64,000 nucleotides of DNA from the NCBI GenBank assembly GCA_016432425.1, contig CP066688.1, positions 84,368 to 148,367 of the forward strand. The letters run 5' to 3'. Positions 1 through 64,000 of the stretch are shown here, piece by piece. How positions within the stretch are numbered: position 1 is the stretch's first letter; every line of letters starts with the position of its first letter. A program made the translations under genes and the position numbers. Source of the DNA: Candidatus Daviesbacteria bacterium (GTDB taxonomy: Bacteria; Patescibacteriota; Microgenomatia; Daviesbacterales; UBA10151). Under the pieces are notes generated by a model. The model was not told the DNA's origin. It ran no database searches and saw only the letters and a program-made list of their open reading frames with translations.

Positions 1-2328
1 AATACTTAAGTTATGTCCCTGCTCATTTTTCTCTATAGCAAACTCACCAGCTCCCACCTGTTTAAACTCTGCTTGGCCTTCAAAATCTCCACCTTTAATT
101 AAATTTTTATTATCCAACTGAATACTCAGCCTATGTTTACCGGAAGTTAAATTAATATTTTTAAAATAAACATAAGTATCTGTGACTCGATCTATCTCCC
201 AAGAAGATGGTACTCCATCAAGTTCCAGACTAATCTTTTTCCCCAATTCATAGTTTATCCCAAACTCTTCCAGATGATATCTTTCCAGAATGGGCATATA
301 GACACTTCCATTTTGAATTTCAAATTCAAAGTGGACTTTTGATAAATCATATACAGCAAAACGATCTTTCAGGTTAGACGGTGCACTATTAAATTGATCT
401 AGTGAGGAAAGTTGAGAATTATTTGCTAAAATTAGATCTTCGGTTAAATCCAAAATCTTAGGAATTGATCTAACTTGGTTGTCATCAGGATTTATTAAAA
501 TACTTTTTTCATCCAAAACACCTATAAATTTTTCCCCATTTTTATAAGGATACCCAAAAAACAACTTGTCAGCAGAATAAACTTTGGGCAAAATATCCGC
601 TTGAGGAAACTTATAAAAATACCAATCTCCAAAATGTGAAAGTAGTGATTGCGTAGCTCCATCAGATAGTTTGGGCGATAGACTTTGCTGATCTTTTTTC
701 TCAAAGATCATCCCGATATTTAGTTTAGCTGACAAATTTTTTGCTAAATCTATCTGATTTTTTTTTAAGCTTAAATTAAATTCTTTAACCAATCTGGCAA
801 TAGGCGCATCCGGAGTATTAAGGGAAGAATAAAGAAGTTGTTGGTCGCTCAAGAGGGATAGAATCGATTCTATCCCTCTATAACCCCATTTAAAATTTTC
901 TATTTCATCATCAGGATAGATTATTATTCGACCATTATTTTGATTGTCCAGCCATTGCTTTGCTGAAAAAACATATTGTGGAAACTCAACATAAAAACTA
1001 TCATTTCTTCCTGGTCTAAATATTTTACCTGTTATAAGCGGGTAAGAGTAAATTAAATTAGCCAAAATAAGAACTGACACCGAAACAGGAACCAAAATCT
1101 TTAAAAGAGAAAGTCTTTTAATATTAACTTTACTCAAGTTATAAAAAAAGAGAGAAATTAAACCAGCATAGGAAATTATCACCAATGGTGTAAAGATATA
1201 CCAAGGGCTTCTAAATATTGAAAAGAAAGGTACTCTATTTACCAATTCTCTATAAAAAGTACCCGTTGGCAGATGTGTACCTGCCCCTAAAAAAGATCCC
1301 ACTGCTATCATTATGGCAAAGGCTATATAGTAGTGTTTATTTTTCTTATCAAAAATTAAAAAAGAAATAAAAGCAAGAAAAGGTATCAAAAAGCTAAATA
1401 TAATAAAAGGAATTTTATAAAAATAATTTAGAGCATAGGGAATATACAAAGGAGTATTAGTTACTTCATCAAAAGTATACCAGTCCCACGCACCCTGTAA
1501 TCTTAGTACGTTTAAAAGGCTGGTATTTTCTGAGAGGCTGTCTATCCAGTTGGTAAATCCTAATTTATCTATACTTCCAATAGGAGAAATGTTTCCCAGG
1601 AAAAATAACGCAGTAGGCAAAATCCAAAATAAATTAATCGTAAAAACTAACCCACCAATTAGAAAAAAATTCCGCAACCCATTAATAAATGCCGCCTTAC
1701 TTCTTTCGCTTAAAATCTGGCCTATTAAATAAATAAAAATTGCCAGATAAAACGTAAAAAAATATGATGGATTTATCCCCGCACCCGATAGTATTATACC
1801 TGTTAAGCTAGAGAGGATCACAACATTCGGTAAAGTGATTTTTCCCATCTTTAGAAGAGTTAACAATCCCAGCCCGAGCGGCAAAGCAGCAATCAAGGAT
1901 AAATTGGAAACTTTAACATTCTCCCAAGTATTAAAAAGATAGGTATTGAAAGCGTATAAAGTAACAAACAATAGTTGGATTAATCTATTACCTGGCAAAA
2001 TTAACCTGGCAAAAAAATAAGCCGATAAGCAAATCAGGGTAAACCAAAAAACTAAACTGGTAATTTCAACTAATTGTAAATTAAAACCTAATTTGTAAGG
2101 GATAGCCTGTATTAAATGAAAAAAAATCCCAGCGGTAGAAGAGGAAAAATCTGATCCGGCATTCAATAGATCGTTCCAAACAAACAGTCTTCTGATAAAC
2201 CATAGACCGGGATCAAGAGGAAAATTAGTATCAACACCATTTATTAAAACGTTTCCTTTACCAAAAAACCAAATTAGGGGAGTAAGCCCCAAAATAGCTA
2301 GTGGAAGGAATTCAATTAATTTTTTCAT
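1..2328 (-). CDS. Large polytopic GT-C-type membrane glycosyltransferase, AftD/DUF3367-like N-terminus. Partial: the start codon is at 2328 and the reading frame is open to position 1, so the C-terminus lies outside the window.
   Basis: I translated the minus-strand frame by hand (MKKLIEFLPLAILGLTPLIWFFGKGNVLINGVDTNFPLDPGLWFIRRLFVWNDLLNAGSDF...) and spot-checked it at seven points along 1..2328 with no stop. It is absent from the ORF track because no stop falls inside the window. The D-T-x-F-x-L-DP...F..R....W motif resembles the AftD/DUF3367 N-terminus. It has many TM helices followed by a beta-rich C-terminal part. Confidence 0.6.
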   Translation of the reverse strand, partial: MKKLIEFLPLAILGLTPLIWFFGKGNVLINGVDTNFPLDPGLWFIRRLFVWNDLLNAGSDFSSSTAGIFFHLIQAIPYKLGFNLQLVEITSLVFWFTLICLSAYFFARLILPGNRLIQLLFVTLYAFNTYLFNTWENVKVSNLSLIAALPLGLGLLTLLKMGKITLPNVVILSSLTGIILSGAGINPSYFFTFYLAIFIYLIGQILSERSKAAFINGLRNFFLIGGLVFTINLFWILPTALFFLGNISPIGSIDKLGFTNWIDSLSENTSLLNVLRLQGAWDWYTFDEVTNTPLYIPYALNYFYKIPFIIFSFLIPFLAFISFLIFDKKNKHYYIAFAIMIAVGSFLGAGTHLPTGTFYRELVNRVPFFSIFRSPWYIFTPLVIISYAGLISLFFYNLSKVNIKRLSLLKILVPVSVSVLILANLIYSYPLITGKIFRPGRNDSFYVEFPQYVFSAKQWLDNQNNGRIIIYPDDEIENFKWGYRGIESILSLLSDQQLLYSSLNTPDAPIARLVKEFNLSLKKNQIDLAKNLSAKLNIGMIFEKKDQQSLSPKLSDGATQSLLSHFGDWYFYKFPQADILPKVYSADKLFFGYPYKNGEKFIGVLDEKSILINPDDNQVRSIPKILDLTEDLILANNSQLSSLDQFNSAPSNLKDRFAVYDLSKVHFEFEIQNGSVYMPILERYHLEEFGINYELGKKISLELDGVPSSWEIDRVTDTYVYFKNINLTSGKHRLSIQLDNKNLIKGGDFEGQAEFKQVGAGEFAIEKNEQGHNLSI
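852..879. repeat. 28-bp perfect palindrome agagggatagaatc|gattctatccctct inside the coding sequence of the AftD-like gene
   Basis: Read directly from the sequence. The two 14-nt arms are exact reverse complements with no spacer. It encodes RGIESILS. Confidence 0.85.
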
Positions 2329-4402
2329 ATATTTTTAACTCACTTATAACCCAAGGGGCAAACTGATGATATCCAATTTGGTCAATACGTAAAAATCTGG
2401 CCAAAATATGTGGTAAGTATATCTCAACCACCCCGTTTTGCAAAGGCGGACGTCTTTTATCCCAAAAAACTTCCTGCCAATTTTTACTGTCCAGAGAAGT
2501 TTCTATTTTATAACCCACCTCATTTTGATCTTTATTCTCAAAAGAGTCGACAGTAATTTCTGAAATTTGTACATTTTTCCCTAAATCAATAGTAAAATAT
2601 TGTGGTTTAAAATAAGGTGTTTGAGAATTCCAGTAAGTTTCTCTTTGACCGTCAATAGCTAATCTTGTCTCTTGTTGATTGTAAGAGGCAGCAGAAATCA
2701 CCGACGATAAATCCGTTTCTCTTTTTTTGTCAAAAATACCGGTAATCTCACCCCTTACTCTACCAGTTATGTTAACAATTTTTTTTTGGGTGGAATCATA
2801 GGAAATTCCATATACTGATTCTATGGGTAAATTATTTTTAGTTAGTGTTTTTACCAGATTATCTAAATTCCAAAAGAAACCAAAACCTAAATTATCATAT
2901 TTTTGATAACCTTCATCTTTAATATCCCACAGAAACTCATTGGTAAAAAAAGGAGGAGGAATTTTCTGCGACTGTCTGTAATTGACTAGAAGCGTCTGCC
3001 CTAACCCTGATTGGAAAGGTAATATCCGATCTGTTAAACCATAAAAAGGCTTATCAGATTCGGCAAAAATGACAGTCTCATCTTCTAAGTGCGAAATAAC
3101 AGTTTTAATTTGGGACAAAATATTTTGGCGTTCATGGCCTTCTATAACCAGCCCATTAATAGTTTCCTGAAGTAACAATAGATGGGCTAAAGTTAACAAA
3201 ATTAGTAAAATAACAACTGCGAATTTTAAATATTTAGCATCTTTAAAAGAGCCAACTAAAGCTACTAAAATCATGCTCATCCCCAAAGTAGCAGGATATA
3301 AGTATCTGGAGTCTAGCAGTAAAGACTTATTTACTACCGGCAGTAAAGGAATCGATGTAAAAAAAATTATTAGCCATCCTATTATGGCTAAATCTTTTAA
3401 AAGAAGGTTTCCTTCATTACTTTTTATTTCCGAAGGAAAGAGGGTTCCCCTCATTCTTAAGAGAAGCAATCCGCTTAAGATAAGTAAAATAAAAATGGAT
3501 GTAAAAATTATAATTTGGTCATCAGAAATATTAATATAATATCCTGAATATTTGGTCATTGAATCAGAAATATCAGAAGATTTATCTGTTAATTTAACAT
3601 ACACATTTAACGGTAAAAGGGTTTGGGCAAATAACTGTGGGGGGATGGATAATTGATTATATATTATTCTATCAATGATATTTCTATTTCCAGACACTAC
3701 AGCAGATTGATTATGGACACTAAAAAATCCAAATGACAATCTTAAGATAAAATAAAATCCTAGTATAATAAAAATAGAAAATAATAATTTTCTTTTTTCT
3801 TTTACTTTTGCCATAATTATTAGAGTTATTAAAACCAAAACAAATGTAAAGGCAGTTTCTTTAAAAAGAAAACTTAAAAAGATAGTAAGTAAACTCCATA
3901 TAAAAAATTTAAATTTCCTTTTTTGTCGGTAAAGTACATAAAAAGTAAGCGAGACTATACCAAATAAGGCGGCTCCTTGGGTACCTTCAAAAGTACCCAG
4001 CCAAGTTACTGCCTGGTGATGGCTGCTATTTACCAAAAAAAAGATTGCTGCAAGACTTGCCAGATATTTCTTTGTAGTAAGTAAATAAATTAAACTGTAA
4101 AGAACAATACCGGTTAAAAAATGAAGTAAGATGCTGACATAAAAATAATACTGAGCATTTAAACCTACTATTTTATAAATAATCATTTTGACAGTAAGTG
4201 ATAAAGGAGTAAAATGGCCAAGTTCCCCTCCAGGAAAAACGTTTCTTAAGAAATCGATAGGGGTGAGGGAGTTTAAATAAATATAATGGCCGAAGCTATG
4301 CCATTCATCTTGTTCAAAATAAGCCCATGGCAAATCTTTAAAAACAATAAAAGTAACTACAGCTATCAGCAGAATTGGCCAATATTTTTTGCAGATTTTC
4401 AT
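2312..4402 (-). CDS. GT-C (PMT/ArnT-like) membrane glycosyltransferase with C-terminal F5/8 type C (discoidin) domain
   Basis: 696 aa with about 10 TM helices. Loop-1 acidic motif YFEQDEWHSFGHYIY, compare the PMT motif FDEVHFG. The C-terminus has ...QYFTIDLGKNVQISEITVD...YKIETSLDSKNWQEV..., which matches the discoidin fold. Confidence 0.7.
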   Translation of the reverse strand: MKICKKYWPILLIAVVTFIVFKDLPWAYFEQDEWHSFGHYIYLNSLTPIDFLRNVFPGGELGHFTPLSLTVKMIIYKIVGLNAQYYFYVSILLHFLTGIVLYSLIYLLTTKKYLASLAAIFFLVNSSHHQAVTWLGTFEGTQGAALFGIVSLTFYVLYRQKRKFKFFIWSLLTIFLSFLFKETAFTFVLVLITLIIMAKVKEKRKLLFSIFIILGFYFILRLSFGFFSVHNQSAVVSGNRNIIDRIIYNQLSIPPQLFAQTLLPLNVYVKLTDKSSDISDSMTKYSGYYINISDDQIIIFTSIFILLILSGLLLLRMRGTLFPSEIKSNEGNLLLKDLAIIGWLIIFFTSIPLLPVVNKSLLLDSRYLYPATLGMSMILVALVGSFKDAKYLKFAVVILLILLTLAHLLLLQETINGLVIEGHERQNILSQIKTVISHLEDETVIFAESDKPFYGLTDRILPFQSGLGQTLLVNYRQSQKIPPPFFTNEFLWDIKDEGYQKYDNLGFGFFWNLDNLVKTLTKNNLPIESVYGISYDSTQKKIVNITGRVRGEITGIFDKKRETDLSSVISAASYNQQETRLAIDGQRETYWNSQTPYFKPQYFTIDLGKNVQISEITVDSFENKDQNEVGYKIETSLDSKNWQEVFWDKRRPPLQNGVVEIYLPHILARFLRIDQIGYHQFAPWVISELKIYEKIN

Positions 4403-5103
4403 TTCTGTGCCATTACCATGGCATATGATGCATGCAGATAATCAATTCCTGAAAAAAAATCAGATATAGGAGAAAATAAGGGATAGAAACCTATACCTTT
4501 TTTATAAATAATCTTAAATCTGTAGTTTCTTAAAAGTTGAATAAGGGATTTAAAAGTCATCACATTTATATGCGGATCCATTGGCAAAGTATGCTGATAA
4601 AATTTAGCAGAGGGACGATGCCCAATGGGATATACTTTACTCAAATATGGGCCTGTATATGGTTGATTACCTAAAATTAAAGCCATGATATTGTGGTAGG
4701 CAGCTAAATTTTCTGTAGAAATAATAATTTTCCCGCCCTTTTTTAAGACTCTTTGACTTTCGGAAAAAAAATTATCTAAATTCACCAAATGTTCCACTAC
4801 TTCTGTAGCAGTGATACAGTCAACACTACTATCTCCAAGAGGCCATCTTTCATTTAAATCAGAATTATAGACTTTTATCCCTTTTTCCCTAGCAAGATTA
4901 GCTCTTTCAGAAATATTCTCGAATCCTAAAATTTCATTAGTACTAATAATTTTAGCTCGACTGATAGTCTTTGAACCATTATCACAACCACAATCAAGAT
5001 ATGTTAAATTTTTACCTCTAGGTAAAAATTCTGCCACATGTTTTTCAATATCATCTTCTATTTTAGACGCTAAAAATTTTATATAACTTTGTATAAAACC
5101 CAT
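4399..5103 (-). CDS. Class I SAM-dependent methyltransferase
   Basis: Motif I LDCGCDNG and motif post-II VDCITATEVVEHL. I chose the start at the M of MGFIQSYIKF, giving a TAATG stop/start overlap with the upstream GT2 gene. The longer ORF start at 5181 would overlap the upstream gene by 79 nt. Confidence 0.8.
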   Translation of the reverse strand: MGFIQSYIKFLASKIEDDIEKHVAEFLPRGKNLTYLDCGCDNGSKTISRAKIISTNEILGFENISERANLAREKGIKVYNSDLNERWPLGDSSVDCITATEVVEHLVNLDNFFSESQRVLKKGGKIIISTENLAAYHNIMALILGNQPYTGPYLSKVYPIGHRPSAKFYQHTLPMDPHINVMTFKSLIQLLRNYRFKIIYKKGIGFYPLFSPISDFFSGIDYLHASYAMVMAQK

Positions 5104-6041
5104 TATATAAATTTCCTCTTCAGGAAAACTATTCCATAAGTCATAACTGAGATAAATGACATCAAAGGATGCAGCAACCAAGCTTTATTTCTGGTTTCTA
5201 AATAACCTATTAACCCTTCAATCAAAGGGCCAATAAAAGTTACGCAATAAATAATACTATAAACAAACTTTATTGGCGAAACCCCCTCTAACCAGGTACG
5301 TTTTTTTTCTTCCTTTCTGTTTAAAAACTTGTTGCCAATTTTAAGTCTTTTAGAAATAAAATCTCCCAAGGATGAGATATGGTCATGATAAATGCCATAC
5401 CCGGGGACCCGGGCAAACTTGCGAAACCCTTTTTCCATGGCAAAAAAAGAAAAATTTGATTCTTCAAATTTAGGTTTATATAACCCCACCCCTTCTATCA
5501 CTTTTTTATTCCACAAAAAACCATTAGCGCCTAAAGGATAAACTGAACCCTGAGGAATAGTATATTCAATATAGCCATTTTTATTTCTTTGCCTTAGGTT
5601 AGCAGCCAAACATCTGGAGAAGGGATCGGCAATATGAATTAACATGGAATAAGCATTAAAAATATTGTCATGTTCCCGGGGGAAATACAAAGATTCCACC
5701 CCAAATAAATCCGGATCTTTTAAAAAGGGTTTGACCATGACAGTCAACCAATCTTTTTTGATAATTTCATTATCAGCATCCAACAATACTATCACTTCCC
5801 CTTGAGAATGAATAATCCCCAAAGACTTAGCACTTTCCGGATCTCTTTGGGGATTATCAATCACCTTGGCCCCAAAATCTTTGGCTACCTTTCTGGTTTC
5901 ATCTTCTGACCTACCATCCACTACAAATATTTCCACCAGATTCTTGGGATAATTTTGCTTTTTAATGCTTGCTAAACAAATTGGCAGTTGTTTGGCGGCA
6001 TTATAAGTGGGGATGATAAAACTAACTCTAGAATTTTTCAT
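5103..6041 (-). CDS. GT2 family glycosyltransferase with C-terminal TM segments
   Basis: SFIIPTYNAAKQLPICLASIKKQNYP...VVDGRSEDETR...LLDADN (GT-A fold with a DxD motif). Confidence 0.8.
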   Translation of the reverse strand: MKNSRVSFIIPTYNAAKQLPICLASIKKQNYPKNLVEIFVVDGRSEDETRKVAKDFGAKVIDNPQRDPESAKSLGIIHSQGEVIVLLDADNEIIKKDWLTVMVKPFLKDPDLFGVESLYFPREHDNIFNAYSMLIHIADPFSRCLAANLRQRNKNGYIEYTIPQGSVYPLGANGFLWNKKVIEGVGLYKPKFEESNFSFFAMEKGFRKFARVPGYGIYHDHISSLGDFISKRLKIGNKFLNRKEEKKRTWLEGVSPIKFVYSIIYCVTFIGPLIEGLIGYLETRNKAWLLHPLMSFISVMTYGIVFLKRKFI

Positions 6042-8731
6042 TAATTTTCTTTGAACTCCTTAATCACTCCTGATTTTTGCGCTTCTTCCAGACTAATATT
6101 TCTGGCTTCGGCTAAATCTATTTCCAGTTTAAGCGGCCCCACAGGACCGTCCACAGTAATGTTACTTATTTTCAATCCAACTGGCTTCAATATTACACTA
6201 AATGGAGAAAAAACACTAAGTTCATTTACCGGGACTTTGGTGGTCACTGTCGTTTTATCAGTTATTACACTAACATTAAAGCGTAATAGCGGTGATATTT
6301 GCGAAAGTAAATTGTTCATTTCCAACTCATTTTGAATATTGGCGAAAGGATTCTCCAGAAAATTCAAAGCTGCATTTATATCAACATCGCTGAAACTAGA
6401 ATCAACTACTTCAAATTCCGAAATAGCCGGAGCATCATTGGATAAAGTGCCGGCAATATCCATTCTGACAAATCTAGCTGGGGTACTATCAAAACGATCC
6501 TCTACCCACTCCCCATCTTTTTTCTCCCCCCCTCTTACTTCTTTAACAACTTTCCAACTCTGCCCATCTGGAGAAGCCAATATTGTATAAACTGTGGGAG
6601 TTAGTGTATGGTTCCAATTCATCCATAAAACTCGATTAACATTTTTGACTTCACCTAAATCTATAGTTAATTGTTCTTTTTGATGATCATGCCAGTAAAT
6701 CCGATGACCTCTCCAACTACTTTCTAAGTTATTATCAGCTAAATTGACTTTCTCTTGAAATTTCCATTCTGACAGCGTGTCTACTTTAACATTGGCATAA
6801 TATTTTAATTTCGACAGAAGATAGGCAATCATTTGTAATTTTTCTGATTGAGAAAAAGTGGCTGGACTATTTGTCAGATAGGGATATTTAATTTCCGGCA
6901 AAGGAGAAATCTTAGCTTTAAAGCTAAGATGTATTGGCGCTAGAGGCGATAGTGAATCGGTCAATAAGCTGGCAGAATTTTGGGAAGTTTGTTTCATCAG
7001 TAATATTTGTGCTGAGGACCCATGTTGAAAAAGTTGTCTTGACTTTTCACTAGTATCAACAAGACCTAAAGAAGCGCCATAGTAAAAAGTATAAAGCTGA
7101 TCTATTTTTGTTCTATCCTTGGCCAACTTTGACAACAGTTCCTCGTAATCTGTAACCATGGATAGATCATATCTATCCACTCCATAATAAATTGCTATTG
7201 CCGTAGTTTCCGGCATAGAGCCAACAGAGAAAAAATCCCGAAACTGGCTTTGGGATTTACTGTCACTGGCTATATCAAAATAAAATATAGAGTCTTTTGG
7301 AAAATTCGGCACTTGCATTTTTAAAGTCTCATAGAATTTTTGAGTAGGATGGCTTCTTTCTGTCACAAAAGTATGCTGGTATCTAAAACTGAGCAATGTG
7401 TTCATCAGTATAATTAAAAATATTGGAAGAAAAGGGACAAATGTATAATTTTTAAAAATCTTTTTCTCTTTTAAAATAAAAAAACTTAAATATGTTAGTG
7501 ACCCTAAAATAAGAGCATATCCAACAAAAGCGTAATATAGGTATCTATGTGTAGTGTCAAAAGTAGCTTCCGGATACTGAATAAAATATCCAAAAATCTG
7601 TGTAACAATAATGGATAACCCAAAAAATAATCCCAGCGACAGTAATTTAAAATTCCGCCATAAAGAGAAAGAAAGTATTAATACAAAAACAATAATATAC
7701 ATCCCTAAAGCGCCAGATAATAAATTTTCAGAATTTCTGTACCAATACAGGTTCTGATTGTAAAAGTATTTGTTTAACATAAAGCAGAAAAAAAATAATA
7801 ATAAGGCGATAAATTTCGTTATCTGCTTAAGACCGAAGAAATAATATATTAACCACGCTGATAGAGAAAAAAAGAAAAGAGTTAAATTTTGTATATTATT
7901 TGAGAATAAGTTAATTAGCCAATTTTGAAAGTTAGTGGGGAAAAAAACATTTCCTGCTGTTGCAAAAAGTGTAGAAAAAATTTCTATCTTCCCTTGTATT
8001 AATTGACTTTTTATACCAGAAAAAGCAGTGGCACCAACAGTTTCATTTTTAAGATAGTACATATAAAAAATTATCCAGAAGGGTATTTGTCTTAAGATAA
8101 ATTTAAAAAATTCGGAAATTTTAAAAGGAACTAATCTAAAAATTGCATCTAAAATTAGTACTAAAAAAATCAAACTATGGGAACGTATAAAAACAAAGTG
8201 TACAGAAATAAAAAATAGCAACAAGCTTAGTACAAAAAATTTAAATTGACCGCTTTTAAGAAATTTAACTAGGCTCCAAAGCATTAACACTGCTAAGCTA
8301 AGCCCTAAACTATTTTGCCAAGAATTAGAGATTTTAAACATGGAATGAGAACCAATGTACCCGGCAGCAAAAATCAGAGTAGAAAAAAATGCTATTTTTT
8401 TATTGTCGAAAAAATCCTTTGATAAAAAGTAGATACATACAACTGAAATAAAATAAAGTAATAATCCCACAAAAAAATATCCAAAAGGATTCAACCCAAA
8501 AAATTGATAAAAAGGAATAAACGGGGTGATAGTATATTTGTAAGGACCTTCCCCAAAGGGACCTAACCCATAACTTCCCGCAGGCTCTGCAATATGTTGC
8601 AATTTAAATATCACCGCAGCATCATCCTGCCAGAAATACATAAGTAGTGTCTGCCCATATGAAATTGATACAACCAGGATTATTAAAAAAATAGCCAGCT
8701 GTTTTTTATATTGTCCTATTGCAATTTTCAT
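6041..8731 (-). CDS. GT-C (PMT/ArnT-like) membrane glycosyltransferase with C-terminal F5/8 type C (discoidin) domain
   Basis: 896 aa. N-terminal loop FWQDDAAVIFKL, polytopic. Discoidin-like region ...LTIDLGEVKNVNRVLWMNWN...YTILASPDGQSWKVV.... Confidence 0.7.
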   Translation of the reverse strand: MKIAIGQYKKQLAIFLIILVVSISYGQTLLMYFWQDDAAVIFKLQHIAEPAGSYGLGPFGEGPYKYTITPFIPFYQFFGLNPFGYFFVGLLLYFISVVCIYFLSKDFFDNKKIAFFSTLIFAAGYIGSHSMFKISNSWQNSLGLSLAVLMLWSLVKFLKSGQFKFFVLSLLLFFISVHFVFIRSHSLIFLVLILDAIFRLVPFKISEFFKFILRQIPFWIIFYMYYLKNETVGATAFSGIKSQLIQGKIEIFSTLFATAGNVFFPTNFQNWLINLFSNNIQNLTLFFFSLSAWLIYYFFGLKQITKFIALLLFFFCFMLNKYFYNQNLYWYRNSENLLSGALGMYIIVFVLILSFSLWRNFKLLSLGLFFGLSIIVTQIFGYFIQYPEATFDTTHRYLYYAFVGYALILGSLTYLSFFILKEKKIFKNYTFVPFLPIFLIILMNTLLSFRYQHTFVTERSHPTQKFYETLKMQVPNFPKDSIFYFDIASDSKSQSQFRDFFSVGSMPETTAIAIYYGVDRYDLSMVTDYEELLSKLAKDRTKIDQLYTFYYGASLGLVDTSEKSRQLFQHGSSAQILLMKQTSQNSASLLTDSLSPLAPIHLSFKAKISPLPEIKYPYLTNSPATFSQSEKLQMIAYLLSKLKYYANVKVDTLSEWKFQEKVNLADNNLESSWRGHRIYWHDHQKEQLTIDLGEVKNVNRVLWMNWNHTLTPTVYTILASPDGQSWKVVKEVRGGEKKDGEWVEDRFDSTPARFVRMDIAGTLSNDAPAISEFEVVDSSFSDVDINAALNFLENPFANIQNELEMNNLLSQISPLLRFNVSVITDKTTVTTKVPVNELSVFSPFSVILKPVGLKISNITVDGPVGPLKLEIDLAEARNISLEEAQKSGVIKEFKEN

Positions 8732-8732
8732 T

Positions 8733-8749
8733 TAGTTTATTATAAACTA
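8733..8749. promoter_or_regulatory. 17-bp 8-1-8 palindrome TAGTTTAT-T-ATAAACTA in the 46-nt divergent promoter gap between the minus operon 1..8731 and the C-methyltransferase gene
   Basis: Read directly from the sequence. Confidence 0.25.
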
Positions 8750-8777
8750 CAAAATTGTTATTAGAATAACATAAATT

Positions 8778-10052
8778 ATGACCCAAGAACTAGCAACCAA
8801 ACCAGAAGTTTTACAAGTTGATAATTGTCGGGCTTGTGATAACAAAAACCTAACAACATTTTTACAACTCGGACCAACCCCTATACCAAATGGTTTTTTA
8901 GAAGCATCTGAATTAAATCAAGCAGAAAAATTTTACCCTCTAGACGTGTCTTTTTGTGGCGAGTGTGGAATGGTTCAATTAGGCCATGTCGTTGATCCAA
9001 ATGTTATGTTTAAAAATTATGTCTATGTTCCATCGACCTCAACAACTATGGTTCAACATTTTGGTGAACTGGCAACAGATGCTACCCAAAGAGTTAATCT
9101 TGAAACGGGAGATTTGGTAGTAGATATCGGTAGCAATGACGGTACTCTGCTAAAAGCTTTTAAAAGATACGGCGCGACAATACTTGGAGTAGATCCTGCT
9201 ACTAATTTGGCAACATTGGCTAACGAGCAAGGTGTACCAACAATAAATGAATTATTTGATAAGAATTTAGCTCTTTCTATTCGCAGCCAACATGGTCCAG
9301 CCAGAGTAATATCTGCTACAAACGTAGTTGCTCATGTTCACAATTTGCATGATTTTTTTGAAGGAGTACATGATTTACTTGCTGACAATGGTAAATTGGT
9401 CATGGAGTTTCCATATCTCGTTAACTTAATAGAAGGAGGGGAATTTGATACTATTTATCAAGAACATCTTTCTTACCTTTCCATCAACCCGCTTCAAAAA
9501 TTGCTAGCTCAACATGGCTTGAATTTAACTTCACCACGCTTAATTGATATACACGGAGGTTCAATCAGAGTTTTCGCAACAAAAAGTAAGCCTGAATCAG
9601 ATGACGGAGTTACCGCTTTCATTACTACTGAAAGAGAAAAGGGGATGCTAGATCTAGAAACTTATTCCAGATTTCAAATGGATGTTAATAGAGTAAGACA
9701 TGATTTAGTTGAAGCTCTCTGGTCACTTAGATTTGCAGATAGAAAAGTAGTTGGCTATGGCGCATCCGCCAAAGGAAACATCCTGACAAATTATTGCAGA
9801 ATCGGGGTAGAAAGTTTGCCGTATATTGTAGATTCTATTCCGTATAAACAAGGGAAGTATACCCCGGGGATGCATATTCCTATTTATCCAGAAGACCAAT
9901 TATTAGAAGACCAACCTGATTATGCATTACTTTTAGCTTGGAATTTTGCAGATGAGATTGTTCAAAAACAAGGTACATTTCAAAAAAGAGGTGGGAAATT
10001 TATTAGACCCATACCAGTATTAAAAGTTATCCACCCAAGTAGAAAAGTTTAG
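8778..10052 (+). CDS. NDP-hexose C-methyltransferase-like enzyme (TylC3/TcaB9 family). It has an N-terminal Zn-ribbon, a class I SAM methyltransferase core and a C-methyltransferase C-terminal domain.
   Basis: CRACDN...CGECGMVQL zinc ribbon, then VDIGSNDGTLL, then the family-typical C-terminal domain. Composition looks less AT-skewed than the neighbouring genes. Confidence 0.65.
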   Translation: MTQELATKPEVLQVDNCRACDNKNLTTFLQLGPTPIPNGFLEASELNQAEKFYPLDVSFCGECGMVQLGHVVDPNVMFKNYVYVPSTSTTMVQHFGELATDATQRVNLETGDLVVDIGSNDGTLLKAFKRYGATILGVDPATNLATLANEQGVPTINELFDKNLALSIRSQHGPARVISATNVVAHVHNLHDFFEGVHDLLADNGKLVMEFPYLVNLIEGGEFDTIYQEHLSYLSINPLQKLLAQHGLNLTSPRLIDIHGGSIRVFATKSKPESDDGVTAFITTEREKGMLDLETYSRFQMDVNRVRHDLVEALWSLRFADRKVVGYGASAKGNILTNYCRIGVESLPYIVDSIPYKQGKYTPGMHIPIYPEDQLLEDQPDYALLLAWNFADEIVQKQGTFQKRGGKFIRPIPVLKVIHPSRKV

Positions 10053-10073
10053 ATTAAGGTAGACACTTATCAA

Positions 10074-10874
10074 TTATTTAGACAATTTTTCAACACGCTC
10101 TAGAATATTTTTTTTAGGTTTAAGAAAGATTTTATTTTTTATACCGGCCCTTGTTAAAAGATAAAGAAATAAAATTTTGAATGTACCAAGTGAATAACGA
10201 ATACTATTTTTAAGTGTTGCCCCTCTTTTTTTACCAGTATAATTTGTTTCAACTGGTACTTCATCAATTTTAATGTTCCAAAAGGACGCCTGAGCAATTA
10301 ATTCAAAACTAAAAAGATAATTATTGGAATTATTTTCAAAGCTAACTTTTTCTAAAAGTTCTTTGGTATAGACTCTAAAACCTTGGTGCAAATCACCTAT
10401 TTTTGTTCCTAAAATTAGACTATCAACGGTATTCATCAAAAATATAGGAATAAACTTCCAAAAATACATTCCGCTTTTTAAGGGTTGATTAATATAAGTA
10501 AAACGATTTCCGAGAATAAATTTACTGCCATTTTTTATTTTTTCCAAAGCTAGAGGGATGGCATTTGTTTTATATTCACCGTCTGGGTGAATATCTATAA
10601 AAACATCCCCCCCTCTTTTTATCCCCAAAGCCAGAATTCTCTTTAAATTTCCTCCATACCCTAAATTAATGGGATTCTTATAAGCGTGTATCCCTAAACT
10701 TTTGGCCAACTCATATGAATGATCAAAAGAAGCATCATCAACTAAAATAATATCATCAACTAAATGCCGAGGAAAATTTTCATAAAATTTTCTTAAAGTA
10801 CGGGCGCAGTTATATGCTATAAAAATAGCCACAATTTTCTGTTTTCTTGTTTCTGTAGGTTTCATAAAATTCAA
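10074..10874 (-). CDS. GT2 family glycosyltransferase
   Basis: IVAIFIAYNCARTL...LVDDAS...DIHPDGE (GT-A fold). Confidence 0.75.
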   Translation of the reverse strand: MNFMKPTETRKQKIVAIFIAYNCARTLRKFYENFPRHLVDDIILVDDASFDHSYELAKSLGIHAYKNPINLGYGGNLKRILALGIKRGGDVFIDIHPDGEYKTNAIPLALEKIKNGSKFILGNRFTYINQPLKSGMYFWKFIPIFLMNTVDSLILGTKIGDLHQGFRVYTKELLEKVSFENNSNNYLFSFELIAQASFWNIKIDEVPVETNYTGKKRGATLKNSIRYSLGTFKILFLYLLTRAGIKNKIFLKPKKNILERVEKLSK

Positions 10875-10901
10875 TAGACTATTATAGCTACCATAAAAAT
10901 A

Positions 10902-13106
10902 TTACAAATTTCCGTGGCTATTGGGAAATAATACATTGGTATCTAAATTTATGGAATTAACTTTAACACCTCCATAGTCTACCTTGACATTTGTAGAATA
11001 AAGTTCCAAGGAAGACAATATTACTTGCGATTTAGCAGCATTATAATTCCTAAAACTAATTGTGAAATAATTGGAATTGGTTGGCACGGCACCAATCAAT
11101 TCTAATTGATGTTCTCCAGATCCCTGTAACCTCTTACTTATCCTAACTCCCACCCTATTTAAAGAGTCATTGGCATCTTCTTCATTTTCATAAAAATTAA
11201 CCGCCAAATAAGCATTTTTATCCAATTCTTCCGATTTAGTAACAATATTTGCCTTAATAACAAAACCTGACATTATATTATCTATGGGGGGAGATTCCCA
11301 CCTAATTACCTCCTCTCCTACTGCCTCCCCTCCAATCGACAAACCTTTCTCCCCTACAGGTAATTGAATATTTTTATACACACTTCCTTTGGTTGACCAA
11401 TTTTGATTGCTGTTTCGAAAATTAAAAGATGCTATTTCCTCTAAATTAGAAGCTTTATATTCAGGAATTTTAGCTATTATAAAGTCAGATTCTGGTGCTT
11501 GCCAGGGGTTTATTACTGAATAAACAGTATGCACACTTAATTCTCGCACAGCCATAGCCGCATAAGTTTGTTCTAACCTATTAACAGGTTTTTCGAAATC
11601 TTGATGTGGTTGTCCCGCTTGGGTCATCCAACCATAAAATTGGTTAGTAGCCCAATCTAAATTGGCAATAGCATAATCTGCACCGCTTGCCTTAAACTCA
11701 TCAATTGAAAAATCTTCTTCAAAATCATATAGTAATCTAGAAACAATATAATCTGGAAGAGGTACAGAAGAATGAGCAGCTACCTTACTCCCGGGGGCAA
11801 TATTTTTCCCAATCCATAAAGAAAGAATTTTGTAATTCCAAGGTTTAGTATATTCTTGAGTGACTACCAAGGAATTTGCTAAATTCTCTTTGACTGCTAA
11901 TATTAGCACTACTAAAAACACCATCAAACTCGCTTTGCTTAGATGGCTATTTATTTTAAGATCCCATAATTTTGATAAAACAAACCCAGCGAAGATTAAT
12001 AAAAATGGTATTACAGTAACAAAATTCCTAGTATAGAATCCCCCTGTAGAATAATAAGTGGTAAGATAAAAAAAGGGGATAATAATTGATAAAAGTAATA
12101 AAGATTTTTGAAAAGATTGTTTTATTCCCCAGATTAATCCCCCAATAATTAATAATGAGGTCACCGCTCCTATTCCAATGTGATAAAGGTAAGAATAAGG
12201 ATAAAGGTAAAAAACTTTCGCCCCCATTCCATATTTTAGGGAAACATTATGGATTTGATTTAAAGTTTCCTGGTATCCAGCTATATGATAAGGATTTAAT
12301 ACAACAAAAGTTAGCAGCACCAAAAAAGGTACCAATAAAACTTCCCACCTAAAAAAACAGCGTAAATGACTTTTCCAGTTTTTTTGTTGATAAGTTAAGT
12401 ATAGATGAACCAAAGCAAAAGGAGCCAGTGCAAAAAGTTGGTACTTGGTGGAAAAAGAAAAACCCACTAAAATGGCAGTCAACCAATATTTCATTTTGGT
12501 GGGCTTTTGCCAAAGGTAAACAGCAGATAAGGTTGCTGCCAGCAGAAAAAAGGCATTGTAGATATCAGGCAGACCCAGATGACTGTTTAAAACTTCCCGA
12601 TAATTAATACTAACCAAAAAAGCTGACAATAAACCAATCTGACGGTTAAATAAGGTAGCGGCTAAAAAATAAGTTAATATCACCACCCCGACACCAAAAA
12701 AAGCAGTAACATACCGGCTCCAAAACAGTGCATTAATTTCTCTGGATCCCAAAATTTCTTCCTGGAAAATTTTCTTATATTCTTTTTTCTCCAGGGGCAA
12801 TTTTATTTGCTTATTAATAATCTGATTTAAATTAGTTAAATAAAATTTAGTCCATTGAAGAGGCACAAAAAAAGTTTTATAAAATAAGGCATTAGCTAAA
12901 GGTACTACTGCCGGATAGTCATATCTTAGAGAGTCAATATTACCATTTTTTATCATGGAAGAGGCGGCCGAATAAGAAATTCCTTCATCAGGATGGTAAG
13001 GCTGATATCCGGGGTTTACCCCAGAAAAACGCAAATACACAGCCAAAACTACTATTAGTAAAAACCATCTTTGATCACTTTTAAAAAATTTAATTATTTT
13101 TGACAT
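10902..13106 (-). CDS. GT-C (PMT_2/ArnT-like) membrane glycosyltransferase with beta-rich C-terminal domain
   Basis: 734 aa. YHPDEGISYSAA loop-1 DE motif, polytopic, soluble beta-rich C-terminal domain of roughly 200 aa. Confidence 0.65.
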   Translation of the reverse strand: MSKIIKFFKSDQRWFLLIVVLAVYLRFSGVNPGYQPYHPDEGISYSAASSMIKNGNIDSLRYDYPAVVPLANALFYKTFFVPLQWTKFYLTNLNQIINKQIKLPLEKKEYKKIFQEEILGSREINALFWSRYVTAFFGVGVVILTYFLAATLFNRQIGLLSAFLVSINYREVLNSHLGLPDIYNAFFLLAATLSAVYLWQKPTKMKYWLTAILVGFSFSTKYQLFALAPFALVHLYLTYQQKNWKSHLRCFFRWEVLLVPFLVLLTFVVLNPYHIAGYQETLNQIHNVSLKYGMGAKVFYLYPYSYLYHIGIGAVTSLLIIGGLIWGIKQSFQKSLLLLSIIIPFFYLTTYYSTGGFYTRNFVTVIPFLLIFAGFVLSKLWDLKINSHLSKASLMVFLVVLILAVKENLANSLVVTQEYTKPWNYKILSLWIGKNIAPGSKVAAHSSVPLPDYIVSRLLYDFEEDFSIDEFKASGADYAIANLDWATNQFYGWMTQAGQPHQDFEKPVNRLEQTYAAMAVRELSVHTVYSVINPWQAPESDFIIAKIPEYKASNLEEIASFNFRNSNQNWSTKGSVYKNIQLPVGEKGLSIGGEAVGEEVIRWESPPIDNIMSGFVIKANIVTKSEELDKNAYLAVNFYENEEDANDSLNRVGVRISKRLQGSGEHQLELIGAVPTNSNYFTISFRNYNAAKSQVILSSLELYSTNVKVDYGGVKVNSINLDTNVLFPNSHGNL

Positions 13107-13810
13107 GCTAAAATGATATGTGAAAAAGGTTTACCAGGAGATACGGGTTTGCTGCTTACCTTAAAACCGATTTTTTTGAGTAAGGTTTGCCATTCCTGTT
13201 GAGTTCTATAAAAAATTTCCTTATTATAAAGACGCTTCTCAAAAAGAATCGGCACAATGACTACATCGGTAAACCAGGTAAATAAGTATTTTAGAAAAGG
13301 CTTTTTGCCTATTTCCGCAATAATTAGTTTACCACCCGGCTTTAAAGCTTGATAACTGCTCTTGAGAATTTCTATTTGTTGATCCCTAGAGGTCAAATGA
13401 TGCAGAAGGTGAATCATCAGAATACCATCTGCTTTTGGTATTTTTACCCTGTCGGCGCTACCGTAAATAAACTTGGTATTAGCTAATCCCTTTTTAGCTA
13501 ATTTTAATCTGTCTTTATTAATCTCCACCCCAATCAGTTGGCGGGTTGGTTCTTCAAGTGCCAGTAAATTTACCATTAATCCATCTCCACAACCTAAATC
13601 CGCAATCACTCCTTTGGAGGGGACCAAAGCGGCAATCTCTTCATAAGGAGCATCCCACAACCTGATGCTGGTAAACAACTCACTAAAACCGCCTGATTTA
13701 TAAAGTGAGGTCACTTTGGCTAATTTTCCATTTTCTTCCGGCCTACCATGTATTAAAAACAGTACTTTAAAAAAGATAGTTATCACAGTTTCTGTCACAT
13801 TTTTAATCAT
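13094..13810 (-). CDS. Class I SAM-dependent methyltransferase
   Basis: IADLGCGDG...ILMIHLLHHL...LKPGGKLIIAE. Confidence 0.8.
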   Translation of the reverse strand: MIKNVTETVITIFFKVLFLIHGRPEENGKLAKVTSLYKSGGFSELFTSIRLWDAPYEEIAALVPSKGVIADLGCGDGLMVNLLALEEPTRQLIGVEINKDRLKLAKKGLANTKFIYGSADRVKIPKADGILMIHLLHHLTSRDQQIEILKSSYQALKPGGKLIIAEIGKKPFLKYLFTWFTDVVIVPILFEKRLYNKEIFYRTQQEWQTLLKKIGFKVSSKPVSPGKPFSHIILACQK

Positions 13811-14531
13811 AGAAGCCTTTTAAATTATTAATCTTAATCTGCAGCAATTCACCCAAAGTTTTGGTGACCGCATCAAATATTTTAACCTTCGAGCCGGCAT
13901 AATGTGTCCACTTAACCGGCACTTCCTTTATTTTAAAGTTAAGTTTATCTGCAATAAATAAAACTTCCGCATCATACCCCCAACGGTTAATTTTTTGTCT
14001 GTTAAAAACCGGCTTAATTACTTCCTTAGAAAAAAGTTTAAATCCGCAGTTGGTATCTTTAACAGCCGGAAGTAATATTAATCTTAAAAGTTCATAATAA
14101 ATGTCTCCCAAAAAAGTTCTATATCTCTCCGGTAATCTGCCTAATTTTTTTTCTTTAAGCCTTCGTGAACCGATGACTATATCATGAGATTTAATATATT
14201 GAAGTAGAATTTTCAACTCCTCCATGGGAGTAGAAAGATCACAATCCGTCATTAAAACTAATTTCCCGTTTGAAGCAAGCATACCTGTTTTAACGGCCGC
14301 CCCTTTACCCATGTTTTCTTTATGACGCTTTAATACTGTACTAGGATATAAGTTTTTAAAATCATTTAACACATCCCATGTTTTATCAGTTGATCCATCA
14401 TCAACTAAAATTACCTCATATGAAGCCTTGCCTTTTTTAAGGTAAGTAATAATTTTCTCCAAATTTTTGGGTAACCTTTTCTCTTCATTAAAAACCGGTA
14501 CTACTACTGATAGATTAATTGCTTTTTTCAT
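13803..14531 (-). CDS. GT2 polyprenyl-phosphate glycosyltransferase, DPM1-like (soluble)
   Basis: LSVVVPVFNEEKRL...VILVDDGSTDKT...MTDCDLSTP. Confidence 0.8.
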   Translation of the reverse strand: MKKAINLSVVVPVFNEEKRLPKNLEKIITYLKKGKASYEVILVDDGSTDKTWDVLNDFKNLYPSTVLKRHKENMGKGAAVKTGMLASNGKLVLMTDCDLSTPMEELKILLQYIKSHDIVIGSRRLKEKKLGRLPERYRTFLGDIYYELLRLILLPAVKDTNCGFKLFSKEVIKPVFNRQKINRWGYDAEVLFIADKLNFKIKEVPVKWTHYAGSKVKIFDAVTKTLGELLQIKINNLKGFYD

Positions 14532-15205
14532 TTTTCTGTTTTTTGGGCCACTAAAAATATTTCTTTAATCTTGCCATGCTCATAGCCTAAATCATCTAAT
14601 CTTTCCAAAAAAGAATTTCTCGGTTGAGGAATTCTAAAAATAATTTTCATAATGTAAAACCAAGCAATAAAAAAACAGCTAAATAAACTACCTCTGGTAA
14701 AAATATCGAGAGCTTCAAACCTGTTTTTATCAAACATTTTGATAAGGGTACTTTGTTGATAATGACGGTGTCCAAAATACCAGGCTGGATCAAGTACTTT
14801 TGAGAAAAAATTATCATAGGGGGTAGATAACAATACTTTCCCTTTGGGTTTAAGCACCCTAAAAGCTTCTTTTAAAACTTTTGTTTCTGTACCTACTGGA
14901 ACATGTTCGATAATATCAAATAATATTACTATATCAGCTGCGTTCTCTTTTAGAGGTAAACTCAGTGCATTGCCTAATAAAAATTGCGCTCCTTGAACAT
15001 GTTTTTTAGCAAAGTTTACAGCCTTACTATCTGGTTCGATACCAATAATTTTTTTGGCTCCACTTTTAGCAAGTTCCCTTTCTAACCAGCCAAAAGAACA
15101 ACCCACGTCAACTAAAACTTTATTCCTAAGCTCCATTTTTTTTAGTAATTCTAAACAGACTCTCACTCGGCCAGTTATTGGTACTTCCAGGGGAAAAATT
15201 TTCAT
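14528..15205 (-). CDS. Class I SAM-dependent methyltransferase
   Basis: VLVDVGCSFGW...ILFDIIEHV...LKPKGKVLLSTP. Confidence 0.8.
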   Translation of the reverse strand: MKIFPLEVPITGRVRVCLELLKKMELRNKVLVDVGCSFGWLERELAKSGAKKIIGIEPDSKAVNFAKKHVQGAQFLLGNALSLPLKENAADIVILFDIIEHVPVGTETKVLKEAFRVLKPKGKVLLSTPYDNFFSKVLDPAWYFGHRHYQQSTLIKMFDKNRFEALDIFTRGSLFSCFFIAWFYIMKIIFRIPQPRNSFLERLDDLGYEHGKIKEIFLVAQKTEK

Positions 15206-16224
15206 TTGAAATTTGCCTCCACCTTGCCAAAATGAACCACCATGGCTTTTAGATCAAACGGCTTCATAATTATTTCAAAAATTTTTTTATCTGTTACTCT
15301 TCTCAACTTTTGCACTTTAGCTCTTTTTTGCAATGTTTGATTTAAATTTAAAATATTCCAAAAAATAGCTTGATATACCATCATTCCTTGTCTTATTCTC
15401 ATCCTCAAAAGATAATATAAACTAAGTCCCAACAAAAGAAAAAGATGAAAACCGCCTATTAAAAATAAATTTTTCATTTCAAAGTTTTTTATCATTGATA
15501 GTAACCGGTTTTTTAAAGAGTGATAAAAAACAAATACCTGGTCTTGTTTTTTTGAGGTAAATCCTACTTTGTGATAAATAAATGTTTCAGGGTAATATAA
15601 AACTTGATATCCTAAAAGCCAAACTCTCCAGCAAAAATCGCTCTCTTCAAAATAAGATCCGAAGCTATTATCAAATAAACCAATTTTTTCGATGATATCT
15701 TTTTTGATTAACATACAAGCCCCCTTTGCAGAAAAAATCAGTCGTTCACTATCGAATTCAATGCCGTCCTTTTCCATAAATCCCCAATGCTCTAAAAAAC
15801 CAGTTCTGGTAAGAAAAGATCCAGCATTATCTAAAAGTTCTGGCTTATCCATAATTTTTATTTTTGGCTGAACTACACCAATTTTTGCCTCGGAGTTAAT
15901 TCTCCTGGCTAAAACTGTTAGTAAATTAGGGCTAACTTTAGTATCATTATTAAGAAGTAATATTAATTCTCCTTGAGCAAATTTTAGCCCTACATTATTC
16001 CCTCCTGCAAAACCTAGATTACTGTCATTTTTGACTATTTTTAATTTTGAGATTTTTGATTTATATTTATCTAAAATTTCCAGGCTTTTATCAACTGAAG
16101 CATTATCAACAAATACTAGTTCCCAATTTTTGTAGTCCAGCTGAGTTAAACTTCTAAGACAATCATCAAGAATTTTTTCTCCATTCCAGTTAACAATGAT
16201 TATAGAAACAAGCGGGTTATTCAA
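15202..16224 (-). CDS. GT2 family glycosyltransferase with C-terminal TM
   Basis: VSIIIVNWNGEKIL...FVDNAS...LLLNNDT. Confidence 0.8.
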   Translation of the reverse strand: MNNPLVSIIIVNWNGEKILDDCLRSLTQLDYKNWELVFVDNASVDKSLEILDKYKSKISKLKIVKNDSNLGFAGGNNVGLKFAQGELILLLNNDTKVSPNLLTVLARRINSEAKIGVVQPKIKIMDKPELLDNAGSFLTRTGFLEHWGFMEKDGIEFDSERLIFSAKGACMLIKKDIIEKIGLFDNSFGSYFEESDFCWRVWLLGYQVLYYPETFIYHKVGFTSKKQDQVFVFYHSLKNRLLSMIKNFEMKNLFLIGGFHLFLLLGLSLYYLLRMRIRQGMMVYQAIFWNILNLNQTLQKRAKVQKLRRVTDKKIFEIIMKPFDLKAMVVHFGKVEANFK

Positions 16225-17056
16225 TTTTTAAACTACCTTTCAAATATCCAATGCCACCTCCGATAAACTCTACCGAAAGCATGACCAACATTCCCAAGGA
16301 AACTACTGGATCTGTTAGCAGCATGCGCCAGTTTTTATAGAAAGCTGGTCTTAAAAAATATATTGTCGTTGGACTAATGATGGAAATTTTATGTTTGGTC
16401 AAATATTTACTGGCTGATAAACCATAATACATTTTTTTTCTAAATAAAGTAGAAAGCGAAAGTTCTCCCTCATTATGATTAATAAAACTTTTAATCCGAC
16501 CGATGGTGTAAGTTTTTCTAATCCGTTGCGGCAAATCCCAATCTTCCGGTCCGGTCAAGTTCTCATCATACCCCTTAAAACTCATAAAAATCTTTTTGGG
16601 AAAAAATCTGGCTGACTCAAAAAATCCTTCTCCTCTGTTTATTTCTCGTTCTAAAATTTTAGCTTTGGCCCATAAACCCTGACCAAATGATCTTTCTGGT
16701 ACCACCAATCCTCCCAATTTATTGTTATCTCTTTCAAATGTTTCTACGCAATCTTTTACCACATTATTTGTTAAAACCATATCCGAATCAAGAAACAGTA
16801 AATATTTCCCCCGGGACTTTTGAGCACCAAAATTCCGTTGGGCTGAACGCTCTGGCCCTTTTTGAAAAACAAGACTTGTATATTTCCTCGCAATATCTGC
16901 TGTTTTATCAGTGGAGCGATTATCTACCACAACTGTTTCAATATTTTTATAATTTTGTTCTTTAACACTTTTTAAAAGTGGGTCCATCGTAGGGGCAGAA
17001 TTTTTAGTGGTAATAATGACTGAGACCAGCGGTTTAGTATTCATAGTAAGTTTCAT
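16217..17056 (-). CDS. GT2 family glycosyltransferase
   Basis: VSVIITTKNSAPTM...VVVDNRSTDKT...FLDSDM. Confidence 0.75.
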   Translation of the reverse strand: MKLTMNTKPLVSVIITTKNSAPTMDPLLKSVKEQNYKNIETVVVDNRSTDKTADIARKYTSLVFQKGPERSAQRNFGAQKSRGKYLLFLDSDMVLTNNVVKDCVETFERDNNKLGGLVVPERSFGQGLWAKAKILEREINRGEGFFESARFFPKKIFMSFKGYDENLTGPEDWDLPQRIRKTYTIGRIKSFINHNEGELSLSTLFRKKMYYGLSASKYLTKHKISIISPTTIYFLRPAFYKNWRMLLTDPVVSLGMLVMLSVEFIGGGIGYLKGSLKIE

Positions 17057-17102
17057 CCATTTTTCTGTTTTTTATGATATGATACAATCGTGAATTAAGT
17101 CA
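17057..17102. promoter_or_regulatory. Divergent promoter region with TATAAT-like elements (tatgatatgatacaat)
   Basis: The only non-coding gap between the minus operon ending at 17056 and the plus operon starting at 17103. AT-rich with -10-like hexamers. Confidence 0.25.
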
Positions 17103-18041
17103 ATGAATAATATGTTATCTTTTGTCATACCGGCGAAAAATGAACAGGATTCGCTAATACAATTATATCAAGAAATCTGTCTCACAGTAGCAACACTTAA
17201 AAGACCATTTGAAATTGTGTTCGTGGATGACGGTTCAACAGACGAAACTTTTCAGATCTTAAAATCACTACATGATAAAGATAAAAGAGTTAAAGTAGTA
17301 AAGTTAAGAGGTAATTGGGGGAAATCAATAGCGCTCCAAATAGGCTTTGGTAAAACCAAAGGTGATATTATTTTTACTCTGGATGGAGACTTGCAAGATA
17401 ATCCTCATACCATACCGGCATTTTTAAAAAAATTGGACGAAGGTTACGATCTGGTTTCGGGATGGAAGAAAAATAGACATGATCCCTCGCTCACTAAAGT
17501 CCTACCTTCAAGAATAGTTAATTCCTTGTCCAGAAGATTAACTGGAGTAAAAATTCACGATATTAATTGCGGATTTAAAGCTTACCGAAGAGAGGTAATT
17601 GAAAATTTAAACCTTTACGGAGAATTGTATCGTTTCATACCAATTATAGCTGCTAAACAAAATTACAAAGTAGGAGAAATTATTGTTGACCACAGACCCA
17701 GGATATATGGTAAAACTAAATTTGGCTGGAGCCGAGGAATCAAAGGAATTTTAGATCTTTTAACCATCGTCTTTTTAACAGGATTTAAAAATAGACCAGG
17801 TCATTTTTTTGGTTCGGCTGGTCTGATGTCATTTTCAGCTGGGTTTATAATAGGGGTGTATATTGCTTATCTGCGTCTTACTACAGGTAGTATTCAAAAT
17901 CGCCACCCTTTACTTTTTCTCGGGATGCTCTTAATGATTATTGGTGTTCAACTTATCTCTACTGGCCTTTTGGCAGAGATGATAATTTTTTCCAGGGAGA
18001 AATCAGATTATACTTTCTCTATTAAGGAATATTTAGCGTGA
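17103..18041 (+). CDS. Polyprenyl-phosphate sugar synthase, GtrB/ArnC/DPM1-like. GT2 catalytic domain plus two C-terminal TM helices.
   Basis: SFVIPAKNEQDSL...VFVDDGSTDET...LDGDLQD, followed by a C-terminal pair of TM helices as in GtrB/ArnC. Confidence 0.8.
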   Translation: MNNMLSFVIPAKNEQDSLIQLYQEICLTVATLKRPFEIVFVDDGSTDETFQILKSLHDKDKRVKVVKLRGNWGKSIALQIGFGKTKGDIIFTLDGDLQDNPHTIPAFLKKLDEGYDLVSGWKKNRHDPSLTKVLPSRIVNSLSRRLTGVKIHDINCGFKAYRREVIENLNLYGELYRFIPIIAAKQNYKVGEIIVDHRPRIYGKTKFGWSRGIKGILDLLTIVFLTGFKNRPGHFFGSAGLMSFSAGFIIGVYIAYLRLTTGSIQNRHPLLFLGMLLMIIGVQLISTGLLAEMIIFSREKSDYTFSIKEYLA

Positions 18042-18964
18042 AAAAAATATCCGTAGTCATTCCCTGCTTTAATGAGGTTGAAAACATACCACTTTTAATT
18101 CCTGAAATTATCAAAAATATGCCTCAAAAATATGACTGGGAAATTATTTTTTCCGATGGGGGATCTAAAGATGGCACTTGGTTAGTAATAGAAAAATTTG
18201 CCAGATCAAATAAAAAAATTAAAGGAATTTTGCCTCATAAAGGATTCGGCTATCAAGCCGATCTAAGAACGGGCTTAAGTAAAGCTACGGGTGATGCCGT
18301 CATCACTATGGATGCTGATTTCCAACACCCTCCAGAATTTATTCCCGAGTTAATCTCTTATTGGGAGAAAGGACATGATTTGGTAATGCCTCAAAAGAAA
18401 GAGGACAAATCACTTAATCCCATAAGTAGGATGCTTCGGAAAATTGCTTATCAGGTTTGGGCTTTATCCAGTAGTAAGGGATTAATACCAGGGGTGTCGG
18501 ATTTTCGGCTACTGGATAAAAAAATTTTAGAATATATTCTAAACTCCCAGGAGAATGAGGTTTTTATTAGAGGATTAGTTATGTTAGCTGCTAATAATCC
18601 AATTTTAATACCTTATAAAGTAGGGGAAAGAAAATACGGAAGATCTGCTTTCAATATGTTTAAACTAATCAATATATTTATTATCGGTCTAATTTCATTT
18701 AGCATTGTGCCGCTTCGTATAGCTTGGCTATTTGGATTATTTATTGCCTTTACTGCATCAATTTTTCTAACAGTCGATATTTTACATACTTTAATTATCG
18801 GCAGAAGTATTGTACCGGGGTGGGTAACAGTTATAACCTTGATACTGATTTTGAACGGTTTTATTATTTTTTATATGGGAATTCTAGGAGAATATATCGG
18901 GGTTATATTTAAAGAAGTCAAAAAACGACCCACCTATTTAATTGAAAAAACTGTCAATATTTGA
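18038..18964 (+). CDS. Polyprenyl-phosphate sugar synthase, GtrB/ArnC-like, second tandem copy
   Basis: SVVIPCFNEVENI...FSDGGSKDGT...MDADFQHPP, plus C-terminal TM helices. ATGA overlap with the upstream paralog. Confidence 0.8.
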   Translation: MKKISVVIPCFNEVENIPLLIPEIIKNMPQKYDWEIIFSDGGSKDGTWLVIEKFARSNKKIKGILPHKGFGYQADLRTGLSKATGDAVITMDADFQHPPEFIPELISYWEKGHDLVMPQKKEDKSLNPISRMLRKIAYQVWALSSSKGLIPGVSDFRLLDKKILEYILNSQENEVFIRGLVMLAANNPILIPYKVGERKYGRSAFNMFKLINIFIIGLISFSIVPLRIAWLFGLFIAFTASIFLTVDILHTLIIGRSIVPGWVTVITLILILNGFIIFYMGILGEYIGVIFKEVKKRPTYLIEKTVNI

Positions 18965-19786
18965 ATGAAACTCCTGATTAAGTGTCCGATTTGCCAAACT
19001 AATAGCTGGCAAAAATATTCCCTTAAATTAGTTATTTGCAACAACTGCAGTTTTATTAGAGCCAAAGATACATATTTTAGAGTTAATGCCATCAAACTGT
19101 ATGGACAAGAATATTTTAATGAATCTGATTATGGGGATTATGCTCAAGAAGAAGAGGCCTTGGTAAAAAATTTTACTGACAGAGTCCGCAGAATCAGACA
19201 GTATAAAAAAAGCGGTAAGTTATTGGAAATAGGCTGTGCCTACGGTTATTTTTTAAAATTGGCCCAAAAATATTATCAATGCAGCGGTATTGATTTAAAT
19301 CCCGAAGTAACAAAGATTGCCCAAAAAACAACTAAGGCCAAAATTATAACCGGTGATTTTTTAAACTTAAACATACCAAAAAATTCTTTCGATATTGTTT
19401 GCATGTTTGACACCATCGAACATCTAAAATACCCTGCTCAGTACTTATCTAAAATCAGTCAAATACTAAAACCAAATGGAATTGTAGTTGTGGAAACTGG
19501 GGATATTGGCAGTTTCTTGGCTAAAATACAAGGCAATGGATGGAGGTTAATTACTCCCCCATTTCATCTGCAATATTTCAGCCAAAAAACATTAACTAGG
19601 TTATTTGAAAATTCTCAACTTTCAGTTATCGATGTTAATCGTGTTAGTTTCTACAGAAGCATCCGCCAGATCATTTATAAGTTAGCAAACAATAAACATG
19701 TTTTAGACTCCTCCCATCCGCTCTTATCCAAAACAATTCCTATTAATACTTATGACCTGTTATTTGTTGTTGCCCAAAAAAATTAA
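18965..19786 (+). CDS. Class I SAM-dependent methyltransferase with N-terminal Zn-ribbon
   Basis: CPICQT...CNNCSF, then LLEIGCAYGYF...DIVCMFDTIEHL...LKPNGIVVVE. Confidence 0.75.
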   Translation: MKLLIKCPICQTNSWQKYSLKLVICNNCSFIRAKDTYFRVNAIKLYGQEYFNESDYGDYAQEEEALVKNFTDRVRRIRQYKKSGKLLEIGCAYGYFLKLAQKYYQCSGIDLNPEVTKIAQKTTKAKIITGDFLNLNIPKNSFDIVCMFDTIEHLKYPAQYLSKISQILKPNGIVVVETGDIGSFLAKIQGNGWRLITPPFHLQYFSQKTLTRLFENSQLSVIDVNRVSFYRSIRQIIYKLANNKHVLDSSHPLLSKTIPINTYDLLFVVAQKN

Positions 19787-22204
19787 ACTGGCGGAAATTA
19801 GCTCTAAATCAACCGGGTAAGTTAAACAATCTATAGTGAGAGTTGGCTTATTTATACCCATTGCCGGCAGTATAACTGAATACGTATGAACAGAACCATC
19901 TATTTTAAGAAGTAAATTAACCATACCTTCACCAAACCCTGGACTCTGCCATTTTATACACGAATCTACCCCAAAAAAGGTGTAATTTTTTAAAACTTCT
20001 CTATCTGTCGGAGTCTCAATTGCACCGGCGGGGGAGTGGCGAATCTGGTCGATGGTATCCAAATTAATATCTGAATATCCCGTTGGAATAAAACTAATCT
20101 CCTCTACTAAAGGACTATCTCCCTCTGTTGATAAAATTTTAAGACTTAAGTTTTTGACTTTAGTATTTTTAAACAAAATCTTACTTTTACCATTAGAGTA
20201 TTCCAAGTTATAATCCACCTTTTTACCATCAGTGAAGACTTCAAAACTTTTTGGTATCCGGAATTTGGAACTGGCATAAATAATTACACCATCAATATCT
20301 GTTGGCTCTTTAAGTTTCAAGCTGATTACAGGTTTTATACCCTGAAACCAAGGACTACGTTCTGCTCTCCAGAAACTATTTAAATCAAAATCAATTAAGT
20401 TATTCGGGGTTGTTTCTGTATCGGAATTTGAAACCAAAATTTCCGTCGTTTGCTTAATTGATCTGGAAATTGTAATAGAATTTAAAACCTTTTTAAAAAG
20501 CATTGGGTCTTTTGTGCAATTAAAACAACTTTGAGTATATGGCAGTGGAATTTCCGGATCAGTAGCTTTTAAGATCAATGACAAATGGGTAGGCAAAATT
20601 GGCATAGTATCAAAGGTAAAACTGACTCCATTATTTTTACCGGTCCACATATTTTGGCTATTTTTTATAAATTGTGTTTTACTCGCTACATTCACCTCTG
20701 TAATTATTCCTTGGTGGTTTTGCAAAAAATCTCTTGCTTGGTTAGTAGTGTTAACTAATTTATCTCCATCCCAATAAAAGCTATAAAAAAATTGTCTATC
20801 GAACTTAGGATTATCATAATATCTGATTAAATCACTACTATCTGTCAGCAAGATTAAATTCTCCATCTTAATATTTAACTTAGTGGCTAAAGAAGACTGC
20901 GAAGGATGCATGCCAACTCTCACAAAATCACCCAGCTGAAGTTGTTTTTCCCCTCTGGGAGAGTCAATAAAAATAATGGCCCGATCAGGTTTAATTGGAA
21001 AAAAATCTCTTAATTGTTGATAAAAATGGCTTCTGGACCGATTGTCATTTTCAAAACTGCCAAAAAATTGATTTGTTTGTAATAAGTTCAAAATTAAAAC
21101 TCCTGTTAAAATAATCTGGCCAATTTTGAGATTTCGTAATGCCACCATCCCTAAAGCCAAAACAAAACCTATATAAGGATAGAATATATGCCTATCAGTA
21201 CTACCTAATCCAGTAGTCGTCACTAATCCTTTAGGTATGTATTGAGTAATTATCCAAAGAAAAGCAAAAATACCCAAGCCGAATATTTTTTTGTCTTTTC
21301 TATTGATCCAGATAAAGACAAGAAAAGCTATATTAATAATATAACCAGTCAACAATCTAATCTGGTCTGTATTTTTAATTTTAAAATCTATCCTCAGTTT
21401 ACTTTCGAGATAATCTGTTAGTACAAAAGAACCTGTTGTTTGAATAAAATTAGTAAACTTAAGTTTTATAAACTCTTCAGTAATTTTATGTCCTCCAGCT
21501 CTCTGCCAAAACTGCAACGCTTGCCCACTTTGCTTATATGGTACCCAAATGTAAGTAACAAGTGTAATTAATATAAAAAATGTTAACAAAATTAAGGTTA
21601 ATCTTTTAAAACGACTCCAAAAAAGATACAACGTAATTGGTAGGATGATTAAAATATGTCCTGTTGAATAAATAGGGAATATATATAGGGAGAGAAAAAA
21701 TAACAGACCACTAGCTATTAAATAAATTACCGATTTATTTTCATTAAAACGGTTGATTAGTAAAAGTATTAATAAAAGAAAAGATATGCCAATATTTTCC
21801 GAAATAGAGTAAAAAGAAAGAAGGCTATCTTCTCCCCCTACTGATACTATCAAACTGGCCAGTAGTAAACTTAAAATTTTGTTGCCAAATAGGTTTTTGC
21901 AAAGAAAGAAAGAAAAACAACCTAAAATAAATTTCAAAATAAAACCTAGGATAAAATAAGGTGCCGGATTAAAATTAAACAGCTGATAAAGGTTTTCAAA
22001 AACAGGGCAATAAGAATTAAAAGGCCAATTAAAAGGACAAATTTTATTGGCAGCATTATAAAGAATAGAAAAATCATCATGCCAGAAATAAAAGAAAAAA
22101 GTTTTATGGTAAGCTAAAAAAGTGATGAGGAATATTAAAAAAAGTGGTCCAGCTTGTTTAAAACACCATATTAAGTTGCGCTGACACAATACTTTTTTGA
22201 GCAT
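19760..22204 (-). CDS. GT-C (PMT/ArnT-like) membrane glycosyltransferase with C-terminal discoidin-like beta-sandwich
   Basis: Loop motif FWHDDFSILYNA. Polytopic. The C-terminus has ...FDLNSFWRAERSPW...IDGVIIYASS.... I used the start at MLKKVL (22204) because the longest ORF would overlap the divergent ChbG-like gene start by 18 nt. The start is uncertain. Confidence 0.6.
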   Translation of the reverse strand: MLKKVLCQRNLIWCFKQAGPLFLIFLITFLAYHKTFFFYFWHDDFSILYNAANKICPFNWPFNSYCPVFENLYQLFNFNPAPYFILGFILKFILGCFSFFLCKNLFGNKILSLLLASLIVSVGGEDSLLSFYSISENIGISFLLLILLLINRFNENKSVIYLIASGLLFFLSLYIFPIYSTGHILIILPITLYLFWSRFKRLTLILLTFFILITLVTYIWVPYKQSGQALQFWQRAGGHKITEEFIKLKFTNFIQTTGSFVLTDYLESKLRIDFKIKNTDQIRLLTGYIINIAFLVFIWINRKDKKIFGLGIFAFLWIITQYIPKGLVTTTGLGSTDRHIFYPYIGFVLALGMVALRNLKIGQIILTGVLILNLLQTNQFFGSFENDNRSRSHFYQQLRDFFPIKPDRAIIFIDSPRGEKQLQLGDFVRVGMHPSQSSLATKLNIKMENLILLTDSSDLIRYYDNPKFDRQFFYSFYWDGDKLVNTTNQARDFLQNHQGIITEVNVASKTQFIKNSQNMWTGKNNGVSFTFDTMPILPTHLSLILKATDPEIPLPYTQSCFNCTKDPMLFKKVLNSITISRSIKQTTEILVSNSDTETTPNNLIDFDLNSFWRAERSPWFQGIKPVISLKLKEPTDIDGVIIYASSKFRIPKSFEVFTDGKKVDYNLEYSNGKSKILFKNTKVKNLSLKILSTEGDSPLVEEISFIPTGYSDINLDTIDQIRHSPAGAIETPTDREVLKNYTFFGVDSCIKWQSPGFGEGMVNLLLKIDGSVHTYSVILPAMGINKPTLTIDCLTYPVDLELISASLIFLGNNK

Positions 22205-22225
22205 ATAATGATAGAATAATACACT

Positions 22226-23104
22226 ATGAAAGTAATTACTCACAATGATGATTTTGGTTTAACCTATGGTTTCACCGAAGCTATCAAGGATGCATTTTTA
22301 AAAGGGCTCACTACCAGTACTAGCATTCGTACCAATGGGACTGCCTACCATTTGGCAGTGCAACTGCTAAAAACCAAACTTAAATCAATTGGTTTAGGTT
22401 TGCATTTAAATTTAGTTGATGGAAAATCTCACACTAAAGCTTTAGCAAATCATTCTGGATCCTATAAATATAATTTTTTGCAATATCTTATCTTGAGTTA
22501 TTTTAATAAAAAAATATTAATTGACATTGAAAATGAGCTGGACTGGCAGTTTCAACAAGTTCTCAAAGATAATCTAAAGATAGATCATGTTAGTGGCCAT
22601 AACCACACTTATGCCATCCCTCCTATTTTTAAAATAGTTTGTCGGCTGTGCCAAAAGTATCAAGTAAAAGCTATTCGATTGCCCAAAGAACCGTTTTATT
22701 TAACTACCTCTTTTCTAAAAAATATTACCCCTTTTTTAAACACTAACATAATTAAATTTTTGATATTAAATTTTTTCAGCAGGCAGAATAAAAAGATTGT
22801 TAAAAAATATGGACTTAAAACAACTAATATTTTTTATGGAATTTTATTTACCGGTAATATGGACTTATTAACAATAAAGGCTGCCATAAATGATGCCCAA
22901 AAAAGAGGCTACAGAGTTATAGAAATTTTAACCCATCCGGCTTACCATAGCGACCCCAGGGATAAAATTTATACCAGCAAAACGATCAAAAATTATGTCC
23001 GATCAAAAGATAGAAGAGTGGAAACCGAAGTTTCTCAATCAGAAGAATTAAAGCATTTTTTTTCGCAAAAGAAGATTCTTACTATTAATTATCGAAATTT
23101 ATGA
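22226..23104 (+). CDS. ChbG/HpnK (YdjC) family carbohydrate deacetylase
   Basis: N-terminus MKVITHNDDFGLTYGFTEAIKDAFLKGLTTSTSI matches the family signature (xNADDFGLS...G...STSLM). Confidence 0.7.
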   Translation: MKVITHNDDFGLTYGFTEAIKDAFLKGLTTSTSIRTNGTAYHLAVQLLKTKLKSIGLGLHLNLVDGKSHTKALANHSGSYKYNFLQYLILSYFNKKILIDIENELDWQFQQVLKDNLKIDHVSGHNHTYAIPPIFKIVCRLCQKYQVKAIRLPKEPFYLTTSFLKNITPFLNTNIIKFLILNFFSRQNKKIVKKYGLKTTNIFYGILFTGNMDLLTIKAAINDAQKRGYRVIEILTHPAYHSDPRDKIYTSKTIKNYVRSKDRRVETEVSQSEELKHFFSQKKILTINYRNL

Positions 23105-23694
23105 TTTTTGAGGCTGTTAGAAAGTTAGCCTTACCTTTTGCAGAAATTGAAAAATATGTTCCCCAAAGGGGAAAGATTTTAGACGTGGGCTGTGGTCATG
23201 GGATTTTTAGTGAAATGCTGGCTCAAAAATCACCTACCCGAGAGGTTTTGGGCATAGATCCTGCTATTAATAAAATAAGATTGGCCCAAGCTCATCGTGC
23301 TGGATTACCTAACCTTAAATTTAAGCATGCTTATTTGCCAGAGATTAACAGTAAATTTGATTGCATAATTATTATCGATGTTTTATATCTTCTACCTATA
23401 AAGAAGAAGGTTGAAATTTTAACTAATTGCAAAAAACTGCTTAAGAAAAATGGAATTTTAATATTAAAAGAAGTAGAAAAAACAGGCAGTTTAATGTTTT
23501 TCATCACCAAACTTGAGGAAATTATTATGGTTCAACTTTTAAAATATACTTACTCGGATAAAGGAAACTTATATTTCGTGAATACAGCTTATTATCTTAA
23601 ACTCCTAAGAAAACTAGGATTTAAGAAAGTTAAAAGCCGACAAATTCGAGCAATTATACCCTATCCTCATATGTTATTTGTTTTCAGGGCATAA
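23101..23694 (+). CDS. Class I SAM-dependent methyltransferase
   Basis: ILDVGCGHGIFS...IIIIDVLYLL...LKKNGILILKE. Confidence 0.75.
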   Translation: MIFEAVRKLALPFAEIEKYVPQRGKILDVGCGHGIFSEMLAQKSPTREVLGIDPAINKIRLAQAHRAGLPNLKFKHAYLPEINSKFDCIIIIDVLYLLPIKKKVEILTNCKKLLKKNGILILKEVEKTGSLMFFITKLEEIIMVQLLKYTYSDKGNLYFVNTAYYLKLLRKLGFKKVKSRQIRAIIPYPHMLFVFRA

Positions 23695-25136
23695 ATACTG
23701 GCCCATCCAAAACTTTGTACCCTAGTATAATATTTATCTAAATAAGATCTGATGTAATTAGATTGATAACCATACCCCAAACTTTTGAATCTAGTAAAAT
23801 GATTTTCATCTACTAACCAATAATCAGCTTTTTCTTTTTCTAAAAGGACTTTCATTTCATCAAACGGTTCAAATGCCCAAGGTAAAATATAGGTTCTATT
23901 TATAATAGGTAGCCTATCAGCTTCAAAATAGACAATCATAGTCTCAAAGGAAAAAATTCTTGTCTGAGGGTTAGTATTTGTTTTTATCCAATCGATTGCT
24001 TCATACCCATTATCCCCTGGATGGTGAAGATTATAAATAGCAAACTGTCTTCCTTTAGTCAAAGCATCTTTATACCAAGGAATAATAGTAGTAATACTAT
24101 AAATCGAGAAAGCCAATACTAATAATATGGCAATAAGTTTATAAAATTTTCCAGCAACCTTAATTCGTTGATATTCAATTTCAGAGAGAATTGATAAAAC
24201 TGGTAGTATTAAAAGAAACCTTCTTGGATGAAGTACTGCTATTAAAGTAATAATTATTGAAGTTAATAAAAAAAACCATATTACAATTTCTTGCCAAGTG
24301 TTCTTATCTCCCTTTTTTATCAAAGCCATTTTTTGTTTATTGAGTAATCTTATTGTCAAGAGAATAAATGGAATATTTATAAAAAATAACATTAACATAT
24401 AATTTTGAGGAAAAGATTTATTGAAAGGATAACCACTGCCATTAATATAATAGAGAATATTTTGTTGTATAAACTGATCTATTAAGCCCTGAGAATAAAA
24501 CCATAAAATCATTGGAATGGGTATTAAAATAAAACCAAAAACAAAAGGAAGGATTATTTTATAAACTTCCGCGGACTGAGAATTAAATTTAGAAATTTTA
24601 CTATAGATGATTATAAGAAAAAATAATATTGTAGTGAAAACTAAAGCTATTTGTTCAGAAAAAACTGCCACTGATGAAACAAACCCTATTAAAAAGACTA
24701 ATTCTTTCTTAGGATTTTCTAACCATTTATAGAAAAGAAAAATATCTATTAGCATAAGTAAACCTAAAAAAAGATTAACCTCAAAGGTATTTTGCCTTAA
24801 AATAAATCCAAACCAAATTGTAAAAAAAGTTAAAGATATAAATTGTGCTTCACTCAATCTCTTTGAGATATGATATATGAGTAAAATTGCACAGAAAGCT
24901 AAAATTAATCCTAAAACTATAGTGGTATTGACATCCCAATTTGTCATTTTATCTATTGGGATCATTACTAATTTAAGAAAAGGGAAATACCGACCACCAT
25001 CAAAATCTTGATAGAACTTAAGACCTTTGTCTGTAAACCAAGACATTACAAATGCATCTTCCCATATAAAACCAGGGAATCTAAAATAAAGAATAAGTTG
25101 CCATATTATGGCAAGTAGAAGGGTAAACTTAATCAT
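23667..25136 (-). CDS. Polytopic membrane protein, putative GT-C-type glycosyltransferase. Paralog of 25174..26589.
   Basis: 489 aa with about 11 TM helices and a C-terminal soluble domain. Shares WFTD.GL..Y.D and EAIDW.K.NT...R.Y.LPW motifs with the divergent neighbour. Confidence 0.45.
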   Translation of the reverse strand: MIKFTLLLAIIWQLILYFRFPGFIWEDAFVMSWFTDKGLKFYQDFDGGRYFPFLKLVMIPIDKMTNWDVNTTIVLGLILAFCAILLIYHISKRLSEAQFISLTFFTIWFGFILRQNTFEVNLFLGLLMLIDIFLFYKWLENPKKELVFLIGFVSSVAVFSEQIALVFTTILFFLIIIYSKISKFNSQSAEVYKIILPFVFGFILIPIPMILWFYSQGLIDQFIQQNILYYINGSGYPFNKSFPQNYMLMLFFINIPFILLTIRLLNKQKMALIKKGDKNTWQEIVIWFFLLTSIIITLIAVLHPRRFLLILPVLSILSEIEYQRIKVAGKFYKLIAILLVLAFSIYSITTIIPWYKDALTKGRQFAIYNLHHPGDNGYEAIDWIKTNTNPQTRIFSFETMIVYFEADRLPIINRTYILPWAFEPFDEMKVLLEKEKADYWLVDENHFTRFKSLGYGYQSNYIRSYLDKYYTRVQSFGWASIYALKTNNI

Positions 25137-25173
25137 GCAAAATATAACAACTTAAGCTATTATATTTTGTGGT

Positions 25174-26589
25174 ATGGATAAAAACAAGATAACCTTTATT
25201 ACCTTAATAATCGTTCTTATTTGGCATATATTCATTTTTTTAAAATTACCACATCTTACCTGGTTACCAGGTTTTCTTAATACGTGGTTTACTGATCAGG
25301 GGTTAATTTTATACAAAGACTTAGTCGATCCACATTTTCCTCTTTCTTATGTCATCATGTATCCATTCCTCAAAATTACTAATTGGCATTTTGAAACAGA
25401 TCCAATATTAGCACTGGCAGTAGCTCTTTCAAGCTGTTGGGGAATCTATTATTTTGGCAGGAAAATTTTATCCCCCTTATCAATTATGATTGCTCTTTTC
25501 TTCTTCTCTGTATTTTACTGGTATTTTTCAACTTGGGTGCAAATATCTCAGGAGGGAATACAGGGGTTATTGACTATCCCCTTAGTCTTTTTTTTACTTA
25601 AGCTGCCGCATAAATTAAACTCCACCTCGACCTTATTATTTGGAGTTTATATCATTATCTTAGGGCTTATGGGACAAATAATAACTCCCTTAATCATTAC
25701 AGCCTTAGCGATTTTTATATACTTTCACAGAAGCCATCTTGTTTCGTTAATTATAGGATTATCCATACCCATCGCTCTAATTTCATTATATTTTCTCTAT
25801 CAAGGTGCTTTTTACGACTTTTTCTTCTGGAATATACCTTATTATTTAACCTATGCAAACTTAAACCAAACCACTACTGGATCACTACCTTGGCTTGATA
25901 TACTGGCATTTTTCTTACCTGTGCTCCTACTTTTTATATTGCTCTTAACCAAAATTTCTAAGGTCCCTACTATTATATTGTTACTACTTTCCCTCTCCAC
26001 AGTTCCCATGATCATTTTTAGCGTCTTTCATCCGCATCATTTTCTGTTCGCATTACCCCTCCTCTCAATATCCGCTGGTTATGCTTTGCCTAAATTGATT
26101 AAAATATCTCACTTTAACTTATTAACCTTTATCATTACCATTTCAGTTGTTTTCTATATAACGACTTATACTATACCCTGGCTAACATCTAAATTTATAC
26201 CCGGATGGAATCCCAAAATTTTAACAGCCGAAAAAGATCCTAAACAACAAGAGGCAATTGATTGGCTAAAAATAAATACCGATCTCAATATTAAAATTTT
26301 AGTAGCAGGCGACCCTTTGTTTTATTTTAGAAGTGAACGGCTGCCTGCCAACAACCGGTTTACAGTATTACCCTGGCATTACTTACCCCTCGATCAAACC
26401 CAAAAAGTAATGGTAGAAAAACCGCCGATCTTTTGGGTAATAGATAAAAATTATAGGGAAAGGTTAATTTCCGGCTGGAAAACTCCTCAGATTGATGAGT
26501 TTATTAAAAACGAATTAATATGTTATAAAATGGTTTTTGAAAATTCTGAGTGGGAGATCTGGCAAAAAACTTGCTTAAAGGACAGTTAA
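25174..26589 (+). CDS. Polytopic membrane protein, putative GT-C-type glycosyltransferase. Paralog of 23667..25136.
   Basis: 471 aa with the same architecture and shared motifs as 23667..25136. Confidence 0.45.
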   Translation: MDKNKITFITLIIVLIWHIFIFLKLPHLTWLPGFLNTWFTDQGLILYKDLVDPHFPLSYVIMYPFLKITNWHFETDPILALAVALSSCWGIYYFGRKILSPLSIMIALFFFSVFYWYFSTWVQISQEGIQGLLTIPLVFFLLKLPHKLNSTSTLLFGVYIIILGLMGQIITPLIITALAIFIYFHRSHLVSLIIGLSIPIALISLYFLYQGAFYDFFFWNIPYYLTYANLNQTTTGSLPWLDILAFFLPVLLLFILLLTKISKVPTIILLLLSLSTVPMIIFSVFHPHHFLFALPLLSISAGYALPKLIKISHFNLLTFIITISVVFYITTYTIPWLTSKFIPGWNPKILTAEKDPKQQEAIDWLKINTDLNIKILVAGDPLFYFRSERLPANNRFTVLPWHYLPLDQTQKVMVEKPPIFWVIDKNYRERLISGWKTPQIDEFIKNELICYKMVFENSEWEIWQKTCLKDS

Positions 26590-28599
26590 TTTCGCCACCG
26601 GATCTTTTAAAATACAGGCATTTTCATTATCTGCCACTACTCGAAGATATTTGCTACTTCGTCCGGCAAAATAAAAAACAAAATGGTTAGCGTCGAAGTT
26701 AATTTTTCTTCCAACTTGATCAGTGGGAATAGCATCTTTTTCTCGCTGCCAGTTTTGTCCGTCTTTTGAGGTTTCAATATAAGCTAATTTTAAATTTTGG
26801 CAATCTTTAGTTGAGCTATAATTTAGCTGCAACCTGGATAAAACTACTGCACTATCTAAAGATATCTCTAAAATATTACCTATAATATTTTGCGTGATTG
26901 GCCTTGAATAAGTTTTCTCTTCTGTGCGGAATTCTTCTTTGGTATGTGCTAAATCATTTTTCCAAATTTTTAACAGCGGGGCTCCATCTACTTTCACCTC
27001 ATATACTGGATCCAATAATTTATCAACATATTCCCAAGCATAATGGTATGCTCCCACATCATAGTTATATGTCATCTCCATAATATATTCTCCGCCTCGC
27101 TGTACTCCACTAAAGTGATAGTTAGAATAATTAATATCGGGACGAATTTTAAATAAAGGCAGATTAGAGGTAGTTCCTTGAATAAGGGTAAGTTTTGCCC
27201 CTGATGAGGCATTTTTATTAACCCATTCCAAACCCTCCACATAAACATTACCTAAACTATTCCCAGCTGAAGAGGTTCCTTTGGCAATAGCTCCAGATAA
27301 ACCACCTGTCAGAAAGTTAAAGTATGTATTCTGATAAGGATGAAATTTAATAAGCGGTAAGATCAAAAGATAACCAACAACCAGTAGTAAAATTGAAGCG
27401 GTAATTAACTTTAACTTTTTATCTGTCTTTAAAACATCTTGTATCAACCAATTTGCTCCTATCCCCCCTATCAAAGCCAGTGTCGGAATATATTCCATAA
27501 TTTGTCTGACACCTCCATAAATACTAAATCCTGAAAGCGATACTCGCAATATCGGAATTGTGAACCAGATTAAAATTAATGATAAAATTTTCCAATTATT
27601 AGTCCAAAGTTTGATAGAAGCAAACAGTCCAAAGATAAAAAATAATAACAGTACCGGAGGAGTGGTAAAAATAATCCATTGAAGCGGATAAAGGTTAAAC
27701 GAACCTACAAGATAGCTTGATTGGTAATTCGCCCCGCTCCCGACCTTTTCGTAATATTTAAAAGATTGTAAAGTATGAGAGATGGGGTCAGACCAAAGGT
27801 AAGGCCAAAAGATAAAGAAAATTAAAAACATGATAGGCAGAAAAAAAATTAAGCTAAGAGCGATTTTCTTTGATAAAAATGTATGAATAATTTCTTTTTT
27901 GTTTTTCCAATAATAGACAAAAAGCCAGAGAGTTAATATTAACATGGCAAAAAATATGTTAAATTTTATACCCAAAGCCACTCCGGCAAAAATAGCAGAC
28001 AATATTATCAAGACACTTTTTTTACTAGTGATTCCTTTCCAAAAAAGATAAACCGTTAAGGTAAAAAACGTGGTTTCTGCCGGATCCTTAATATTAAAGT
28101 GAGATTCTGCAAAAAATAATGGATACGTAGCCAAAAAAAGGCTGGCAAAAAACCCTGCTAATATCCCAAATTCGCAAGCTGCAATCCAAAAAATCATTCC
28201 CACTAAAATAGAGCTTGATATAATTTGAAATAGATGATAACTTTCTATATCACCTAAGAGTCCTAACTTTTGATAAAAAATTGTATTTAGGGTGGCAGAG
28301 GTTATATCCCCCAGCGGAGGGTGGCCGCGATCTTCCACCACTGGGTTCTTATTATTATAAAATTGGAATTGTTGATAAAAACTTCTGTCATGATAAGATG
28401 GATTAGTTTGAGCTTCTCGCAGGTTATACGATGTAATACCATTATAATCAAGTTTCCCAGTGAAATAATACCAAAGATAGGCTTGTCCTCTTCTTAAATG
28501 TTCCGGTTCGTCCCAGGAAATACCATAATCATGAATAGTTAGAAGTCCAACCCCAAAAAAGATAAAACCAACTATAACCGATAGAATGATTTTTTTCAT
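26575..28599 (-). CDS. GT-C (PMT_2/ArnT-like) membrane glycosyltransferase with C-terminal discoidin-like domain
   Basis: YGISWDEPEHLRRGQAY loop-1 DE motif. Conserved YGGVRQIMEYIP. The C-terminus has ...ETSKDGQNWQ...RSSKYLRVV.... Confidence 0.7.
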   Translation of the reverse strand: MKKIILSVIVGFIFFGVGLLTIHDYGISWDEPEHLRRGQAYLWYYFTGKLDYNGITSYNLREAQTNPSYHDRSFYQQFQFYNNKNPVVEDRGHPPLGDITSATLNTIFYQKLGLLGDIESYHLFQIISSSILVGMIFWIAACEFGILAGFFASLFLATYPLFFAESHFNIKDPAETTFFTLTVYLFWKGITSKKSVLIILSAIFAGVALGIKFNIFFAMLILTLWLFVYYWKNKKEIIHTFLSKKIALSLIFFLPIMFLIFFIFWPYLWSDPISHTLQSFKYYEKVGSGANYQSSYLVGSFNLYPLQWIIFTTPPVLLLFFIFGLFASIKLWTNNWKILSLILIWFTIPILRVSLSGFSIYGGVRQIMEYIPTLALIGGIGANWLIQDVLKTDKKLKLITASILLLVVGYLLILPLIKFHPYQNTYFNFLTGGLSGAIAKGTSSAGNSLGNVYVEGLEWVNKNASSGAKLTLIQGTTSNLPLFKIRPDINYSNYHFSGVQRGGEYIMEMTYNYDVGAYHYAWEYVDKLLDPVYEVKVDGAPLLKIWKNDLAHTKEEFRTEEKTYSRPITQNIIGNILEISLDSAVVLSRLQLNYSSTKDCQNLKLAYIETSKDGQNWQREKDAIPTDQVGRKINFDANHFVFYFAGRSSKYLRVVADNENACILKDPVAKLTVL

Positions 28600-28600
28600 T

Positions 28601-30289
28601 TCAAATATACTCTATTAAAGGCATACCGATAGTATCAAAAGAGCTTTCTTCTGCTACCGGAATTTCTATAAGGGAATTTTCCGGGATTTGATCTTTTACT
28701 TCAACCTTTTTGCCATCTCTTTTTATCTCTACTGCTGTCATTTTATTATTAATCCAGGCAAAATTGGTATTTTGATCATTCCAATAAAACTTAGGCAAAG
28801 ACCCTATTATTCCTTCTGTAGTAAAAGATGGCAATGTGTAGGTTTTAGTCTGAAACAAACTGGTGACTTCCCCATTTTCCAGATCAAATTGGTTAGCAGA
28901 GACGTCAACCACTAATTTATACAATTCAAATTCCCTGGGAGAGTTAACTTCTATATTTATTCCTTGGTCATTTTTAGAAATATCAACTTCTGACAAAGAC
29001 AAATCCTGACTATGAAGCGCCCCTTTTTCCCTCCAGAAACCTGTTACTTTGCTAAAACCCACCACCTTAAACCCATAGACAGACCTCGGCAGTTGTAAAT
29101 TTCTATTTCCTTTAAGATTGTACTCAATTTTTGCTCCTACCCAACCCTCGTGAGTAAATGCTTTGGCAGTTTTAAGAATATCTTCTAAATAGAATACCTG
29201 CCTGCTGCTGCTATCTGGCAAAAATAATCTTTGAGTGCCTAAATCAAACTTTCTATCAAAGAAGACCCAACCCGGATCTGCAGAAATTATCCCCCGCAAA
29301 CCATTTAATTTTGTCCCCAGAGTAATCCACTGCGTCTTGGTTGAAGTGGTAAACTTTTGAGAATGGGCAATTTTGTCTTTAAAATTTATTGATTGATAAA
29401 TGTATTCACCTGCCAGTTTATCAGCCAAAGCTGAAGGGTGAGGATCAACGGGGTTTAAAACTAAATTAGATTTGTTTTGATAAGTACTGAAAACATCAAA
29501 CAGATCCACTATTTGTACATTATATTTCTTTGCTAATTTTTTAATTTGCTCATGGTACTGTGGATATTTATACTGCTCGTTGGGATTAGATGGATTATAT
29601 TGCGGAAAAACAACAAGCATCAATTCCCCACCTTTTTCTTCAGTTAATTTTTTATTTTTTTTCAATAACTGTTCTGCTTTTTGTAAAGCTTTAGAATTAT
29701 CAGTATAAATACTTTTAATTTCTCTATCAGTCTCTCTGGCTACTCTAGCTCTTTCCAAGTTTCCAAAAGTTATTTGGTATAGTTTTAAATTTCTAATGAC
29801 TTCGTTTTTAATAAAATGGGGTGGAAATTCTTTACCGGCTAAATCTAAAATATTTATCCCGATTACTGTCAAATCCGGATTAAAAAGTACACCTTCGTTT
29901 TCAAATCTTTCAACTTCCGCTGCAAAATTAAATCCCGGTTTGGCCGCATTAATAACTTCAACTGCATCTGCCCCAAATTCCTGTTGTAGTTTTTTTTCTA
30001 ATACTTTAGGGAAAGACTGCGCAGGATTATCAATATACCAACCGTAAGTATACGAATCCCCTAATGTATAAATCCTATACGTCTCCGGCCGCTTTTGAAT
30101 AGTAAAATCTCTATCTCTGTAGCCGAATTTATTAAGATTAACTCCTTTTTCTAGCCAGCTTATATCATCTCTTTGATATTTTGGGTTAAGATAAGGTGGA
30201 TTCCAAAAAATTCTTAAAGTTACTTCAACCAGTAGGATAGTAAAAAAAATTGACGCAAAATTTAAGCCAACCTTACCAGAGATTTTCAT
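28601..30289 (-). CDS. SGNH/GDSL hydrolase family protein with N-terminal TM anchor and C-terminal beta-rich domain
   Basis: Block I YRIYTLGDSYTYGW. N-terminal hydrophobic helix. About 250 aa of beta-rich C-terminal domain. Confidence 0.7.
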   Translation of the reverse strand: MKISGKVGLNFASIFFTILLVEVTLRIFWNPPYLNPKYQRDDISWLEKGVNLNKFGYRDRDFTIQKRPETYRIYTLGDSYTYGWYIDNPAQSFPKVLEKKLQQEFGADAVEVINAAKPGFNFAAEVERFENEGVLFNPDLTVIGINILDLAGKEFPPHFIKNEVIRNLKLYQITFGNLERARVARETDREIKSIYTDNSKALQKAEQLLKKNKKLTEEKGGELMLVVFPQYNPSNPNEQYKYPQYHEQIKKLAKKYNVQIVDLFDVFSTYQNKSNLVLNPVDPHPSALADKLAGEYIYQSINFKDKIAHSQKFTTSTKTQWITLGTKLNGLRGIISADPGWVFFDRKFDLGTQRLFLPDSSSRQVFYLEDILKTAKAFTHEGWVGAKIEYNLKGNRNLQLPRSVYGFKVVGFSKVTGFWREKGALHSQDLSLSEVDISKNDQGINIEVNSPREFELYKLVVDVSANQFDLENGEVTSLFQTKTYTLPSFTTEGIIGSLPKFYWNDQNTNFAWINNKMTAVEIKRDGKKVEVKDQIPENSLIEIPVAEESSFDTIGMPLIEYI

Positions 30290-31059
30290 CTTGGATAACT
30301 TTTCTTTTTGCTTAAAGCGATATAACCAAATCCTAAATCAGTTTTTATAAACAAATCCATTATTTTAAACATGGGGTATAAAATTAATGGGCTGGTGACC
30401 AAAGATTTTAATCTGGGATCATACTCCTGCTGAATACTGCTTTCTTTAGTCTTAGCATCTTTACTTAAGTTCTTACTAAAAGATTTAATCAACCTGCCAG
30501 TCTTGGTTATTCTTCTTAAGATCCATAAAAAGGGGAAACCATAGCTCAAAATAGTCTCAACCAGAAATCCAGCTTTTTCCAGTTTTTCTTTTAATTCTTT
30601 TCTTTCGTACCTTCTAAAATGGCCTTTGATTTCATCCATCTTATCCCATTCTGACATGTGGGCTGGTATTGACATTAAAAAAGTTCCTCCCGGTTTTAAT
30701 AATTGATAGATTTTTTTCATAGCCAGCTGATCATTTTTTATATGTTCTAATGTTTCAAAACTAAAGATCACATCATATTTTTTATTAGATTTAAAGGTAA
30801 AAATATCAGCTTGTTTAATATTAATCCCCTTAGCCCCATTCAATTGACCTCGCGCTATCTTAACCGCCTCTTCTGAAATATCAATATAGTCTCCTTTAAA
30901 TCCCTGTTTCAGAAGATATTTAACAAATTCACCGTTTCCCGCCCCCACATCCAGAAAATAGCTATTTTTATCTAAAACTTGAGAAAATTTTTTATACAAA
31001 TAGTTTCTATATAAAAAGGTAGGGGTAGGTACCCACATAAATTTTTGGTCTCTTTTCAT
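30286..31059 (-). CDS. Class I SAM-dependent methyltransferase
   Basis: FLDVGAGNGEF...DVIFSFETLEHI...LKPGGTFLMS. Confidence 0.8.
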   Translation of the reverse strand: MKRDQKFMWVPTPTFLYRNYLYKKFSQVLDKNSYFLDVGAGNGEFVKYLLKQGFKGDYIDISEEAVKIARGQLNGAKGINIKQADIFTFKSNKKYDVIFSFETLEHIKNDQLAMKKIYQLLKPGGTFLMSIPAHMSEWDKMDEIKGHFRRYERKELKEKLEKAGFLVETILSYGFPFLWILRRITKTGRLIKSFSKNLSKDAKTKESSIQQEYDPRLKSLVTSPLILYPMFKIMDLFIKTDLGFGYIALSKKKSYPR

Positions 31060-31062
31060 AAT

Positions 31063-33180
31063 TTATTTTGTTTCCTTAACATCTGGCAAACTAAATACTT
31101 TTAAACTTTGTATATTAAACAAACAGGCATCAGACGGAGACAATTTTAGTCTAATATACCTAGCTCTTTCCCCTAAAAATGAATAGACAAATCTGCCATC
31201 CTTTGGTTGCTCACCGTACACCGCAATTTGACCGGTGGGCAATTTATCTCCCAGTTCTATCTCCTTGCTACCATCTAAAGAAATACTGACCACACCATAT
31301 TTTAAATCCTGGCAATTTACCAGATCGTAAGCGGAGCTTGAAATTCTCGTTATACTCGAATTATAAAAAGCTTCCAAATAGGATAAAGCAGCCGGTATCT
31401 TGAGGTCAATATCTATCATCCCGTTTAATCTTTTAACTGACACATCTTCTATTAGTTTTTGATTTTTAAATCCCTCTTTTGTATGCGCTGTATCGTTTTC
31501 CCAGATTTTTAAAATTGCTACTCCATCTACTTGTGTCTCATATACAGGATTAACTTGTTGTTCTAAATATTTATCATAATATGAACGGTTAATGACCCCA
31601 TCATAAGTCAAAGTCATGGCATAATCCCCTCTTCTTAAGGGGCCGCTTCTTCTGGAGTTATGAAATAATATATCGGGACGGACCCAAATTAAGGGAATAT
31701 TCGGCATTAGTTCATAGACAAAATCTGCTTCGGCATTTGGTGGCGCATTTTTATTAAGCCAGACTACTCCCTGTCTGTAAGCCGAACCAAAACTATTACC
31801 CCACGAAGGAATTTGTTTTTCCTTGGCCCCAGATAAACCTCCTGTTAAAAAATTAAAATAAACATTTTCATTGGGATGAATTTGAACCAACCTAATAACT
31901 ACTGGGATAAAGGCCAAAAGTATTAAGATACTAATTACCTTCTTATACCGCCATCGTGTTAAAAAAGAAGCGCCCAGCCCAGAAAGTATGGCTAGAGCCG
32001 GAATATATTCCATAATTTGCCTAACACCACCATAAATAGTAGCACCGGGCCAAATTACCCGCAGGATTGGTACTAACAACCATAACAATATTAAAAGAGA
32101 AACCTTATCTTTTTCCGATTTTATTTTAATCAAGGCAAAAATAAAACCAATCAGCGATAAAAGTAAAGTTAAAGGGGGAGTGGTAGATATTATCCATAGA
32201 AGCGGGTAAGTATTCGCTCCTAAAGGTCCTAAGAAATCACGGTTGACATTAACTGTTAAACCAATAGTTTTATAAAAATTAAAAACCCTCCATAAACCAT
32301 ATTCAAAATCCTGCCAAAGATAAGGCCAAGTTGCCAGAAAAATGACAAAACCCACAAGAGGAACTAAAAATAACGAAATCACAAACCGCCTATTAGAAGA
32401 AATCTTCAAAAAAGCATTAATTTTGTTTAAAATATTTTTTTTATATTCTATTGATTTACCAAGCGCCAATACCAAAAACCAAGGAGCAATAACTAAACTG
32501 GAAAATAGAATATTAAACTTGGTTCCAAGTCCTAAACCAAAAACTAATCCTGAAAATAAAATCCACTTTGCCTTTAAGATTTTAACCCCATACCAAATTA
32601 AAAAAAGAAACAACGACCAGTAAAAACTCTCCGGTATATCTTTTTCAGTGTTAAAGTGCATCTCCGAGAAAAAAAGCGGGTAGGTGATGAGTGAAAGTGC
32701 CGCCACAAAACCGGCAAATTTGCCATAAATTTTGCTAGTCCAAAAAAATACCAGTCCGACGAGCAATGAAGCTAGTAAAACTCCATAAACCCGGTAAGAA
32801 TCTACATCGTTAATTAAATGTAATTTTTGAAAAAGAATTAAATTAAATCCGGCACTTAAAATATCGCTAATGGGCGGGTGTCCATCTCCATCGATTTTCA
32901 TATAAGTCTCAAAAGTGACAGAATCATTCTGGTAATAACTTCTTTTAGTTATATCGGAGATATCTTTGTCTGCATCAATCCTTAGAGTCTCTGGATTTTG
33001 GTAATACTTTTGAAAAGAAGGCAGATCATTATAATCTTTTCTACCTGTTAAAAAATAATGCAGATAAGCTTGTCCTCTGGGTAAATGATTAATGGTATCC
33101 CAATTAATTCCATAATGAGGTAAGGTAACTAAACCCAATATAAAAACAAAAAGACAAATTAGTAGTGTTAATTTTTTCAC
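31063..33180 (-). CDS. GT-C (PMT_2-like) membrane glycosyltransferase, paralog of 26575..28599, with the loop-1 DE motif changed to DT
   Basis: YGINWDTINHLPRGQAY versus YGISWDEPEHLRRGQAY in the paralog. Conserved YGGVRQIMEYIP. Beta-rich C-terminal domain. Confidence 0.65.
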   Translation of the reverse strand: MKKLTLLICLFVFILGLVTLPHYGINWDTINHLPRGQAYLHYFLTGRKDYNDLPSFQKYYQNPETLRIDADKDISDITKRSYYQNDSVTFETYMKIDGDGHPPISDILSAGFNLILFQKLHLINDVDSYRVYGVLLASLLVGLVFFWTSKIYGKFAGFVAALSLITYPLFFSEMHFNTEKDIPESFYWSLFLFLIWYGVKILKAKWILFSGLVFGLGLGTKFNILFSSLVIAPWFLVLALGKSIEYKKNILNKINAFLKISSNRRFVISLFLVPLVGFVIFLATWPYLWQDFEYGLWRVFNFYKTIGLTVNVNRDFLGPLGANTYPLLWIISTTPPLTLLLSLIGFIFALIKIKSEKDKVSLLILLWLLVPILRVIWPGATIYGGVRQIMEYIPALAILSGLGASFLTRWRYKKVISILILLAFIPVVIRLVQIHPNENVYFNFLTGGLSGAKEKQIPSWGNSFGSAYRQGVVWLNKNAPPNAEADFVYELMPNIPLIWVRPDILFHNSRRSGPLRRGDYAMTLTYDGVINRSYYDKYLEQQVNPVYETQVDGVAILKIWENDTAHTKEGFKNQKLIEDVSVKRLNGMIDIDLKIPAALSYLEAFYNSSITRISSSAYDLVNCQDLKYGVVSISLDGSKEIELGDKLPTGQIAVYGEQPKDGRFVYSFLGERARYIRLKLSPSDACLFNIQSLKVFSLPDVKETK

Positions 33181-33181
33181 T

Positions 33182-34327
33182 TTAATTTAAGCTTTTAATT
33201 TCTTTAAGAAAATTATCTACTATCCTATTTAATTGAAAATCTTTAACTAAAACTTTTATTTTTTTGGCATTTTGCTTTTTTATTTTTTTACCATTTTCTA
33301 TCATTTTACTCATCATTTCAGACAACTGCAGGGGGTCTTCTCTATTGAAGATATACCCTAATTTGTTTTCCGGAATAAAGGTGGGCATATCCCCTACTGA
33401 AGAACCCACTATCGGTAAATTCGCTTGTAGTGCCTCTGTGATCACCAGCGGAAAACTCTCACTCCGGGAAGGAATTATTAAAGCATCGCAAGCTAATAAA
33501 TAGCCATTGACCAAATCTTGATCTTCAATATAACCTAAAAGCGAAACTACTTTTAAGTTTTCATCTCTTAATTTATACTTAAGCTGATCAAACATAGATC
33601 CACCACCTATCATAGAAACCGTAAAATCAGATCTTTTACTTGACAATATTTTTACTGCTTCTATTAATATATCAGGGCCTTTAACTGACTCTAGTCTGCC
33701 CAAAAACAAAAAGTTAAATTTATCTTGGGGAAGATTAATTTTTTTTGAGGCAGCTAATTTTAAGCTATTGGCAGTAGGCAAAAATTTTGCGTTTACTTTA
33801 CTGATATTTTTTATTCTGCTACAAATATCTAAACTATTACCAAATGCTTTATTGGTATTTTGTAAAACAGAGACAACCAGCATTTTGAGAAGAGGCAGCT
33901 TCCCATAAACGTAAATATCAGAACCCAAGGCCCAAGTTACATAGGGTGTTCCTAATTTATCCTTAGCACTCATGGCAAAAACACCTCCCGGAATATTCCA
34001 AAAACTTAAAACTGTATCAATTTGATTTTCTTTGATAAACTTTAATATTTCTCTGCGTCCAGTAAATAAAAGATTAGCTGTTAAAAGTAGGTCAAAAGGA
34101 TTCCACCATTTAGAATTGCCTAATTTTTGGTTTCCTCCCCACCAATTAAACCAGGTCACTGGTATATCTTGATAATCTTCTTTTTTGCCAGCATAATTCG
34201 GACAAAAAACAAAAACTTTTTCTACTTTTTTAGAAAGTTCGTGGGCAAAATGGTAGATGAAGTTGCCCGCGTCTTTGCTTTGTCCTTTATATAAAGGATA
34301 ATTATGAGTCACTATTCCTATTCTCAT
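33182..34327 (-). CDS. GT4 family (GT-B) glycosyltransferase
   Basis: C-terminal Glycos_transf_1 signature ...IIPSRSESFPLVITEALQANLPIV.... Confidence 0.8.
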   Translation of the reverse strand: MRIGIVTHNYPLYKGQSKDAGNFIYHFAHELSKKVEKVFVFCPNYAGKKEDYQDIPVTWFNWWGGNQKLGNSKWWNPFDLLLTANLLFTGRREILKFIKENQIDTVLSFWNIPGGVFAMSAKDKLGTPYVTWALGSDIYVYGKLPLLKMLVVSVLQNTNKAFGNSLDICSRIKNISKVNAKFLPTANSLKLAASKKINLPQDKFNFLFLGRLESVKGPDILIEAVKILSSKRSDFTVSMIGGGSMFDQLKYKLRDENLKVVSLLGYIEDQDLVNGYLLACDALIIPSRSESFPLVITEALQANLPIVGSSVGDMPTFIPENKLGYIFNREDPLQLSEMMSKMIENGKKIKKQNAKKIKVLVKDFQLNRIVDNFLKEIKSLN

Positions 34328-34328
34328 T

Positions 34329-35180
34329 TTAAGAGGCTGAGAGGGTTAATTTAAGACCTTCGTCGATGTTCATTTTGGGCTCCCAACCTAGTTTTCTTTT
34401 AGCTTGCGAAATATCTGCCAAAGTCTCAGGAATATCATTTGGTCTTTCCTCGTGCTTATCTATCAAAGATGCCTCATCTAATCCTGCGGCCTGTATTAAC
34501 TTTCTGGCAATTTCTGCTATTGAGTAACTTTCACCAGAACCGATATTTATAGCATCAAACCCTGTATTGCCCGCTTCCAAAGCTTTTAGATAGGCCGAAA
34601 CCACATCTGAAATATAAACAAAATCTCTTTTAGGCCTCCCGTCTAAAATAGTTACCTTCCCATCTCTTTTTAGTTCTCCTATCATTTGGGAGATAACCAT
34701 ATTTTCCGCCTGTCCCGGGCCATAAATATTAAAAAATCGCAGAGAAATAACAGGGATATCATATCTTCCAGAGTAGATTCTGCAAAGTGCCTCAGCACTT
34801 AATTTACTTAAACCATAGGGATTTTCTGCTGACAGTGGATGTTCCTCTGTAATGGGAAGTTTTTGGGGAATACCATATAAATAAGAAGCAGCAAAAATAA
34901 CTTTCGCTTTTACTTTCCGGGCAAATTCTAAAACATTTAAAGTCCCTAACAAATTAACCTTCAAAACTTCCTCTGGTTTTTCCCAAGACAAAGGCACATT
35001 AGCTATGGCAGCCAAATGGATAACAGTTGCGATATCAGAGGGTAAATTATCAAAATCTTGCTTTTTAGTAACATCTTTTCCTTGAGATAAATTAAACTCC
35101 ACAATATCTCTTCCCCTTAAACCTGCTGCTAAATGTTGACCAACAAAACCATGACTTCCAGTAATTAATATTTTCTCCAT
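34329..35180 (-). CDS. NAD-dependent epimerase/dehydratase (SDR) family protein
   Basis: ILITGSHGFVGQHL Rossmann motif and the catalytic YGLSK (YxxxK). Confidence 0.75.
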   Translation of the reverse strand: MEKILITGSHGFVGQHLAAGLRGRDIVEFNLSQGKDVTKKQDFDNLPSDIATVIHLAAIANVPLSWEKPEEVLKVNLLGTLNVLEFARKVKAKVIFAASYLYGIPQKLPITEEHPLSAENPYGLSKLSAEALCRIYSGRYDIPVISLRFFNIYGPGQAENMVISQMIGELKRDGKVTILDGRPKRDFVYISDVVSAYLKALEAGNTGFDAINIGSGESYSIAEIARKLIQAAGLDEASLIDKHEERPNDIPETLADISQAKRKLGWEPKMNIDEGLKLTLSAS

Positions 35181-35181
35181 T

Positions 35182-36183
35182 TTAGATGTTATAAATCTCC
35201 GGCTTATATTTATCTAAATTCTCGCGAATGTAGTCAATTGTCTCTCGAAGCCCCTCTTCAAAAGTAGTTTCTGGTTGCCAGTTAGTTAAATCAACTAAGT
35301 TTTTATTGGAACAAATCAATTTCCAAACTTCACTTTTTTCTGGCCTAATTCTTTCATCGTCTGTAATTACTTCTTTTTTTATATTAGTTAACTTACAAAT
35401 CATCTGATAAATTTCTTCGATACTGTAACCTTTACCCACTCCAATATTGAAAACTTTCCCTATAGTTTCGTCGGTGAGAGCAATTTTAATCATGGCTTTG
35501 GCGCTGTCTCTGGCAAAGGTATAATCCCTCACCGGTTTTAATGAACCAAGTTTAATTTTTTTAATTTTATCTGATAAGATTTGTGAAATTATTGTTGGTA
35601 TAACGGCTCTGGCTGATTGTCTGGGTCCAAAATTATTAAAAGGCCTGACTATGGTAACAGGCAGGCCAAATGATAAAAAGTAGCTCATGGCTGCCTTATC
35701 AGACCCGACCTTCGAAGCAGCATACGGGGATTGAGCTTGCTGGGGATGGTTTTCATCCATGGGTTCATAAAGGGCGGTCCCATAGACCTCACTGGTCGAG
35801 GTATTAAGAAAACGTTTCACTTTTGCTTTTCTGGCCGCTTCTAAAAGATTAACCGTTCCTAAAACATTTGTTTGAAAATAACTACTGGGTGCGATATACG
35901 AATAAGGTATGGCTATCAAAGCTGCCAGATGAAAAATAATTTCTTGATCCTCTAGAAGTCTTTCGCAAAAATGCGGGTCATTGATATCACCCAAAACCAC
36001 CTCAAGGTTTTTATGGGATTTTAAATTTTTAATATTTTCTAGAAGACCCCATTTACCTTCAGAATTGTAGTAAACCAAGGCTCGTACTTTAGCTCCTTGT
36101 TTTAGTAATTCTTCCACTAAGTGGCTGCCAATAAAACCATCAGCGCCGGTCACTAAACATCTAACGTTTTTAATATCTTTCAT
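35182..36183 (-). CDS. NAD-dependent NDP-sugar dehydratase/decarboxylase-like SDR (UXS/4,6-dehydratase-like)
   Basis: LVTGADGFIGSHL...NTSTSEVYG...YAASK. Confidence 0.75.
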   Translation of the reverse strand: MKDIKNVRCLVTGADGFIGSHLVEELLKQGAKVRALVYYNSEGKWGLLENIKNLKSHKNLEVVLGDINDPHFCERLLEDQEIIFHLAALIAIPYSYIAPSSYFQTNVLGTVNLLEAARKAKVKRFLNTSTSEVYGTALYEPMDENHPQQAQSPYAASKVGSDKAAMSYFLSFGLPVTIVRPFNNFGPRQSARAVIPTIISQILSDKIKKIKLGSLKPVRDYTFARDSAKAMIKIALTDETIGKVFNIGVGKGYSIEEIYQMICKLTNIKKEVITDDERIRPEKSEVWKLICSNKNLVDLTNWQPETTFEEGLRETIDYIRENLDKYKPEIYNI

Positions 36184-36268
36184 AAATAGAATTATATCTT
36201 GAATTTAACTTAAAGAGCAAGCGAGTAAGCTTATTTACTTTCAAAATCATGTATAATCTTTATACAAG
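36184..36268. promoter_or_regulatory. Divergent promoter region. Contains an extended -10-like TGTATAAT at 36250..36257, upstream of the ATG at 36269.
   Basis: Read directly from the sequence: an 85-nt AT-rich gap between a minus operon and a plus operon. The short distance to the ATG implies a near-leaderless transcript. Confidence 0.3.
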
Positions 36269-37027
36269 ATGAAAAACAGAAAATATCAATTAAATTATGC
36301 CGCTGACAGACCACAAATGTATGACCAAGCCTCCCGCATCAAAAAAGCAGAGAGAATAGTAAAACTTTTAGCAGATTTTTTTGGTAAAAATAATTTAAAA
36401 AATCTATCAGTACTTGATATTGGTGCTTCCAGTGGCATCATTGATCATTTCTTAGCCCAACATTTTAAAGAGGTAACCGGAGCAGATATCGATGAAAAAG
36501 CTATTAAATTTGCTAAAGAATCTTTTAAAAGAAAAAATCTTAAATTTGAAATTGCAGATGCTATGAATCTAAAATATAAAAACAACAGTTTTGATGTAGT
36601 CATCTGTACCCATGTTTATGAACATGTTCCCCATCCTAAAAAATTATTTACAGAAATCAGAAGGGTTTTAACTCCAAACGGAGTTTGTTATTTAGCAGCT
36701 GTCAATAAGTTATGGCCACTTGAGCCTCATTACGACTTACCTTTTTTATCGTGGTTACCCAAAAGCCTGGCGAATTATTATGTTAGATTTACAGGCAAAG
36801 CCAATCAATATTACGAAACTTTATTTTCTTATTGGACTCTTAAAAAACTTACGAAAGAATTTAATGTCTTTGAGTTTACCGATAAAATACTGCGTGAACC
36901 AACTAAATTTGGGTTTAATGATACTTTACCAGAAGAAGGAATTATTAGTTTAATAGTTAAAATATTATCTCCCTTGGGAAAATATTTTGCCCCAACTTTT
37001 TTTTGGGTACTTCAAAAAACAACATGA
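36269..37027 (+). CDS. Class I SAM-dependent methyltransferase
   Basis: VLDIGASSGI...DVVICTHVYEHV...LTPNGVCYLA. Confidence 0.8.
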   Translation: MKNRKYQLNYAADRPQMYDQASRIKKAERIVKLLADFFGKNNLKNLSVLDIGASSGIIDHFLAQHFKEVTGADIDEKAIKFAKESFKRKNLKFEIADAMNLKYKNNSFDVVICTHVYEHVPHPKKLFTEIRRVLTPNGVCYLAAVNKLWPLEPHYDLPFLSWLPKSLANYYVRFTGKANQYYETLFSYWTLKKLTKEFNVFEFTDKILREPTKFGFNDTLPEEGIISLIVKILSPLGKYFAPTFFWVLQKTT

Positions 37028-37827
37028 AAAAAGGAGTTCTTTGCATTTCCATTGATACAGAGCTTTTGTGGGGTAGATGGGATAAAAATTATCAGCCATT
37101 CATAGAACGTACTAAAAAAGAAAGAGCTGTTATCCGAAATCTTTTATCGCTTTTTAAAAAATATCAGATACCAGTAACCTGGGCAGTAGTGGGAAACTTA
37201 TTTTTAGAACAAAAAAATAAAGATGCAAAGCTTTGGTCAGGAAAAGATATTATTAAATTAATTCAAGAAAATAAAATACACGAAATAGCCTCTCATTCCT
37301 TTTCTCATATAGAATTTGACAAAGCTACCAAAGATGAAGCTGAAAGTGAAATATCAAAATCAGTTAAAATAGCCCGGGAGAATAATGTTAATCTTACTTC
37401 ATTTGTTTTTCCTAGAAATAAAACTGGTCACTTAAGATTACTTAAAAAATATGGTTTTAAATCATTCCGGGGGCCCGACAAAAGAATTTGGGAGTTGATT
37501 TCCCCAACTATTCCTCCAGTTTATGAACCATATATTCAGTCAGGATTAGTTGTGATACCTGGGTCGATGTATTTTGTTTCAACTAGAGGGATGAAAAAAT
37601 ATATACCTCCAAATTTACGGTTTTTAAAAGCAAAATTAGGGATAGAAAATGCTATTAAAAACAAAAAAGTTTTTCATCTTTGGACACATCCAATAGATTT
37701 GGTAGATAATAATAACCAGTTACTTTGTGAACTGGAAAAAATATTAATTTATGCAACAGAGAAAAAGACTCAAGGTCAGTTGGAAATAAAAAACATGGGG
37801 GAGATTGCACAAGATTTTAATAATTAA
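37024..37827 (+). CDS. Polysaccharide deacetylase (CE4/NodB-like) family protein
   Basis: ISIDTE (variant of motif 1) and HSFSH (motif 2, H-S/T-x-x-H). I chose the start at MKKGVL, giving an ATGA overlap with the upstream methyltransferase. Confidence 0.55.
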   Translation: MKKGVLCISIDTELLWGRWDKNYQPFIERTKKERAVIRNLLSLFKKYQIPVTWAVVGNLFLEQKNKDAKLWSGKDIIKLIQENKIHEIASHSFSHIEFDKATKDEAESEISKSVKIARENNVNLTSFVFPRNKTGHLRLLKKYGFKSFRGPDKRIWELISPTIPPVYEPYIQSGLVVIPGSMYFVSTRGMKKYIPPNLRFLKAKLGIENAIKNKKVFHLWTHPIDLVDNNNQLLCELEKILIYATEKKTQGQLEIKNMGEIAQDFNN

Positions 37828-38714
37828 TCTTTTAATCGAGCCAAAATATACAGACCTAAAAAAGACAGCGCCTCGGAAGAAAGTAACACTACCCTAAAAA
37901 TAATTGCTAACAAAGTTGCTGTTGGCAGTGGCATATAGAAAGAAAGTAAAAAAGCTAAAACCGCTTCCATGACCCCAAAACCGCCGGGAGCAAAAATTGA
38001 CAAATACCCTACCATCCAAGAAAAAGCATACATTCCTAAAACTGTTGGTAATTTAGTGATATCTAAGTTAGACAAGGCAAAAAGTGTTAAACCGGGAAAG
38101 ATAAAAGTGGAGGAAAAAGCTAAGGCCAAAAGGAACAAACGACTAGTAGGCAAATTTAAACTTTCGAGTGCCTGATATTCCGGTCTTTTTAATTTTTTAA
38201 GAACTTTACTGAATATATTTATAAGTTGGCGATTACCGAATGATAAGGGAACAAAAAATAGCAACAATATTAAAAGTGGTATCTGGAACTTTGATAATGC
38301 CTCATCTTGGGAAATAATAGTTAATATGCTTAAGGAGAAAATACCACCAACCCCTAAACTAAAAAGAAGCTCTAAAAGTATCGCCATCAAACTTTTTAAG
38401 TGAGAAACTTTTTGTTTGGTTAATAAAAAAATTCTACTCGGATATTGGAAGATTCCTCCCGGTAAAAATCTGGAAATATTAGAATACATCCAAATTTGAG
38501 CATCGGTCAACAAATCAATCTTAAAGTTTAACACTCTGGTTGTTGCATGCCAAGCCAAAATATTAAAGAGGTATATCGGGAGGGCAAAAAGTGTAACTAA
38601 TAGAAAATTAATACTTCCCCAAAAATTTACTAAATCATTTTTGTAATGAGAAATATTCCATAAAAGATATCCAAAAATTAATAAAACTATTAAAGCAGAG
38701 ATTTTCTTCACCAC
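37824..38714 (-). CDS. Flippase-like integral membrane protein (UPF0104 / LPG-synthase TM-domain family)
   Basis: 296 aa with about 8 TM helices. RFLPGGIFQYPSRIFLL and a C-terminal PGGFGVMEAVL motif typical of the family. Paralog of 45400..46335. Confidence 0.6.
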   Translation of the reverse strand: MVKKISALIVLLIFGYLLWNISHYKNDLVNFWGSINFLLVTLFALPIYLFNILAWHATTRVLNFKIDLLTDAQIWMYSNISRFLPGGIFQYPSRIFLLTKQKVSHLKSLMAILLELLFSLGVGGIFSLSILTIISQDEALSKFQIPLLILLLFFVPLSFGNRQLINIFSKVLKKLKRPEYQALESLNLPTSRLFLLALAFSSTFIFPGLTLFALSNLDITKLPTVLGMYAFSWMVGYLSIFAPGGFGVMEAVLAFLLSFYMPLPTATLLAIIFRVVLLSSEALSFLGLYILARLKD

Positions 38715-39236
38715 TCAAGTATTATTAAGTTTATCAGAGTAAATTTTAGTAGCAGCAACATCCTGATCTAACAATAGCCACCAGCCAGACTCCACCGGAA
38801 AATGGTCTCTTAAACCTTCCAAAATCTTCCGGTGTCTGTCAAAAAGGGCTGTCATGTCTTTTCTTTTTTCATTTAGATGATTGTTAATAATAAAATCAGT
38901 CAACACTCCCAAATAGCTGGTATATCTGCTGGTAGTATCCTCCAAGAGATAATCTTTATCAGTATAACTTTCTGAATTAATTACAAATTTTAGTTCAGCT
39001 AATCTTTTTTCAGTTAAGTTTTGATGGTAACTAACTTTGTCTTGATTGTTAAATTTTAAAAATAGTTGTAATTTCTCTGCGATTTTTTCAAAAAATCCTG
39101 CCACATGATTTACCTGTATGTTTATTGAAGAATTTCCCGATTCTTGTGCATATGCACTATTATTCAACACCAAGCCAAAAATAAAAATTATGGCAGTTAA
39201 AAAAATAAGCAAAAAATAACTTTTGATACTTCTCAT
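38715..39236 (-). CDS. Secreted hypothetical protein (signal peptide, alpha-helical)
   Basis: N-terminal hydrophobic segment ending in AYA-QE. No recognisable catalytic motif. Confidence 0.5.
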   Translation of the reverse strand: MRSIKSYFLLIFLTAIIFIFGLVLNNSAYAQESGNSSINIQVNHVAGFFEKIAEKLQLFLKFNNQDKVSYHQNLTEKRLAELKFVINSESYTDKDYLLEDTTSRYTSYLGVLTDFIINNHLNEKRKDMTALFDRHRKILEGLRDHFPVESGWWLLLDQDVAATKIYSDKLNNT

Positions 39237-39274
39237 TGATTGATTAATACCATTTTATTATACTTGCCCTACTG

Positions 39275-41302
39275 ATGAGAAGTAAACTAGACAAATTAAA
39301 GAAACTTATTAAACAAAATCCCGGATTTGCGATTATCACCTTTATCTATTTAGCAACTTTCTTCTATATGATGCCTTTAAAAAATCAATGTTTTCAGGAT
39401 GATTGGGCTTATTCCCAATCGGTGAGAAATTTTCTACAAACAGGTAATTTTAAAATCTCCGAATGGTCATCAGCTTCATTAATTTTTCAAATGCTTTGGG
39501 GCAGTTTATTTGCCAAAATTGCTGGCGGATTTTCTTTGAAAATTTTACATCTATCTACTATATCAATTATGTACATAGGATTAATCTTTTTTTACTTAAC
39601 TTTAAAACGGTTAATCTCCGATGAAACCAGAGCTGTTATTTTTACACTATCTCTATTATTTTTCCCTTGGGTATTTCAGTTTACATATAGTTTTTTAACT
39701 GATGTTCCTTATATATCATTAATGTTTATAGCGTTATATTTTTATATAGCTGCCTTACAAACCAATAAAAAAATCCTTTTTTTGCTGGGTAGTTTATTTG
39801 CTGGTTTTGCATATCTGATTAGGCAACTTGGTATTGTTTTACCAGCAGCTATATTTTTAACTCTAATTTATCAAAGTTTGGTTAACAAAAAAATAAAGCT
39901 AATGGAAATAATTACTGCCCTAACACCTTTTTTGATTATCTCTTTTTTATATAACCAATGGTTAACAAATGGAGGCATCACCCTCTCACAGTACCAATCA
40001 GGTTTTGATCAGAGATTTAAAATCTCTACTGCGCCTTATCTATTACCAATTAGACTTGGCTTTGCCGGCATTACTAATATGGTCTATGCAGAGTTTATTA
40101 AACGGGGTGTTTTCTTCTTTCACCATATTATCGGATACCTTTTCCCGATATTTTTTATTTTTGCCATTAATTTAAAGGGGATTAAAAATTTCTTTATTCA
40201 CCATCACCAACCCATTTTGATGACAACCCTAATTTATCTTTTTTTTCTCATGATTGAAAATGTTTTTCATTTTGGCCGTCAAGAATTTAGTATAGGGATA
40301 CCCAGGCTAGTTACTAATTGGGCCCATGTTGGACCTATTGATTGGGTAAATAGCTGGATTTATCTAGTATTTATATCCTTAATATTTTTTTTGCCAGTCA
40401 TGGGAGCCACCTTCAAACATTTATCAAATTTATTATTTGCCAAAAGAAATAAACCTGCTAAGTCTGCTTTTAAAACATTGATAATTTTATTACTGTTAGT
40501 TTTTATCGTGAGAATTATTCAGGAATTTATCGCTATTTTTAAACCTCGCGTACCACAAGAGACATCTTTTTTAGAAAGCATTAAAATATATTTCCACGCC
40601 ACCTTTACTACGGCAGGTGGCGACATTGTTTATAATAATTGGATTGTTTTCTTTATATTATTCTTATTGAGTTTAATCATTATCTATTCCTTAACACATC
40701 TTAAGTTTAAGACTGAAGGAAAAACGATTGATAAAGCAATACTGTTTTTGTGGTTAGCTTTTTTTATACAAAATTGTATTCTAATATTTTTTATGTATTT
40801 TTATTGGGGACAATATATCATTGCAATTGTTCCTTTTATTATTCTATGGATAGCCTATTTTACTAGATTCTGGAAAATTAATTTGATGCAAGCAATAATA
40901 GTAATTTGCTTAATGGCTATTTTTTCAGTATCAGCTACTAAAGCTAGATACGATGATATCGGTATGCAGTGGGAAATTGGCACTCAAATGGTCCAAAAGG
41001 GAATTGAGCCTGTCAGTGTCTTTGTGGGTGAAGAATCCTGGTTGCCATGGTGGTATTATGAAGAAACACTAAAACAAGCTGTTGAACAACTAGGTGGGGA
41101 TAAATTTAAATTACCCATGAGAAGCACCTGGAGAGTGGTAAAACCAAACACTTTAAACTCCTATGGTATTATGGAGGTTCCTTTGAACTTTAAGCCCTCA
41201 GATAATCCTGACTTGAATATTATTGTAGATTCTGGTATTTATTATTCAGGTATTTTCACCCAAAAAAGAGCCATTGGTTATCAAAGTGCACCACAAAAGT
41301 AG
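39275..41302 (+). CDS. GT-C (PMT/ArnT-like) membrane glycosyltransferase
   Basis: 675 aa, polytopic. Loop motif CFQDDWAYSQSV. Soluble C-terminal domain. Confidence 0.6.
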   Translation: MRSKLDKLKKLIKQNPGFAIITFIYLATFFYMMPLKNQCFQDDWAYSQSVRNFLQTGNFKISEWSSASLIFQMLWGSLFAKIAGGFSLKILHLSTISIMYIGLIFFYLTLKRLISDETRAVIFTLSLLFFPWVFQFTYSFLTDVPYISLMFIALYFYIAALQTNKKILFLLGSLFAGFAYLIRQLGIVLPAAIFLTLIYQSLVNKKIKLMEIITALTPFLIISFLYNQWLTNGGITLSQYQSGFDQRFKISTAPYLLPIRLGFAGITNMVYAEFIKRGVFFFHHIIGYLFPIFFIFAINLKGIKNFFIHHHQPILMTTLIYLFFLMIENVFHFGRQEFSIGIPRLVTNWAHVGPIDWVNSWIYLVFISLIFFLPVMGATFKHLSNLLFAKRNKPAKSAFKTLIILLLLVFIVRIIQEFIAIFKPRVPQETSFLESIKIYFHATFTTAGGDIVYNNWIVFFILFLLSLIIIYSLTHLKFKTEGKTIDKAILFLWLAFFIQNCILIFFMYFYWGQYIIAIVPFIILWIAYFTRFWKINLMQAIIVICLMAIFSVSATKARYDDIGMQWEIGTQMVQKGIEPVSVFVGEESWLPWWYYEETLKQAVEQLGGDKFKLPMRSTWRVVKPNTLNSYGIMEVPLNFKPSDNPDLNIIVDSGIYYSGIFTQKRAIGYQSAPQK

Positions 41303-41303
41303 A

Positions 41304-42680
41304 ATGAAGAACATACAAAAAGCAATAAAATCTTTCTCCCAAAAAAAGATCCTCGTCGTCGGTGATTTAATGCTAGATTTATATACCTATGGCACCGTTA
41401 ATCGTATATCCCCTGAAGCACCTGTACCAATTTTACTAAAAACTGACGAAAAATACTCACCTGGAGGCGCAGCCAATGTAGCTAATAATTTAAGGGGATT
41501 AGGAGCGGAAGTAGCTGTTTGTGGAATAGCAGGTGAGGATTCTAACGGGGAGAGATTATTGGTTTTATTAAATGAACTAGGCATTGATACCAAAGCAGTC
41601 ATTAAAACTCCAGATTTTCCGACTACATTAAAACAAAGATTAATCGCCGAAAATCGCCAAATAGTTAGGGTCGACGAAGAAAACATCCAAGAATTAAATC
41701 CTAAGGAGCAAAAAGATATTTTAACTTGGATAGAATTTTTAGTTGGTAAATACGATGCCATCATTTTGTCAGATTATGCCAAGGGTGTATTCACTAAAAA
41801 CTTAACATCTGAAATTATTAAATTAGCAAAAAAACATAATAAGTTGATAACTGCAGATATCAAACCTGTCAACAAATCGCTATTTAAAGGCGCCCATCTA
41901 ATTTTTCCGAATTTGAAAGAAGCAGAAGAAATGACCGGAGGTAACACCATTAATGAAATGGGGGCTCATCTAGTGAAATATTTTAACTGTGATGTAGTAA
42001 TCACTAAAGGAGCAGAAGGAATGGCAGTCTTTCAGCGCGACAACATTTATTTTGAGATACCTGGAAGAAAAATTGAAGTTTTTGATGTGAGTGGTGCAGG
42101 GGATACAGTAATAGCCGTTATTACGCTAGGTTTAATTAGTAATCTGAACCTCAACGACTCTGCCAATTTGGCAAATTTTGCAGGTAGTATCGTAGTACAA
42201 AAAGCTGGTACTGCCTCTATTAAGCTAGAAGAACTAGAGGCTTACATCAACATAGGTAAGTATCATATTGATAATGTTGAAATAGTACCAAAAGTTTGGG
42301 GGTATGAGAAATGGCTAGAAAATAATAGCCGGTATTGCTCTAAATTGCTTTTTTTAAAACAGGATTATCAATGTAGTTTGCACTATCATAAAGTTAAAGA
42401 TGAGCTATTTTTGGTCACCTCTGGACATGTCCGATTTGAACTGGGAAAAGAGATTATACATCTGATGCCTGGTAGTTTTATCAGAGTTCCTCCTAAAACT
42501 TTACACCGATATAGAGGAATTGTAGACTCAGAAATACTGGAAGTAAGTACTCACCATAGCGAAAAAGACTCCTACAGATTAGAACCCAGTAGAAAAATCG
42601 AAATAGACAATACTAAATCTTTTCATAAGGCTGTGATTGTTGACAGCAAGGCTATCATTCCAGATGAAAGTACACTTTAA
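41304..42680 (+). CDS. Fusion protein. N-terminal D-glycero-beta-D-manno-heptose-7-phosphate kinase (HldE domain I, PfkB family). C-terminal PMI-type-II-like cupin domain replacing the usual adenylyltransferase domain.
   Basis: Kinase domain: ILVVGDLMLDLYTYG..RISPEAPVP...GGAANVANN...DVSGAGDTVIAV. Cupin domain: WGYEKW...SLHYHKVKDELFLVTSGH...LMPGSFIRVPPKTLHRYRG...ILEVSTHHSEKDSYRLE. This aligns motif for motif with the AlgA/ManC C-terminal PMI cupin (WG..HHHR.EHW.VVSG...GES..IP.G..HRL.N.G...EV..G.Y..EDDI.R.ED). Confidence 0.8.
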   Translation: MKNIQKAIKSFSQKKILVVGDLMLDLYTYGTVNRISPEAPVPILLKTDEKYSPGGAANVANNLRGLGAEVAVCGIAGEDSNGERLLVLLNELGIDTKAVIKTPDFPTTLKQRLIAENRQIVRVDEENIQELNPKEQKDILTWIEFLVGKYDAIILSDYAKGVFTKNLTSEIIKLAKKHNKLITADIKPVNKSLFKGAHLIFPNLKEAEEMTGGNTINEMGAHLVKYFNCDVVITKGAEGMAVFQRDNIYFEIPGRKIEVFDVSGAGDTVIAVITLGLISNLNLNDSANLANFAGSIVVQKAGTASIKLEELEAYINIGKYHIDNVEIVPKVWGYEKWLENNSRYCSKLLFLKQDYQCSLHYHKVKDELFLVTSGHVRFELGKEIIHLMPGSFIRVPPKTLHRYRGIVDSEILEVSTHHSEKDSYRLEPSRKIEIDNTKSFHKAVIVDSKAIIPDESTL

Positions 42681-43239
42681 AACGCCCCAGAAAACCCTGG
42701 TCAAAGCTGTTTTCTTAGATCGCGATGGAACTATCAACAATAATCAAACGGGGTATACTTATAAAATTAACGATTTTGTCTGCCTACCAGGAGTCATAGA
42801 ATCATTAGTTAAGTTTTCAAAGACTTCCTACAAAATTATCATTCTTACTAACCAATCTGGAATAGGCAGAAAATATTTTAGTTTCTCTCAATTCCATAAA
42901 TTAAATAATTGGATGCTAAAAGAGTTTAAAAAAAATAATGTTAGAATAGATAAAGTTTTTTTCTGCCCTCATCATCCACAAAATAACTGCTCTTGCCGCA
43001 AACCAAAACCTGGTCTAATAATACAAGCTGTACAAACTTTTGGAATATCTTTAGAAGAAAGTTGGCTAATCGGGGATGACGAAAGGGATATTATTTTAGC
43101 CAAAACAGTTAACTTACGGTCAATTAAAATAGGCGCCAAGATAAGTAGAAAATTAAAGTTAGAGCCCAATTATTATGTAAAAAATTTGCCGGAAGCCTTG
43201 GATATAATTACCAATCAAGATAGACTAAGTTTGTTATAA
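42664..43239 (+). CDS. gmhB: D-glycero-D-manno-heptose 1,7-bisphosphate phosphatase (HAD-IIIA family)
   Basis: KAVFLDRDGTIN, ILTNQSGIGR, CxC RKPKPG, LIGDDERD. These are the GmhB/HisB-N family signatures. Start chosen at MKVHFK. Confidence 0.75.
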   Translation: MKVHFKTPQKTLVKAVFLDRDGTINNNQTGYTYKINDFVCLPGVIESLVKFSKTSYKIIILTNQSGIGRKYFSFSQFHKLNNWMLKEFKKNNVRIDKVFFCPHHPQNNCSCRKPKPGLIIQAVQTFGISLEESWLIGDDERDIILAKTVNLRSIKIGAKISRKLKLEPNYYVKNLPEALDIITNQDRLSLL

Positions 43240-44510
43240 GCATTTATATGAGCAAGCAAATCTTTCATATTATAAGTGGTCACATCAGTCATTTTAGGTT
43301 TCGGCAAACCCATTATTTTATACATGTACGGTAGAACCTCTTTAACCTTTAACTCTGACATACATAAATTATCTATACAGGGAGACCTCCTGGCATTATA
43401 AGTATTAATACAAGGATCACAAGCTAAACCTGCAGACAAAGAAACGTTTCTGGTACTTAAGGGGGCATATAATAAGGGAGTTTCCGGACCAAATAAAGAA
43501 ATTATATAAATTGGAGTCATGGCAGCAAAATGGGCCGGGCCGCTATCATTGGTTACCATTAAATGCGAGATGTTGTAAAGGGTAAGCAATTCATAAATAT
43601 CAGTTTGTCCGGCAAAATTTATACAAAGAGGGTGATTAATTTTATTTTCTACATCTTGAATATAATTAATCTCTTTGGCAGTTCCAATTAAAATAATTGC
43701 CGTGTTGCCTTGTTTTAATATTTCCTGAGCTAATTTAGCAAAATACTCTTTTGGCCATTTTCTTTCGGGAACAAAATCACTGGCATGAGTGTTAAAAATA
43801 ACTAACTTCATGGAAGGATTAATTTTCGGATTTAAAGATTGTATTTTCTTCCATAAATTTTCAATTTCATTTTTAGAAGATTTGTAGCGGGGTACCCTCA
43901 GGTTACCAGTTAATCTCTTTTTTAATAGAGGTATAGAATTAAATGGCTCTTTAATAGATTTTGCTAAAGTTAAAAAAGCTAAACTGGTATGTAAATAATG
44001 ATTATAGATTACCTTATGAGTAAAAAAATCTCCTCTATACAATCCTTCCATGTGGTATTTATAAAACCCAATATGGATGGGTGATTTTATCAAATAACCC
44101 AGTATAGCTGATATTCGAGAGAATAATTCAAAATCTACAATTACATCGATTTTTTGATCTCTTAACATTTTAGCTGCTTTCAAAGTATCAAATATCAAAT
44201 GGGGAATTGACGAATTATTAATTAAGTAGATATTTTTTTCTGGAAAAGATTTTAATATTTTAACAATCTCCTCATTTCCTGAGAATGTTAAAAAATACAA
44301 TTGCGCCTCTGGATATTCTTTTTTAATAAAATTAATTGCCGGGAAAGATAAAATTGTACTACCCATTTCCGAAATTTTAATAAATAAAATTTTTTTTATT
44401 TTCTTTGGCTCTCTTCTTCTTCTGGTAACTCTAGACCATTGGCTTAAAAACCAGCAAATTCTGGAACCGATAATTCTGTCTATATTTCTGACTCTATTAG
44501 GATCGATCAT
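43215..44510 (-). CDS. GT9 family glycosyltransferase (heptosyltransferase-like)
   Basis: ILFIKISEMGSTILSFPAI at the N-terminus. C-terminal VTNDSGPAHFAAMTPIYIISLFGP, which is the WaaC/WaaF-family signature. Confidence 0.75.
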   Translation of the reverse strand: MIDPNRVRNIDRIIGSRICWFLSQWSRVTRRRREPKKIKKILFIKISEMGSTILSFPAINFIKKEYPEAQLYFLTFSGNEEIVKILKSFPEKNIYLINNSSIPHLIFDTLKAAKMLRDQKIDVIVDFELFSRISAILGYLIKSPIHIGFYKYHMEGLYRGDFFTHKVIYNHYLHTSLAFLTLAKSIKEPFNSIPLLKKRLTGNLRVPRYKSSKNEIENLWKKIQSLNPKINPSMKLVIFNTHASDFVPERKWPKEYFAKLAQEILKQGNTAIILIGTAKEINYIQDVENKINHPLCINFAGQTDIYELLTLYNISHLMVTNDSGPAHFAAMTPIYIISLFGPETPLLYAPLSTRNVSLSAGLACDPCINTYNARRSPCIDNLCMSELKVKEVLPYMYKIMGLPKPKMTDVTTYNMKDLLAHINAYNKLSLS

Positions 44511-44533
44511 GAAATTCGACTAGTATATCATAG

Positions 44534-44548
44534 TGATAATGATTATCA
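44534..44548. promoter_or_regulatory. Perfect 7-1-7 inverted repeat TGATAAT-G-ATTATCA, a Fur-box-like operator, in the divergent promoter region between the GT9 gene and a methyltransferase gene
   Basis: Read directly from the sequence. It matches the 7-1-7 Fur box description tGATAATnATTATCa exactly. Confidence 0.35.
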
Positions 44549-44570
44549 GTATGGTATTATTTGATGAAGT

Positions 44571-45434
44571 ATGCAGCCAAAATGTCCATTTTGCAAGAGT
44601 AGAAATAACAAAAAGTTAAGACAACTAACTTACAACTGCGTCTTTTTTTGTCACAACTGCCGATTAGGTTTTCAATATCCACTTTTAAAAAAGAACTCCA
44701 TAAAAAAATACTATAAAGAATCTATCTATCCGCAAGTATGGGGAGACCATACGGGTTCTTTTGGTGAAATGAAAAAAATAACTTACCAGTGGATTTTCAA
44801 ACACTTGGGTAAAGGTCGCGGTGAAAAATTATTAGATATTGGCACTGGATATGGTTTTGCCCTCTTAGAAGCCAAGAGGAAAGGATACCAACCAGTTGGT
44901 ATAGAACCATCACCTGAATTATCTAAAATCGCAAGCAAAGCTCACGGTGTAAAAGTGATTAATGATTTTTTTGAGAATGTAAAATTTCCCATAGAAAGTT
45001 TTCATCTCGTTTCAATGTTTGATTCAATAGAGCATATGCTAAACCCACAGGCCAGTCTTAAAAAGGCAGCTGCGCTGGTAAAACCTGGGGGTTTTTTAGT
45101 TATTACCACACCTGATATTAATAGTTTGTCAGCAAAATTATTCTATAAATACTGGTTCCATTTAAAAAATGAGCACTATTATTATTTCAATAAAGAAATC
45201 TTGAAAAATCTCCTATTAAAAAATGGGTTTACTGTCAAAATTAGTATGGGGCAAAAAAGACCTTTAACGCTAAAGTATATCGAGAATCATTTCCGAATTT
45301 ATCCCATCCCCTTTTTATCTATTACATTTCGCCATTTATTATCTTTGGTTCCTACAAAGATCAAAAATAAAATATTCACTATTTATGATGGTAATCTTTT
45401 TATGGTCGCTCAAAAATCCGTGAAAATAGCATAG
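44571..45434 (+). CDS. Class I SAM-dependent methyltransferase with N-terminal Zn-ribbon, paralog of 18965..19786
   Basis: CPFCKS...CHNCRL, then LLDIGTGYGF...HLVSMFDSIEHM...VKPGGFLVITTP. Confidence 0.75.
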   Translation: MQPKCPFCKSRNNKKLRQLTYNCVFFCHNCRLGFQYPLLKKNSIKKYYKESIYPQVWGDHTGSFGEMKKITYQWIFKHLGKGRGEKLLDIGTGYGFALLEAKRKGYQPVGIEPSPELSKIASKAHGVKVINDFFENVKFPIESFHLVSMFDSIEHMLNPQASLKKAAALVKPGGFLVITTPDINSLSAKLFYKYWFHLKNEHYYYFNKEILKNLLLKNGFTVKISMGQKRPLTLKYIENHFRIYPIPFLSITFRHLLSLVPTKIKNKIFTIYDGNLFMVAQKSVKIA

Positions 45435-46335
45435 TCATTAGAAAAAATATTCCTTCTGTCAGTAAGGTAGAAACTCTAAATAAAATAGCCACTAAAGATG
45501 AGACGGGTAAAGTTAAGTAAGGCGCCAAAAAGGTGGCCAAAGAAAGCTCCGTCACTCCCAGTCCTGCCGGGGCAAAAGGAGAGATATAACCTAAAAGCCA
45601 GGAGATTGAGAAAGCTCCTACAAAAGTAGGTAAAAGAGAAATATCGACATTGACCACAGAATTAGCTAGATAAAACAATACTAAACCCCAAAGCCAAAAC
45701 CTGATAAAAAAGATTGTTAAAATTAGCATAATCCATCCGGGCTTAAATTTTATTTTTTGGAGGTCAGGCATTTTTTTACCCATTAAGCTCAACAGTTTTC
45801 CGATCAATTGAATTGTCTTCTCGTTGGCAAATAAAATAAGTAGTACTGGTAACATTGCAAAAATTAACAGCATTGGTTTAAGTCTTGTTATCAGGGGTAG
45901 GGTAGAAATTTCAGCAGGTAATTGCCAAAACAAAAAAGAAATTAAAACAACTACCGCTCCCAAACTTAAATTAAGCATCACCTCTCCAGCAATAGCCGTT
46001 CCCATCGCCACTGGCGGAATTTTTTCCTCTGATAATAGATACACTCTAGTCGGATATTGCCAAATTTTTCCCGGCAAAAAACGGGTGACACTGGAAAAAA
46101 TCCAAGCTTTCAAGTTAGTTCTAAAAGAAATATTTAAATTTAAGCCGTTAGTTAAAAAATGCCAGGAAACAATATTTAGTAAATACCCCAGGAAAATTAA
46201 TATAATAGTCAATATAAAATTGAAGGGATTAAATCGTAGTGTTGATAAAGTGATCTCTGACCATTGGCTAAAGATTTGTTTGATTAAAAATCCAAAAGCC
46301 CCAATAATTAAAATATAAATTATTTTTTTGCGCAT
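45400..46335 (-). CDS. Flippase-like integral membrane protein (UPF0104 / LPG-synthase TM-domain family)
   Basis: 311 aa with about 8 TM helices. RFLPGKIWQYPTRVYLL...PFAPAGLGVTE. Paralog of 37824..38714. Confidence 0.6.
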   Translation of the reverse strand: MRKKIIYILIIGAFGFLIKQIFSQWSEITLSTLRFNPFNFILTIILIFLGYLLNIVSWHFLTNGLNLNISFRTNLKAWIFSSVTRFLPGKIWQYPTRVYLLSEEKIPPVAMGTAIAGEVMLNLSLGAVVVLISFLFWQLPAEISTLPLITRLKPMLLIFAMLPVLLILFANEKTIQLIGKLLSLMGKKMPDLQKIKFKPGWIMLILTIFFIRFWLWGLVLFYLANSVVNVDISLLPTFVGAFSISWLLGYISPFAPAGLGVTELSLATFLAPYLTLPVSSLVAILFRVSTLLTEGIFFLMTMLFSRIFERP

Positions 46336-47429
46336 TTTATTATTAGTTCATTACTTTGTTTTCTGGAATTTTCCCAAGAAAATTGCCTGCTCCAAAAGAT
46401 AGCACCCTTTTTCAGCTTTTCATATAAAGTTTGATCCTGCAAAAGACTCATCACATTGGCCGCTAAATCTTGTGGTGAATTTTCCTGGCAAAGTATCCCA
46501 CTGATACCATCTTTAACAGAGTCAATAAGTCCAGAACTTTTGTAAGCCACAACCGGAGTCCCCACGCCATTAGCTTCTATATTAACCAAACCCCACCCTT
46601 CCCTAACTGAAGGATTAACTAAAATATGAGCTTTAGATAAAAGTTCAAACTTTTTATCTTGAGAGACAAAGCCAAAAAAAGTAATTTTATTTTTTAACAT
46701 CTTAGTTTTCTCTTTTAGATAGGCTAGATAATTTGGGTCTCCTTTACCCACTACCCAAAAATTAAATTGCCCACTTTTATCTAAAATTTTAAAAGCCTCA
46801 ATTGCGCTTTCAATACCTTTATCTTTAGCCAAAGCTCCCAAAAAAATTATGGTGTTAATTTTTTCCTTAATAATCTGATTGGGTATTTTTACAATAACGC
46901 CATGGTGAACTATGTTGATATTTTTAAGGTTGATACCCATTTTTATTAAATCTTCTTTGGCTGAGGCCGAACCGGTCATAAAAGGGATATTTTTGTAAAA
47001 CAAAAAAATAATCGGTTCGGTAATAAAACCAACAAAACCTATGATCCAATTTAGGGGCCAGGATAGATGGTTTAAAAACCAAACTTCTTTGGCTACTTCC
47101 TGGATTAAAGCCAGCTTCTTCGCTTTGACATAAAAAGGGGTAAAAAGGGGGATACCATGGAAAGAGTCTATTACCAAATCAAATTTTTTGTGTCTACCAA
47201 ACAAATACCAAAAAAAAGCAGCTATCTGTACCCCAATAAATTGGCTGCCTTGCCTTATGATATGGACACCATCCAAAGTTTCTTCTTTTGGCCCCCCAAA
47301 ATCAGAGGAAAATAAAGTCACAGAGTGCCCGGCTTTAATCCAACCTTTAGAGTGTTCATGGACAACCTGCTCTGCCCCCCCATTTAATGGATGTTTAGGA
47401 TCACGCCAAGAAAGTATAAGAATATTCAT
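46320..47429 (-). CDS. GT4 family (GT-B) glycosyltransferase
   Basis: ILVNPSVREGWGLVNIEANGVGTPVVAYKSSG (Glycos_transf_1). Confidence 0.8.
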   Translation of the reverse strand: MNILILSWRDPKHPLNGGAEQVVHEHSKGWIKAGHSVTLFSSDFGGPKEETLDGVHIIRQGSQFIGVQIAAFFWYLFGRHKKFDLVIDSFHGIPLFTPFYVKAKKLALIQEVAKEVWFLNHLSWPLNWIIGFVGFITEPIIFLFYKNIPFMTGSASAKEDLIKMGINLKNINIVHHGVIVKIPNQIIKEKINTIIFLGALAKDKGIESAIEAFKILDKSGQFNFWVVGKGDPNYLAYLKEKTKMLKNKITFFGFVSQDKKFELLSKAHILVNPSVREGWGLVNIEANGVGTPVVAYKSSGLIDSVKDGISGILCQENSPQDLAANVMSLLQDQTLYEKLKKGAIFWSRQFSWENSRKQSNELIIKCAKK

Positions 47430-47436
47430 GAGGTTT

Positions 47437-48225
47437 CTAACCTACATTTACCCTAAATTGCAAGTCCGGATCGTAAACCCAATTACGTTGGTTGCGGTCA
47501 TTATAATAATGCAAAACTCGCAGGCGATAAAAAACAGTCAGAGAGTCCCACACCATCTTAAAAATAGTGGACCATTTAATCCGGCTGGTGCGGGCATCAA
47601 AAGTTACCTCAATCGGCGCTTCATAAATTCTTCTAAATCCTAAATTAAAAGCTACTGCCAGCATTTCAATATCCATGGCGTATCTTTTAACCAGCAACCT
47701 GGGCAACACTTTTTCTAGCACTTCCCTTTTAAAAATTTTTAGCCCGCTTTGGGTATCAGTAATGGGAATGCTAAATAAAATTTTGACCCCTAGATGGTAA
47801 CCAATACTTAAAATGTGCCTAAACAAGGGGTAATTTACATGAGAAACCGGGTGTCTCTTTGATCCGACGATAATGTCGGCATTATACCATTCCATATGGG
47901 CCATCAGCATCATAATCCCCTTGGGAGAAATATCCATTCCGGCATCTAAAAATGAGACCAACTCCCCTTGTGAACGAACCATCCCAAACCTCACCGCATA
48001 ACCCTTGCCTTTATTGTGTTCATAACCTACCACCTTTACCTTAGGATATTTAACTTTTTGGGCCTGCTCATATGTCTTATCCAAAAACCCGTCCACCACA
48101 CAAATAATTTCATAATCCATCTCTTTTAAACCCATCTTTAAGGTGTGGTTGATATTTTCCAAATCCTTTTTGATGGTATGCTCTTGTTTGTAGGCTGGGA
48201 CGATTACTGATAACAATTTTTTCAT
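47437..48225 (-). CDS. GT2 polyprenyl-phosphate glycosyltransferase, DPM1-like
   Basis: LSVIVPAYKQEHTI...VVDGFLDKT...FLDAGMD. Start chosen at MKKLLS, giving an ATGA overlap with the upstream wzx-like gene. Confidence 0.8.
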   Translation of the reverse strand: MKKLLSVIVPAYKQEHTIKKDLENINHTLKMGLKEMDYEIICVVDGFLDKTYEQAQKVKYPKVKVVGYEHNKGKGYAVRFGMVRSQGELVSFLDAGMDISPKGIMMLMAHMEWYNADIIVGSKRHPVSHVNYPLFRHILSIGYHLGVKILFSIPITDTQSGLKIFKREVLEKVLPRLLVKRYAMDIEMLAVAFNLGFRRIYEAPIEVTFDARTSRIKWSTIFKMVWDSLTVFYRLRVLHYYNDRNQRNWVYDPDLQFRVNVG

Positions 48226-49493
48226 TTTTTTGAAAAATAGAGATAAAAGAAGTATACAATTAAGCACAAATCCAGTAAAGCGGCAGTTAGTATGGAAAGT
48301 TGGATTACTGTTAATAAGTCAGGATGGATAAACCAGATTAAAGCTATTTGCGCTATGGCAGCGATTAAAAATAATAGTATTATTTTTGTTTTTCCAATGG
48401 ACAGATAAAACTGGGTTATTAGCATTGCGACAGCCAAAAATGCCATAAAAAGAGCAAACCACCACAAAATAGGAGAACCCACCAAATAAGCTGTTCCATA
48501 GAGCAAACCGATAGCTAGCTGAGGAAAAAATAGGTAAAACAATAAGACAATAAGGGAAAAGCCTGTTACCAGGAGTAAACTTAAGTAAAAGATCTTAATA
48601 TAGCCTTCTCCCAAGTGATGTTTTCTGGCGATCACCGGAAACATCACATGAGTTATCGGAGAAGCTCCAAAAAAAACTACTCTGCCCAAAACCGCCAAAG
48701 AAGCATAAATTCCCGCCTCCTCAGGAGGGAAAAAATGTTTGACTAATAAAAGATCCATTGAATACATGGAGGTTAAAGCTAAGCCCTGAATAAAAACAAA
48801 AAATGAGTATTTAAGCAGCGGCAAGATGTTGGGTTTTTTGTCAATACCACCCCTTAGATAGTCTGCAACTGAATATCTGACGATTAAAAAAGCTGCCACC
48901 ACACTAAGCACTAGTGCAGCTACAGTTCCCAGCAGAGCATAACCTAGGAGTATAAAAATAATCGCTAGAATAATTTTAACTGCCGACTCAGCTATTAAAC
49001 TAGTTACATAACTATTGAATCGCAGTAGCCCCTGCAGAATTGATCTGCCAGTAGTAGCAATGATAAAGAAAAAAAGTAATGGTGGCAGCAAATACACTGA
49101 TAATGGTTGTTGCAAATTAAGAAAAGTGGCCAGCGAGTGAGAAAAAAGTAAGGTTAACAAAGAGACTGCAAGTGCTATTTTGACACTCCATCCATAAACC
49201 CATTTAATAAAATCAGCCAAGATTTTTTTCTCTTTATGGGAAGATAGGTATTTAACAATGGTCAGACCGAAAGCTAGTTGAATAATTCCTACAATACCCA
49301 AAATAGAAATTAAAGCAGCTAAATCACTATAAAAAACTTTTCCTAAAAACCTGCCTGATAGAAAATGATAGACGAACTGCCCTAAATTATATAAATTACT
49401 GCCGACTACCATTACCAGGCTGCTGGAAAAAAATGGATTTTTAATTACCAATCTAATTAAATTAATAACTTTAAATTTCATCATGCCACCCAA
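48222..49493 (-). CDS. Wzx-like oligosaccharide flippase (MOP superfamily polysaccharide biosynthesis protein)
   Basis: 423 aa with 12 predicted TM helices. Typical Wzx layout with N-terminal LG..V...L.GRFLG. Confidence 0.65.
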   Translation of the reverse strand: MGGMMKFKVINLIRLVIKNPFFSSSLVMVVGSNLYNLGQFVYHFLSGRFLGKVFYSDLAALISILGIVGIIQLAFGLTIVKYLSSHKEKKILADFIKWVYGWSVKIALAVSLLTLLFSHSLATFLNLQQPLSVYLLPPLLFFFIIATTGRSILQGLLRFNSYVTSLIAESAVKIILAIIFILLGYALLGTVAALVLSVVAAFLIVRYSVADYLRGGIDKKPNILPLLKYSFFVFIQGLALTSMYSMDLLLVKHFFPPEEAGIYASLAVLGRVVFFGASPITHVMFPVIARKHHLGEGYIKIFYLSLLLVTGFSLIVLLFYLFFPQLAIGLLYGTAYLVGSPILWWFALFMAFLAVAMLITQFYLSIGKTKIILLFLIAAIAQIALIWFIHPDLLTVIQLSILTAALLDLCLIVYFFYLYFSKK

Positions 49494-50620
49494 TATCCCC
49501 TCAAAAATAAGGCTGTTTCAAAGACCAGCCAAAATAAGCTGGCAGTCAACCAGACAATTTTAAGTTTTGGGAAACTTGTCAAAAAAATGGCCAGTATCAA
49601 AAAAGCAGGGAAAAATACCATCACATAACGCGGTACGGAGGATAAGCTTCCCTGTAGGGTAGGTAATAAAAATCCTGCTGCAGCATAGAAGAGATACGAC
49701 CATCTGACTTTTTTAAAAAACCCCAAAATCGGCAGGATAAAAAATAATATCCCGGTAAAAAACTCTAAAATCATGGTTGAATAAATTGGATTAGTAGGAT
49801 CAACGCTAAAAAGTATCTTGAGATAACGAAAGTAAACTTGAGGCAATGGTGTCACTCCTGACTGATGTTGCTCTCCCACTATTTTTTGTAGTTTGTAAAA
49901 AGCTAATGGGTCCCCCACACTGATGTATTGATAATACATATAAGCCAACAGTCCTAAAGGAATAAAAATAATCCACCAGAAATTCTTAAATTTTTCCCGC
50001 TCTTGCCAGGCTTCCAGAAAAAAAGCCGGCAACAACAAAAAACCAAAAACTCTGGTAGCTGAGGCTAAAATTGCGAAAATAGTAGCCCAAACCCAATGTT
50101 TACCTCTGGCAAAATAAAAAGCTGCCAGTGAAACTAATAAGAAGATCGATTCAGAATAAACTGCTCCAAAATAAAAAGAGGTGGGGAAAACTAATAACAA
50201 AAAAATAGTTAAATAAACTATTTTTTTACGGTAATCAATTAATAACAGTTTCCATAATAAAAAAAGTGATAATAAAAACGATAAGTTGGAAATTAATAAT
50301 CCACTGATAGTTAAATTAGTTAAGTTGATACCTACCCCCACAGATAAAATATGCATCAATAACGGATAAATCGGAAAAAAAGCCTGTTCTAATCCTTTAT
50401 AACCGATATTAGCAATTGAAAGATAATGCTCCCCGTCAAAATTAGCCCAGGCAAAAAGCCAAGGAGTATTTAAATAATTCTGCAGTCCTCCACCCAGAAA
50501 ATTTCTTCCCGCCAGCGGCAACTGTAAAGATACAAAAAATACCAGCAGGAGTAGCAGTCTCCAGCTTAAAAAAATCAAAAAAATAACCTTAAAATTACTT
50601 ATCGGCCAAAACTTTTTCAT
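49481..50620 (-). CDS. GT-C membrane mannosyltransferase-like protein, PIG-V/GT76-like
   Basis: ANFDGEHYLSIANIGYKGLEQAFFPIYPLLM resembles the PIG-V family W..WDS.HYL.IA..GY...AFFPLYP motif. About 10 TM helices. Confidence 0.5.
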   Translation of the reverse strand: MKKFWPISNFKVIFLIFLSWRLLLLLVFFVSLQLPLAGRNFLGGGLQNYLNTPWLFAWANFDGEHYLSIANIGYKGLEQAFFPIYPLLMHILSVGVGINLTNLTISGLLISNLSFLLSLFLLWKLLLIDYRKKIVYLTIFLLLVFPTSFYFGAVYSESIFLLVSLAAFYFARGKHWVWATIFAILASATRVFGFLLLPAFFLEAWQEREKFKNFWWIIFIPLGLLAYMYYQYISVGDPLAFYKLQKIVGEQHQSGVTPLPQVYFRYLKILFSVDPTNPIYSTMILEFFTGILFFILPILGFFKKVRWSYLFYAAAGFLLPTLQGSLSSVPRYVMVFFPAFLILAIFLTSFPKLKIVWLTASLFWLVFETALFLRGYWVA

Positions 50621-51662
50621 ATACTTTAATTGTTTCCTGAGCTGTTTTTTCCCAAGAAAATTTTTTAGCCCGCTCTAATCCTAACTGAGACATTTTTTGT
50701 AAGATTGTTTTATCATTTAATACTGCTGTTAAAATATTAACTAACTTGTCCTGATCCCGAGGATCAAAAACTATTCCTGCCTCACCCACCACTTCCGGTA
50801 GGGCTCCGGCATTAGAGGAAATCACCGGGCAGCCACAGGCAAATGCCTGCAGTACGGGAAAACCAAAACCTTCATACAGTGAGGGCTGGATATACAAAGT
50901 AGCTAAATTGTAAAATCCCACCAACTCATCATCACTAATCCACCCTGGCCTAAATACTTTATCTTCCAAACCAAAATCTTTAATTTTTTGGCTGGTTTCC
51001 TTGAGGCTCCTAAGCTCCGGATGGTCAATGTTTTCTACTTTTTTTAAAAAAACTTCCCCAACTAAACTCAATTTTAAATCCGGAAATTTTTCAGTTATTT
51101 TTTTGAAACTGTCAATTAAAAAAGGTAAATTTTTAGAATAATTAGCATCCCCTACAAATAGTAAAAATTTATCCTGTAAATTAAATTTATTTTTAATTTT
51201 TAATTTCTGGGACTCAGATAAAATTTTAAAATCGCGAGAGTAAGCTAAGTAAGTTACTGTAATTTTATTGGGCGGGACAGCTAAATATTTGGTGACATTT
51301 TTTTTCGAATCCTGCGAGTTAACAATAATGGCCTTGCACTCCTGCAAAGACAATTTTTGTAACCATAAATTAATTTTTCCTCGGAGACCTGCCGGAAATC
51401 CTTCTTTAAAAATCAGAGGGATGGTATCATGAATTGTCACCACAGTGGGTTTCTTTTTAAAAAAGGGTAGGGTTCTAAAATAAAAATCAAACCAGGGGTA
51501 ATGGACCAGATCGACATTTGGCGGAGGGTTAATGGTTTCAAATTCCACTACTTTAAGATCTGGATTTTGTTTAAATTGGGCTAACAAATTACTGGTATAA
51601 ACTCCAATTCCTCTATTTTTGTGTCCAGTTTTTAAAGGTAGCGTACAAAAACCTACTGTCAT
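50595..51662 (-). CDS. GT4 family (GT-B) glycosyltransferase
   Basis: [37 protein letters not shown]. Confidence 0.8.
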
Positions 51663-52528
51663 AATCTTTTTCCTGTTAAATATCGAAAATATGCCCTGGG
51701 AAAACGTAAGGCAGAAAAAAAAGAAAAGATTAGCCCTTGGAAACCGTCCAATATTCCTTTATGACGAAACAAAGTCAGTAAAAACCACCAGCTAGATTTA
51801 ATAAAATAAAAATTGATCAGCTGCCAGATATTTTTCCCCACCTTAGTTTTTTCAAGATCATCAGCAATTAAATTAATATAGCGGCTATTTCTTTTTAAAT
51901 ACCTTTCAAAAGTTGGGTCAGCCATATGATAAAGATCATTTTGCAGCCAGCCTACTTTACCATCAACCGTAATCTGCTCGTGAACATCAAGACAGGGGAA
52001 ATAAGCTTTATTTTTACGGACTAACCTAATCACTCCATCCGGATAAACTCCGCCATAGCGTAAATATTTCCCCAAGAAATAATTTAGACGGGGTATAAAA
52101 AAAGCAGCATATTCCTTTGAACTATCGCCAATGCGGCCATCCCGCTCTTCCAGTAATTTTTGATGCCTCAAAAAGAGTCTCCTATTTTTTAAATCTCGCT
52201 GGTAAATTTCCACCTCTTCATTTGTCATCTCAATTACCTTTCTTATTTCCTGTGCCAAAGCTTTAGAAACTCGCTCATCCGCATCAAGCTGTAAAATCCA
52301 TTCATTTTGAGCCAAATCCAGCGCCTTTTGTTTGTTGATATGAAAAATCGGCGGGTTGTCTTTGATTAAAACTTTGGCTCCAAAGGAGCGGGCAATCTCA
52401 ACTGTTTTGTCAGCAGAGCTTCCGTCTACAATCACAATCTCATCGGTAATTTCTTTAATAGAATTCAGACAAGCCGGCAGATTTTTTTCTTCGTTAAAAG
52501 TGGCCAGGACTACTGATAATTTTTTCAA
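51659..52528 (-). CDS. GT2 family glycosyltransferase
   Basis: LSVVLATFNEEKNL...IVDGSSADKT...QLDADE. Confidence 0.75.
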   Translation of the reverse strand: MKKLSVVLATFNEEKNLPACLNSIKEITDEIVIVDGSSADKTVEIARSFGAKVLIKDNPPIFHINKQKALDLAQNEWILQLDADERVSKALAQEIRKVIEMTNEEVEIYQRDLKNRRLFLRHQKLLEERDGRIGDSSKEYAAFFIPRLNYFLGKYLRYGGVYPDGVIRLVRKNKAYFPCLDVHEQITVDGKVGWLQNDLYHMADPTFERYLKRNSRYINLIADDLEKTKVGKNIWQLINFYFIKSSWWFLLTLFRHKGILDGFQGLIFSFFSALRFPRAYFRYLTGKRL

Positions 52529-54192
52529 AACTGCCCTCCTTCAATCATGACAAAAGCCGGCTCTCCGCTAGGAAAGTCTACCTGATCTAAGATTTTAACA
52601 TTTTTTGGGGATGCCTCACCTGACATGATAAATAAAGTTCCGGGTGAATTTAGCTCTGGCAGAGTTGCTTCATGAAATTCGTATTTGTCAAAAGACCTCA
52701 CCGTCCCAAAATTAAATTGATCCCGGGGAGAAAGTGCTGCTTGGGGCTGATACTTTCTGGGATCGTATTGTTTGTAAAATAACACCAAAATATAGGGCTG
52801 GTCGAAGCGGTCGGTAATTACTACTTTTTCGTATTTACTTTCATATTGATTTAATTTTTGAACCATTTCGGAAAATCCATATTCCCAAGCCAAAGGGTAT
52901 CTTTGAGGATAAATTATGTAATAAGACTGCATAAAACGAACAAATTCAAAAACCAATACAGTCGTAATTAACCCCACCCCTAAAATCCGCCAGTGACTTT
53001 TTAACCAATTAATAGTTTCCCCCATCCCCAACCCCATTATTAAGGTTAAAGGAACGACCAAATTAAGTGCCCGCAGGGCATGAGGAGTCTGGTAAGTCAT
53101 TGCTGAGGCCAGGGGAGCAACCAAAATCCAAATCAGCAGAATTTTTTTATGAGCGAATTGCTTTTTAATTACAGCTATTCCTCCCATTGTTAAAAACAAA
53201 AATTCAATTAAATAAAACTGGCCAACTTCGGGTACTTTATTGCGAATTAGCGGATCACCATTAATAAATAAAAAGCTACCGCTAAAATGGTCCAGGTAAT
53301 GGCCTAAAAATGCCGGAATAAAGGCAGTTAATTTATTGTGCAAAGAAACGCTTAATTTTGACTTAGGGTTCTCATGCTCTCCCCTGAGCTGCTGAATACG
53401 GGAAATAAGTCCTTGGTCAGAGAAAAAAGTGAGCCCGGTGAATCTGGCGCTACCGGTGCCGGAAAGAAATTGCCCGGTTAAAGGCAGCGTCAAAATTAGT
53501 AACAAAACTACTATAATAACCAGCTTAAATTTATATTTTAGTGAAGGGAACCTTCTTTCCTTTAAAAATAAAGATCGCACTGCTTTAATTAGCGGCTGAT
53601 AGTAAAAAATTAATAACATTAACCCCAATACCGGCACTATTAATCTGGGACTTTGGTAGGTATACATCGAAGCCAAAAACGAAATGAGACTAAATAAAAG
53701 TAAGCCATAATTTTTTAAACCTTTGATAAATAGTAATATACCCAAAGTGATAAAAAAGGTAGCTACATTAGTTTCCCAACCTCCCCGGGAAAATTGCAGG
53801 TGCCAGGGGGAAATCGCCAAAAGGAAGGCACTCCAGAGACCAAAAATTTTGTGTTGAAAAATTTCTCTGCCCAGAAGAAAAGTTAGATAAACAGTTAAAA
53901 TCCCCAAAAGGGCTGAAGGGAGCCTGACTGCCCATTCATTTAAACCAAAAAGGGCGACAAATGGCATGACCATATAAAAATACAGGCCTGGTTTCCAGTC
54001 TCCGAAGGATTTAAAAGTCAAAGGAAGAAAACTGCCATATTCATCCTTGCCGGTTTGCAAAAGTGAATAAGCATTGTAACCAATTGAAGCCTCGTCAGCA
54101 TTTAAACCGGCCGGAAAATTATTTAAAGCAACCAGCCGCAAAACTGCTGCCAAGACAATAATTAAAATTAGTATTATTTTTGGTTTAACCAT
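52525..54192 (-). CDS. GT-C glycosyltransferase, GT39/PMT_2 (ArnT-like) family, tandem paralog 1 of 5
   Basis: LNADEASIGYNAYSLLQTGKDEYGSFLP...PFVALFGLNEWAVRLPSA...ISPWHLQFSR. Confidence 0.75.
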   Translation of the reverse strand: MVKPKIILILIIVLAAVLRLVALNNFPAGLNADEASIGYNAYSLLQTGKDEYGSFLPLTFKSFGDWKPGLYFYMVMPFVALFGLNEWAVRLPSALLGILTVYLTFLLGREIFQHKIFGLWSAFLLAISPWHLQFSRGGWETNVATFFITLGILLFIKGLKNYGLLLFSLISFLASMYTYQSPRLIVPVLGLMLLIFYYQPLIKAVRSLFLKERRFPSLKYKFKLVIIVVLLLILTLPLTGQFLSGTGSARFTGLTFFSDQGLISRIQQLRGEHENPKSKLSVSLHNKLTAFIPAFLGHYLDHFSGSFLFINGDPLIRNKVPEVGQFYLIEFLFLTMGGIAVIKKQFAHKKILLIWILVAPLASAMTYQTPHALRALNLVVPLTLIMGLGMGETINWLKSHWRILGVGLITTVLVFEFVRFMQSYYIIYPQRYPLAWEYGFSEMVQKLNQYESKYEKVVITDRFDQPYILVLFYKQYDPRKYQPQAALSPRDQFNFGTVRSFDKYEFHEATLPELNSPGTLFIMSGEASPKNVKILDQVDFPSGEPAFVMIEGGQF

Positions 54193-55825
54193 CTCCTCTT
54201 TCCACTAATTTAAAGACTTCTTCTCCATTTAGAAATTTAACTCTATTTAAAATATTAAATTCTTTAAACGGCACAATATCTTTATCCGGCAGCTCATCCG
54301 GACTGCCCACAAATAAAGTATTTTTTAGATTTCGATCGGCCGGCCAATAAAGATGACGGAATTCTATCTTGCCGATTTTTTTGACCGTCCCAACATCACT
54401 ACCAAATTGATCCAAATTGTATTGGCCTTGGAAATTTAATCTGTCAGGATTGTAGAATAAATAATAAATATAAGGTTGCCCGTAAACGTCAGTGACTATA
54501 ATTTTTGGATAATTATTTTGAATTTTGTAGACTTGTTCAAATGTTTGCTTGTATCCATACAACCAATAGTTAGAATATTCAACAGGAGCATGCACAAAAT
54601 AACGGTCTAAATAAATAATAAAATTGGAAAGCATGACAACTATGACAACTCCATAAACTAAAGACCGCCAACTTACCCTTAACCTATTGATTAGAGTTAA
54701 TAAATAATACAGCCCGGCCGCTTCCAATATAACATAAGGGACTACCATGTTCAGGGCCCGTAAAATGCTAATCAAATCCCGCGATAATACAGCTGGCAGA
54801 GGTGCTATTAAAAGCCAACCAAATATTAAACCCACTCCCTTTTGATTTTTAAGCAAATGGAATATTCCCAGCGGAATCAATAAGGCACTATAATAGTAAA
54901 AAAATCCCAAGTCCGGAATCCGATGTCTTTCTTCTAAAGTTCCTTTGACAAATAAGGTGGATGGGGAAAAGTAAATGGAATATCGCTCCACAAGTCCCCG
55001 GGCATAACTCCACCACTCTCCATATAGAATTTGAAACTGGGCACTGTTAGCAGGTAACTTACTCTCTAAAGAGAGTTTTTGAATTTCATTCTGAGAACGC
55101 TGATAAGCAAAAAAATTAAAAGTTTTAAGTCTTGTTGCCTGGCCGCTAAAAAGAGTTACCATTAGTAGCAATAAAAAGACTGTTATTACCACAGCTGCCG
55201 GCATTAAACTACGCCAGCGAATTTGACGATAACTGGTTATTACCAAAAGTAGGATAAACAGTGGGACAAACAAACGGGATGCTTGATAAGTAAATAAGGA
55301 TAAACCAAAAATTAAGGCAGAAAAGATGAGCAGTTTTCTGCTCTTTAATCCCTTTAAAAACAAATATGCCCCCAATACATTCATGGTTAAAGCTGCATTT
55401 GCCTCAAAGGCAGCCCGGGAAAATTGCAGGTGCCAGGGGGAAATCGCCAAAGTAAAACTGGCTAACAAACCCAGAGTTTTGTTTTGCAAGAGTTCTTTAA
55501 CCAAAGAAAAAATCAACCAGACTAAGGCTACCCCCAAGATGGCTGAAGGGAGCCTGACTGCCCATTCATTTAAACCAAAGAGGGCGACAAAGGGAACTGT
55601 CAAATAAATATAAGCTGCCGGTTTCCAGTCACCAAAAGATTTTAAGTTGTCAGGTAAGAAATTACCATATTCATCACGGCCAGTTTGGGAAATATCATAA
55701 GCATTAACTCCAATTGAGGCCTCATCCCAAGTCAGCCCCGGAGGATTGGAATTAAGTTGCCAAAATCGCAGTACTACACTGAGTAAAATAATTAGCACTA
55801 AAGAGTATTTTTTAACTAGTTCCAC
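54185..55825 (-). CDS. GT-C glycosyltransferase, GT39/PMT_2 family, tandem paralog 2 of 5
   Basis: LTWDEASIGVNAYDISQTGRDEYGNFLP...PFVALFGLNEWAVRLPSAILGVALVWLIFSLVK. Confidence 0.75.
   Translation of the reverse strand: MELVKKYSLVLIILLSVVLRFWQLNSNPPGLTWDEASIGVNAYDISQTGRDEYGNFLPDNLKSFGDWKPAAYIYLTVPFVALFGLNEWAVRLPSAILGVALVWLIFSLVKELLQNKTLGLLASFTLAISPWHLQFSRAAFEANAALTMNVLGAYLFLKGLKSRKLLIFSALIFGLSLFTYQASRLFVPLFILLLVITSYRQIRWRSLMPAAVVITVFLLLLMVTLFSGQATRLKTFNFFAYQRSQNEIQKLSLESKLPANSAQFQILYGEWWSYARGLVERYSIYFSPSTLFVKGTLEERHRIPDLGFFYYYSALLIPLGIFHLLKNQKGVGLIFGWLLIAPLPAVLSRDLISILRALNMVVPYVILEAAGLYYLLTLINRLRVSWRSLVYGVVIVVMLSNFIIYLDRYFVHAPVEYSNYWLYGYKQTFEQVYKIQNNYPKIIVTDVYGQPYIYYLFYNPDRLNFQGQYNLDQFGSDVGTVKKIGKIEFRHLYWPADRNLKNTLFVGSPDELPDKDIVPFKEFNILNRVKFLNGEEVFKLVERGDG
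55496..55615. repeat. 120-nt tract identical to 57126..57245, inside adjacent tandem PMT_2 paralogs (gene-conversion tract)
   Basis: Read directly from the sequence: tttaaccaaagaaaaaatcaaccagactaaggctacccccaagatggctgaagggagcctgactgcccattcatttaaaccaaagagggcgacaaagggaactgtcaaataaatataagc occurs twice. A 38-nt identical tract also links paralogs 1 and 2, at 53784..53821 and 55413..55450. Confidence 0.85.
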
Positions 55826-55841
55826 TATCTAATTGTACAAA

Positions 55842-57449
55842 TTACAGCTCGACGATATCAAATGCCGGATCTCCATTTAAAAATTTAATTTGTTGCAAGA
55901 GTTTTCCTTGATCAAAATTAGTCGGGCTGGTAATTAATAAACACCGCTCAGTTTCTTTACAGTTAGCTTTTTGTTTAACTTCCCAATCGTTAAGGAAGTA
56001 ATATTTGCTGAAACGGTCCACCCAATACCAATCACTACGGAAGTATCTAATTAAATTTGGATCGCTCAAATATTTTGCAGGATCGTATGGCAGATAAAAT
56101 AACAAAAACTCGTGCGGCTCACCGTAAGCTTTAGTCAGGTAAATTTTATGATAATTACTACCTTCTTTTTTAATAAACTCGACTGCTTCTTTATACCCAT
56201 ACTGCCAGGCCCAAGAATAGTTTTTTCTATAACTACCGCTGTAATTTTGCCAAAAGAGGACCAAACTAATTAACAAACCAGCAATTATAATTAAGTTTAA
56301 CCCAATTTTAAATCGGGAAGCCTGGTTGGCTAATCCGGCAACGGCATAAGCACTAATAAATGCTAAAGGTACAGTGGCGGTGAGGCTCCGCAAAGCATGG
56401 GGGGCATCCCGGGTCACCGCTGCCGGAATAAAAGAAAAAAAGAGCCACATTAAAGTAATCCACTGCCATTTTTTTCTTTCTTTTAAAAACAAAAAAACAC
56501 CATAGATTAAAAAAGGTAAGAGCAATGGATAAACCAACCCTATTCCCGGAATACTGAATTGAAAATTAGAGCCACCGTTTAAAAAAAGAAAATTAGGGTG
56601 AAAATGACTAAAATAATTTTGTATTACCTGGGGGATAAAATAAGTTACTTTGTTGTAGACCAAAGTTACGGCAGGAGGGGGCAAAGCAGAACTTCCCCGC
56701 AATTCATTAATCTGATTAATTGCACCTTGGTCTAAAATCGTGGTCCATTTATATCGGGCAGAGGAATCTTGCAACAAAGCCTTAGGCAAAGCCAGTGCAA
56801 AAAAAGTCAAAAAAATAACTAATGACATAACAGTAATTTTTTTATATTTTGCCAGTTGCGGATAATGAATTAACCCTAAACTTAAAACTAGCAGTGGAAT
56901 AATGATCCGGCTGCTATTGTAAGAAAAAATGGTTAAACCAAAAGTAATGGCACTAAACACTAAAAAGTATTTACTCTTTACACCTCTCACAAAAAAATAT
57001 ACCCCTAAAGTAGTTAAAAAAAGTGATAGCTGAGCCTCCAGAGCAATTCGGGATAAAATAATTGGCCAGGGCAGGACAGCAGCTACAAAAGCGGCCCAAA
57101 GAGCGGTTTTTTCTTCGCTCCATTGTTTAACCAAAGAAAAAATCAACCAGACTAAGGCTACCCCCAAGATGGCTGAAGGGAGCCTGACTGCCCATTCATT
57201 TAAACCAAAGAGGGCGACAAAGGGAACTGTCAAATAAATATAAGCCGGCAGTTTATAATCGCCATAAATTCTAAAAGTTAAAGGCATAAACTCTCCCCAT
57301 TCATCCCGTCCGGTTCTTAAAATTGAAGCAGCATTATATCCAATAGAAACTTCATCCCAATTTAATGAAGGCGGCAGCTGTGGTAGCTGCCAAAACCGCA
57401 ACACGGCAGCCAAAATTACAATCATGATTAACAATAATTTTGCTCTCAT
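55842..57449 (-). CDS. GT-C glycosyltransferase, GT39/PMT_2 family, tandem paralog 3 of 5
   Basis: LNWDEVSIGYNAASILRTGRDEWGEFMP...PFVALFGLNEWAVRLPSAILGVALVWLIFSLVK. Confidence 0.75.
   Translation of the reverse strand: MRAKLLLIMIVILAAVLRFWQLPQLPPSLNWDEVSIGYNAASILRTGRDEWGEFMPLTFRIYGDYKLPAYIYLTVPFVALFGLNEWAVRLPSAILGVALVWLIFSLVKQWSEEKTALWAAFVAAVLPWPIILSRIALEAQLSLFLTTLGVYFFVRGVKSKYFLVFSAITFGLTIFSYNSSRIIIPLLVLSLGLIHYPQLAKYKKITVMSLVIFLTFFALALPKALLQDSSARYKWTTILDQGAINQINELRGSSALPPPAVTLVYNKVTYFIPQVIQNYFSHFHPNFLFLNGGSNFQFSIPGIGLVYPLLLPFLIYGVFLFLKERKKWQWITLMWLFFSFIPAAVTRDAPHALRSLTATVPLAFISAYAVAGLANQASRFKIGLNLIIIAGLLISLVLFWQNYSGSYRKNYSWAWQYGYKEAVEFIKKEGSNYHKIYLTKAYGEPHEFLLFYLPYDPAKYLSDPNLIRYFRSDWYWVDRFSKYYFLNDWEVKQKANCKETERCLLITSPTNFDQGKLLQQIKFLNGDPAFDIVEL
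57126..57245. repeat. Second copy of the 120-nt identical tract (partner of 55496..55615)
   Basis: Read directly from the sequence. Confidence 0.85.
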
Positions 57450-59086
57450 TGATTAGTGGGTACTAAACGATACAATATCTTGCCGGAAGGTGAATAAACA
57501 TCCAAAATTGACTGAACCTGAGAGGGAAAATCTTCCGGCTCTGAAACTATCAAGGCATCTTTCCTGAGACTGTCTTTTTTGCGCCAATCTATTCCCTCAA
57601 AATAAAAATTGCCCAAATTCCAACTCTCCAGCTGATCTACATATAATTTATTGGATTTTTCATATCTTAACCAATTCGGGGAAGATTTTTGAAAAACTTT
57701 GGGGTCCATTTTCTCGTAAAAAGCGACAAATATTTGCGGTTCAGTAAAATGTTTAGAGATAACAATCTGGCTGTAGCGATCCTTCACAGATAAAATTTTT
57801 TCAAAGACTGTATCATAACCAAAACGCACATTATCAATTGGTCGTTGAGGTAATTTAATAAAGTAAAAGTGTAAGAAAAAAATAAACTGGGTAAACAGTA
57901 TCACTGTGACAATTCTTCCCCATGGTAAATTGGCAAATTTAGTCTTTAGGTAATCAATTAGACTAGCTGCACCAATCGCCGATATTATAACGGTTAGAGG
58001 GAGAAATGTCGGCACCCGATTAGCATTCAGACTTCCGGTAGCCAAAGCTGCACCTACTGGAGAGACTAAAAACCACCAAATTATTATTTCTTTATTAGCT
58101 AGTTTTTTAAAGAAAATTTCCTTAATAGCAAATATCCAAAAAATAAGCTCTACTGTATAAAGCAGCGCAAACCTGGGAAAATTTAAATAGGTGTTATCCG
58201 GCCTTCCTCCGGTAAAAAAGAAAGTAGGAGAAAAATAAGACAGGTAATTTTCTGTTAAATTATTTTTGATAAATAAAAATTTATTGTCAAAAATTTTATC
58301 TAATAAAGGAGGCAGTGGAGAAGTACCTTTGGATTTAAAATAACTCATGATTTGTTCACTGCTAAAAATTCCTACATCGGAAGCTCTGGTGGAAATGTTT
58401 CCCCAATTAATAAGGAGGGGGGATAAGAAAATAAAAAGACCCAAACTTAAATAAATAATTCGCTTTTTAGATTCTGCCCGCAGAAAAAATGCACCTAATA
58501 TAAACAATACCAGCAAGACTCGAAAAGAGTGGTAGGTATAAAAAGTTAACCCCCAAAATATAATGGTGGGAAGAAAAAATTTGTTTTCTTTTTTTAATTT
58601 TAGAAAAAATAATAACCCCAAACTGAAAGTTAAAATTCCTAATCCACCTTCCCAGGCAGTACGGGAAATTTGTATAGACCAGGGGGAAATAGCCAGCAAA
58701 AATGCTGCCCACAAAGCAATATTTTCTTTTTGGAAAAGTTCCTTAGTTAAAAAATATGCTACCAAAACAGTGAGTATGCCTACCAGGGCAGCAGGTAACC
58801 TGACCGAGACCATGTTCAAATCAAAAATGAGTAGCGAGGGAACTGTTAAATAAGTATAAAGAGGCGGCTTAAAATCTCCAAACCCCCGAGGATTAATCGG
58901 TAAAGTTTCTCCCCATTCATCCTTGCCGGTTTGCAAAAGCGAATAAGCGCTGTAACCTTGTTGAGCTTCATCACCGGTAAAACCATTGGGGAATTTATCC
59001 AAACTAATTAGTCTGACAGCTGCAGCTAAAATAATTATTAACAATAAGATAATTTTACTCGTAGAGAAGATTTGCTTAATTTTCAT
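57446..59086 (-). CDS. GT-C glycosyltransferase, GT39/PMT_2 family, tandem paralog 4 of 5
   Basis: FTGDEAQQGYSAYSLLQTGKDEWGETLP...ISPWSIQISR. Confidence 0.75.
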   Translation of the reverse strand: MKIKQIFSTSKIILLLIIILAAAVRLISLDKFPNGFTGDEAQQGYSAYSLLQTGKDEWGETLPINPRGFGDFKPPLYTYLTVPSLLIFDLNMVSVRLPAALVGILTVLVAYFLTKELFQKENIALWAAFLLAISPWSIQISRTAWEGGLGILTFSLGLLFFLKLKKENKFFLPTIIFWGLTFYTYHSFRVLLVLFILGAFFLRAESKKRIIYLSLGLFIFLSPLLINWGNISTRASDVGIFSSEQIMSYFKSKGTSPLPPLLDKIFDNKFLFIKNNLTENYLSYFSPTFFFTGGRPDNTYLNFPRFALLYTVELIFWIFAIKEIFFKKLANKEIIIWWFLVSPVGAALATGSLNANRVPTFLPLTVIISAIGAASLIDYLKTKFANLPWGRIVTVILFTQFIFFLHFYFIKLPQRPIDNVRFGYDTVFEKILSVKDRYSQIVISKHFTEPQIFVAFYEKMDPKVFQKSSPNWLRYEKSNKLYVDQLESWNLGNFYFEGIDWRKKDSLRKDALIVSEPEDFPSQVQSILDVYSPSGKILYRLVPTNQ

Positions 59087-60737
59087 TTGGATTAGCCGTT
59101 ACTAAATAAAAAATTACTTCCCCGCTGGGGGAGCGAATTGTCTTTACTAATCTCAAATTAGGGTTATCTAAAATTTTAGGATTAGTAACATCCTCTCTAC
59201 TGGAAGCCAGGAAAAGCTGTCCATTTTTTAAATTATTTTCAAATGGTCCAGCGAACTTTCCAAAATAATATTTTTTCTCTAAAGCAAATCCGTCAAAATT
59301 AGTAGTAATATCTTGAATAACTTTATCACCGGAAAATTGCTGATGAAATTTATTGGGATCATATTTCGTCCAAAATAAAAACCTAATTAAAGATGGCTCA
59401 TAACTATTATTAATATAAATTTGGGAGTATTGGTCCTCCTTTGCAGCTAAGTATTGCATTGGCTCTTTAAATCCAAAATTCCATGCCCTCCACGACTCTT
59501 TAGGGTAATGTTCAAAATAGCGATGCAGGAAAAAGGTAAAATTCACTATTCCTAAAATAATTAGACCCAATGCCAAATACCTTCTGAAAGATCCCTGATT
59601 TATTTTAGCAAGTAAATCATTTATCCCCCAGCCAATTAAAATAGACAACGGTGCCAACATTAAAAAATTCCTGGTAGCATGGAATCCCCCATCAAAAGTT
59701 AAAGCTGCCGGGATGGGGGAAATTAGTAGCCAACCAAATACCACCCATTTTTCTTTTTCTTTTTTATACAATAGAAACCAAATCCCCGCTATTAATGGAA
59801 TTAATTCATAAAAGTAAAATTGCCCCATTCCATGGACAGATTGGCGGAAATTAGGATCTCCATTTAAAAATAAAAACTCCGGAGAAAAAGCCCGTAAATA
59901 ATTTAAGGTAAACACTTGCAAATAAACCACTGGTTTATTGTGAAACACTTTTTCCAGATTGAAAGGGAGATTTTCATTTTGCTGGGCGAGTTGGACTTGA
60001 TCTTTTAATGATTGTTCGGAAAAAATACTAATTAAATTAAATCTTGCTCCGGCAGTTCCCGAAAGCCAATTACTTCCATAAGGAGCTAGTACTACCAAAA
60101 ATATTAGACCTGCCAAAAGATATTTGGGGAGGTTTTTAAATAATTCATTTCGATAAAGATAAACTAGCATTAGCACCAGTAGCGGCATGAATAAAGTAGC
60201 CGTACTATAAATATAAGGCGTTAAAGCAAATAATATGGCTGAAAAATAAAACCAGAGGTAATTTTTGACTCCCTTAAGAAAAAGAAAAGTTGCCCAAATT
60301 AAAAATGCCAGCAGCATGGTAACTTCAAAACCGGCCCGGGAAAAATGTATGTGCCAGGGAGAAATAGTAAGGATTAGGGCGGCGAATAGTCCTATTTTCT
60401 CACCAAATAAATGTTTTGCTAAGAAGAATAATCCTCCAATACCTAAAATCCCCCAGAACGCGGCTGGAATTCGCACTCCCCATTCGTTTAAACCAAAAAG
60501 TCCAATTGTGGGCACAGCTGAATATAAAAATAGAGGCGCCCGATATTCTGACAGAGAATGGAAAAATACCGGCAATTTTTGGCCGTACAGATCTTGCCCT
60601 GTTTTTAAAATGGAATAAGCCTGGTAACCTACGTCCAGTTCATCTCCAAACAGCTCAACCGGCACTTTATCCAGTTGATAAACCCGCAGGGTGATAGCCA
60701 GGATTAAACTTACAAGTAACAGGAAATATTTTTTCAA
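59076..60737 (-). CDS. GT-C glycosyltransferase, GT39/PMT_2 family, tandem paralog 5 of 5
   Basis: LFGDELDVGYQAYSILKTGQDLYGQKLP...GLFGLNEWGVRIPAA...ISPWHIHFSR. Confidence 0.75.
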   Translation of the reverse strand: MKKYFLLLVSLILAITLRVYQLDKVPVELFGDELDVGYQAYSILKTGQDLYGQKLPVFFHSLSEYRAPLFLYSAVPTIGLFGLNEWGVRIPAAFWGILGIGGLFFLAKHLFGEKIGLFAALILTISPWHIHFSRAGFEVTMLLAFLIWATFLFLKGVKNYLWFYFSAILFALTPYIYSTATLFMPLLVLMLVYLYRNELFKNLPKYLLAGLIFLVVLAPYGSNWLSGTAGARFNLISIFSEQSLKDQVQLAQQNENLPFNLEKVFHNKPVVYLQVFTLNYLRAFSPEFLFLNGDPNFRQSVHGMGQFYFYELIPLIAGIWFLLYKKEKEKWVVFGWLLISPIPAALTFDGGFHATRNFLMLAPLSILIGWGINDLLAKINQGSFRRYLALGLIILGIVNFTFFLHRYFEHYPKESWRAWNFGFKEPMQYLAAKEDQYSQIYINNSYEPSLIRFLFWTKYDPNKFHQQFSGDKVIQDITTNFDGFALEKKYYFGKFAGPFENNLKNGQLFLASSREDVTNPKILDNPNLRLVKTIRSPSGEVIFYLVTANPNEN

Positions 60738-60807
60738 CCTAAAGTTATTTTAGCACGAAGTGGTGAATCAAGCTTTGCTTAGTGCAAAGCACCAAGCAGA
60801 GCTTATT

Positions 60808-61599
60808 TTAGCCTAAGGTTAGTTTACGGCGCAATCTGGCAATCAAGAAGATTAAATTTAAAATTGAACCTTCAATAAAACCATGGTAAATGTAAAGAGA
60901 TTTTCTGTTTAACAATGCCCGATCTAAACTAGATTTAGAACCTCCCACCAGATGTTTAATGTAAACTCCGGGGAAATAATAAACATGCTTTCCAGCTCTT
61001 TTGATTTTTCTGCACAAATCAATGTCTTCATAATAAAGAAAATATCTTTCATCAAACCCCTTAATTTCCTCAAATAATTTTTTACTGACTAACATGGCCG
61101 CCCCATAAACCGCCCCTACTTCAATAGGATGATTAACTGCTGGAACATATTGACCAAACTTATGTTTAATTCCTAAAATATATTCCCTAAAAGCTTCCCA
61201 GATGGTGGGTAAATTTCTAACAGAAGCTTGTATGGTGCCACTACTTTCGATTAATTTCGGCCCGACTAACCCCGCGTCTTTATCTTCATAAAAGCTAACC
61301 AGCTCATCCAAAATTGGTTTCTCCATTTGGGTATCAGGGTTTAGGAAAAATAAATACTGTCCCCTGGCCGATTTAACTCCCAAATTATTGCCTTTGGAAA
61401 ATCCCAAATTTTTATCTGATAATATTAGCTTAACATTTTTAAAATTTTTAATTTTTAAAGCTGTATCGTCATTGGAATGGTTGTCCACAATAATTAGCTC
61501 ATCCTTTGGAGAAATATTTTTTTGCACTGAAGAAATAAAGTTTTCAATTGAGCTGCCGTTGTTAAAACTGACAGAGATGATAGAAACTCTAATCGGCAT
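60808..61599 (-). CDS. GT2 family glycosyltransferase
   Basis: VSIISVSFNNGSSI...IVDNHSNDDT...FLNPDT. Confidence 0.8.
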   Translation of the reverse strand: MPIRVSIISVSFNNGSSIENFISSVQKNISPKDELIIVDNHSNDDTALKIKNFKNVKLILSDKNLGFSKGNNLGVKSARGQYLFFLNPDTQMEKPILDELVSFYEDKDAGLVGPKLIESSGTIQASVRNLPTIWEAFREYILGIKHKFGQYVPAVNHPIEVGAVYGAAMLVSKKLFEEIKGFDERYFLYYEDIDLCRKIKRAGKHVYYFPGVYIKHLVGGSKSSLDRALLNRKSLYIYHGFIEGSILNLIFLIARLRRKLTLG

Positions 61600-62449
61600 A
61601 ATTAATCACCTCTAAATCTGATCTTGTACCGCCGGTTGTTTTTTTAATCTCACCTTTTTTGATAAAAGCCCACCCAAAAGGAATCCAATAACCTATTCCC
61701 AGTCCCCCCAATAATCTTTTGATTAAATTAATGCGGTGCTCAGTTAATAAATTTTTATCGGTAATATTTTTCCAGATAAATAATAGTTGGTTACGCTCTT
61801 GGACTTTTGCTACAAATTTGCTGGAGTGAGTTTTGCCAATAGTGGTACCGTGCTGATGATAAACTAAAGATTTTGGCTCCCATAAAATATTGAAACCTGT
61901 CTTTAAAGCCCTAAAAGAAAGGTCAATATCTTCCCAATAAAAAGGAGCAAACAGTCTGTCAAGCCCTCCTAAGCTTTGCCAGATTTTTTTATTAAAAGCA
62001 GCTGATCCCCCGGAAGCCCAGGCACTTTGATGCATTCTACTATCTTCTTCTGTTTTGACAAATTCATAATAACCATTTTTCCAGCAACTTTTCCCCCACC
62101 CCTGGCCCTCCTCATGGCAATTAACGGCAAATATTTTTGAGTCTCTAAAATGTTTTAGTAGTGGTTTTAAAAAATTTTTATCTACCAAAACATCGTTATT
62201 TAGCAGCACCACTATTTCTCCACTGGCCTCATTAAACAATTTGTTAACCGAGCTAACAAAACCCTTGTTTTGTTGATTAATCAATAATTTAACTTGGGGA
62301 AAATTTTCTTGAATAATTTTAATGCTCTCATCTTTTGAGGCATCATCATTAACCAAAACCTCATCTGCACCGGCAGCTAAAATATTGGGTAAGTTTTTGG
62401 GCAATAATTCTTCCCCGTTATAGTTAGGAATGGCAATTGTTACTTTCAT
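61589..62449 (-). CDS. GT2 family glycosyltransferase
   Basis: VTIAIPNYNGEELL...LVNDDASKDES...LLNNDV. Start chosen at MKVTIA, giving an ATGA overlap with the upstream gene. Confidence 0.75.
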   Translation of the reverse strand: MKVTIAIPNYNGEELLPKNLPNILAAGADEVLVNDDASKDESIKIIQENFPQVKLLINQQNKGFVSSVNKLFNEASGEIVVLLNNDVLVDKNFLKPLLKHFRDSKIFAVNCHEEGQGWGKSCWKNGYYEFVKTEEDSRMHQSAWASGGSAAFNKKIWQSLGGLDRLFAPFYWEDIDLSFRALKTGFNILWEPKSLVYHQHGTTIGKTHSSKFVAKVQERNQLLFIWKNITDKNLLTEHRINLIKRLLGGLGIGYWIPFGWAFIKKGEIKKTTGGTRSDLEVINYAD

Positions 62450-63654
62450 GAATTTTTTAAGGTTCGCCAACTTAAGCTTAAGGCTGAGGCGGCAAAAATA
62501 GTGGCAGCAAAGCTCCTGACCAGCTGTAACTTATCAGCACTTAATATTTCCGCCAAACCATTTACTTTATCTAAACCGGGCCAAAGGGGAGCAAATAATT
62601 TTAACTGCAGAGAACCGTCAAAAGAAAAAAACATGATCAAAAGACCCAAAAGCAGTCCTAAAATAGGCAGCAGTTTATTTCTATTTTGCTCACCGACAAA
62701 CCAGAGGATTAGGAGCGGGGTAATCCATAAAAACCATTGGATATGAAAATGGGTAAATGCTAAAACCGCTGTTAAACTGATGAGGGAAAAATTTAAAAAA
62801 TCTCTGTACTGTCTTTTTTTAAAAAAGAAGATAAAATATAAACCTAAAATTATGATGGGCACAATTAAAATATTTTCACTGCTGGAAAGGGGCAAGCTAG
62901 CATATAAAGACTTATCCAACTGGGGAGCAAATAAAGCACGGGTGCGAAATTCTGGAGAGTTCAGATAAGGAATAACGGTAATTAGAAAAGGAACCAGCGC
63001 TAAAGCAGTGAGCTTTAATCTTTGGCCCCAAGAGGTAGCCATTCCTAATAAATAAGGCAGCAGCAAAATGGGGGCGGACTTAATTGCCCCTCCCAAACCT
63101 AAAGATAAAGCTCCCAAATCTAGTCGGGATTTTTTAATTAATAACAAAGTTAAAACAATAAAGAAGGTCGCATAAACATCTGCCTGGCCAATTCCGGAAG
63201 AAACCCATAAGGAAACCGGATTAAAAATCCACAACACTGTGACTTTTTTTCTATCTGCAAAATTTACTATCTGTAACAGCAAAAAAGCAATCAGTAAATC
63301 AAAAATAATAAACGGCAGTTTGACGTATACTAAATATAACCATAAGGAAGGATTGCCAAAAAGAACACCTTGACTGCGTAAAAATAAATCTTCCGTTTTT
63401 TGATCAACTAAAATTCTGCCGATCATATGTCCGGGCAAGGAAATAAAATAGCTGAGTGGCAAATCATCTAAAATATCCTGGTTAGAAATTTTTGGCGCTA
63501 CTTCATAAAAATTTAAACTTGTCCTTTGAAATAAAACTGCGCTGGAGAGGGCTGGAGTACGGACATCAGGATGAAAAGTAAAAGCAGCAATAAATAGCCG
63601 CAATATTAAACCAATTAAAAAAAGGTACCACAGCCTATTAATTTTTTCCACCAA
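62446..63654 (-). CDS. Polytopic membrane protein of unknown function (possible GT-C or Wzy/ligase-like)
   Basis: 402 aa with about 11 TM helices. No diagnostic motif recognised. Confidence 0.45.
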   Translation of the reverse strand: MVEKINRLWYLFLIGLILRLFIAAFTFHPDVRTPALSSAVLFQRTSLNFYEVAPKISNQDILDDLPLSYFISLPGHMIGRILVDQKTEDLFLRSQGVLFGNPSLWLYLVYVKLPFIIFDLLIAFLLLQIVNFADRKKVTVLWIFNPVSLWVSSGIGQADVYATFFIVLTLLLIKKSRLDLGALSLGLGGAIKSAPILLLPYLLGMATSWGQRLKLTALALVPFLITVIPYLNSPEFRTRALFAPQLDKSLYASLPLSSSENILIVPIIILGLYFIFFFKKRQYRDFLNFSLISLTAVLAFTHFHIQWFLWITPLLILWFVGEQNRNKLLPILGLLLGLLIMFFSFDGSLQLKLFAPLWPGLDKVNGLAEILSADKLQLVRSFAATIFAASALSLSWRTLKNS

Positions 63655-64000
63655 TGATCCTTTCTATACGTAGACAGAAATTTTCCTTACTAAAAAACTT
63701 AGCTTTTTCAATGGCATTTTGGGCCAGCTGCCCTCTTAAAGAAGTATCTTTGACTAATTTAATGGTCTGATTTTCTAATTCTTCTAAATCATTCCACAAA
63801 AAACCGTTTTTGCTTTGTTCGACTATTTCTCTTTGCCCCCCCTTATTAATAACTACCGGAACACAACCAGCTGCCATAGCCTCTACTGTAGTAATGCCAA
63901 AATGTTCCATCTCTACCGGATCTTCCACCCCAAACCCCGCGCTATGCCAGTAAATACTGGACTGTTTATACAGCTTTAATAATTTCTCATAAGGATAGTT
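63638..64000 (-). CDS. GT4 family glycosyltransferase, C-terminal part only. The N-terminus lies beyond the window edge.
   Basis: EHFGITTVEAMAAGCVPVVINKGGQREIV (Glycos_transf_1). The frame is open through position 64000. The GTG start the ORF track gives at 63928 is internal. Confidence 0.7.
   Translation of the reverse strand, partial: NYPYEKLLKLYKQSSIYWHSAGFGVEDPVEMEHFGITTVEAMAAGCVPVVINKGGQREIVEQSKNGFLWNDLEELENQTIKLVKDTSLRGQLAQNAIEKAKFFSKENFCLRIERIIGGKN

Follow-up and report, generated by a model that had tools for sequence, protein, structure and literature searches.

Aneurinibacillus thermoaerophilus makes GDP-D-glycero-alpha-D-manno-heptose for its S-layer glycoprotein glycans through GmhA, HddA, GmhB and HddC. 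Its pathway is a precedent for a monoderm that makes heptose for a surface glycan other than LPS, and, as proposed for the locus described here, the product is D,D-heptose formed without an HldD step. The enzymes differ: A. thermoaerophilus has a normal GmhA, a guanylyltransferase of the NTP_transferase family and, for the alpha anomer, a GHMP kinase, whereas here the kinase is of the PfkB type and GmhB of the beta type.

The classical LPS-core heptose pathway shares with this locus a PfkB-type anomeric kinase (TIGR02198, 340 bits), a beta-type HAD phosphatase with a Zn-binding Cys/His loop, and a GT9 enzyme with a GT-B fold and the donor-side motifs; sister cassettes from CPR bacteria and DPANN archaea extend the likeness with an HldC-type nucleotidyltransferase (NTase) and HldD. 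However, SIS-fold GmhA is missing here, and the kinase carries a cupin. It carries no NTase, which in relatives is joined to GmhB; the window (the whole 64-kb stretch of DNA analysed) has neither NTase nor HldD, and Kdo-lipid A would not be available as an acceptor in this organism.

ADP-heptose genes are already known from Paceibacteria and archaea (PMC9166423, PMC11461863). Commentaries on Tang et al. (PMC11573728, PMC11461863) describe multidomain heptose biosynthetic enzymes (HBEs), the didomain HldE (kinase-NTase) and a tridomain isomerase/kinase/nucleotidyltransferase, and report HBEs from archaea and viruses, the viral ones without a phosphatase. Consecutive steps are fused in one polypeptide there as here, but neither the kinase-cupin nor the NTase-GmhB architecture is among the three HBE types that they list.

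The cupin itself compares best with cupin isomerases (PF01050; 7zvy and 7zvm; the D-lyxose/D-mannose isomerases 7nzo and 2y0o), which share its single-domain metal cupin fold, its HxH..E..H motif and the 2-ketose to manno-aldose chemistry proposed for it. Identity is only about 20%, however, and the cupin described here has motifs of its own and heptose enzymes as partners, not those of mannose metabolism or glycolysis. That a cupin can stand in for a different isomerase family has a precedent in the cupin-type phosphoglucose isomerase (PGI) of Euryarchaeota (PF06560), described as 'an unrelated cupin-based enzyme' alongside the general PGI, PF00342 (PMC7304191).

The locus and its kinase

The window comes from a MAG of Candidatus Daviesbacteria, a member of the CPR with a tiny genome, as the first-pass annotation had guessed. 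That annotation placed a kinase-cupin fusion, gmhB and a GT9 gene at 41304-44510; its coordinates are exact, the three genes are intact, and the PfkB, NF006506 and PF01075 matches, the PfkB and PF01075 ones with E-values well outside the range of chance, bear out their identities (Table 1). Its view that the surroundings serve non-LPS glycosylation also held: the locus is a non-LPS glycosylation island, with eight PMT_2-type GT-C, 11 GT2, three GT4, nine methyltransferases and one Wzx-like flippase.

Table 1. Heptose module and adjoining genes, in window coordinates.
Feature	Position	Strand	Basis
PMT_2-type GT-C membrane glycosyltransferase, 675 aa	39275..41302	+	Pfam PF13231, 39 bits; 44% identical orthologue in syntenic L007
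Predicted bifunctional kinase-cupin protein, 458 aa	41304..42680	+	100% match to P0001, 'cupin domain-containing protein [Candidatus Daviesbacteria bacterium]'
HldA/HldE-domain-I-type PfkB kinase domain, aa 8-315	41325..42248	+	TIGR02198, GGAANVA, DVSGAGD
Metal-type cupin domain, aa 322-436	42267..42611	+	PF01050, invariant columns, model, operon/fusion context
C-terminal tail, about 22 aa	42612..42680	+	absent from most homologues; resembles degenerate HAD domain start
Stand-alone gmhB, 191 aa, predicted beta-type heptose-1,7-bisphosphate 7-phosphatase	42664..43239 (ORF from 42637)	+	NF006506
Long-type GT9 glycosyltransferase, 431 aa	43215..44510	-	PF01075, 78.3 bits, E 7e-22
SAM-dependent methyltransferase	44571..45434	+	PF13489, 92 bits; divergent from GT9

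The GT-C gene is probably the first of the kinase-cupin transcription unit, since its stop codon abuts the kinase-cupin start. A second genome has a syntenic 21-kb locus (L007) in which the orthologues are full-length, with identities of 59% (kinase-cupin) and 69% (GT9), so none of the three genes, GT9 included, is a pseudogene. Both loci lack an NTase at these 59-69% identities and, judged by sequence, the heptose module is maintained across the two genomes. The pairing of GT9 with a methyltransferase is also kept in L007, where a 293-aa Methyltransf_23 gene adjoins GT9; the methyltransferase is a candidate member of the module.

The kinase domain matches PfkB with 157.5 bits (E 6e-46, aa 14-305 of the 458-aa ORF) and TIGR02198, the model for HldE domain I, with 340.4 bits over profile positions 2-314 of 315, slightly under the cut-off of 345. 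Its motifs GGAANVA (aa 54) and DVSGAGD (aa 261) are in place, and hexose kinase models reach at most 83 bits, against 340 for the heptose-specific one. The predicted reaction, very probably, is the conversion of D-glycero-D-manno-heptose-7-P to the beta-1,7-bisphosphate.

The cupin and the genes it travels with

The C-terminal cupin scores 34.1 bits to Cupin_2 and 26.0 to PF01050 (type II PMI C-terminal; gathering score 23.6), and its metal motif HxH..E..H provides the putative ligands H360, H362, E367 and H401. The domain is under very strong constraint, as far as an alignment can tell: 32 columns are invariant across 34 homologues 45-66% identical overall, all 32 are kept in the window, and mean column identity is 73%. 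The invariant motifs are PKxWGxEKWxxNN, YCxK, QxSxHxH and STxH..D..R. In the PDB the closest folds to the predicted model (pLDDT 95.4) are Thermococcus mini-cupin 'PMI' structures (E 1.5e-8, TM 0.8) and characterised D-lyxose/D-mannose isomerases. The Thermococcus structures, 7zvy and 7zvm, owe their 'PMI' label to annotation, and their paper gives no enzyme assay.

The cupin is present in 232 GTDB species and accompanies NDP-heptose genes in three settings: CPR bacteria, DPANN archaea and many viral contigs. The CPR layout is kinase-cupin, NTase-GmhB, HldD and GT9. On four separate CPR-type metagenome contigs (L002/L003, L004/L005, L006 and L008) the kinase-cupin is followed by an NTase-GmhB fusion; in two of the four HldD is genuine by TIGR02197 (400 and 384 bits against 274.6), while GT9 is present in three and GmhA in none. 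A typical DPANN operon has a stand-alone cupin, HldD (252-278 bits against 274.6), kinase (394 against a cut-off of 345), GmhB and NTase.

We surveyed 80 GTDB loci with the cupin, judging the absence of GmhA within about 10 kb of each. Kinase fusions make up 31 of them, in both domain orders and including a cupin-kinase-NTase triple fusion. Of the 49 stand-alone cupins, 30 have an HldA kinase no more than 6 kb away, and no heptose genes are near seven of the 26 that have at least 4 kb of flank on each side. SIS proteins occur in only three of the 80 loci. In the CPR loci L015 and L018 the kinase-cupin gene has, at 6-7 kb, a distant SIS protein (TIGR00441, 56-86 bits against a cut-off of 209), and L050 holds both a cupin cassette and a GmhA-like one. 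In classical bacteria gmhA is often unlinked. The L102 operon combines a GT9 53% identical to that of the window, GmhA (SIS_2; 134 bits against the E. coli enzyme and 179 on TIGR00441), an HldD-like protein, a 328-aa kinase without a cupin, and an NTase; GmhA there fills the slot that the cupin holds in DPANN operons.

Viral contigs with the cupin number 357. Among the best 80 of these, 46 have the kinase and NTase alongside, 37 of the 46 also have an HldD-like SDR, and none has GmhA; the phosphatase was not assigned to a recognisable gene in these cassettes, in line with the commentaries on viral HBEs. The cupin-kinase-NTase proteins of the Bdellovibrionota loci L081 and L087 mirror the layout of the tridomain HBE. 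The isomerase module of that HBE, whose fold the commentaries do not name, is reportedly GmhA-like.

Going by gene content, the cupin belongs to the conserved set of heptose-operon genes in CPR, DPANN archaea and viruses. The first-pass annotation saw the fusion correctly and treated the cupin as an appendage; in fact no part of the module tells more, and the cupin is a probable stand-in for GmhA. That annotation also took heptose genes and GT9 without LPS to be exceptional, a view contradicted by the literature precedents (PMC9166423, PMC11461863), by the spread of the cupin through GTDB, and by a search of 5.8 billion proteins in which the best 120 matches listed are all kinase-cupin fusions.

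Because the cupin travels with NDP-heptose genes, with GmhA almost never near, and because L102 is complementary, we predict that it converts sedoheptulose-7-P to D-glycero-D-manno-heptose-7-P, as a probable non-homologous substitute for GmhA. No published description of a cupin-type sedoheptulose-7-P isomerase was found in the literature, in which Tang et al. (Science 2024) was represented by commentaries.

It is unlikely, though it deserves some weight, that the cupin is not the isomerase and that a SIS-type GmhA lies elsewhere in these genomes, the cupin serving in epimerisation or tailoring of heptose or NDP-heptose, in sensing, or in regulation of the kinase. Non-isomerase metal cupins (the CapF epimerase domain, KdgF, oxalate decarboxylase) match the fold at similar E-values, and the distant SIS proteins of L015 and L018 and the double cassettes of L050 point the same way. 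However, whenever the cupin is fused, it is fused to the kinase, which consumes the isomerase product; this holds for both domain orders and for the triple fusion. The cupin is also the sole conserved gene left once the other steps are assigned in DPANN operons and, the phosphatase excepted, in viral cassettes, and in L102 GmhA takes its slot beside a kinase without it. It passes the threshold of the PMI catalytic domain and not those of RmlC/FdtA-type epimerase models. The Zn-cupin domain of CapF acts on a UDP-keto-sugar; a keto-sugar is essential to such chemistry, and the cassettes have no dedicated dehydrogenase in common.

An ordinary PMI, converting fructose-6-P to mannose-6-P from which the kinase and GmhB make beta-mannose-1-P for an ADP-mannose-type donor, is very unlikely. 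The PMI catalytic domain is the only family-specific Pfam match of the cupin, the nearest solved structures are labelled PMI, and heptose-pathway enzymes are reported to tolerate manno-hexose analogues. Against this, the heptose-specific models give 340 bits for the kinase and 176 for the phosphatase, when no hexose kinase model exceeds 83, and sister cassettes have HldD at or above its equivalog cut-off. HldD acts on C6 of heptose, which is no stereocentre in a hexose.

GmhB and the lost nucleotidyltransferase

The gmhB gene overlaps the upstream kinase-cupin gene by 17 nt. Its product, a HAD-IIIA protein, scores 176 bits to the beta-type model NF006506, slightly under the cut-off of 178, against 137 to the alpha-type NF050049, and the catalytic and Zn motifs DRDGT, TNQSG, CPHH..CSCRKP and GDDERD are intact. 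With the HAD half of the NTase-HAD fusion in L006 it shares 52% identity and also the inter-domain linker KTP..VKAVFLDRD; by these resemblances it descends from an NTase-GmhB fusion minus its NTase half, a secondary loss at this locus. The tail of the kinase-cupin may be a scar of this kind of rearrangement: a tblastn comparison of the L002 NTase-HAD protein (aa 162-199) with the tail frame gave a weak match (E 0.016, 'SFHKAVIVDSKAIIPDE' against 'SFVSAVILDRDGVINEE').

As the first-pass annotation had noted, the window has no NTase. Pfam scans of nearly every ORF of at least 110 aa found no PF01467, PF00483 or SIS domain; 57446..59086, with eight TM-like segments, lay outside the scan, and the window ORFs without a Pfam match are all polytopic membrane proteins. 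An unfiltered hmmsearch with the HldC profile of all window ORFs of at least 50 aa gave a best E of 0.66. Neither the 64 kb nor the adjoining 8 kb on the left nor the L007 locus has an NTase, HldD or GmhA, and the matches listed in a profile search of 5.8 billion proteins include no NTase from the 820,589-bp contig of the window. Although the absence stands, it reflects secondary loss and is not specific to heptose, because the 72 kb of window and left flank (about 8 kb) lack any NTase despite encoding 15 Leloir glycosyltransferases, a LegB-like 4,6-dehydratase and an NDP-sugar C-methyltransferase. With none for any of the 15, the NTase genes must sit elsewhere in the genome. Stand-alone HldC genes are common in CPR, and it is reasonably likely that an unlinked NTase makes NDP-heptose, most likely with ADP.

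It is improbable that the NTase has gone from the genome altogether, the pathway ending at heptose-1,7-bisphosphate or heptose-1-phosphate as end metabolites or unconventional donors, and GT9 using another donor or the sugar phosphate itself. Such truncation would fit the deletion of the NTase half of the ancestral fusion, the missing HldD, and an NTase-less arrangement conserved between genomes only 59% identical in the kinase-cupin. However, GT9 keeps the donor motifs NDSGPAH, GPETP and RKWP in alignment with WaaF, its L102 relative shares an operon with an HldC-type NTase, and we know of no GT9 that uses a sugar phosphate. The lack of NTases for every Leloir enzyme nearby and the frequency of stand-alone HldC also speak for an unlinked NTase.

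GT9 and the proposed pathway

GT9 and gmhB are convergent, their 3' ends overlapping by 25 nt. The best PDB matches of the GT9 model (pLDDT 88.3) are WaaF (1psw, Foldseek E 3e-19), a Veillonella GT9 and WaaC. It is longer than the classical enzymes, with an N-terminal helix and a C-terminal 4-Cys cluster, and has 'EMGS' at the position of the catalytic 'GD' of WaaC, WaaF and the 3tov protein. Because of this replacement, and because it fails all the LPS heptosyltransferase equivalog cut-offs (WaaC, WaaF and WaaQ), we can only infer its donor and acceptor. Of the 21 GT9s of at least 80 bits in L029-L088, loci mostly from DPANN archaea, which have no LPS, 20 match the seed from this long subfamily best. 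Among the relatives of the window GT9, two at 40% identity and one at 55% lack heptose genes in their vicinity. GT9 is likely to be an ADP-heptose-dependent heptosyltransferase with a non-LPS acceptor.

Heptose genes with GT9 are the classical signature of LPS inner-core biosynthesis in a diderm. That ordinary explanation is extremely improbable for a CPR bacterium, as the Kdo2-lipid A and CMP-Kdo modules are absent from all eight CPR classes surveyed (Table S5, PMC9166423). It also sits badly with the failed cut-offs and the DPANN operons that the same GT9 subfamily accompanies, and the genes around the module are of GT-C, GT2 and flippase type, with no lpx, kds or waa in Pfam scans of ORFs over the 64 kb.

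In the proposed non-LPS pathway the cupin, as a metal-dependent aldose-ketose isomerase, would probably take the place of the unrelated SIS-fold GmhA, using the chemistry of the fructose-6-P/mannose-6-P reaction of PMI-type cupins. The fused PfkB domain, going by its family, would then very probably phosphorylate O1, and GmhB would very probably remove the 7-phosphate to leave beta-heptose-1-P. Activation would fall, with somewhat less assurance, to an unlinked NTase, relatives carrying the HldC-type enzyme fused to GmhB. Without HldD, the pathway would yield D,D-heptose rather than L,D-heptose. The long-type GT9 would likely move it onto an acceptor other than Kdo-lipid A, candidates being a lipid-linked oligosaccharide, a glycolipid or a protein, for further processing by the surrounding GT2, flippase-like and GT-C enzymes. 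On balance, we lean towards reading the module as a whole as a CPR form of the beta-D-manno-heptose pathway that supplies a surface glycan other than LPS.

The heptose genes of the window

The first-pass annotation had placed a kinase-cupin fusion, gmhB and a GT9 glycosyltransferase side by side at 41304-44510, and Pfam and NCBIfam scores located all three genes exactly there. Each is intact, and the syntenic locus L007, from a second genome, carries full-length orthologues of the kinase-cupin protein (59% identical) and the GT9 (69%).

Features of the window and of related loci (positions after a locus name belong to that locus)
Feature	Coordinates	Strand	Remarks
Kinase-cupin	41304..42680	+	458 aa; PfkB 157.5 bits; C-terminal cupin
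GmhB	42664..43239	+	beta-type; NF006506; overlaps the kinase-cupin gene by 17 nt
GT9	43215..44510	-	431 aa; PF01075 78.3 bits, threshold 22
NDP-hexose C-methyltransferase type	8778-10052	+	Methyltransf_13/14, 192 bits
LegB-like NAD-dependent 4,6-dehydratase	35182-36183	-	TIGR04180 424.6 bits, cut-off 475
Large polytopic proteins	2312-4402; 6041-8731	-
Five tandem genes	52525-60737
Left extension of the window	L097 12075-22091
Neighbourhood of a GT9 relative	L101 5592-19571
355-aa protein	L006 11307-12374
Second kinase/nucleotidyltransferase clusters	L050 16185-18314; L048 14312-17542
Viral cassette examples	L136 6545-9123; L174 3075-9253; L181 7452-8357		IMG/VR contigs (among L103-L182)

The kinase domain covers positions 2-314 of the 315 in TIGR02198, the model for HldA and HldE domain I, with 340.4 bits, 4.6 below the cut-off of 345. 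The next best kinase family scored 83 bits, and the PfkB signature motifs GGAANVA (aa 54) and DVSGAGD (aa 261) are present. Homologous kinases reached 394 bits (stand-alone DPANN kinases) and 377 bits (L102, a locus around a GT9 relative) on this model. A bifunctional HldE was ruled out, as the C-terminus is a cupin and not PF01467, and the HldE model NF008454 gave 255 bits against a cut-off of 521, matching only positions 3-313 of 475. The fusion protein belongs to a large family: in a search of 5.8 billion proteins the best 120 matches were all PfkB-cupin fusions (120/120), 405-476 aa long and 45-66% identical, with named sources that were Paceibacterota, Patescibacteria or 'bacterium' MAGs.

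GmhB scored 176 against 178 on NF006506 and 141.9 against 149.6 on TIGR00213, compared with 136.7 against 250 on the alpha-type model NF050049. Its HAD motifs and zinc loop are complete: DRDGT (19), TNQSG (62), CPHH (101)..CSCRKP (109) and GDDERD (137).

A cupin as the proposed isomerase

The cupin domain scored 34.1 bits on Cupin_2 and passed the PF01050 gathering threshold narrowly (26.0 against 23.6; aa 328-425, profile positions 12-113 of 116), and most of the best 120 kinase-cupin homologues have a precomputed PF01050 match. The putative HxH..E..H metal ligands of the window protein are H360, H362, E367 and H401; these columns (H37, H39, E44 and H78 of the domain) are invariant in 34 aligned sequences. 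Altogether 32 columns of the 114-residue domain are invariant over the 34 homologues, many of them Lys, Arg, Asn, Ser or Thr.

The AlphaFold model of the cupin (pLDDT 95.4) found its nearest PDB folds in the Thermococcus mini-cupin 'phosphomannose isomerases' 7zvy and 7zvm (E 1.5e-8, TM about 0.8), with D-lyxose/D-mannose isomerases close behind. As the phosphomannose isomerase (PMI) label of 7zvy is an annotation, from a describing paper without an assay, and as the non-isomerase cupins CapF, KdgF and oxalate decarboxylase were also among the matches, the fold alone identifies no more than a metal cupin with manno-type aldose-ketose isomerases as its nearest neighbours. Sequence-only PDB searches, with the single sequence or a profile, were not diagnostic, returning generic cupins with quercetinase first.

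Four separate CPR-type metagenome contigs (L002/L003, L004/L005, L006 and L008) have a gene for a fusion of an HldC-type nucleotidyltransferase with GmhB after the kinase-cupin gene, with a true HldD in two (TIGR02197, 400 and 384 bits) and a GT9 of 351-354 aa in three. Since the kinase, the nucleotidyltransferase-GmhB fusion and HldD were all found, every step to ADP-L,D-heptose in the CPR cassettes has a recognisable gene except the first, that of the isomerase, and the sole unassigned conserved module of these cassettes is the cupin. GmhA is the SIS-fold sedoheptulose-7-P isomerase. Pfam scans of the window ORFs found no SIS or SIS_2 domain, and phmmer with E. coli GmhA (a query scoring 404 bits on NF001628) gave no match in the window at E <= 10. 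We predict that the non-homologous cupin replaces GmhA in this role, as a functional equivalent and not as a member of the SIS-fold family (TIGR00441). The proposed conversion of sedoheptulose-7-P to D-glycero-D-manno-heptose-7-P is the seven-carbon homologue of that of fructose-6-P to mannose-6-P. Unlike a type II PMI, the cupin is partnered by heptose genes and not mannose genes, and a survey of 80 genome loci and 80 viral loci turned up no fusion to NTP_transferase.

In L006, the closest relative that still has the nucleotidyltransferase-GmhB fusion, a 355-aa protein without a Pfam or NCBIfam match is encoded between the kinase-cupin and fusion genes. Contig CAYHBZ010000001.1 (550,381 bp) carries two kinase-cupin paralogues about 55 kb apart (L019 and L024), one adjoined by a nucleotidyltransferase-GmhB fusion and a GT9-like gene and the other accompanied by a true HldD (TIGR02197, 410 bits); the label 'Gammaproteobacteria', here as in comparable binchicken-style MAGs, seems unreliable.

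When one genome of each GTDB species was scanned, 232 species had the cupin, and we surveyed the context of the best 80 loci by phmmer, with flanks of about 10 kb. The cupin is fused to the kinase in 31 of these, mostly as kinase-cupin and in some as cupin-kinase (L033 and L040); two Bdellovibrionota proteins (L081 and L087) are cupin-kinase-nucleotidyltransferase triple fusions. It stands alone, at about 125 aa, in 49, with an HldA-type kinase within 6 kb in 30 of the 49. The typical operon of Woese-, Pace- and Nanoarchaeota encodes cupin, HldD, kinase, GmhB and nucleotidyltransferase, often with a GT9 upstream; its kinase scores 394 bits against the cut-off of 345 and its SDRs 252-278 on TIGR02197 against 274.6. 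Among the 26 stand-alone cupins with at least 4 kb of flank on both sides, seven lie in an unrelated context. GmhA-like SIS proteins occur in only three of the 80 loci, in no case beside the cupin. Two of the three are remote members of the fold, with 56 and 86 bits on TIGR00441 (cut-off 209), and the third belongs to a second, separate kinase/nucleotidyltransferase cluster of L050. Such a second, divergent cluster lies a few kb from the cupin-type operon in both L050 and L048, loci labelled as archaeal MAGs (Methanosarcinales and Woesearchaeota), which suggests that a single genome has two heptose or heptose-like pathways side by side.

The operon in L102 encodes a GT9 53% identical to that of the window, GmhA, an HldD-like protein, kinase and nucleotidyltransferase, with gmhB divergent. 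Its GmhA has a SIS_2 domain and scores 134 bits to E. coli GmhA and 179 bits on TIGR00441, and its 328-aa kinase ends without a cupin. GmhA here occupies the position that the DPANN operons give to the cupin, and we rank this locus as the best single piece of evidence that the cupin may be a stand-in for GmhA.

Viruses provide a third, independent setting, with 357 viral contigs in IMG/VR encoding a heptose-type cupin. In 46 of the best 80 the cupin lies within a few kb of a short PfkB-like kinase and an HldC-like nucleotidyltransferase, and 37 of these 46 sets also include an HldD-like SDR; neither GmhA nor GmhB was found in the best 80 of the 357. Viral heptose gene sets without the phosphatase have been described (PMC11461863), and the cassettes here agree. 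Fusions occur in viruses as well: nucleotidyltransferase-cupin in L181 and L182, and in L174 an HldE-like kinase-nucleotidyltransferase adjoining the cupin and an HldD-like SDR. Across 1.84 billion 50%-identity representatives, the cupin profile matched 2,305 clusters at E <= 1e-10, with lengths that fit the stand-alone, N-terminal-fusion, C-terminal-fusion and triple-fusion forms.

A Daviesbacteria locus without a nucleotidyltransferase

The window locus departs from the CPR cassettes. Its GmhB shares 52% identity with the HAD half of the fusion in L006 and keeps the inter-domain linker KTP..VKAVFLDRD, with the nucleotidyltransferase half (about 160 aa) gone. The last 22 aa of the kinase-cupin protein (SFHKAVIVDSKAIIPDE, 42612-42680) weakly resemble a degenerate HAD start (E 0.016) and look like a decayed copy of the beginning of the GmhB domain (LVKAVFLDRDGTINNN, 42637-42720), which starts 40 nt downstream. 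The tail may be a scar of the rearrangement that removed the nucleotidyltransferase domain. HldD is also absent from the window, where the two SDRs score 79 and 93 on TIGR02197 against a cut-off of 274.6. This Daviesbacteria sub-variant, with nucleotidyltransferase and HldD shed from the locus, is new. The layout without a nucleotidyltransferase recurs in L007, where synteny takes in the GT9, kinase-cupin, PMT_2, methyltransferase and LPG_synthase_TM genes; this suggests that the state is being maintained and is not a recent decay.

The absence of a nucleotidyltransferase, already noted from the sequence alone, held throughout the window. Pfam scans of nearly every ORF of at least 110 aa in the 64 kb, 57446..59086 excepted, gave no PF01467 or PF00483 match, and an unfiltered hmmsearch of the window ORFs with the HldC profile found nothing better than E 0.66. 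A cryptic nucleotidyltransferase among the five ORFs without a Pfam match or 57446..59086 was ruled out, each having 6-10 TM-like segments. With phmmer, an NTP_transferase seed weakly matched the 44571-45434 methyltransferase (13 bits; E 8e-4, from a tiny database), which we set aside as Rossmann-fold noise.

The whole window and at least 8 kb to its left form one glycosylation island. The window encodes at least eight PMT_2-type GT-C, 11 GT2 and three GT4 glycosyltransferases besides the GT9, nine SAM methyltransferases (one an NDP-sugar C-methyltransferase type), two LPG_synthase_TM flippase-like proteins and a Wzx-like flippase, a LegB-like 4,6-dehydratase, another SDR, YdjC, a GDSL esterase and a polysaccharide deacetylase. 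Four of the five tandem genes have PMT_2 matches, the fifth being 57446-59086. Past the left edge, the extension in L097 adds a 1,020-aa AftD-like GT-C, a carbamoyltransferase and another PMT_2 protein. The C-methyltransferase and the LegB-like dehydratase indicate that a modified deoxy or branched sugar, at least one, is also among the products of the island. Two large polytopic proteins with 8-10 TM-like segments end in an F5/8 type C (discoidin, carbohydrate-binding) domain. Promoter and terminator motifs were as numerous as in shuffled sequence, so their scan was silent on operon boundaries.

No nucleotidyltransferase of any family was found in these 72 kb (the window and its 8-kb left extension). 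Since the island has 15 Leloir glycosyltransferases and several NDP-sugar-modifying enzymes, this absence characterises the island as a whole and is not specific to the heptose module. In a search of 5.8 billion proteins, the HldC profile placed none of the best 120 matches listed (213-235 bits) on the 820,589-bp source contig; stand-alone HldC genes are common in CPR.

The GT9 model (pLDDT 88.3) has a GT-B fold, with WaaF (1psw, E 3e-19), the 3tov protein and WaaC (2h1h) as top PDB matches, and its donor domain aligns with WaaF through RKWP, NDSGPAH and GPETP. The protein fails the equivalog cut-offs of the LPS enzymes: 46.7 against 185.3 for WaaC (TIGR02193), 99.9 against 134.6 for WaaF (TIGR02195) and 67.5 against 170.2 for WaaQ (TIGR02201). 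The catalytic residue of the N-terminal 'GD' motif is the Asp, Asp13 in WaaC. In contrast to WaaC, WaaF and the 3tov protein, the window GT9 has SEMGS (aa 47-51) at this position, with Ser instead of the Asp; Glu48, which lies two residues upstream, does not vary among 45 members of the subfamily. Just beyond the WaaF-aligned region lies a near-invariant cluster of C364, C367, C378 and C383 (ACDPCINTYNARRSPCIDNLC), which may be a metal site. It may resemble the iron-finger of the protein heptosyltransferase TibC; TibC gave no match to the subfamily profile at E <= 10 and came only 41st in Foldseek.

This GT9 belongs to a different, longer subfamily, 22-24% identical to the cassette GT9s. Members occur widely in Woese- and Nanoarchaeota, Torokbacteria and some Proteobacteria. 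Of the 21 GT9s with 80 bits or more in L029-L088, loci mostly from DPANN archaea, 20 match this subfamily best as seed. A metagenome scan with the window GT9 returned only eight loci, and the three relatives at about 40% identity had no heptose genes in the flank available. The GT9 of L101, 55% identical to that of the window, has as neighbours a GT2, an SDR and five radical-SAM genes, B12-binding or plain, and heptose genes are absent within 10 kb; the long subfamily is thus not always tied to a local heptose cassette.

We propose that the cupin would convert sedoheptulose-7-P to heptose-7-P, the PfkB domain would phosphorylate this to the beta-1,7-bisphosphate and GmhB would yield beta-heptose-1-P. 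An unlinked HldC-type enzyme would then form NDP-heptose, most likely ADP-D,D-heptose, for transfer by the GT9 to a non-LPS acceptor. Alternatively, if the genome has no HldC or HldD anywhere, kinase-cupin, GmhB and the long GT9 might be a complete, nucleotide-independent heptosylation module, in addition to the cupin representing a novel class of sedoheptulose-7-P isomerase. The GT9, with its extra four-Cys cluster and without the catalytic Asp, would then use beta-heptose-1-phosphate or the 1,7-bisphosphate directly, or else the sugar phosphate would be passed to a polyprenyl-phosphate carrier for the co-transcribed GT-C enzyme. We consider this very improbable and favour activation by an unlinked HldC-type enzyme.

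Heptose in lineages without LPS

That a lineage without LPS has heptose genes is in itself no novelty. ADP-heptose genes were noted in Paceibacteria (PMC9166423), and heptose biosynthetic enzymes have been reported in archaea and viruses (PMC11461863, PMC11573728). In the survey of PMC9166423, KEGG module M00064 came out as incomplete in each CPR class, and it took TIGRFAM matches to rescue it; none of the eight CPR classes had the Kdo2-lipid A or the CMP-Kdo module (Table S5). Full-text literature searches, with Tang et al. 2024 (Science) outside their scope, returned no paper linking a cupin to heptose and sedoheptulose together, or to phosphoheptose isomerase. What is new is the predicted replacement of GmhA by a cupin, together with the novel kinase-cupin and nucleotidyltransferase-GmhB fusion architectures. 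GmhA is generally regarded as the first enzyme of every heptose pathway. Antibiotic development targets it, and homology searches for heptose enzymes include it, reportedly also those of the cross-kingdom survey that underlies the work on NDP-heptose as an immune agonist of ALPK1.

The Daviesbacteria genome poses the question of where the activating enzyme is, or whether one is needed. If the cupin is confirmed as the isomerase, it would be a new enzyme class in a much-studied pathway and would complete otherwise 'incomplete' heptose pathways in CPR, DPANN, Bdellovibrionota and hundreds of viral contigs. Heptose-bearing surface glycans would then be a common trait of LPS-less ultra-small episymbionts.

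Follow-up and report, generated by a model that had tools for sequence, protein, structure and literature searches.

A conserved array of five GT-C glycosyltransferase genes with short exact-identity tracts in a Candidatus Daviesbacteria genome

Five consecutive glycosyltransferase genes in a Candidatus Daviesbacteria (Microgenomates, CPR) genome carry short stretches of identical DNA in genes that have diverged elsewhere, which raises the question of whether the array is still growing and varying its specificities or is an old gene set occasionally patched by exchange between its members. The initial annotation favoured the former. Analysis of the window (the whole 64-kb stretch of DNA, taken from a metagenome-assembled genome) instead indicates, with good confidence, an ancient, conserved, operon-like GT-C array in which short core segments are sporadically homogenised by conversion and the paralogs presumably divide their labour. 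The array sits within a 64-kb envelope-glycan biosynthesis island that also contains GT2, GT4 and GT9 genes, a Wzx-like flippase, sugar-nucleotide enzymes and methyltransferases. The five genes, designated P1 to P5, and their relevant neighbours are as follows.

17103..18041, plus strand: ArnC/GtrB-like polyprenyl-phosphate glycosyltransferase, 312 aa, with two C-terminal hydrophobic segments
51659..52528, minus strand: GT2 glycosyltransferase, directly downstream of the array; same neighbour in related loci L001, L002 and L003
52525..54192, minus strand: P1, 555 aa, GT-C (PMT_2) glycosyltransferase, orthologous clade C1 (ORF, Pfam, tree)
54185..55825, minus strand: P2, 546 aa, GT-C glycosyltransferase, clade C2 (ORF, Pfam, AlphaFold2 model, GT-C fold matches)
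55842..57449, minus strand: P3, 535 aa, GT-C glycosyltransferase, clade C3 (ORF, Pfam, tree)
57446..59086, minus strand: P4, 546 aa, GT-C glycosyltransferase, clade C4 (ORF, Pfam, tree)
59076..60737, minus strand: P5, 553 aa, GT-C glycosyltransferase, clade C5 (ORF, Pfam, tree)
60808..62470, minus strand: two GT2 glycosyltransferase genes, directly upstream of the array; same neighbours in L001

All five genes are full-length, intact and co-directional, with junctions that are either overlaps of 4-11 nt or a gap of 16 nt, and their pairwise identity is 30-39% for protein and 44-51% for DNA (the latter from the codon alignment). PMT_2 scores above the Pfam gathering cut-off in all five (36.6-60 bits vs 26.1) and PMT in three (P1, P2 and P4; 32.5-35.3 bits vs 22.7), with E-values in P1 of 6.6e-9 and 8.6e-8, respectively. 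Each paralog has 7-10 hydrophobic segments, and the AlphaFold2 model of P2 (pLDDT 93.6) is helical throughout residues 2-416. When this model was compared with the PDB by Foldseek, 27 matches were obtained at E<=1e-3, all of them GT-C enzymes with a TM of about 0.5 (STT3, PglB, AglB, ArnT, ALG12, ALG9, Pmt4, DPY19 and EmbC, at probability 1.0, and Pmt1/Pmt2). As in ArnT, PMT and STT3, the fold is GT-C, and the proteins are membrane glycosyltransferases of the PMT_2 superfamily; the description of the locus as a tandem run of GT-C (PMT_2) paralogs is borne out.

The narrower label GT39 is NCBI's, the P2 protein being identical to QQG43513.1, a "glycosyltransferase family 39 protein" of Candidatus Daviesbacteria; the PMT_2 domain is present, but strict CAZy GT39 membership is not supported. 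The PMT C-terminal four-TM domain (PF16192), a hallmark of the GT39 family, and the MIR domain gave no match at E<=0.01 in any of P1-P5, and the Pfam PMT/PMT_2 matches span only the N-terminal 130-230 residues. Other GT-C families are nearer than the PMTs: the sole PDB match by sequence is ArnT (GT83; 2.4e-5, in an alignment that includes TM2-TM3 and extends past it), and STT3, ArnT and ALG12 rank above Pmt4 and Pmt1/2 in the structural comparison. The three sequence blocks said to be shared by all five genes fared unevenly. The Asp-Glu pair of the first outer loop (D33/E34 in P1 numbering) is invariant across P1-P5, and D34/E35 is invariant in 62 homologs; the remaining blocks are exact only in some paralogs (GYNAYS in P1 only, PFVALFGLNEWAVRLPSA in P1-P3 and ISPWHLQFSR in P1-P2).

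The two identities reported previously, 120 nt between P2 and P3 and 38 nt between P1 and P2, were both reproduced. Two further tracts, of 39 nt (P1/P2/P3) and 25 nt (P1/P4), were missing from that list, and the whole 64-kb window contains no other exact repeats of at least 22 nt.

55496..55615, minus strand: P2 copy of the 120-nt tract, codons 71-110, encoding AYIYLTVPFVALFGLNEWAVRLPSAILGVALVWLIFSLVK (TM2-turn-TM3)
57126..57245, minus strand: P3 copy of the 120-nt tract, codons 69-108, identical to 55496..55615
53911..53949 (P1), 55541-55579 (P2) and 57171-57209 (P3), minus strand: 39-nt core FGLNEWAVRLPSA, exact in all three
53784..53821 (P1) and 55414-55451 (P2), minus strand: 38-nt tract LAISPWHLQFSR, exact identity
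54039..54063 (P1) and 58915-58939 (P4), minus strand: 25-nt tract LLQTGKDE, exact identity (8-codon run, permutation p about 0.009)

All of these lie within the most conserved N-terminal core (aa 43-136). The P2/P3 identity extends at most over 120 nt (40 codons), in frame and in the same codon register, with sharp borders: 120 of 120 positions agree, vs about 50% right outside. In the P2 model the tract maps to helices 71-83 and 87-113. The P1 copy of the 39-nt core belongs to a 54-nt P1/P2 stretch with 2 mismatches. None of 2000 column shuffles reached the 120 nt (maximum 25 nt), and none of 20000 permutations in which amino-acid identity was fixed in place and only synonymous identity permuted reached the tract (maximum 21 codons). 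The 13-codon runs of P1/P2 and P1/P3 are likewise rare under permutation (p about 0.001); the P1/P4 tract is only marginally beyond chance.

Comparison with other genomes points to the origin of the tracts. Orthologs differ at 6-9 of the 39 core positions, where they use different synonymous codons; the closest relative (L084, 74% DNA identity) lacks the P2/P3 tract, and L005/L085 has no long one either; and the sequence flanking the tract in P2 and in P3 is most similar to clades C2 and C3, respectively, such that tract (P2 = P3) and flanks imply conflicting relationships. Because orthologs use other synonymous codons, the closest relative is without the tract and the flanks keep their gene identity, gene conversion is the best explanation of the identical tracts on this comparative evidence. 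The P2/P3 tract is, judging from the sister lineages that lack it, a derived event and not retained ancestral sequence. Its identity is 0.63 to clade C2 and 0.60 to clade C3, and there is a weak lean towards P2 as donor. The pattern itself can be read directly from the DNA; the mechanism proposed for it is non-reciprocal homologous recombination (intrachromosomal gene conversion), by which short, in-register segments of the N-terminal core would be overwritten by a neighbouring paralog. The most recent event would be the 40-codon TM2-TM3 tract of P2 and P3, and older or shorter events may have joined P1 to P2, to P3 and possibly to P4.

The copy in P3 (or P2) might alternatively have been written in from the paralog during assembly, polishing or manual curation, a suspicion encouraged by the metagenomic source, by a length close to that of a short read or large k-mer, and by the scarcity of comparable material (a second assembly of the species was looked for and not found, the best other P2 homolog is 73% identical, and the 27-mer of the tract core has no exact match in metagenome contigs). 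Such an artefact is nevertheless unlikely, as identity is not something that an assembler creates, and a P2 read would mismatch the P3 flanks at about 50% of positions just outside the tract and could not be placed there. Moreover, P2 and P3 are both in frame and intact, the genome holds several tracts of differing length and decay (120 nt exact; 54 nt with 2 mismatches; 38 and 25 nt), and independent assemblies from other laboratories carry shorter in-register tracts in the same N-terminal region (65 nt in L048, 41 nt in L031 and 38 nt in L001). Selection at the nucleotide level, for example on an embedded element, RNA or DNA, that several paralogs require, would also preserve identity, and the tract is somewhat richer in GC than the genes (GC 0.425 vs 0.35-0.39; GC3 0.45 vs 0.31-0.37). 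This account is highly improbable given that synonymous sites in these codons are free to vary among orthologs in other genomes (6-9 of 39 positions differ), that P4, P5 and L084 are without the tract sequence, and that no Rfam match was found in the window; no conserved structure or motif with covariation was seen in the tract across genomes.

Whether the array is expanding was addressed with a tree built on the protein part C-terminal to the tract. P1-P5 fall into five separate clades, each with orthologs from other genomes in the same order (ortholog loci include L001, L002, L003, L005, L006 and L007), and identity is 0.60 within orthologous clades vs 0.32 between them. Gene order in the five-gene array is conserved in the closest Daviesbacteria-like relatives, and L005/L085 has the same uninterrupted array. 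On this tree the duplications predate the divergence of these Daviesbacteria-like genomes, since each paralog has its own orthologs, in the same order, elsewhere. YfhO-like genes are present inside the array in relatives.

The model in which the array has been expanding recently under diversifying selection while conversion reshuffles the determinants of specificity does find some encouragement in the location of the genes within a surface-glycan island and in the number of family genes per sampled locus, which varies from 1 to 6 (arrays of 2-6 are common in related loci). It is largely refuted, and now very unlikely, in view of the five ancient clades in conserved order and of the mode of selection: ortholog dN/dS against the closest relative is 0.10 (P2), 0.11 (P1) and 0.20 (P3), no 60-codon window in those comparisons has a pN/pS above 0.7, let alone near 1, and each orthologous clade conserves the regions in which the paralogs diverge most (aa 211-310 and 406-545). 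Nor does conversion act as a source of variation here; because the tracts lie in the most conserved core, the long one being TM2-turn-TM3, and not in the variable loop or C-terminal domain, conversion erases differences and thus homogenises. Tandem homologous genes with several tracts in one genome might further recall pilE/pilS or vlsE, where cassette-like segmental conversion is programmed to vary the cell surface. The probability of such a programme is very close to nil, however, as all five genes are full-length and intact, leaving no silent cassettes, the tracts are in the membrane-embedded conserved core, and same-genome paralogs of relatives show no excess similarity. The last observation (in relatives, paralogs gain no extra similarity from sharing a genome, and no general concerted evolution is seen) implies that conversion is sporadic and not a sustained process. 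Of the initial proposal of ongoing gene conversion in an expanding array, then, conversion survives as the best reading of the tracts, and both the growth and the continuity fall away.

Within the old, sporadically homogenised array, family knowledge suggests a function. Each paralog would move a sugar from a polyprenyl-phosphate-linked donor on the outward-facing side of the membrane, with the invariant Asp-Glu of the first outer loop as the putative catalytic acid pair, and each may have its own target, be it a position or an acceptor, in a surface glycan or glycoprotein. The donors would be supplied by ArnC/GtrB-like GT2 enzymes of the same island, for which the product of 17103..18041 is a candidate maker on the basis of full-length PDB sequence matches to ArnC (1.1e-44), GtrB sll0501 (6.9e-33) and DPMS (1.4e-15). 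Specificity would reside in two regions that set the paralogs apart, the middle loop (aa 211-310) and the soluble C-terminal domain (aa 406-545); the TM2-TM3 hairpin would be functionally interchangeable between paralogs, so that conversions within it are tolerated. It is tentatively proposed, as a possibility that is more doubtful than probable, that the array forms a fixed assembly line outside the cytoplasm, building an envelope glycan specific to the lineage, with these roles of hairpin, loop and C-terminal domain.

Comparisons with known systems are instructive. ArnT (CAZy GT83; PDB 5EZM/5F15), the undecaprenyl-phosphate-L-Ara4N:lipid A transferase, is the only solved structure found by sequence and resembles the paralogs in whole-chain Foldseek TM (about 0.53), size (about 550 aa), architecture (N-terminal multi-TM domain and C-terminal soluble domain) and the presence of an ArnC-like donor synthase in the same island; it differs in that identity is only 13-14%, that it is a single gene in its operon and not one of five, and that a CPR bacterium is without lipid A, so the acceptor must differ. 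Protein O-mannosyltransferases (CAZy GT39; PF02366/PF13231) share the NCBI family name, the PMT_2 (5/5) and PMT (3/5) domains and the Asp-Glu pair, but only as an N-terminal match, and STT3 and ArnT are structurally more similar to the paralogs than Pmt4 and Pmt1/2 are. In three-component periplasmic glycosylation (GtrA/GtrB/GtrC; CsbB-YfhO and YkcC-YkcB in Firmicutes), a GT2 polyprenyl-phosphate sugar synthase is combined with flipping and an outside-acting GT-C enzyme, one per described system. The GtrB/ArnC homolog in the window and the YfhO-like genes of relatives are reminiscent of this arrangement; five GT-C genes in series are not, and the ORFs scanned yielded no GtrA-family flippase. 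Finally, ectopic (intrachromosomal) conversion between bacterial paralogs is familiar from tufA/tufB and the rRNA operons. The array likewise displays full in-register identity, sharp borders and conflict between tract and flank phylogenies in paralogs diverged elsewhere; unlike those cases, its members are extremely diverged (about 50% DNA identity), which restricts conversion to very short stretches of pre-existing similarity, with no concerted evolution of the genes.

The conversion in the array is of an ordinary kind and does not signal growth or diversification; the appealing story of expansion gives way to a long-established, stable group of five specialised membrane glycosyltransferases that carry occasional conversion patches of short length in their shared core. 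Microgenomates organisms are uncultivated. Tandem GT-C arrays seem to be widespread among them, as a general trait of envelope biosynthesis that has apparently not been described before, nothing on such arrays having been found in the literature searched. A DNA identity of only about 50%, furthermore, does not stop conversion between paralogs, given a short similarity island. Neither point is likely to surprise a specialist, and their value is modest. If the assembly-line reading holds, the conversion tracts would amount to a natural domain-swap experiment, in which the TM2-turn-TM3 hairpin, the most conserved PMT_2 motif, would be a common, interchangeable module for handling the lipid carrier or donor. 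The 120-nt direct repeats left by conversion could also mediate in-frame deletions or fusions.

The array described in the initial annotation is present as five co-directional open reading frames, adjoining through 4-11-nt overlaps or a 16-nt gap:

52525-54192, minus strand: P1, 555 aa, open reading frame; PMT_2 and PMT above the Pfam gathering score
54185-55825, minus strand: P2, 546 aa, open reading frame; PMT_2 and PMT above the Pfam gathering score
55842-57449, minus strand: P3, 535 aa, open reading frame; PMT_2 above the Pfam gathering score
57446-59086, minus strand: P4, 546 aa, open reading frame; PMT_2 and PMT above the Pfam gathering score
59076-60737, minus strand: P5, 553 aa, open reading frame; PMT_2 above the Pfam gathering score

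The five proteins are 30-39% identical pairwise, and their DNA, in a codon alignment, is 44-51% identical and near saturation. P2 is identical to NCBI QQG43513.1, a "glycosyltransferase family 39 protein" from a Candidatus Daviesbacteria MAG (820,589-bp contig), and its AlphaFold2 model (62 homologs as input; pLDDT 93.6, pTM 0.92) matched only GT-C enzymes in the PDB, namely STT3, PglB, AglB, ArnT, ALG12, ALG9, Pmt4, DPY19, and Emb (probability 1.0, TM ~0.5, identity 13-15%). Because of these fold matches, the recovery of ArnT (2.4e-5) as the sole solved relative in a PDB sequence search, and an Asp-Glu pair following TM1 that is invariant across the 62 homologs, P1-P5 are assigned to the GT-C enzymes of the PMT_2 superfamily. 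The earlier GT39 label agrees with the PMT_2 match in all five and with the NCBI name, but strict membership is not supported: the Pfam matches are confined to the N-terminal part, no PMT C-terminal domain was detected in the Pfam scan, and the PMTs are no nearer to these proteins than ArnT and STT3. NCBIfam returned only Agl23 and archaeal STT3, both sub-threshold.

The exact identity reported between P2 and P3 (55496-55615 versus 57126-57245) was confirmed at exactly 120 nt, corresponding to 40 whole codons (P2 codons 71-110, P3 codons 69-108), with the next codon on either side already at background identity. A 39-nt core is common to P1, P2, and P3, lying inside a 54-nt segment over which P1 and P2 differ at two positions; P1 and P2 share a further exact tract of 38 nt, likewise as reported, and P1 and P4 share one of 25 nt, beyond which the whole 64-kb window holds no exact repeats of at least 22 nt. 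These tracts exceed chance expectation. At positions where two paralogs agree in amino acid, the codon is also identical in ~45% of cases, and in pairs lacking tracts the longest run of identical codons is 3-4. None of 2000 alignment-column shuffles of P2/P3 reached 120 nt (maximum 25 nt), and none of 20000 permutations of synonymous identity, with amino-acid identity held fixed, reached 40 codons; the same conditional permutation gave ~0.001 for the 13 codons of P1/P2 and P1/P3 and ~0.009 for the 8 codons of P1/P4.

In the P2 model, the 120-nt tract encodes a helix (71-83), a short turn (LNEW...), and a second helix (87-113), that is, TM2-turn-TM3, the family's most conserved motif. Elsewhere, orthologs specify this motif through other synonymous codons, with 6-9 differences over the 39 core positions, and selection on the nucleotide sequence therefore does not account for the tract identity. 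A conserved nucleotide-level element was rejected as well: in a search of 83 loci and the window (84 sequences) allowing up to 9 mismatches, every core match outside the window had at least 6, and scanning the window for Rfam families and tRNAs gave no hits.

The array itself, on comparison with related loci, is old and stable. Homologs of P2 elsewhere are 57-73% identical to it, versus 30-39% for its own neighbors, and the related loci share the same neighborhood (GT2-GT2, the GT-C genes, then GT2-GT4-unknown-Wzx-GT2 etc.). A neighbor-joining tree restricted to protein sequence C-terminal to the tract separates P1-P5 into five clades (C1-C5, respectively), each of which also contains orthologs from loci L001, L002, L003, L005, L006, and others, where the gene order matches; identity is 0.60 inside clades and 0.32 between them. 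Two to six tandem family genes are the rule among all loci fetched. These same-order orthologs and recurrent tandem sets argue for an old array rather than the expanding one first proposed. L005/L085 retain the uninterrupted five-gene arrangement of the window. In L001 and L003, the same five genes are interrupted after the second by a GT2-PMT_2 fusion and a YfhO-like gene, neither of which is present in the window or in L005/L085. The insert (~800 and ~560 aa) lies between the clade-4 and clade-3 genes in several relatives:

L001 4198-8315: fusion/YfhO-like insert
L003 4345-8401: fusion/YfhO-like insert
L084 2-1198: fusion/YfhO-like insert

Diversifying selection, also proposed initially, left no sign. 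As the 44-51% DNA identity of the paralogs implies saturated synonymous sites, dN/dS was estimated not from paralogs but from ortholog pairs with the closest relative, L084 (74% DNA identity; R1-R3 are its counterparts of P1-P3), whose dS of 1.1-2.3 is itself near saturation. Values were 0.10 for P2/R2, 0.11 for P1/R1 (partial gene), and 0.20 for P3/R3, the last comparing different sub-branches of C3, and no 60-codon window of the L084 ortholog pairs had pN/pS >0.7. The stretches of greatest divergence between clades, aa 211-310 and 406-545, show good conservation inside each clade.

The frequency of such tracts was surveyed in 131 loci with at least two family genes (859 paralog pairs; the set includes redundant loci). 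Inter-paralog exact tracts of at least 24 nt were rare and nearly all in register, at ~aa 40-195; the longest were those of the window (120 nt), L048 (65 nt), L031 (41 nt), and L001 (38 nt). With the window excluded, same-genome and different-genome paralogs were equally similar in amino acids (0.484 versus 0.482) and synonymous codons (0.460 versus 0.460), so that pervasive concerted evolution was rejected and conversion is sporadic, with no lasting concerted evolution. Searches for a second assembly of the same species reached at best 73% identity by protein search and 61% in a P3-based metagenome scan, with no record in an exact P2 look-up of the contig index and none in an exact 27-mer scan of metagenome contigs. 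Literature searches on GT39/PMT arrays in CPR or Microgenomates, and on gene conversion in bacterial glycosyltransferase arrays, found nothing relevant.

The five-member GT-C array is thus ancient, its conserved core carries mosaic tracts of complete identity, and the P2/P3 tract and its like are best read as gene conversion within a long-established tandem family of annotated glycosyltransferases, a real but ordinary feature. Gene conversion, the mechanism originally suggested, remains the most likely one, since the P2 and P3 flanks are still nearest to their own clades and L084 has no long tract (longest 20 nt, R2/R1). An assembly or curation artefact that wrote the tract into P2 or P3 is unlikely: identity falls to ~50% just outside the tract, which would prevent the placement of a P2 read on P3, the window holds several tracts of differing age, and comparable but shorter tracts occur in independent assemblies. 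The joint model of an expanding and diversifying array is contradicted by the phylogeny, the dN/dS values, and the tract position, while programmed cassette-type variation finds no support, as all copies are intact, the tracts sit in the membrane core, and same-genome paralogs of relatives show no excess similarity.

Under gene conversion, non-reciprocal homologous recombination between neighboring paralogs would have produced the tracts, probably seeded in a few islands of already high similarity, and the tracts may persist because the TM2-TM3 hairpin is interchangeable. Tract identity to C2 (0.63) and C3 (0.60), together with matches to R2 at 28/40 positions and to R3 at 23/40, leans weakly toward P2 as donor. 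The general prevalence of GT-C arrays in Microgenomates is a more useful by-product than the tracts.

Glycan synthesis takes up nearly the entire window, a very high fraction for a genome with a main contig of 820 kb:

10902-13106, 26575-28599, 31063-33180, 39275-41302: four PMT_2 GT-C genes outside the array (nine in all)
Window: glycosyltransferases, ~12 GT2, four complete GT4 plus one cut at the window edge, one GT9
Window: Wzx-like flippase, two LPG_synthase_TM proteins
Window: sugar-nucleotide dehydratase/epimerase genes, PfkB-cupin kinase, HAD phosphatase
Window: polysaccharide deacetylase, YdjC, ~nine methyltransferases

ArnC/GtrB/DPMS-type enzymes make the polyprenyl-phosphate sugar donors used by GT-C enzymes. 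The 17103-18041 protein is a full-length homolog of ArnC (1.1e-44), GtrB (6.9e-33), and DPMS, and the GT2 proteins at 5103-6041 and 18038-18964 share its C-terminal hydrophobic segments; such ArnC/GtrB-like enzymes of the island would supply the donors, and each of the five array enzymes might transfer a distinct sugar or form a distinct linkage on the outer side of the membrane.

A GT9 "heptosyltransferase" (43215-44510) is adjacent to a PfkB kinase-cupin (41274-42680) and a HAD phosphatase (42637-43239), so that 41274-44510 resembles a heptose-activation and transfer module, unexpected here, as CPR bacteria are presumed to lack LPS. Three large multi-TM proteins (2312-4402, 6041-8731, and 19760-22243; 696, 896, and 827 aa), the latter two paralogs of each other, have no glycosyltransferase Pfam match; an F5/8 type C (discoidin) domain forms the C-terminus of two of the three, and the remaining one has a weak match to an NADase-type glycan-binding domain, a layout (multi-TM N-terminus, soluble sugar-binding C-terminus) resembling that of GT-C enzymes. 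Two paralogous genes in divergent orientation (23667-25136, minus; 25174-26589, plus) encode proteins with 10-11 TM segments that are 25% identical and match no Pfam family. The second PMT_2 pair (26575-28599 and 31063-33180; 674 and 705 aa, 38% identical) flanks a GDSL-like lipase/acylhydrolase and a methyltransferase and contains the sole other exact repeat >20 nt in the window (21 nt, 27484/31999).

Clade C3 comprises two sub-types, one in L084 (1191-2837) and L001 (8308-9996), the other at array position 3 in the window (P3), L002, L003, L005, and L006; as pN for P3/R3 (0.34) is also much above that for P2/R2 (0.16), position 3 may not share the history of the other positions. In L023, a single 1118-aa ORF (6606-9962) matching the family profile resembles two adjacent GT-C genes fused, and could be a true fusion or a lost stop codon. 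Many array-bearing contigs (L005, L008, L009, L012, L016, and others) bear the public-record titles "uncultured Gammaproteobacteria bacterium" or "Clostridia bacterium", which, for Microgenomates-type arrays, look like placeholder or wrong taxonomy. Lastly, an exact match of 18 nt or longer in inverted orientation (approximately 15849-15870 and 39173-39194) links a GT2 gene and a small DUF5667 gene ~23 kb apart and may be due to chance.
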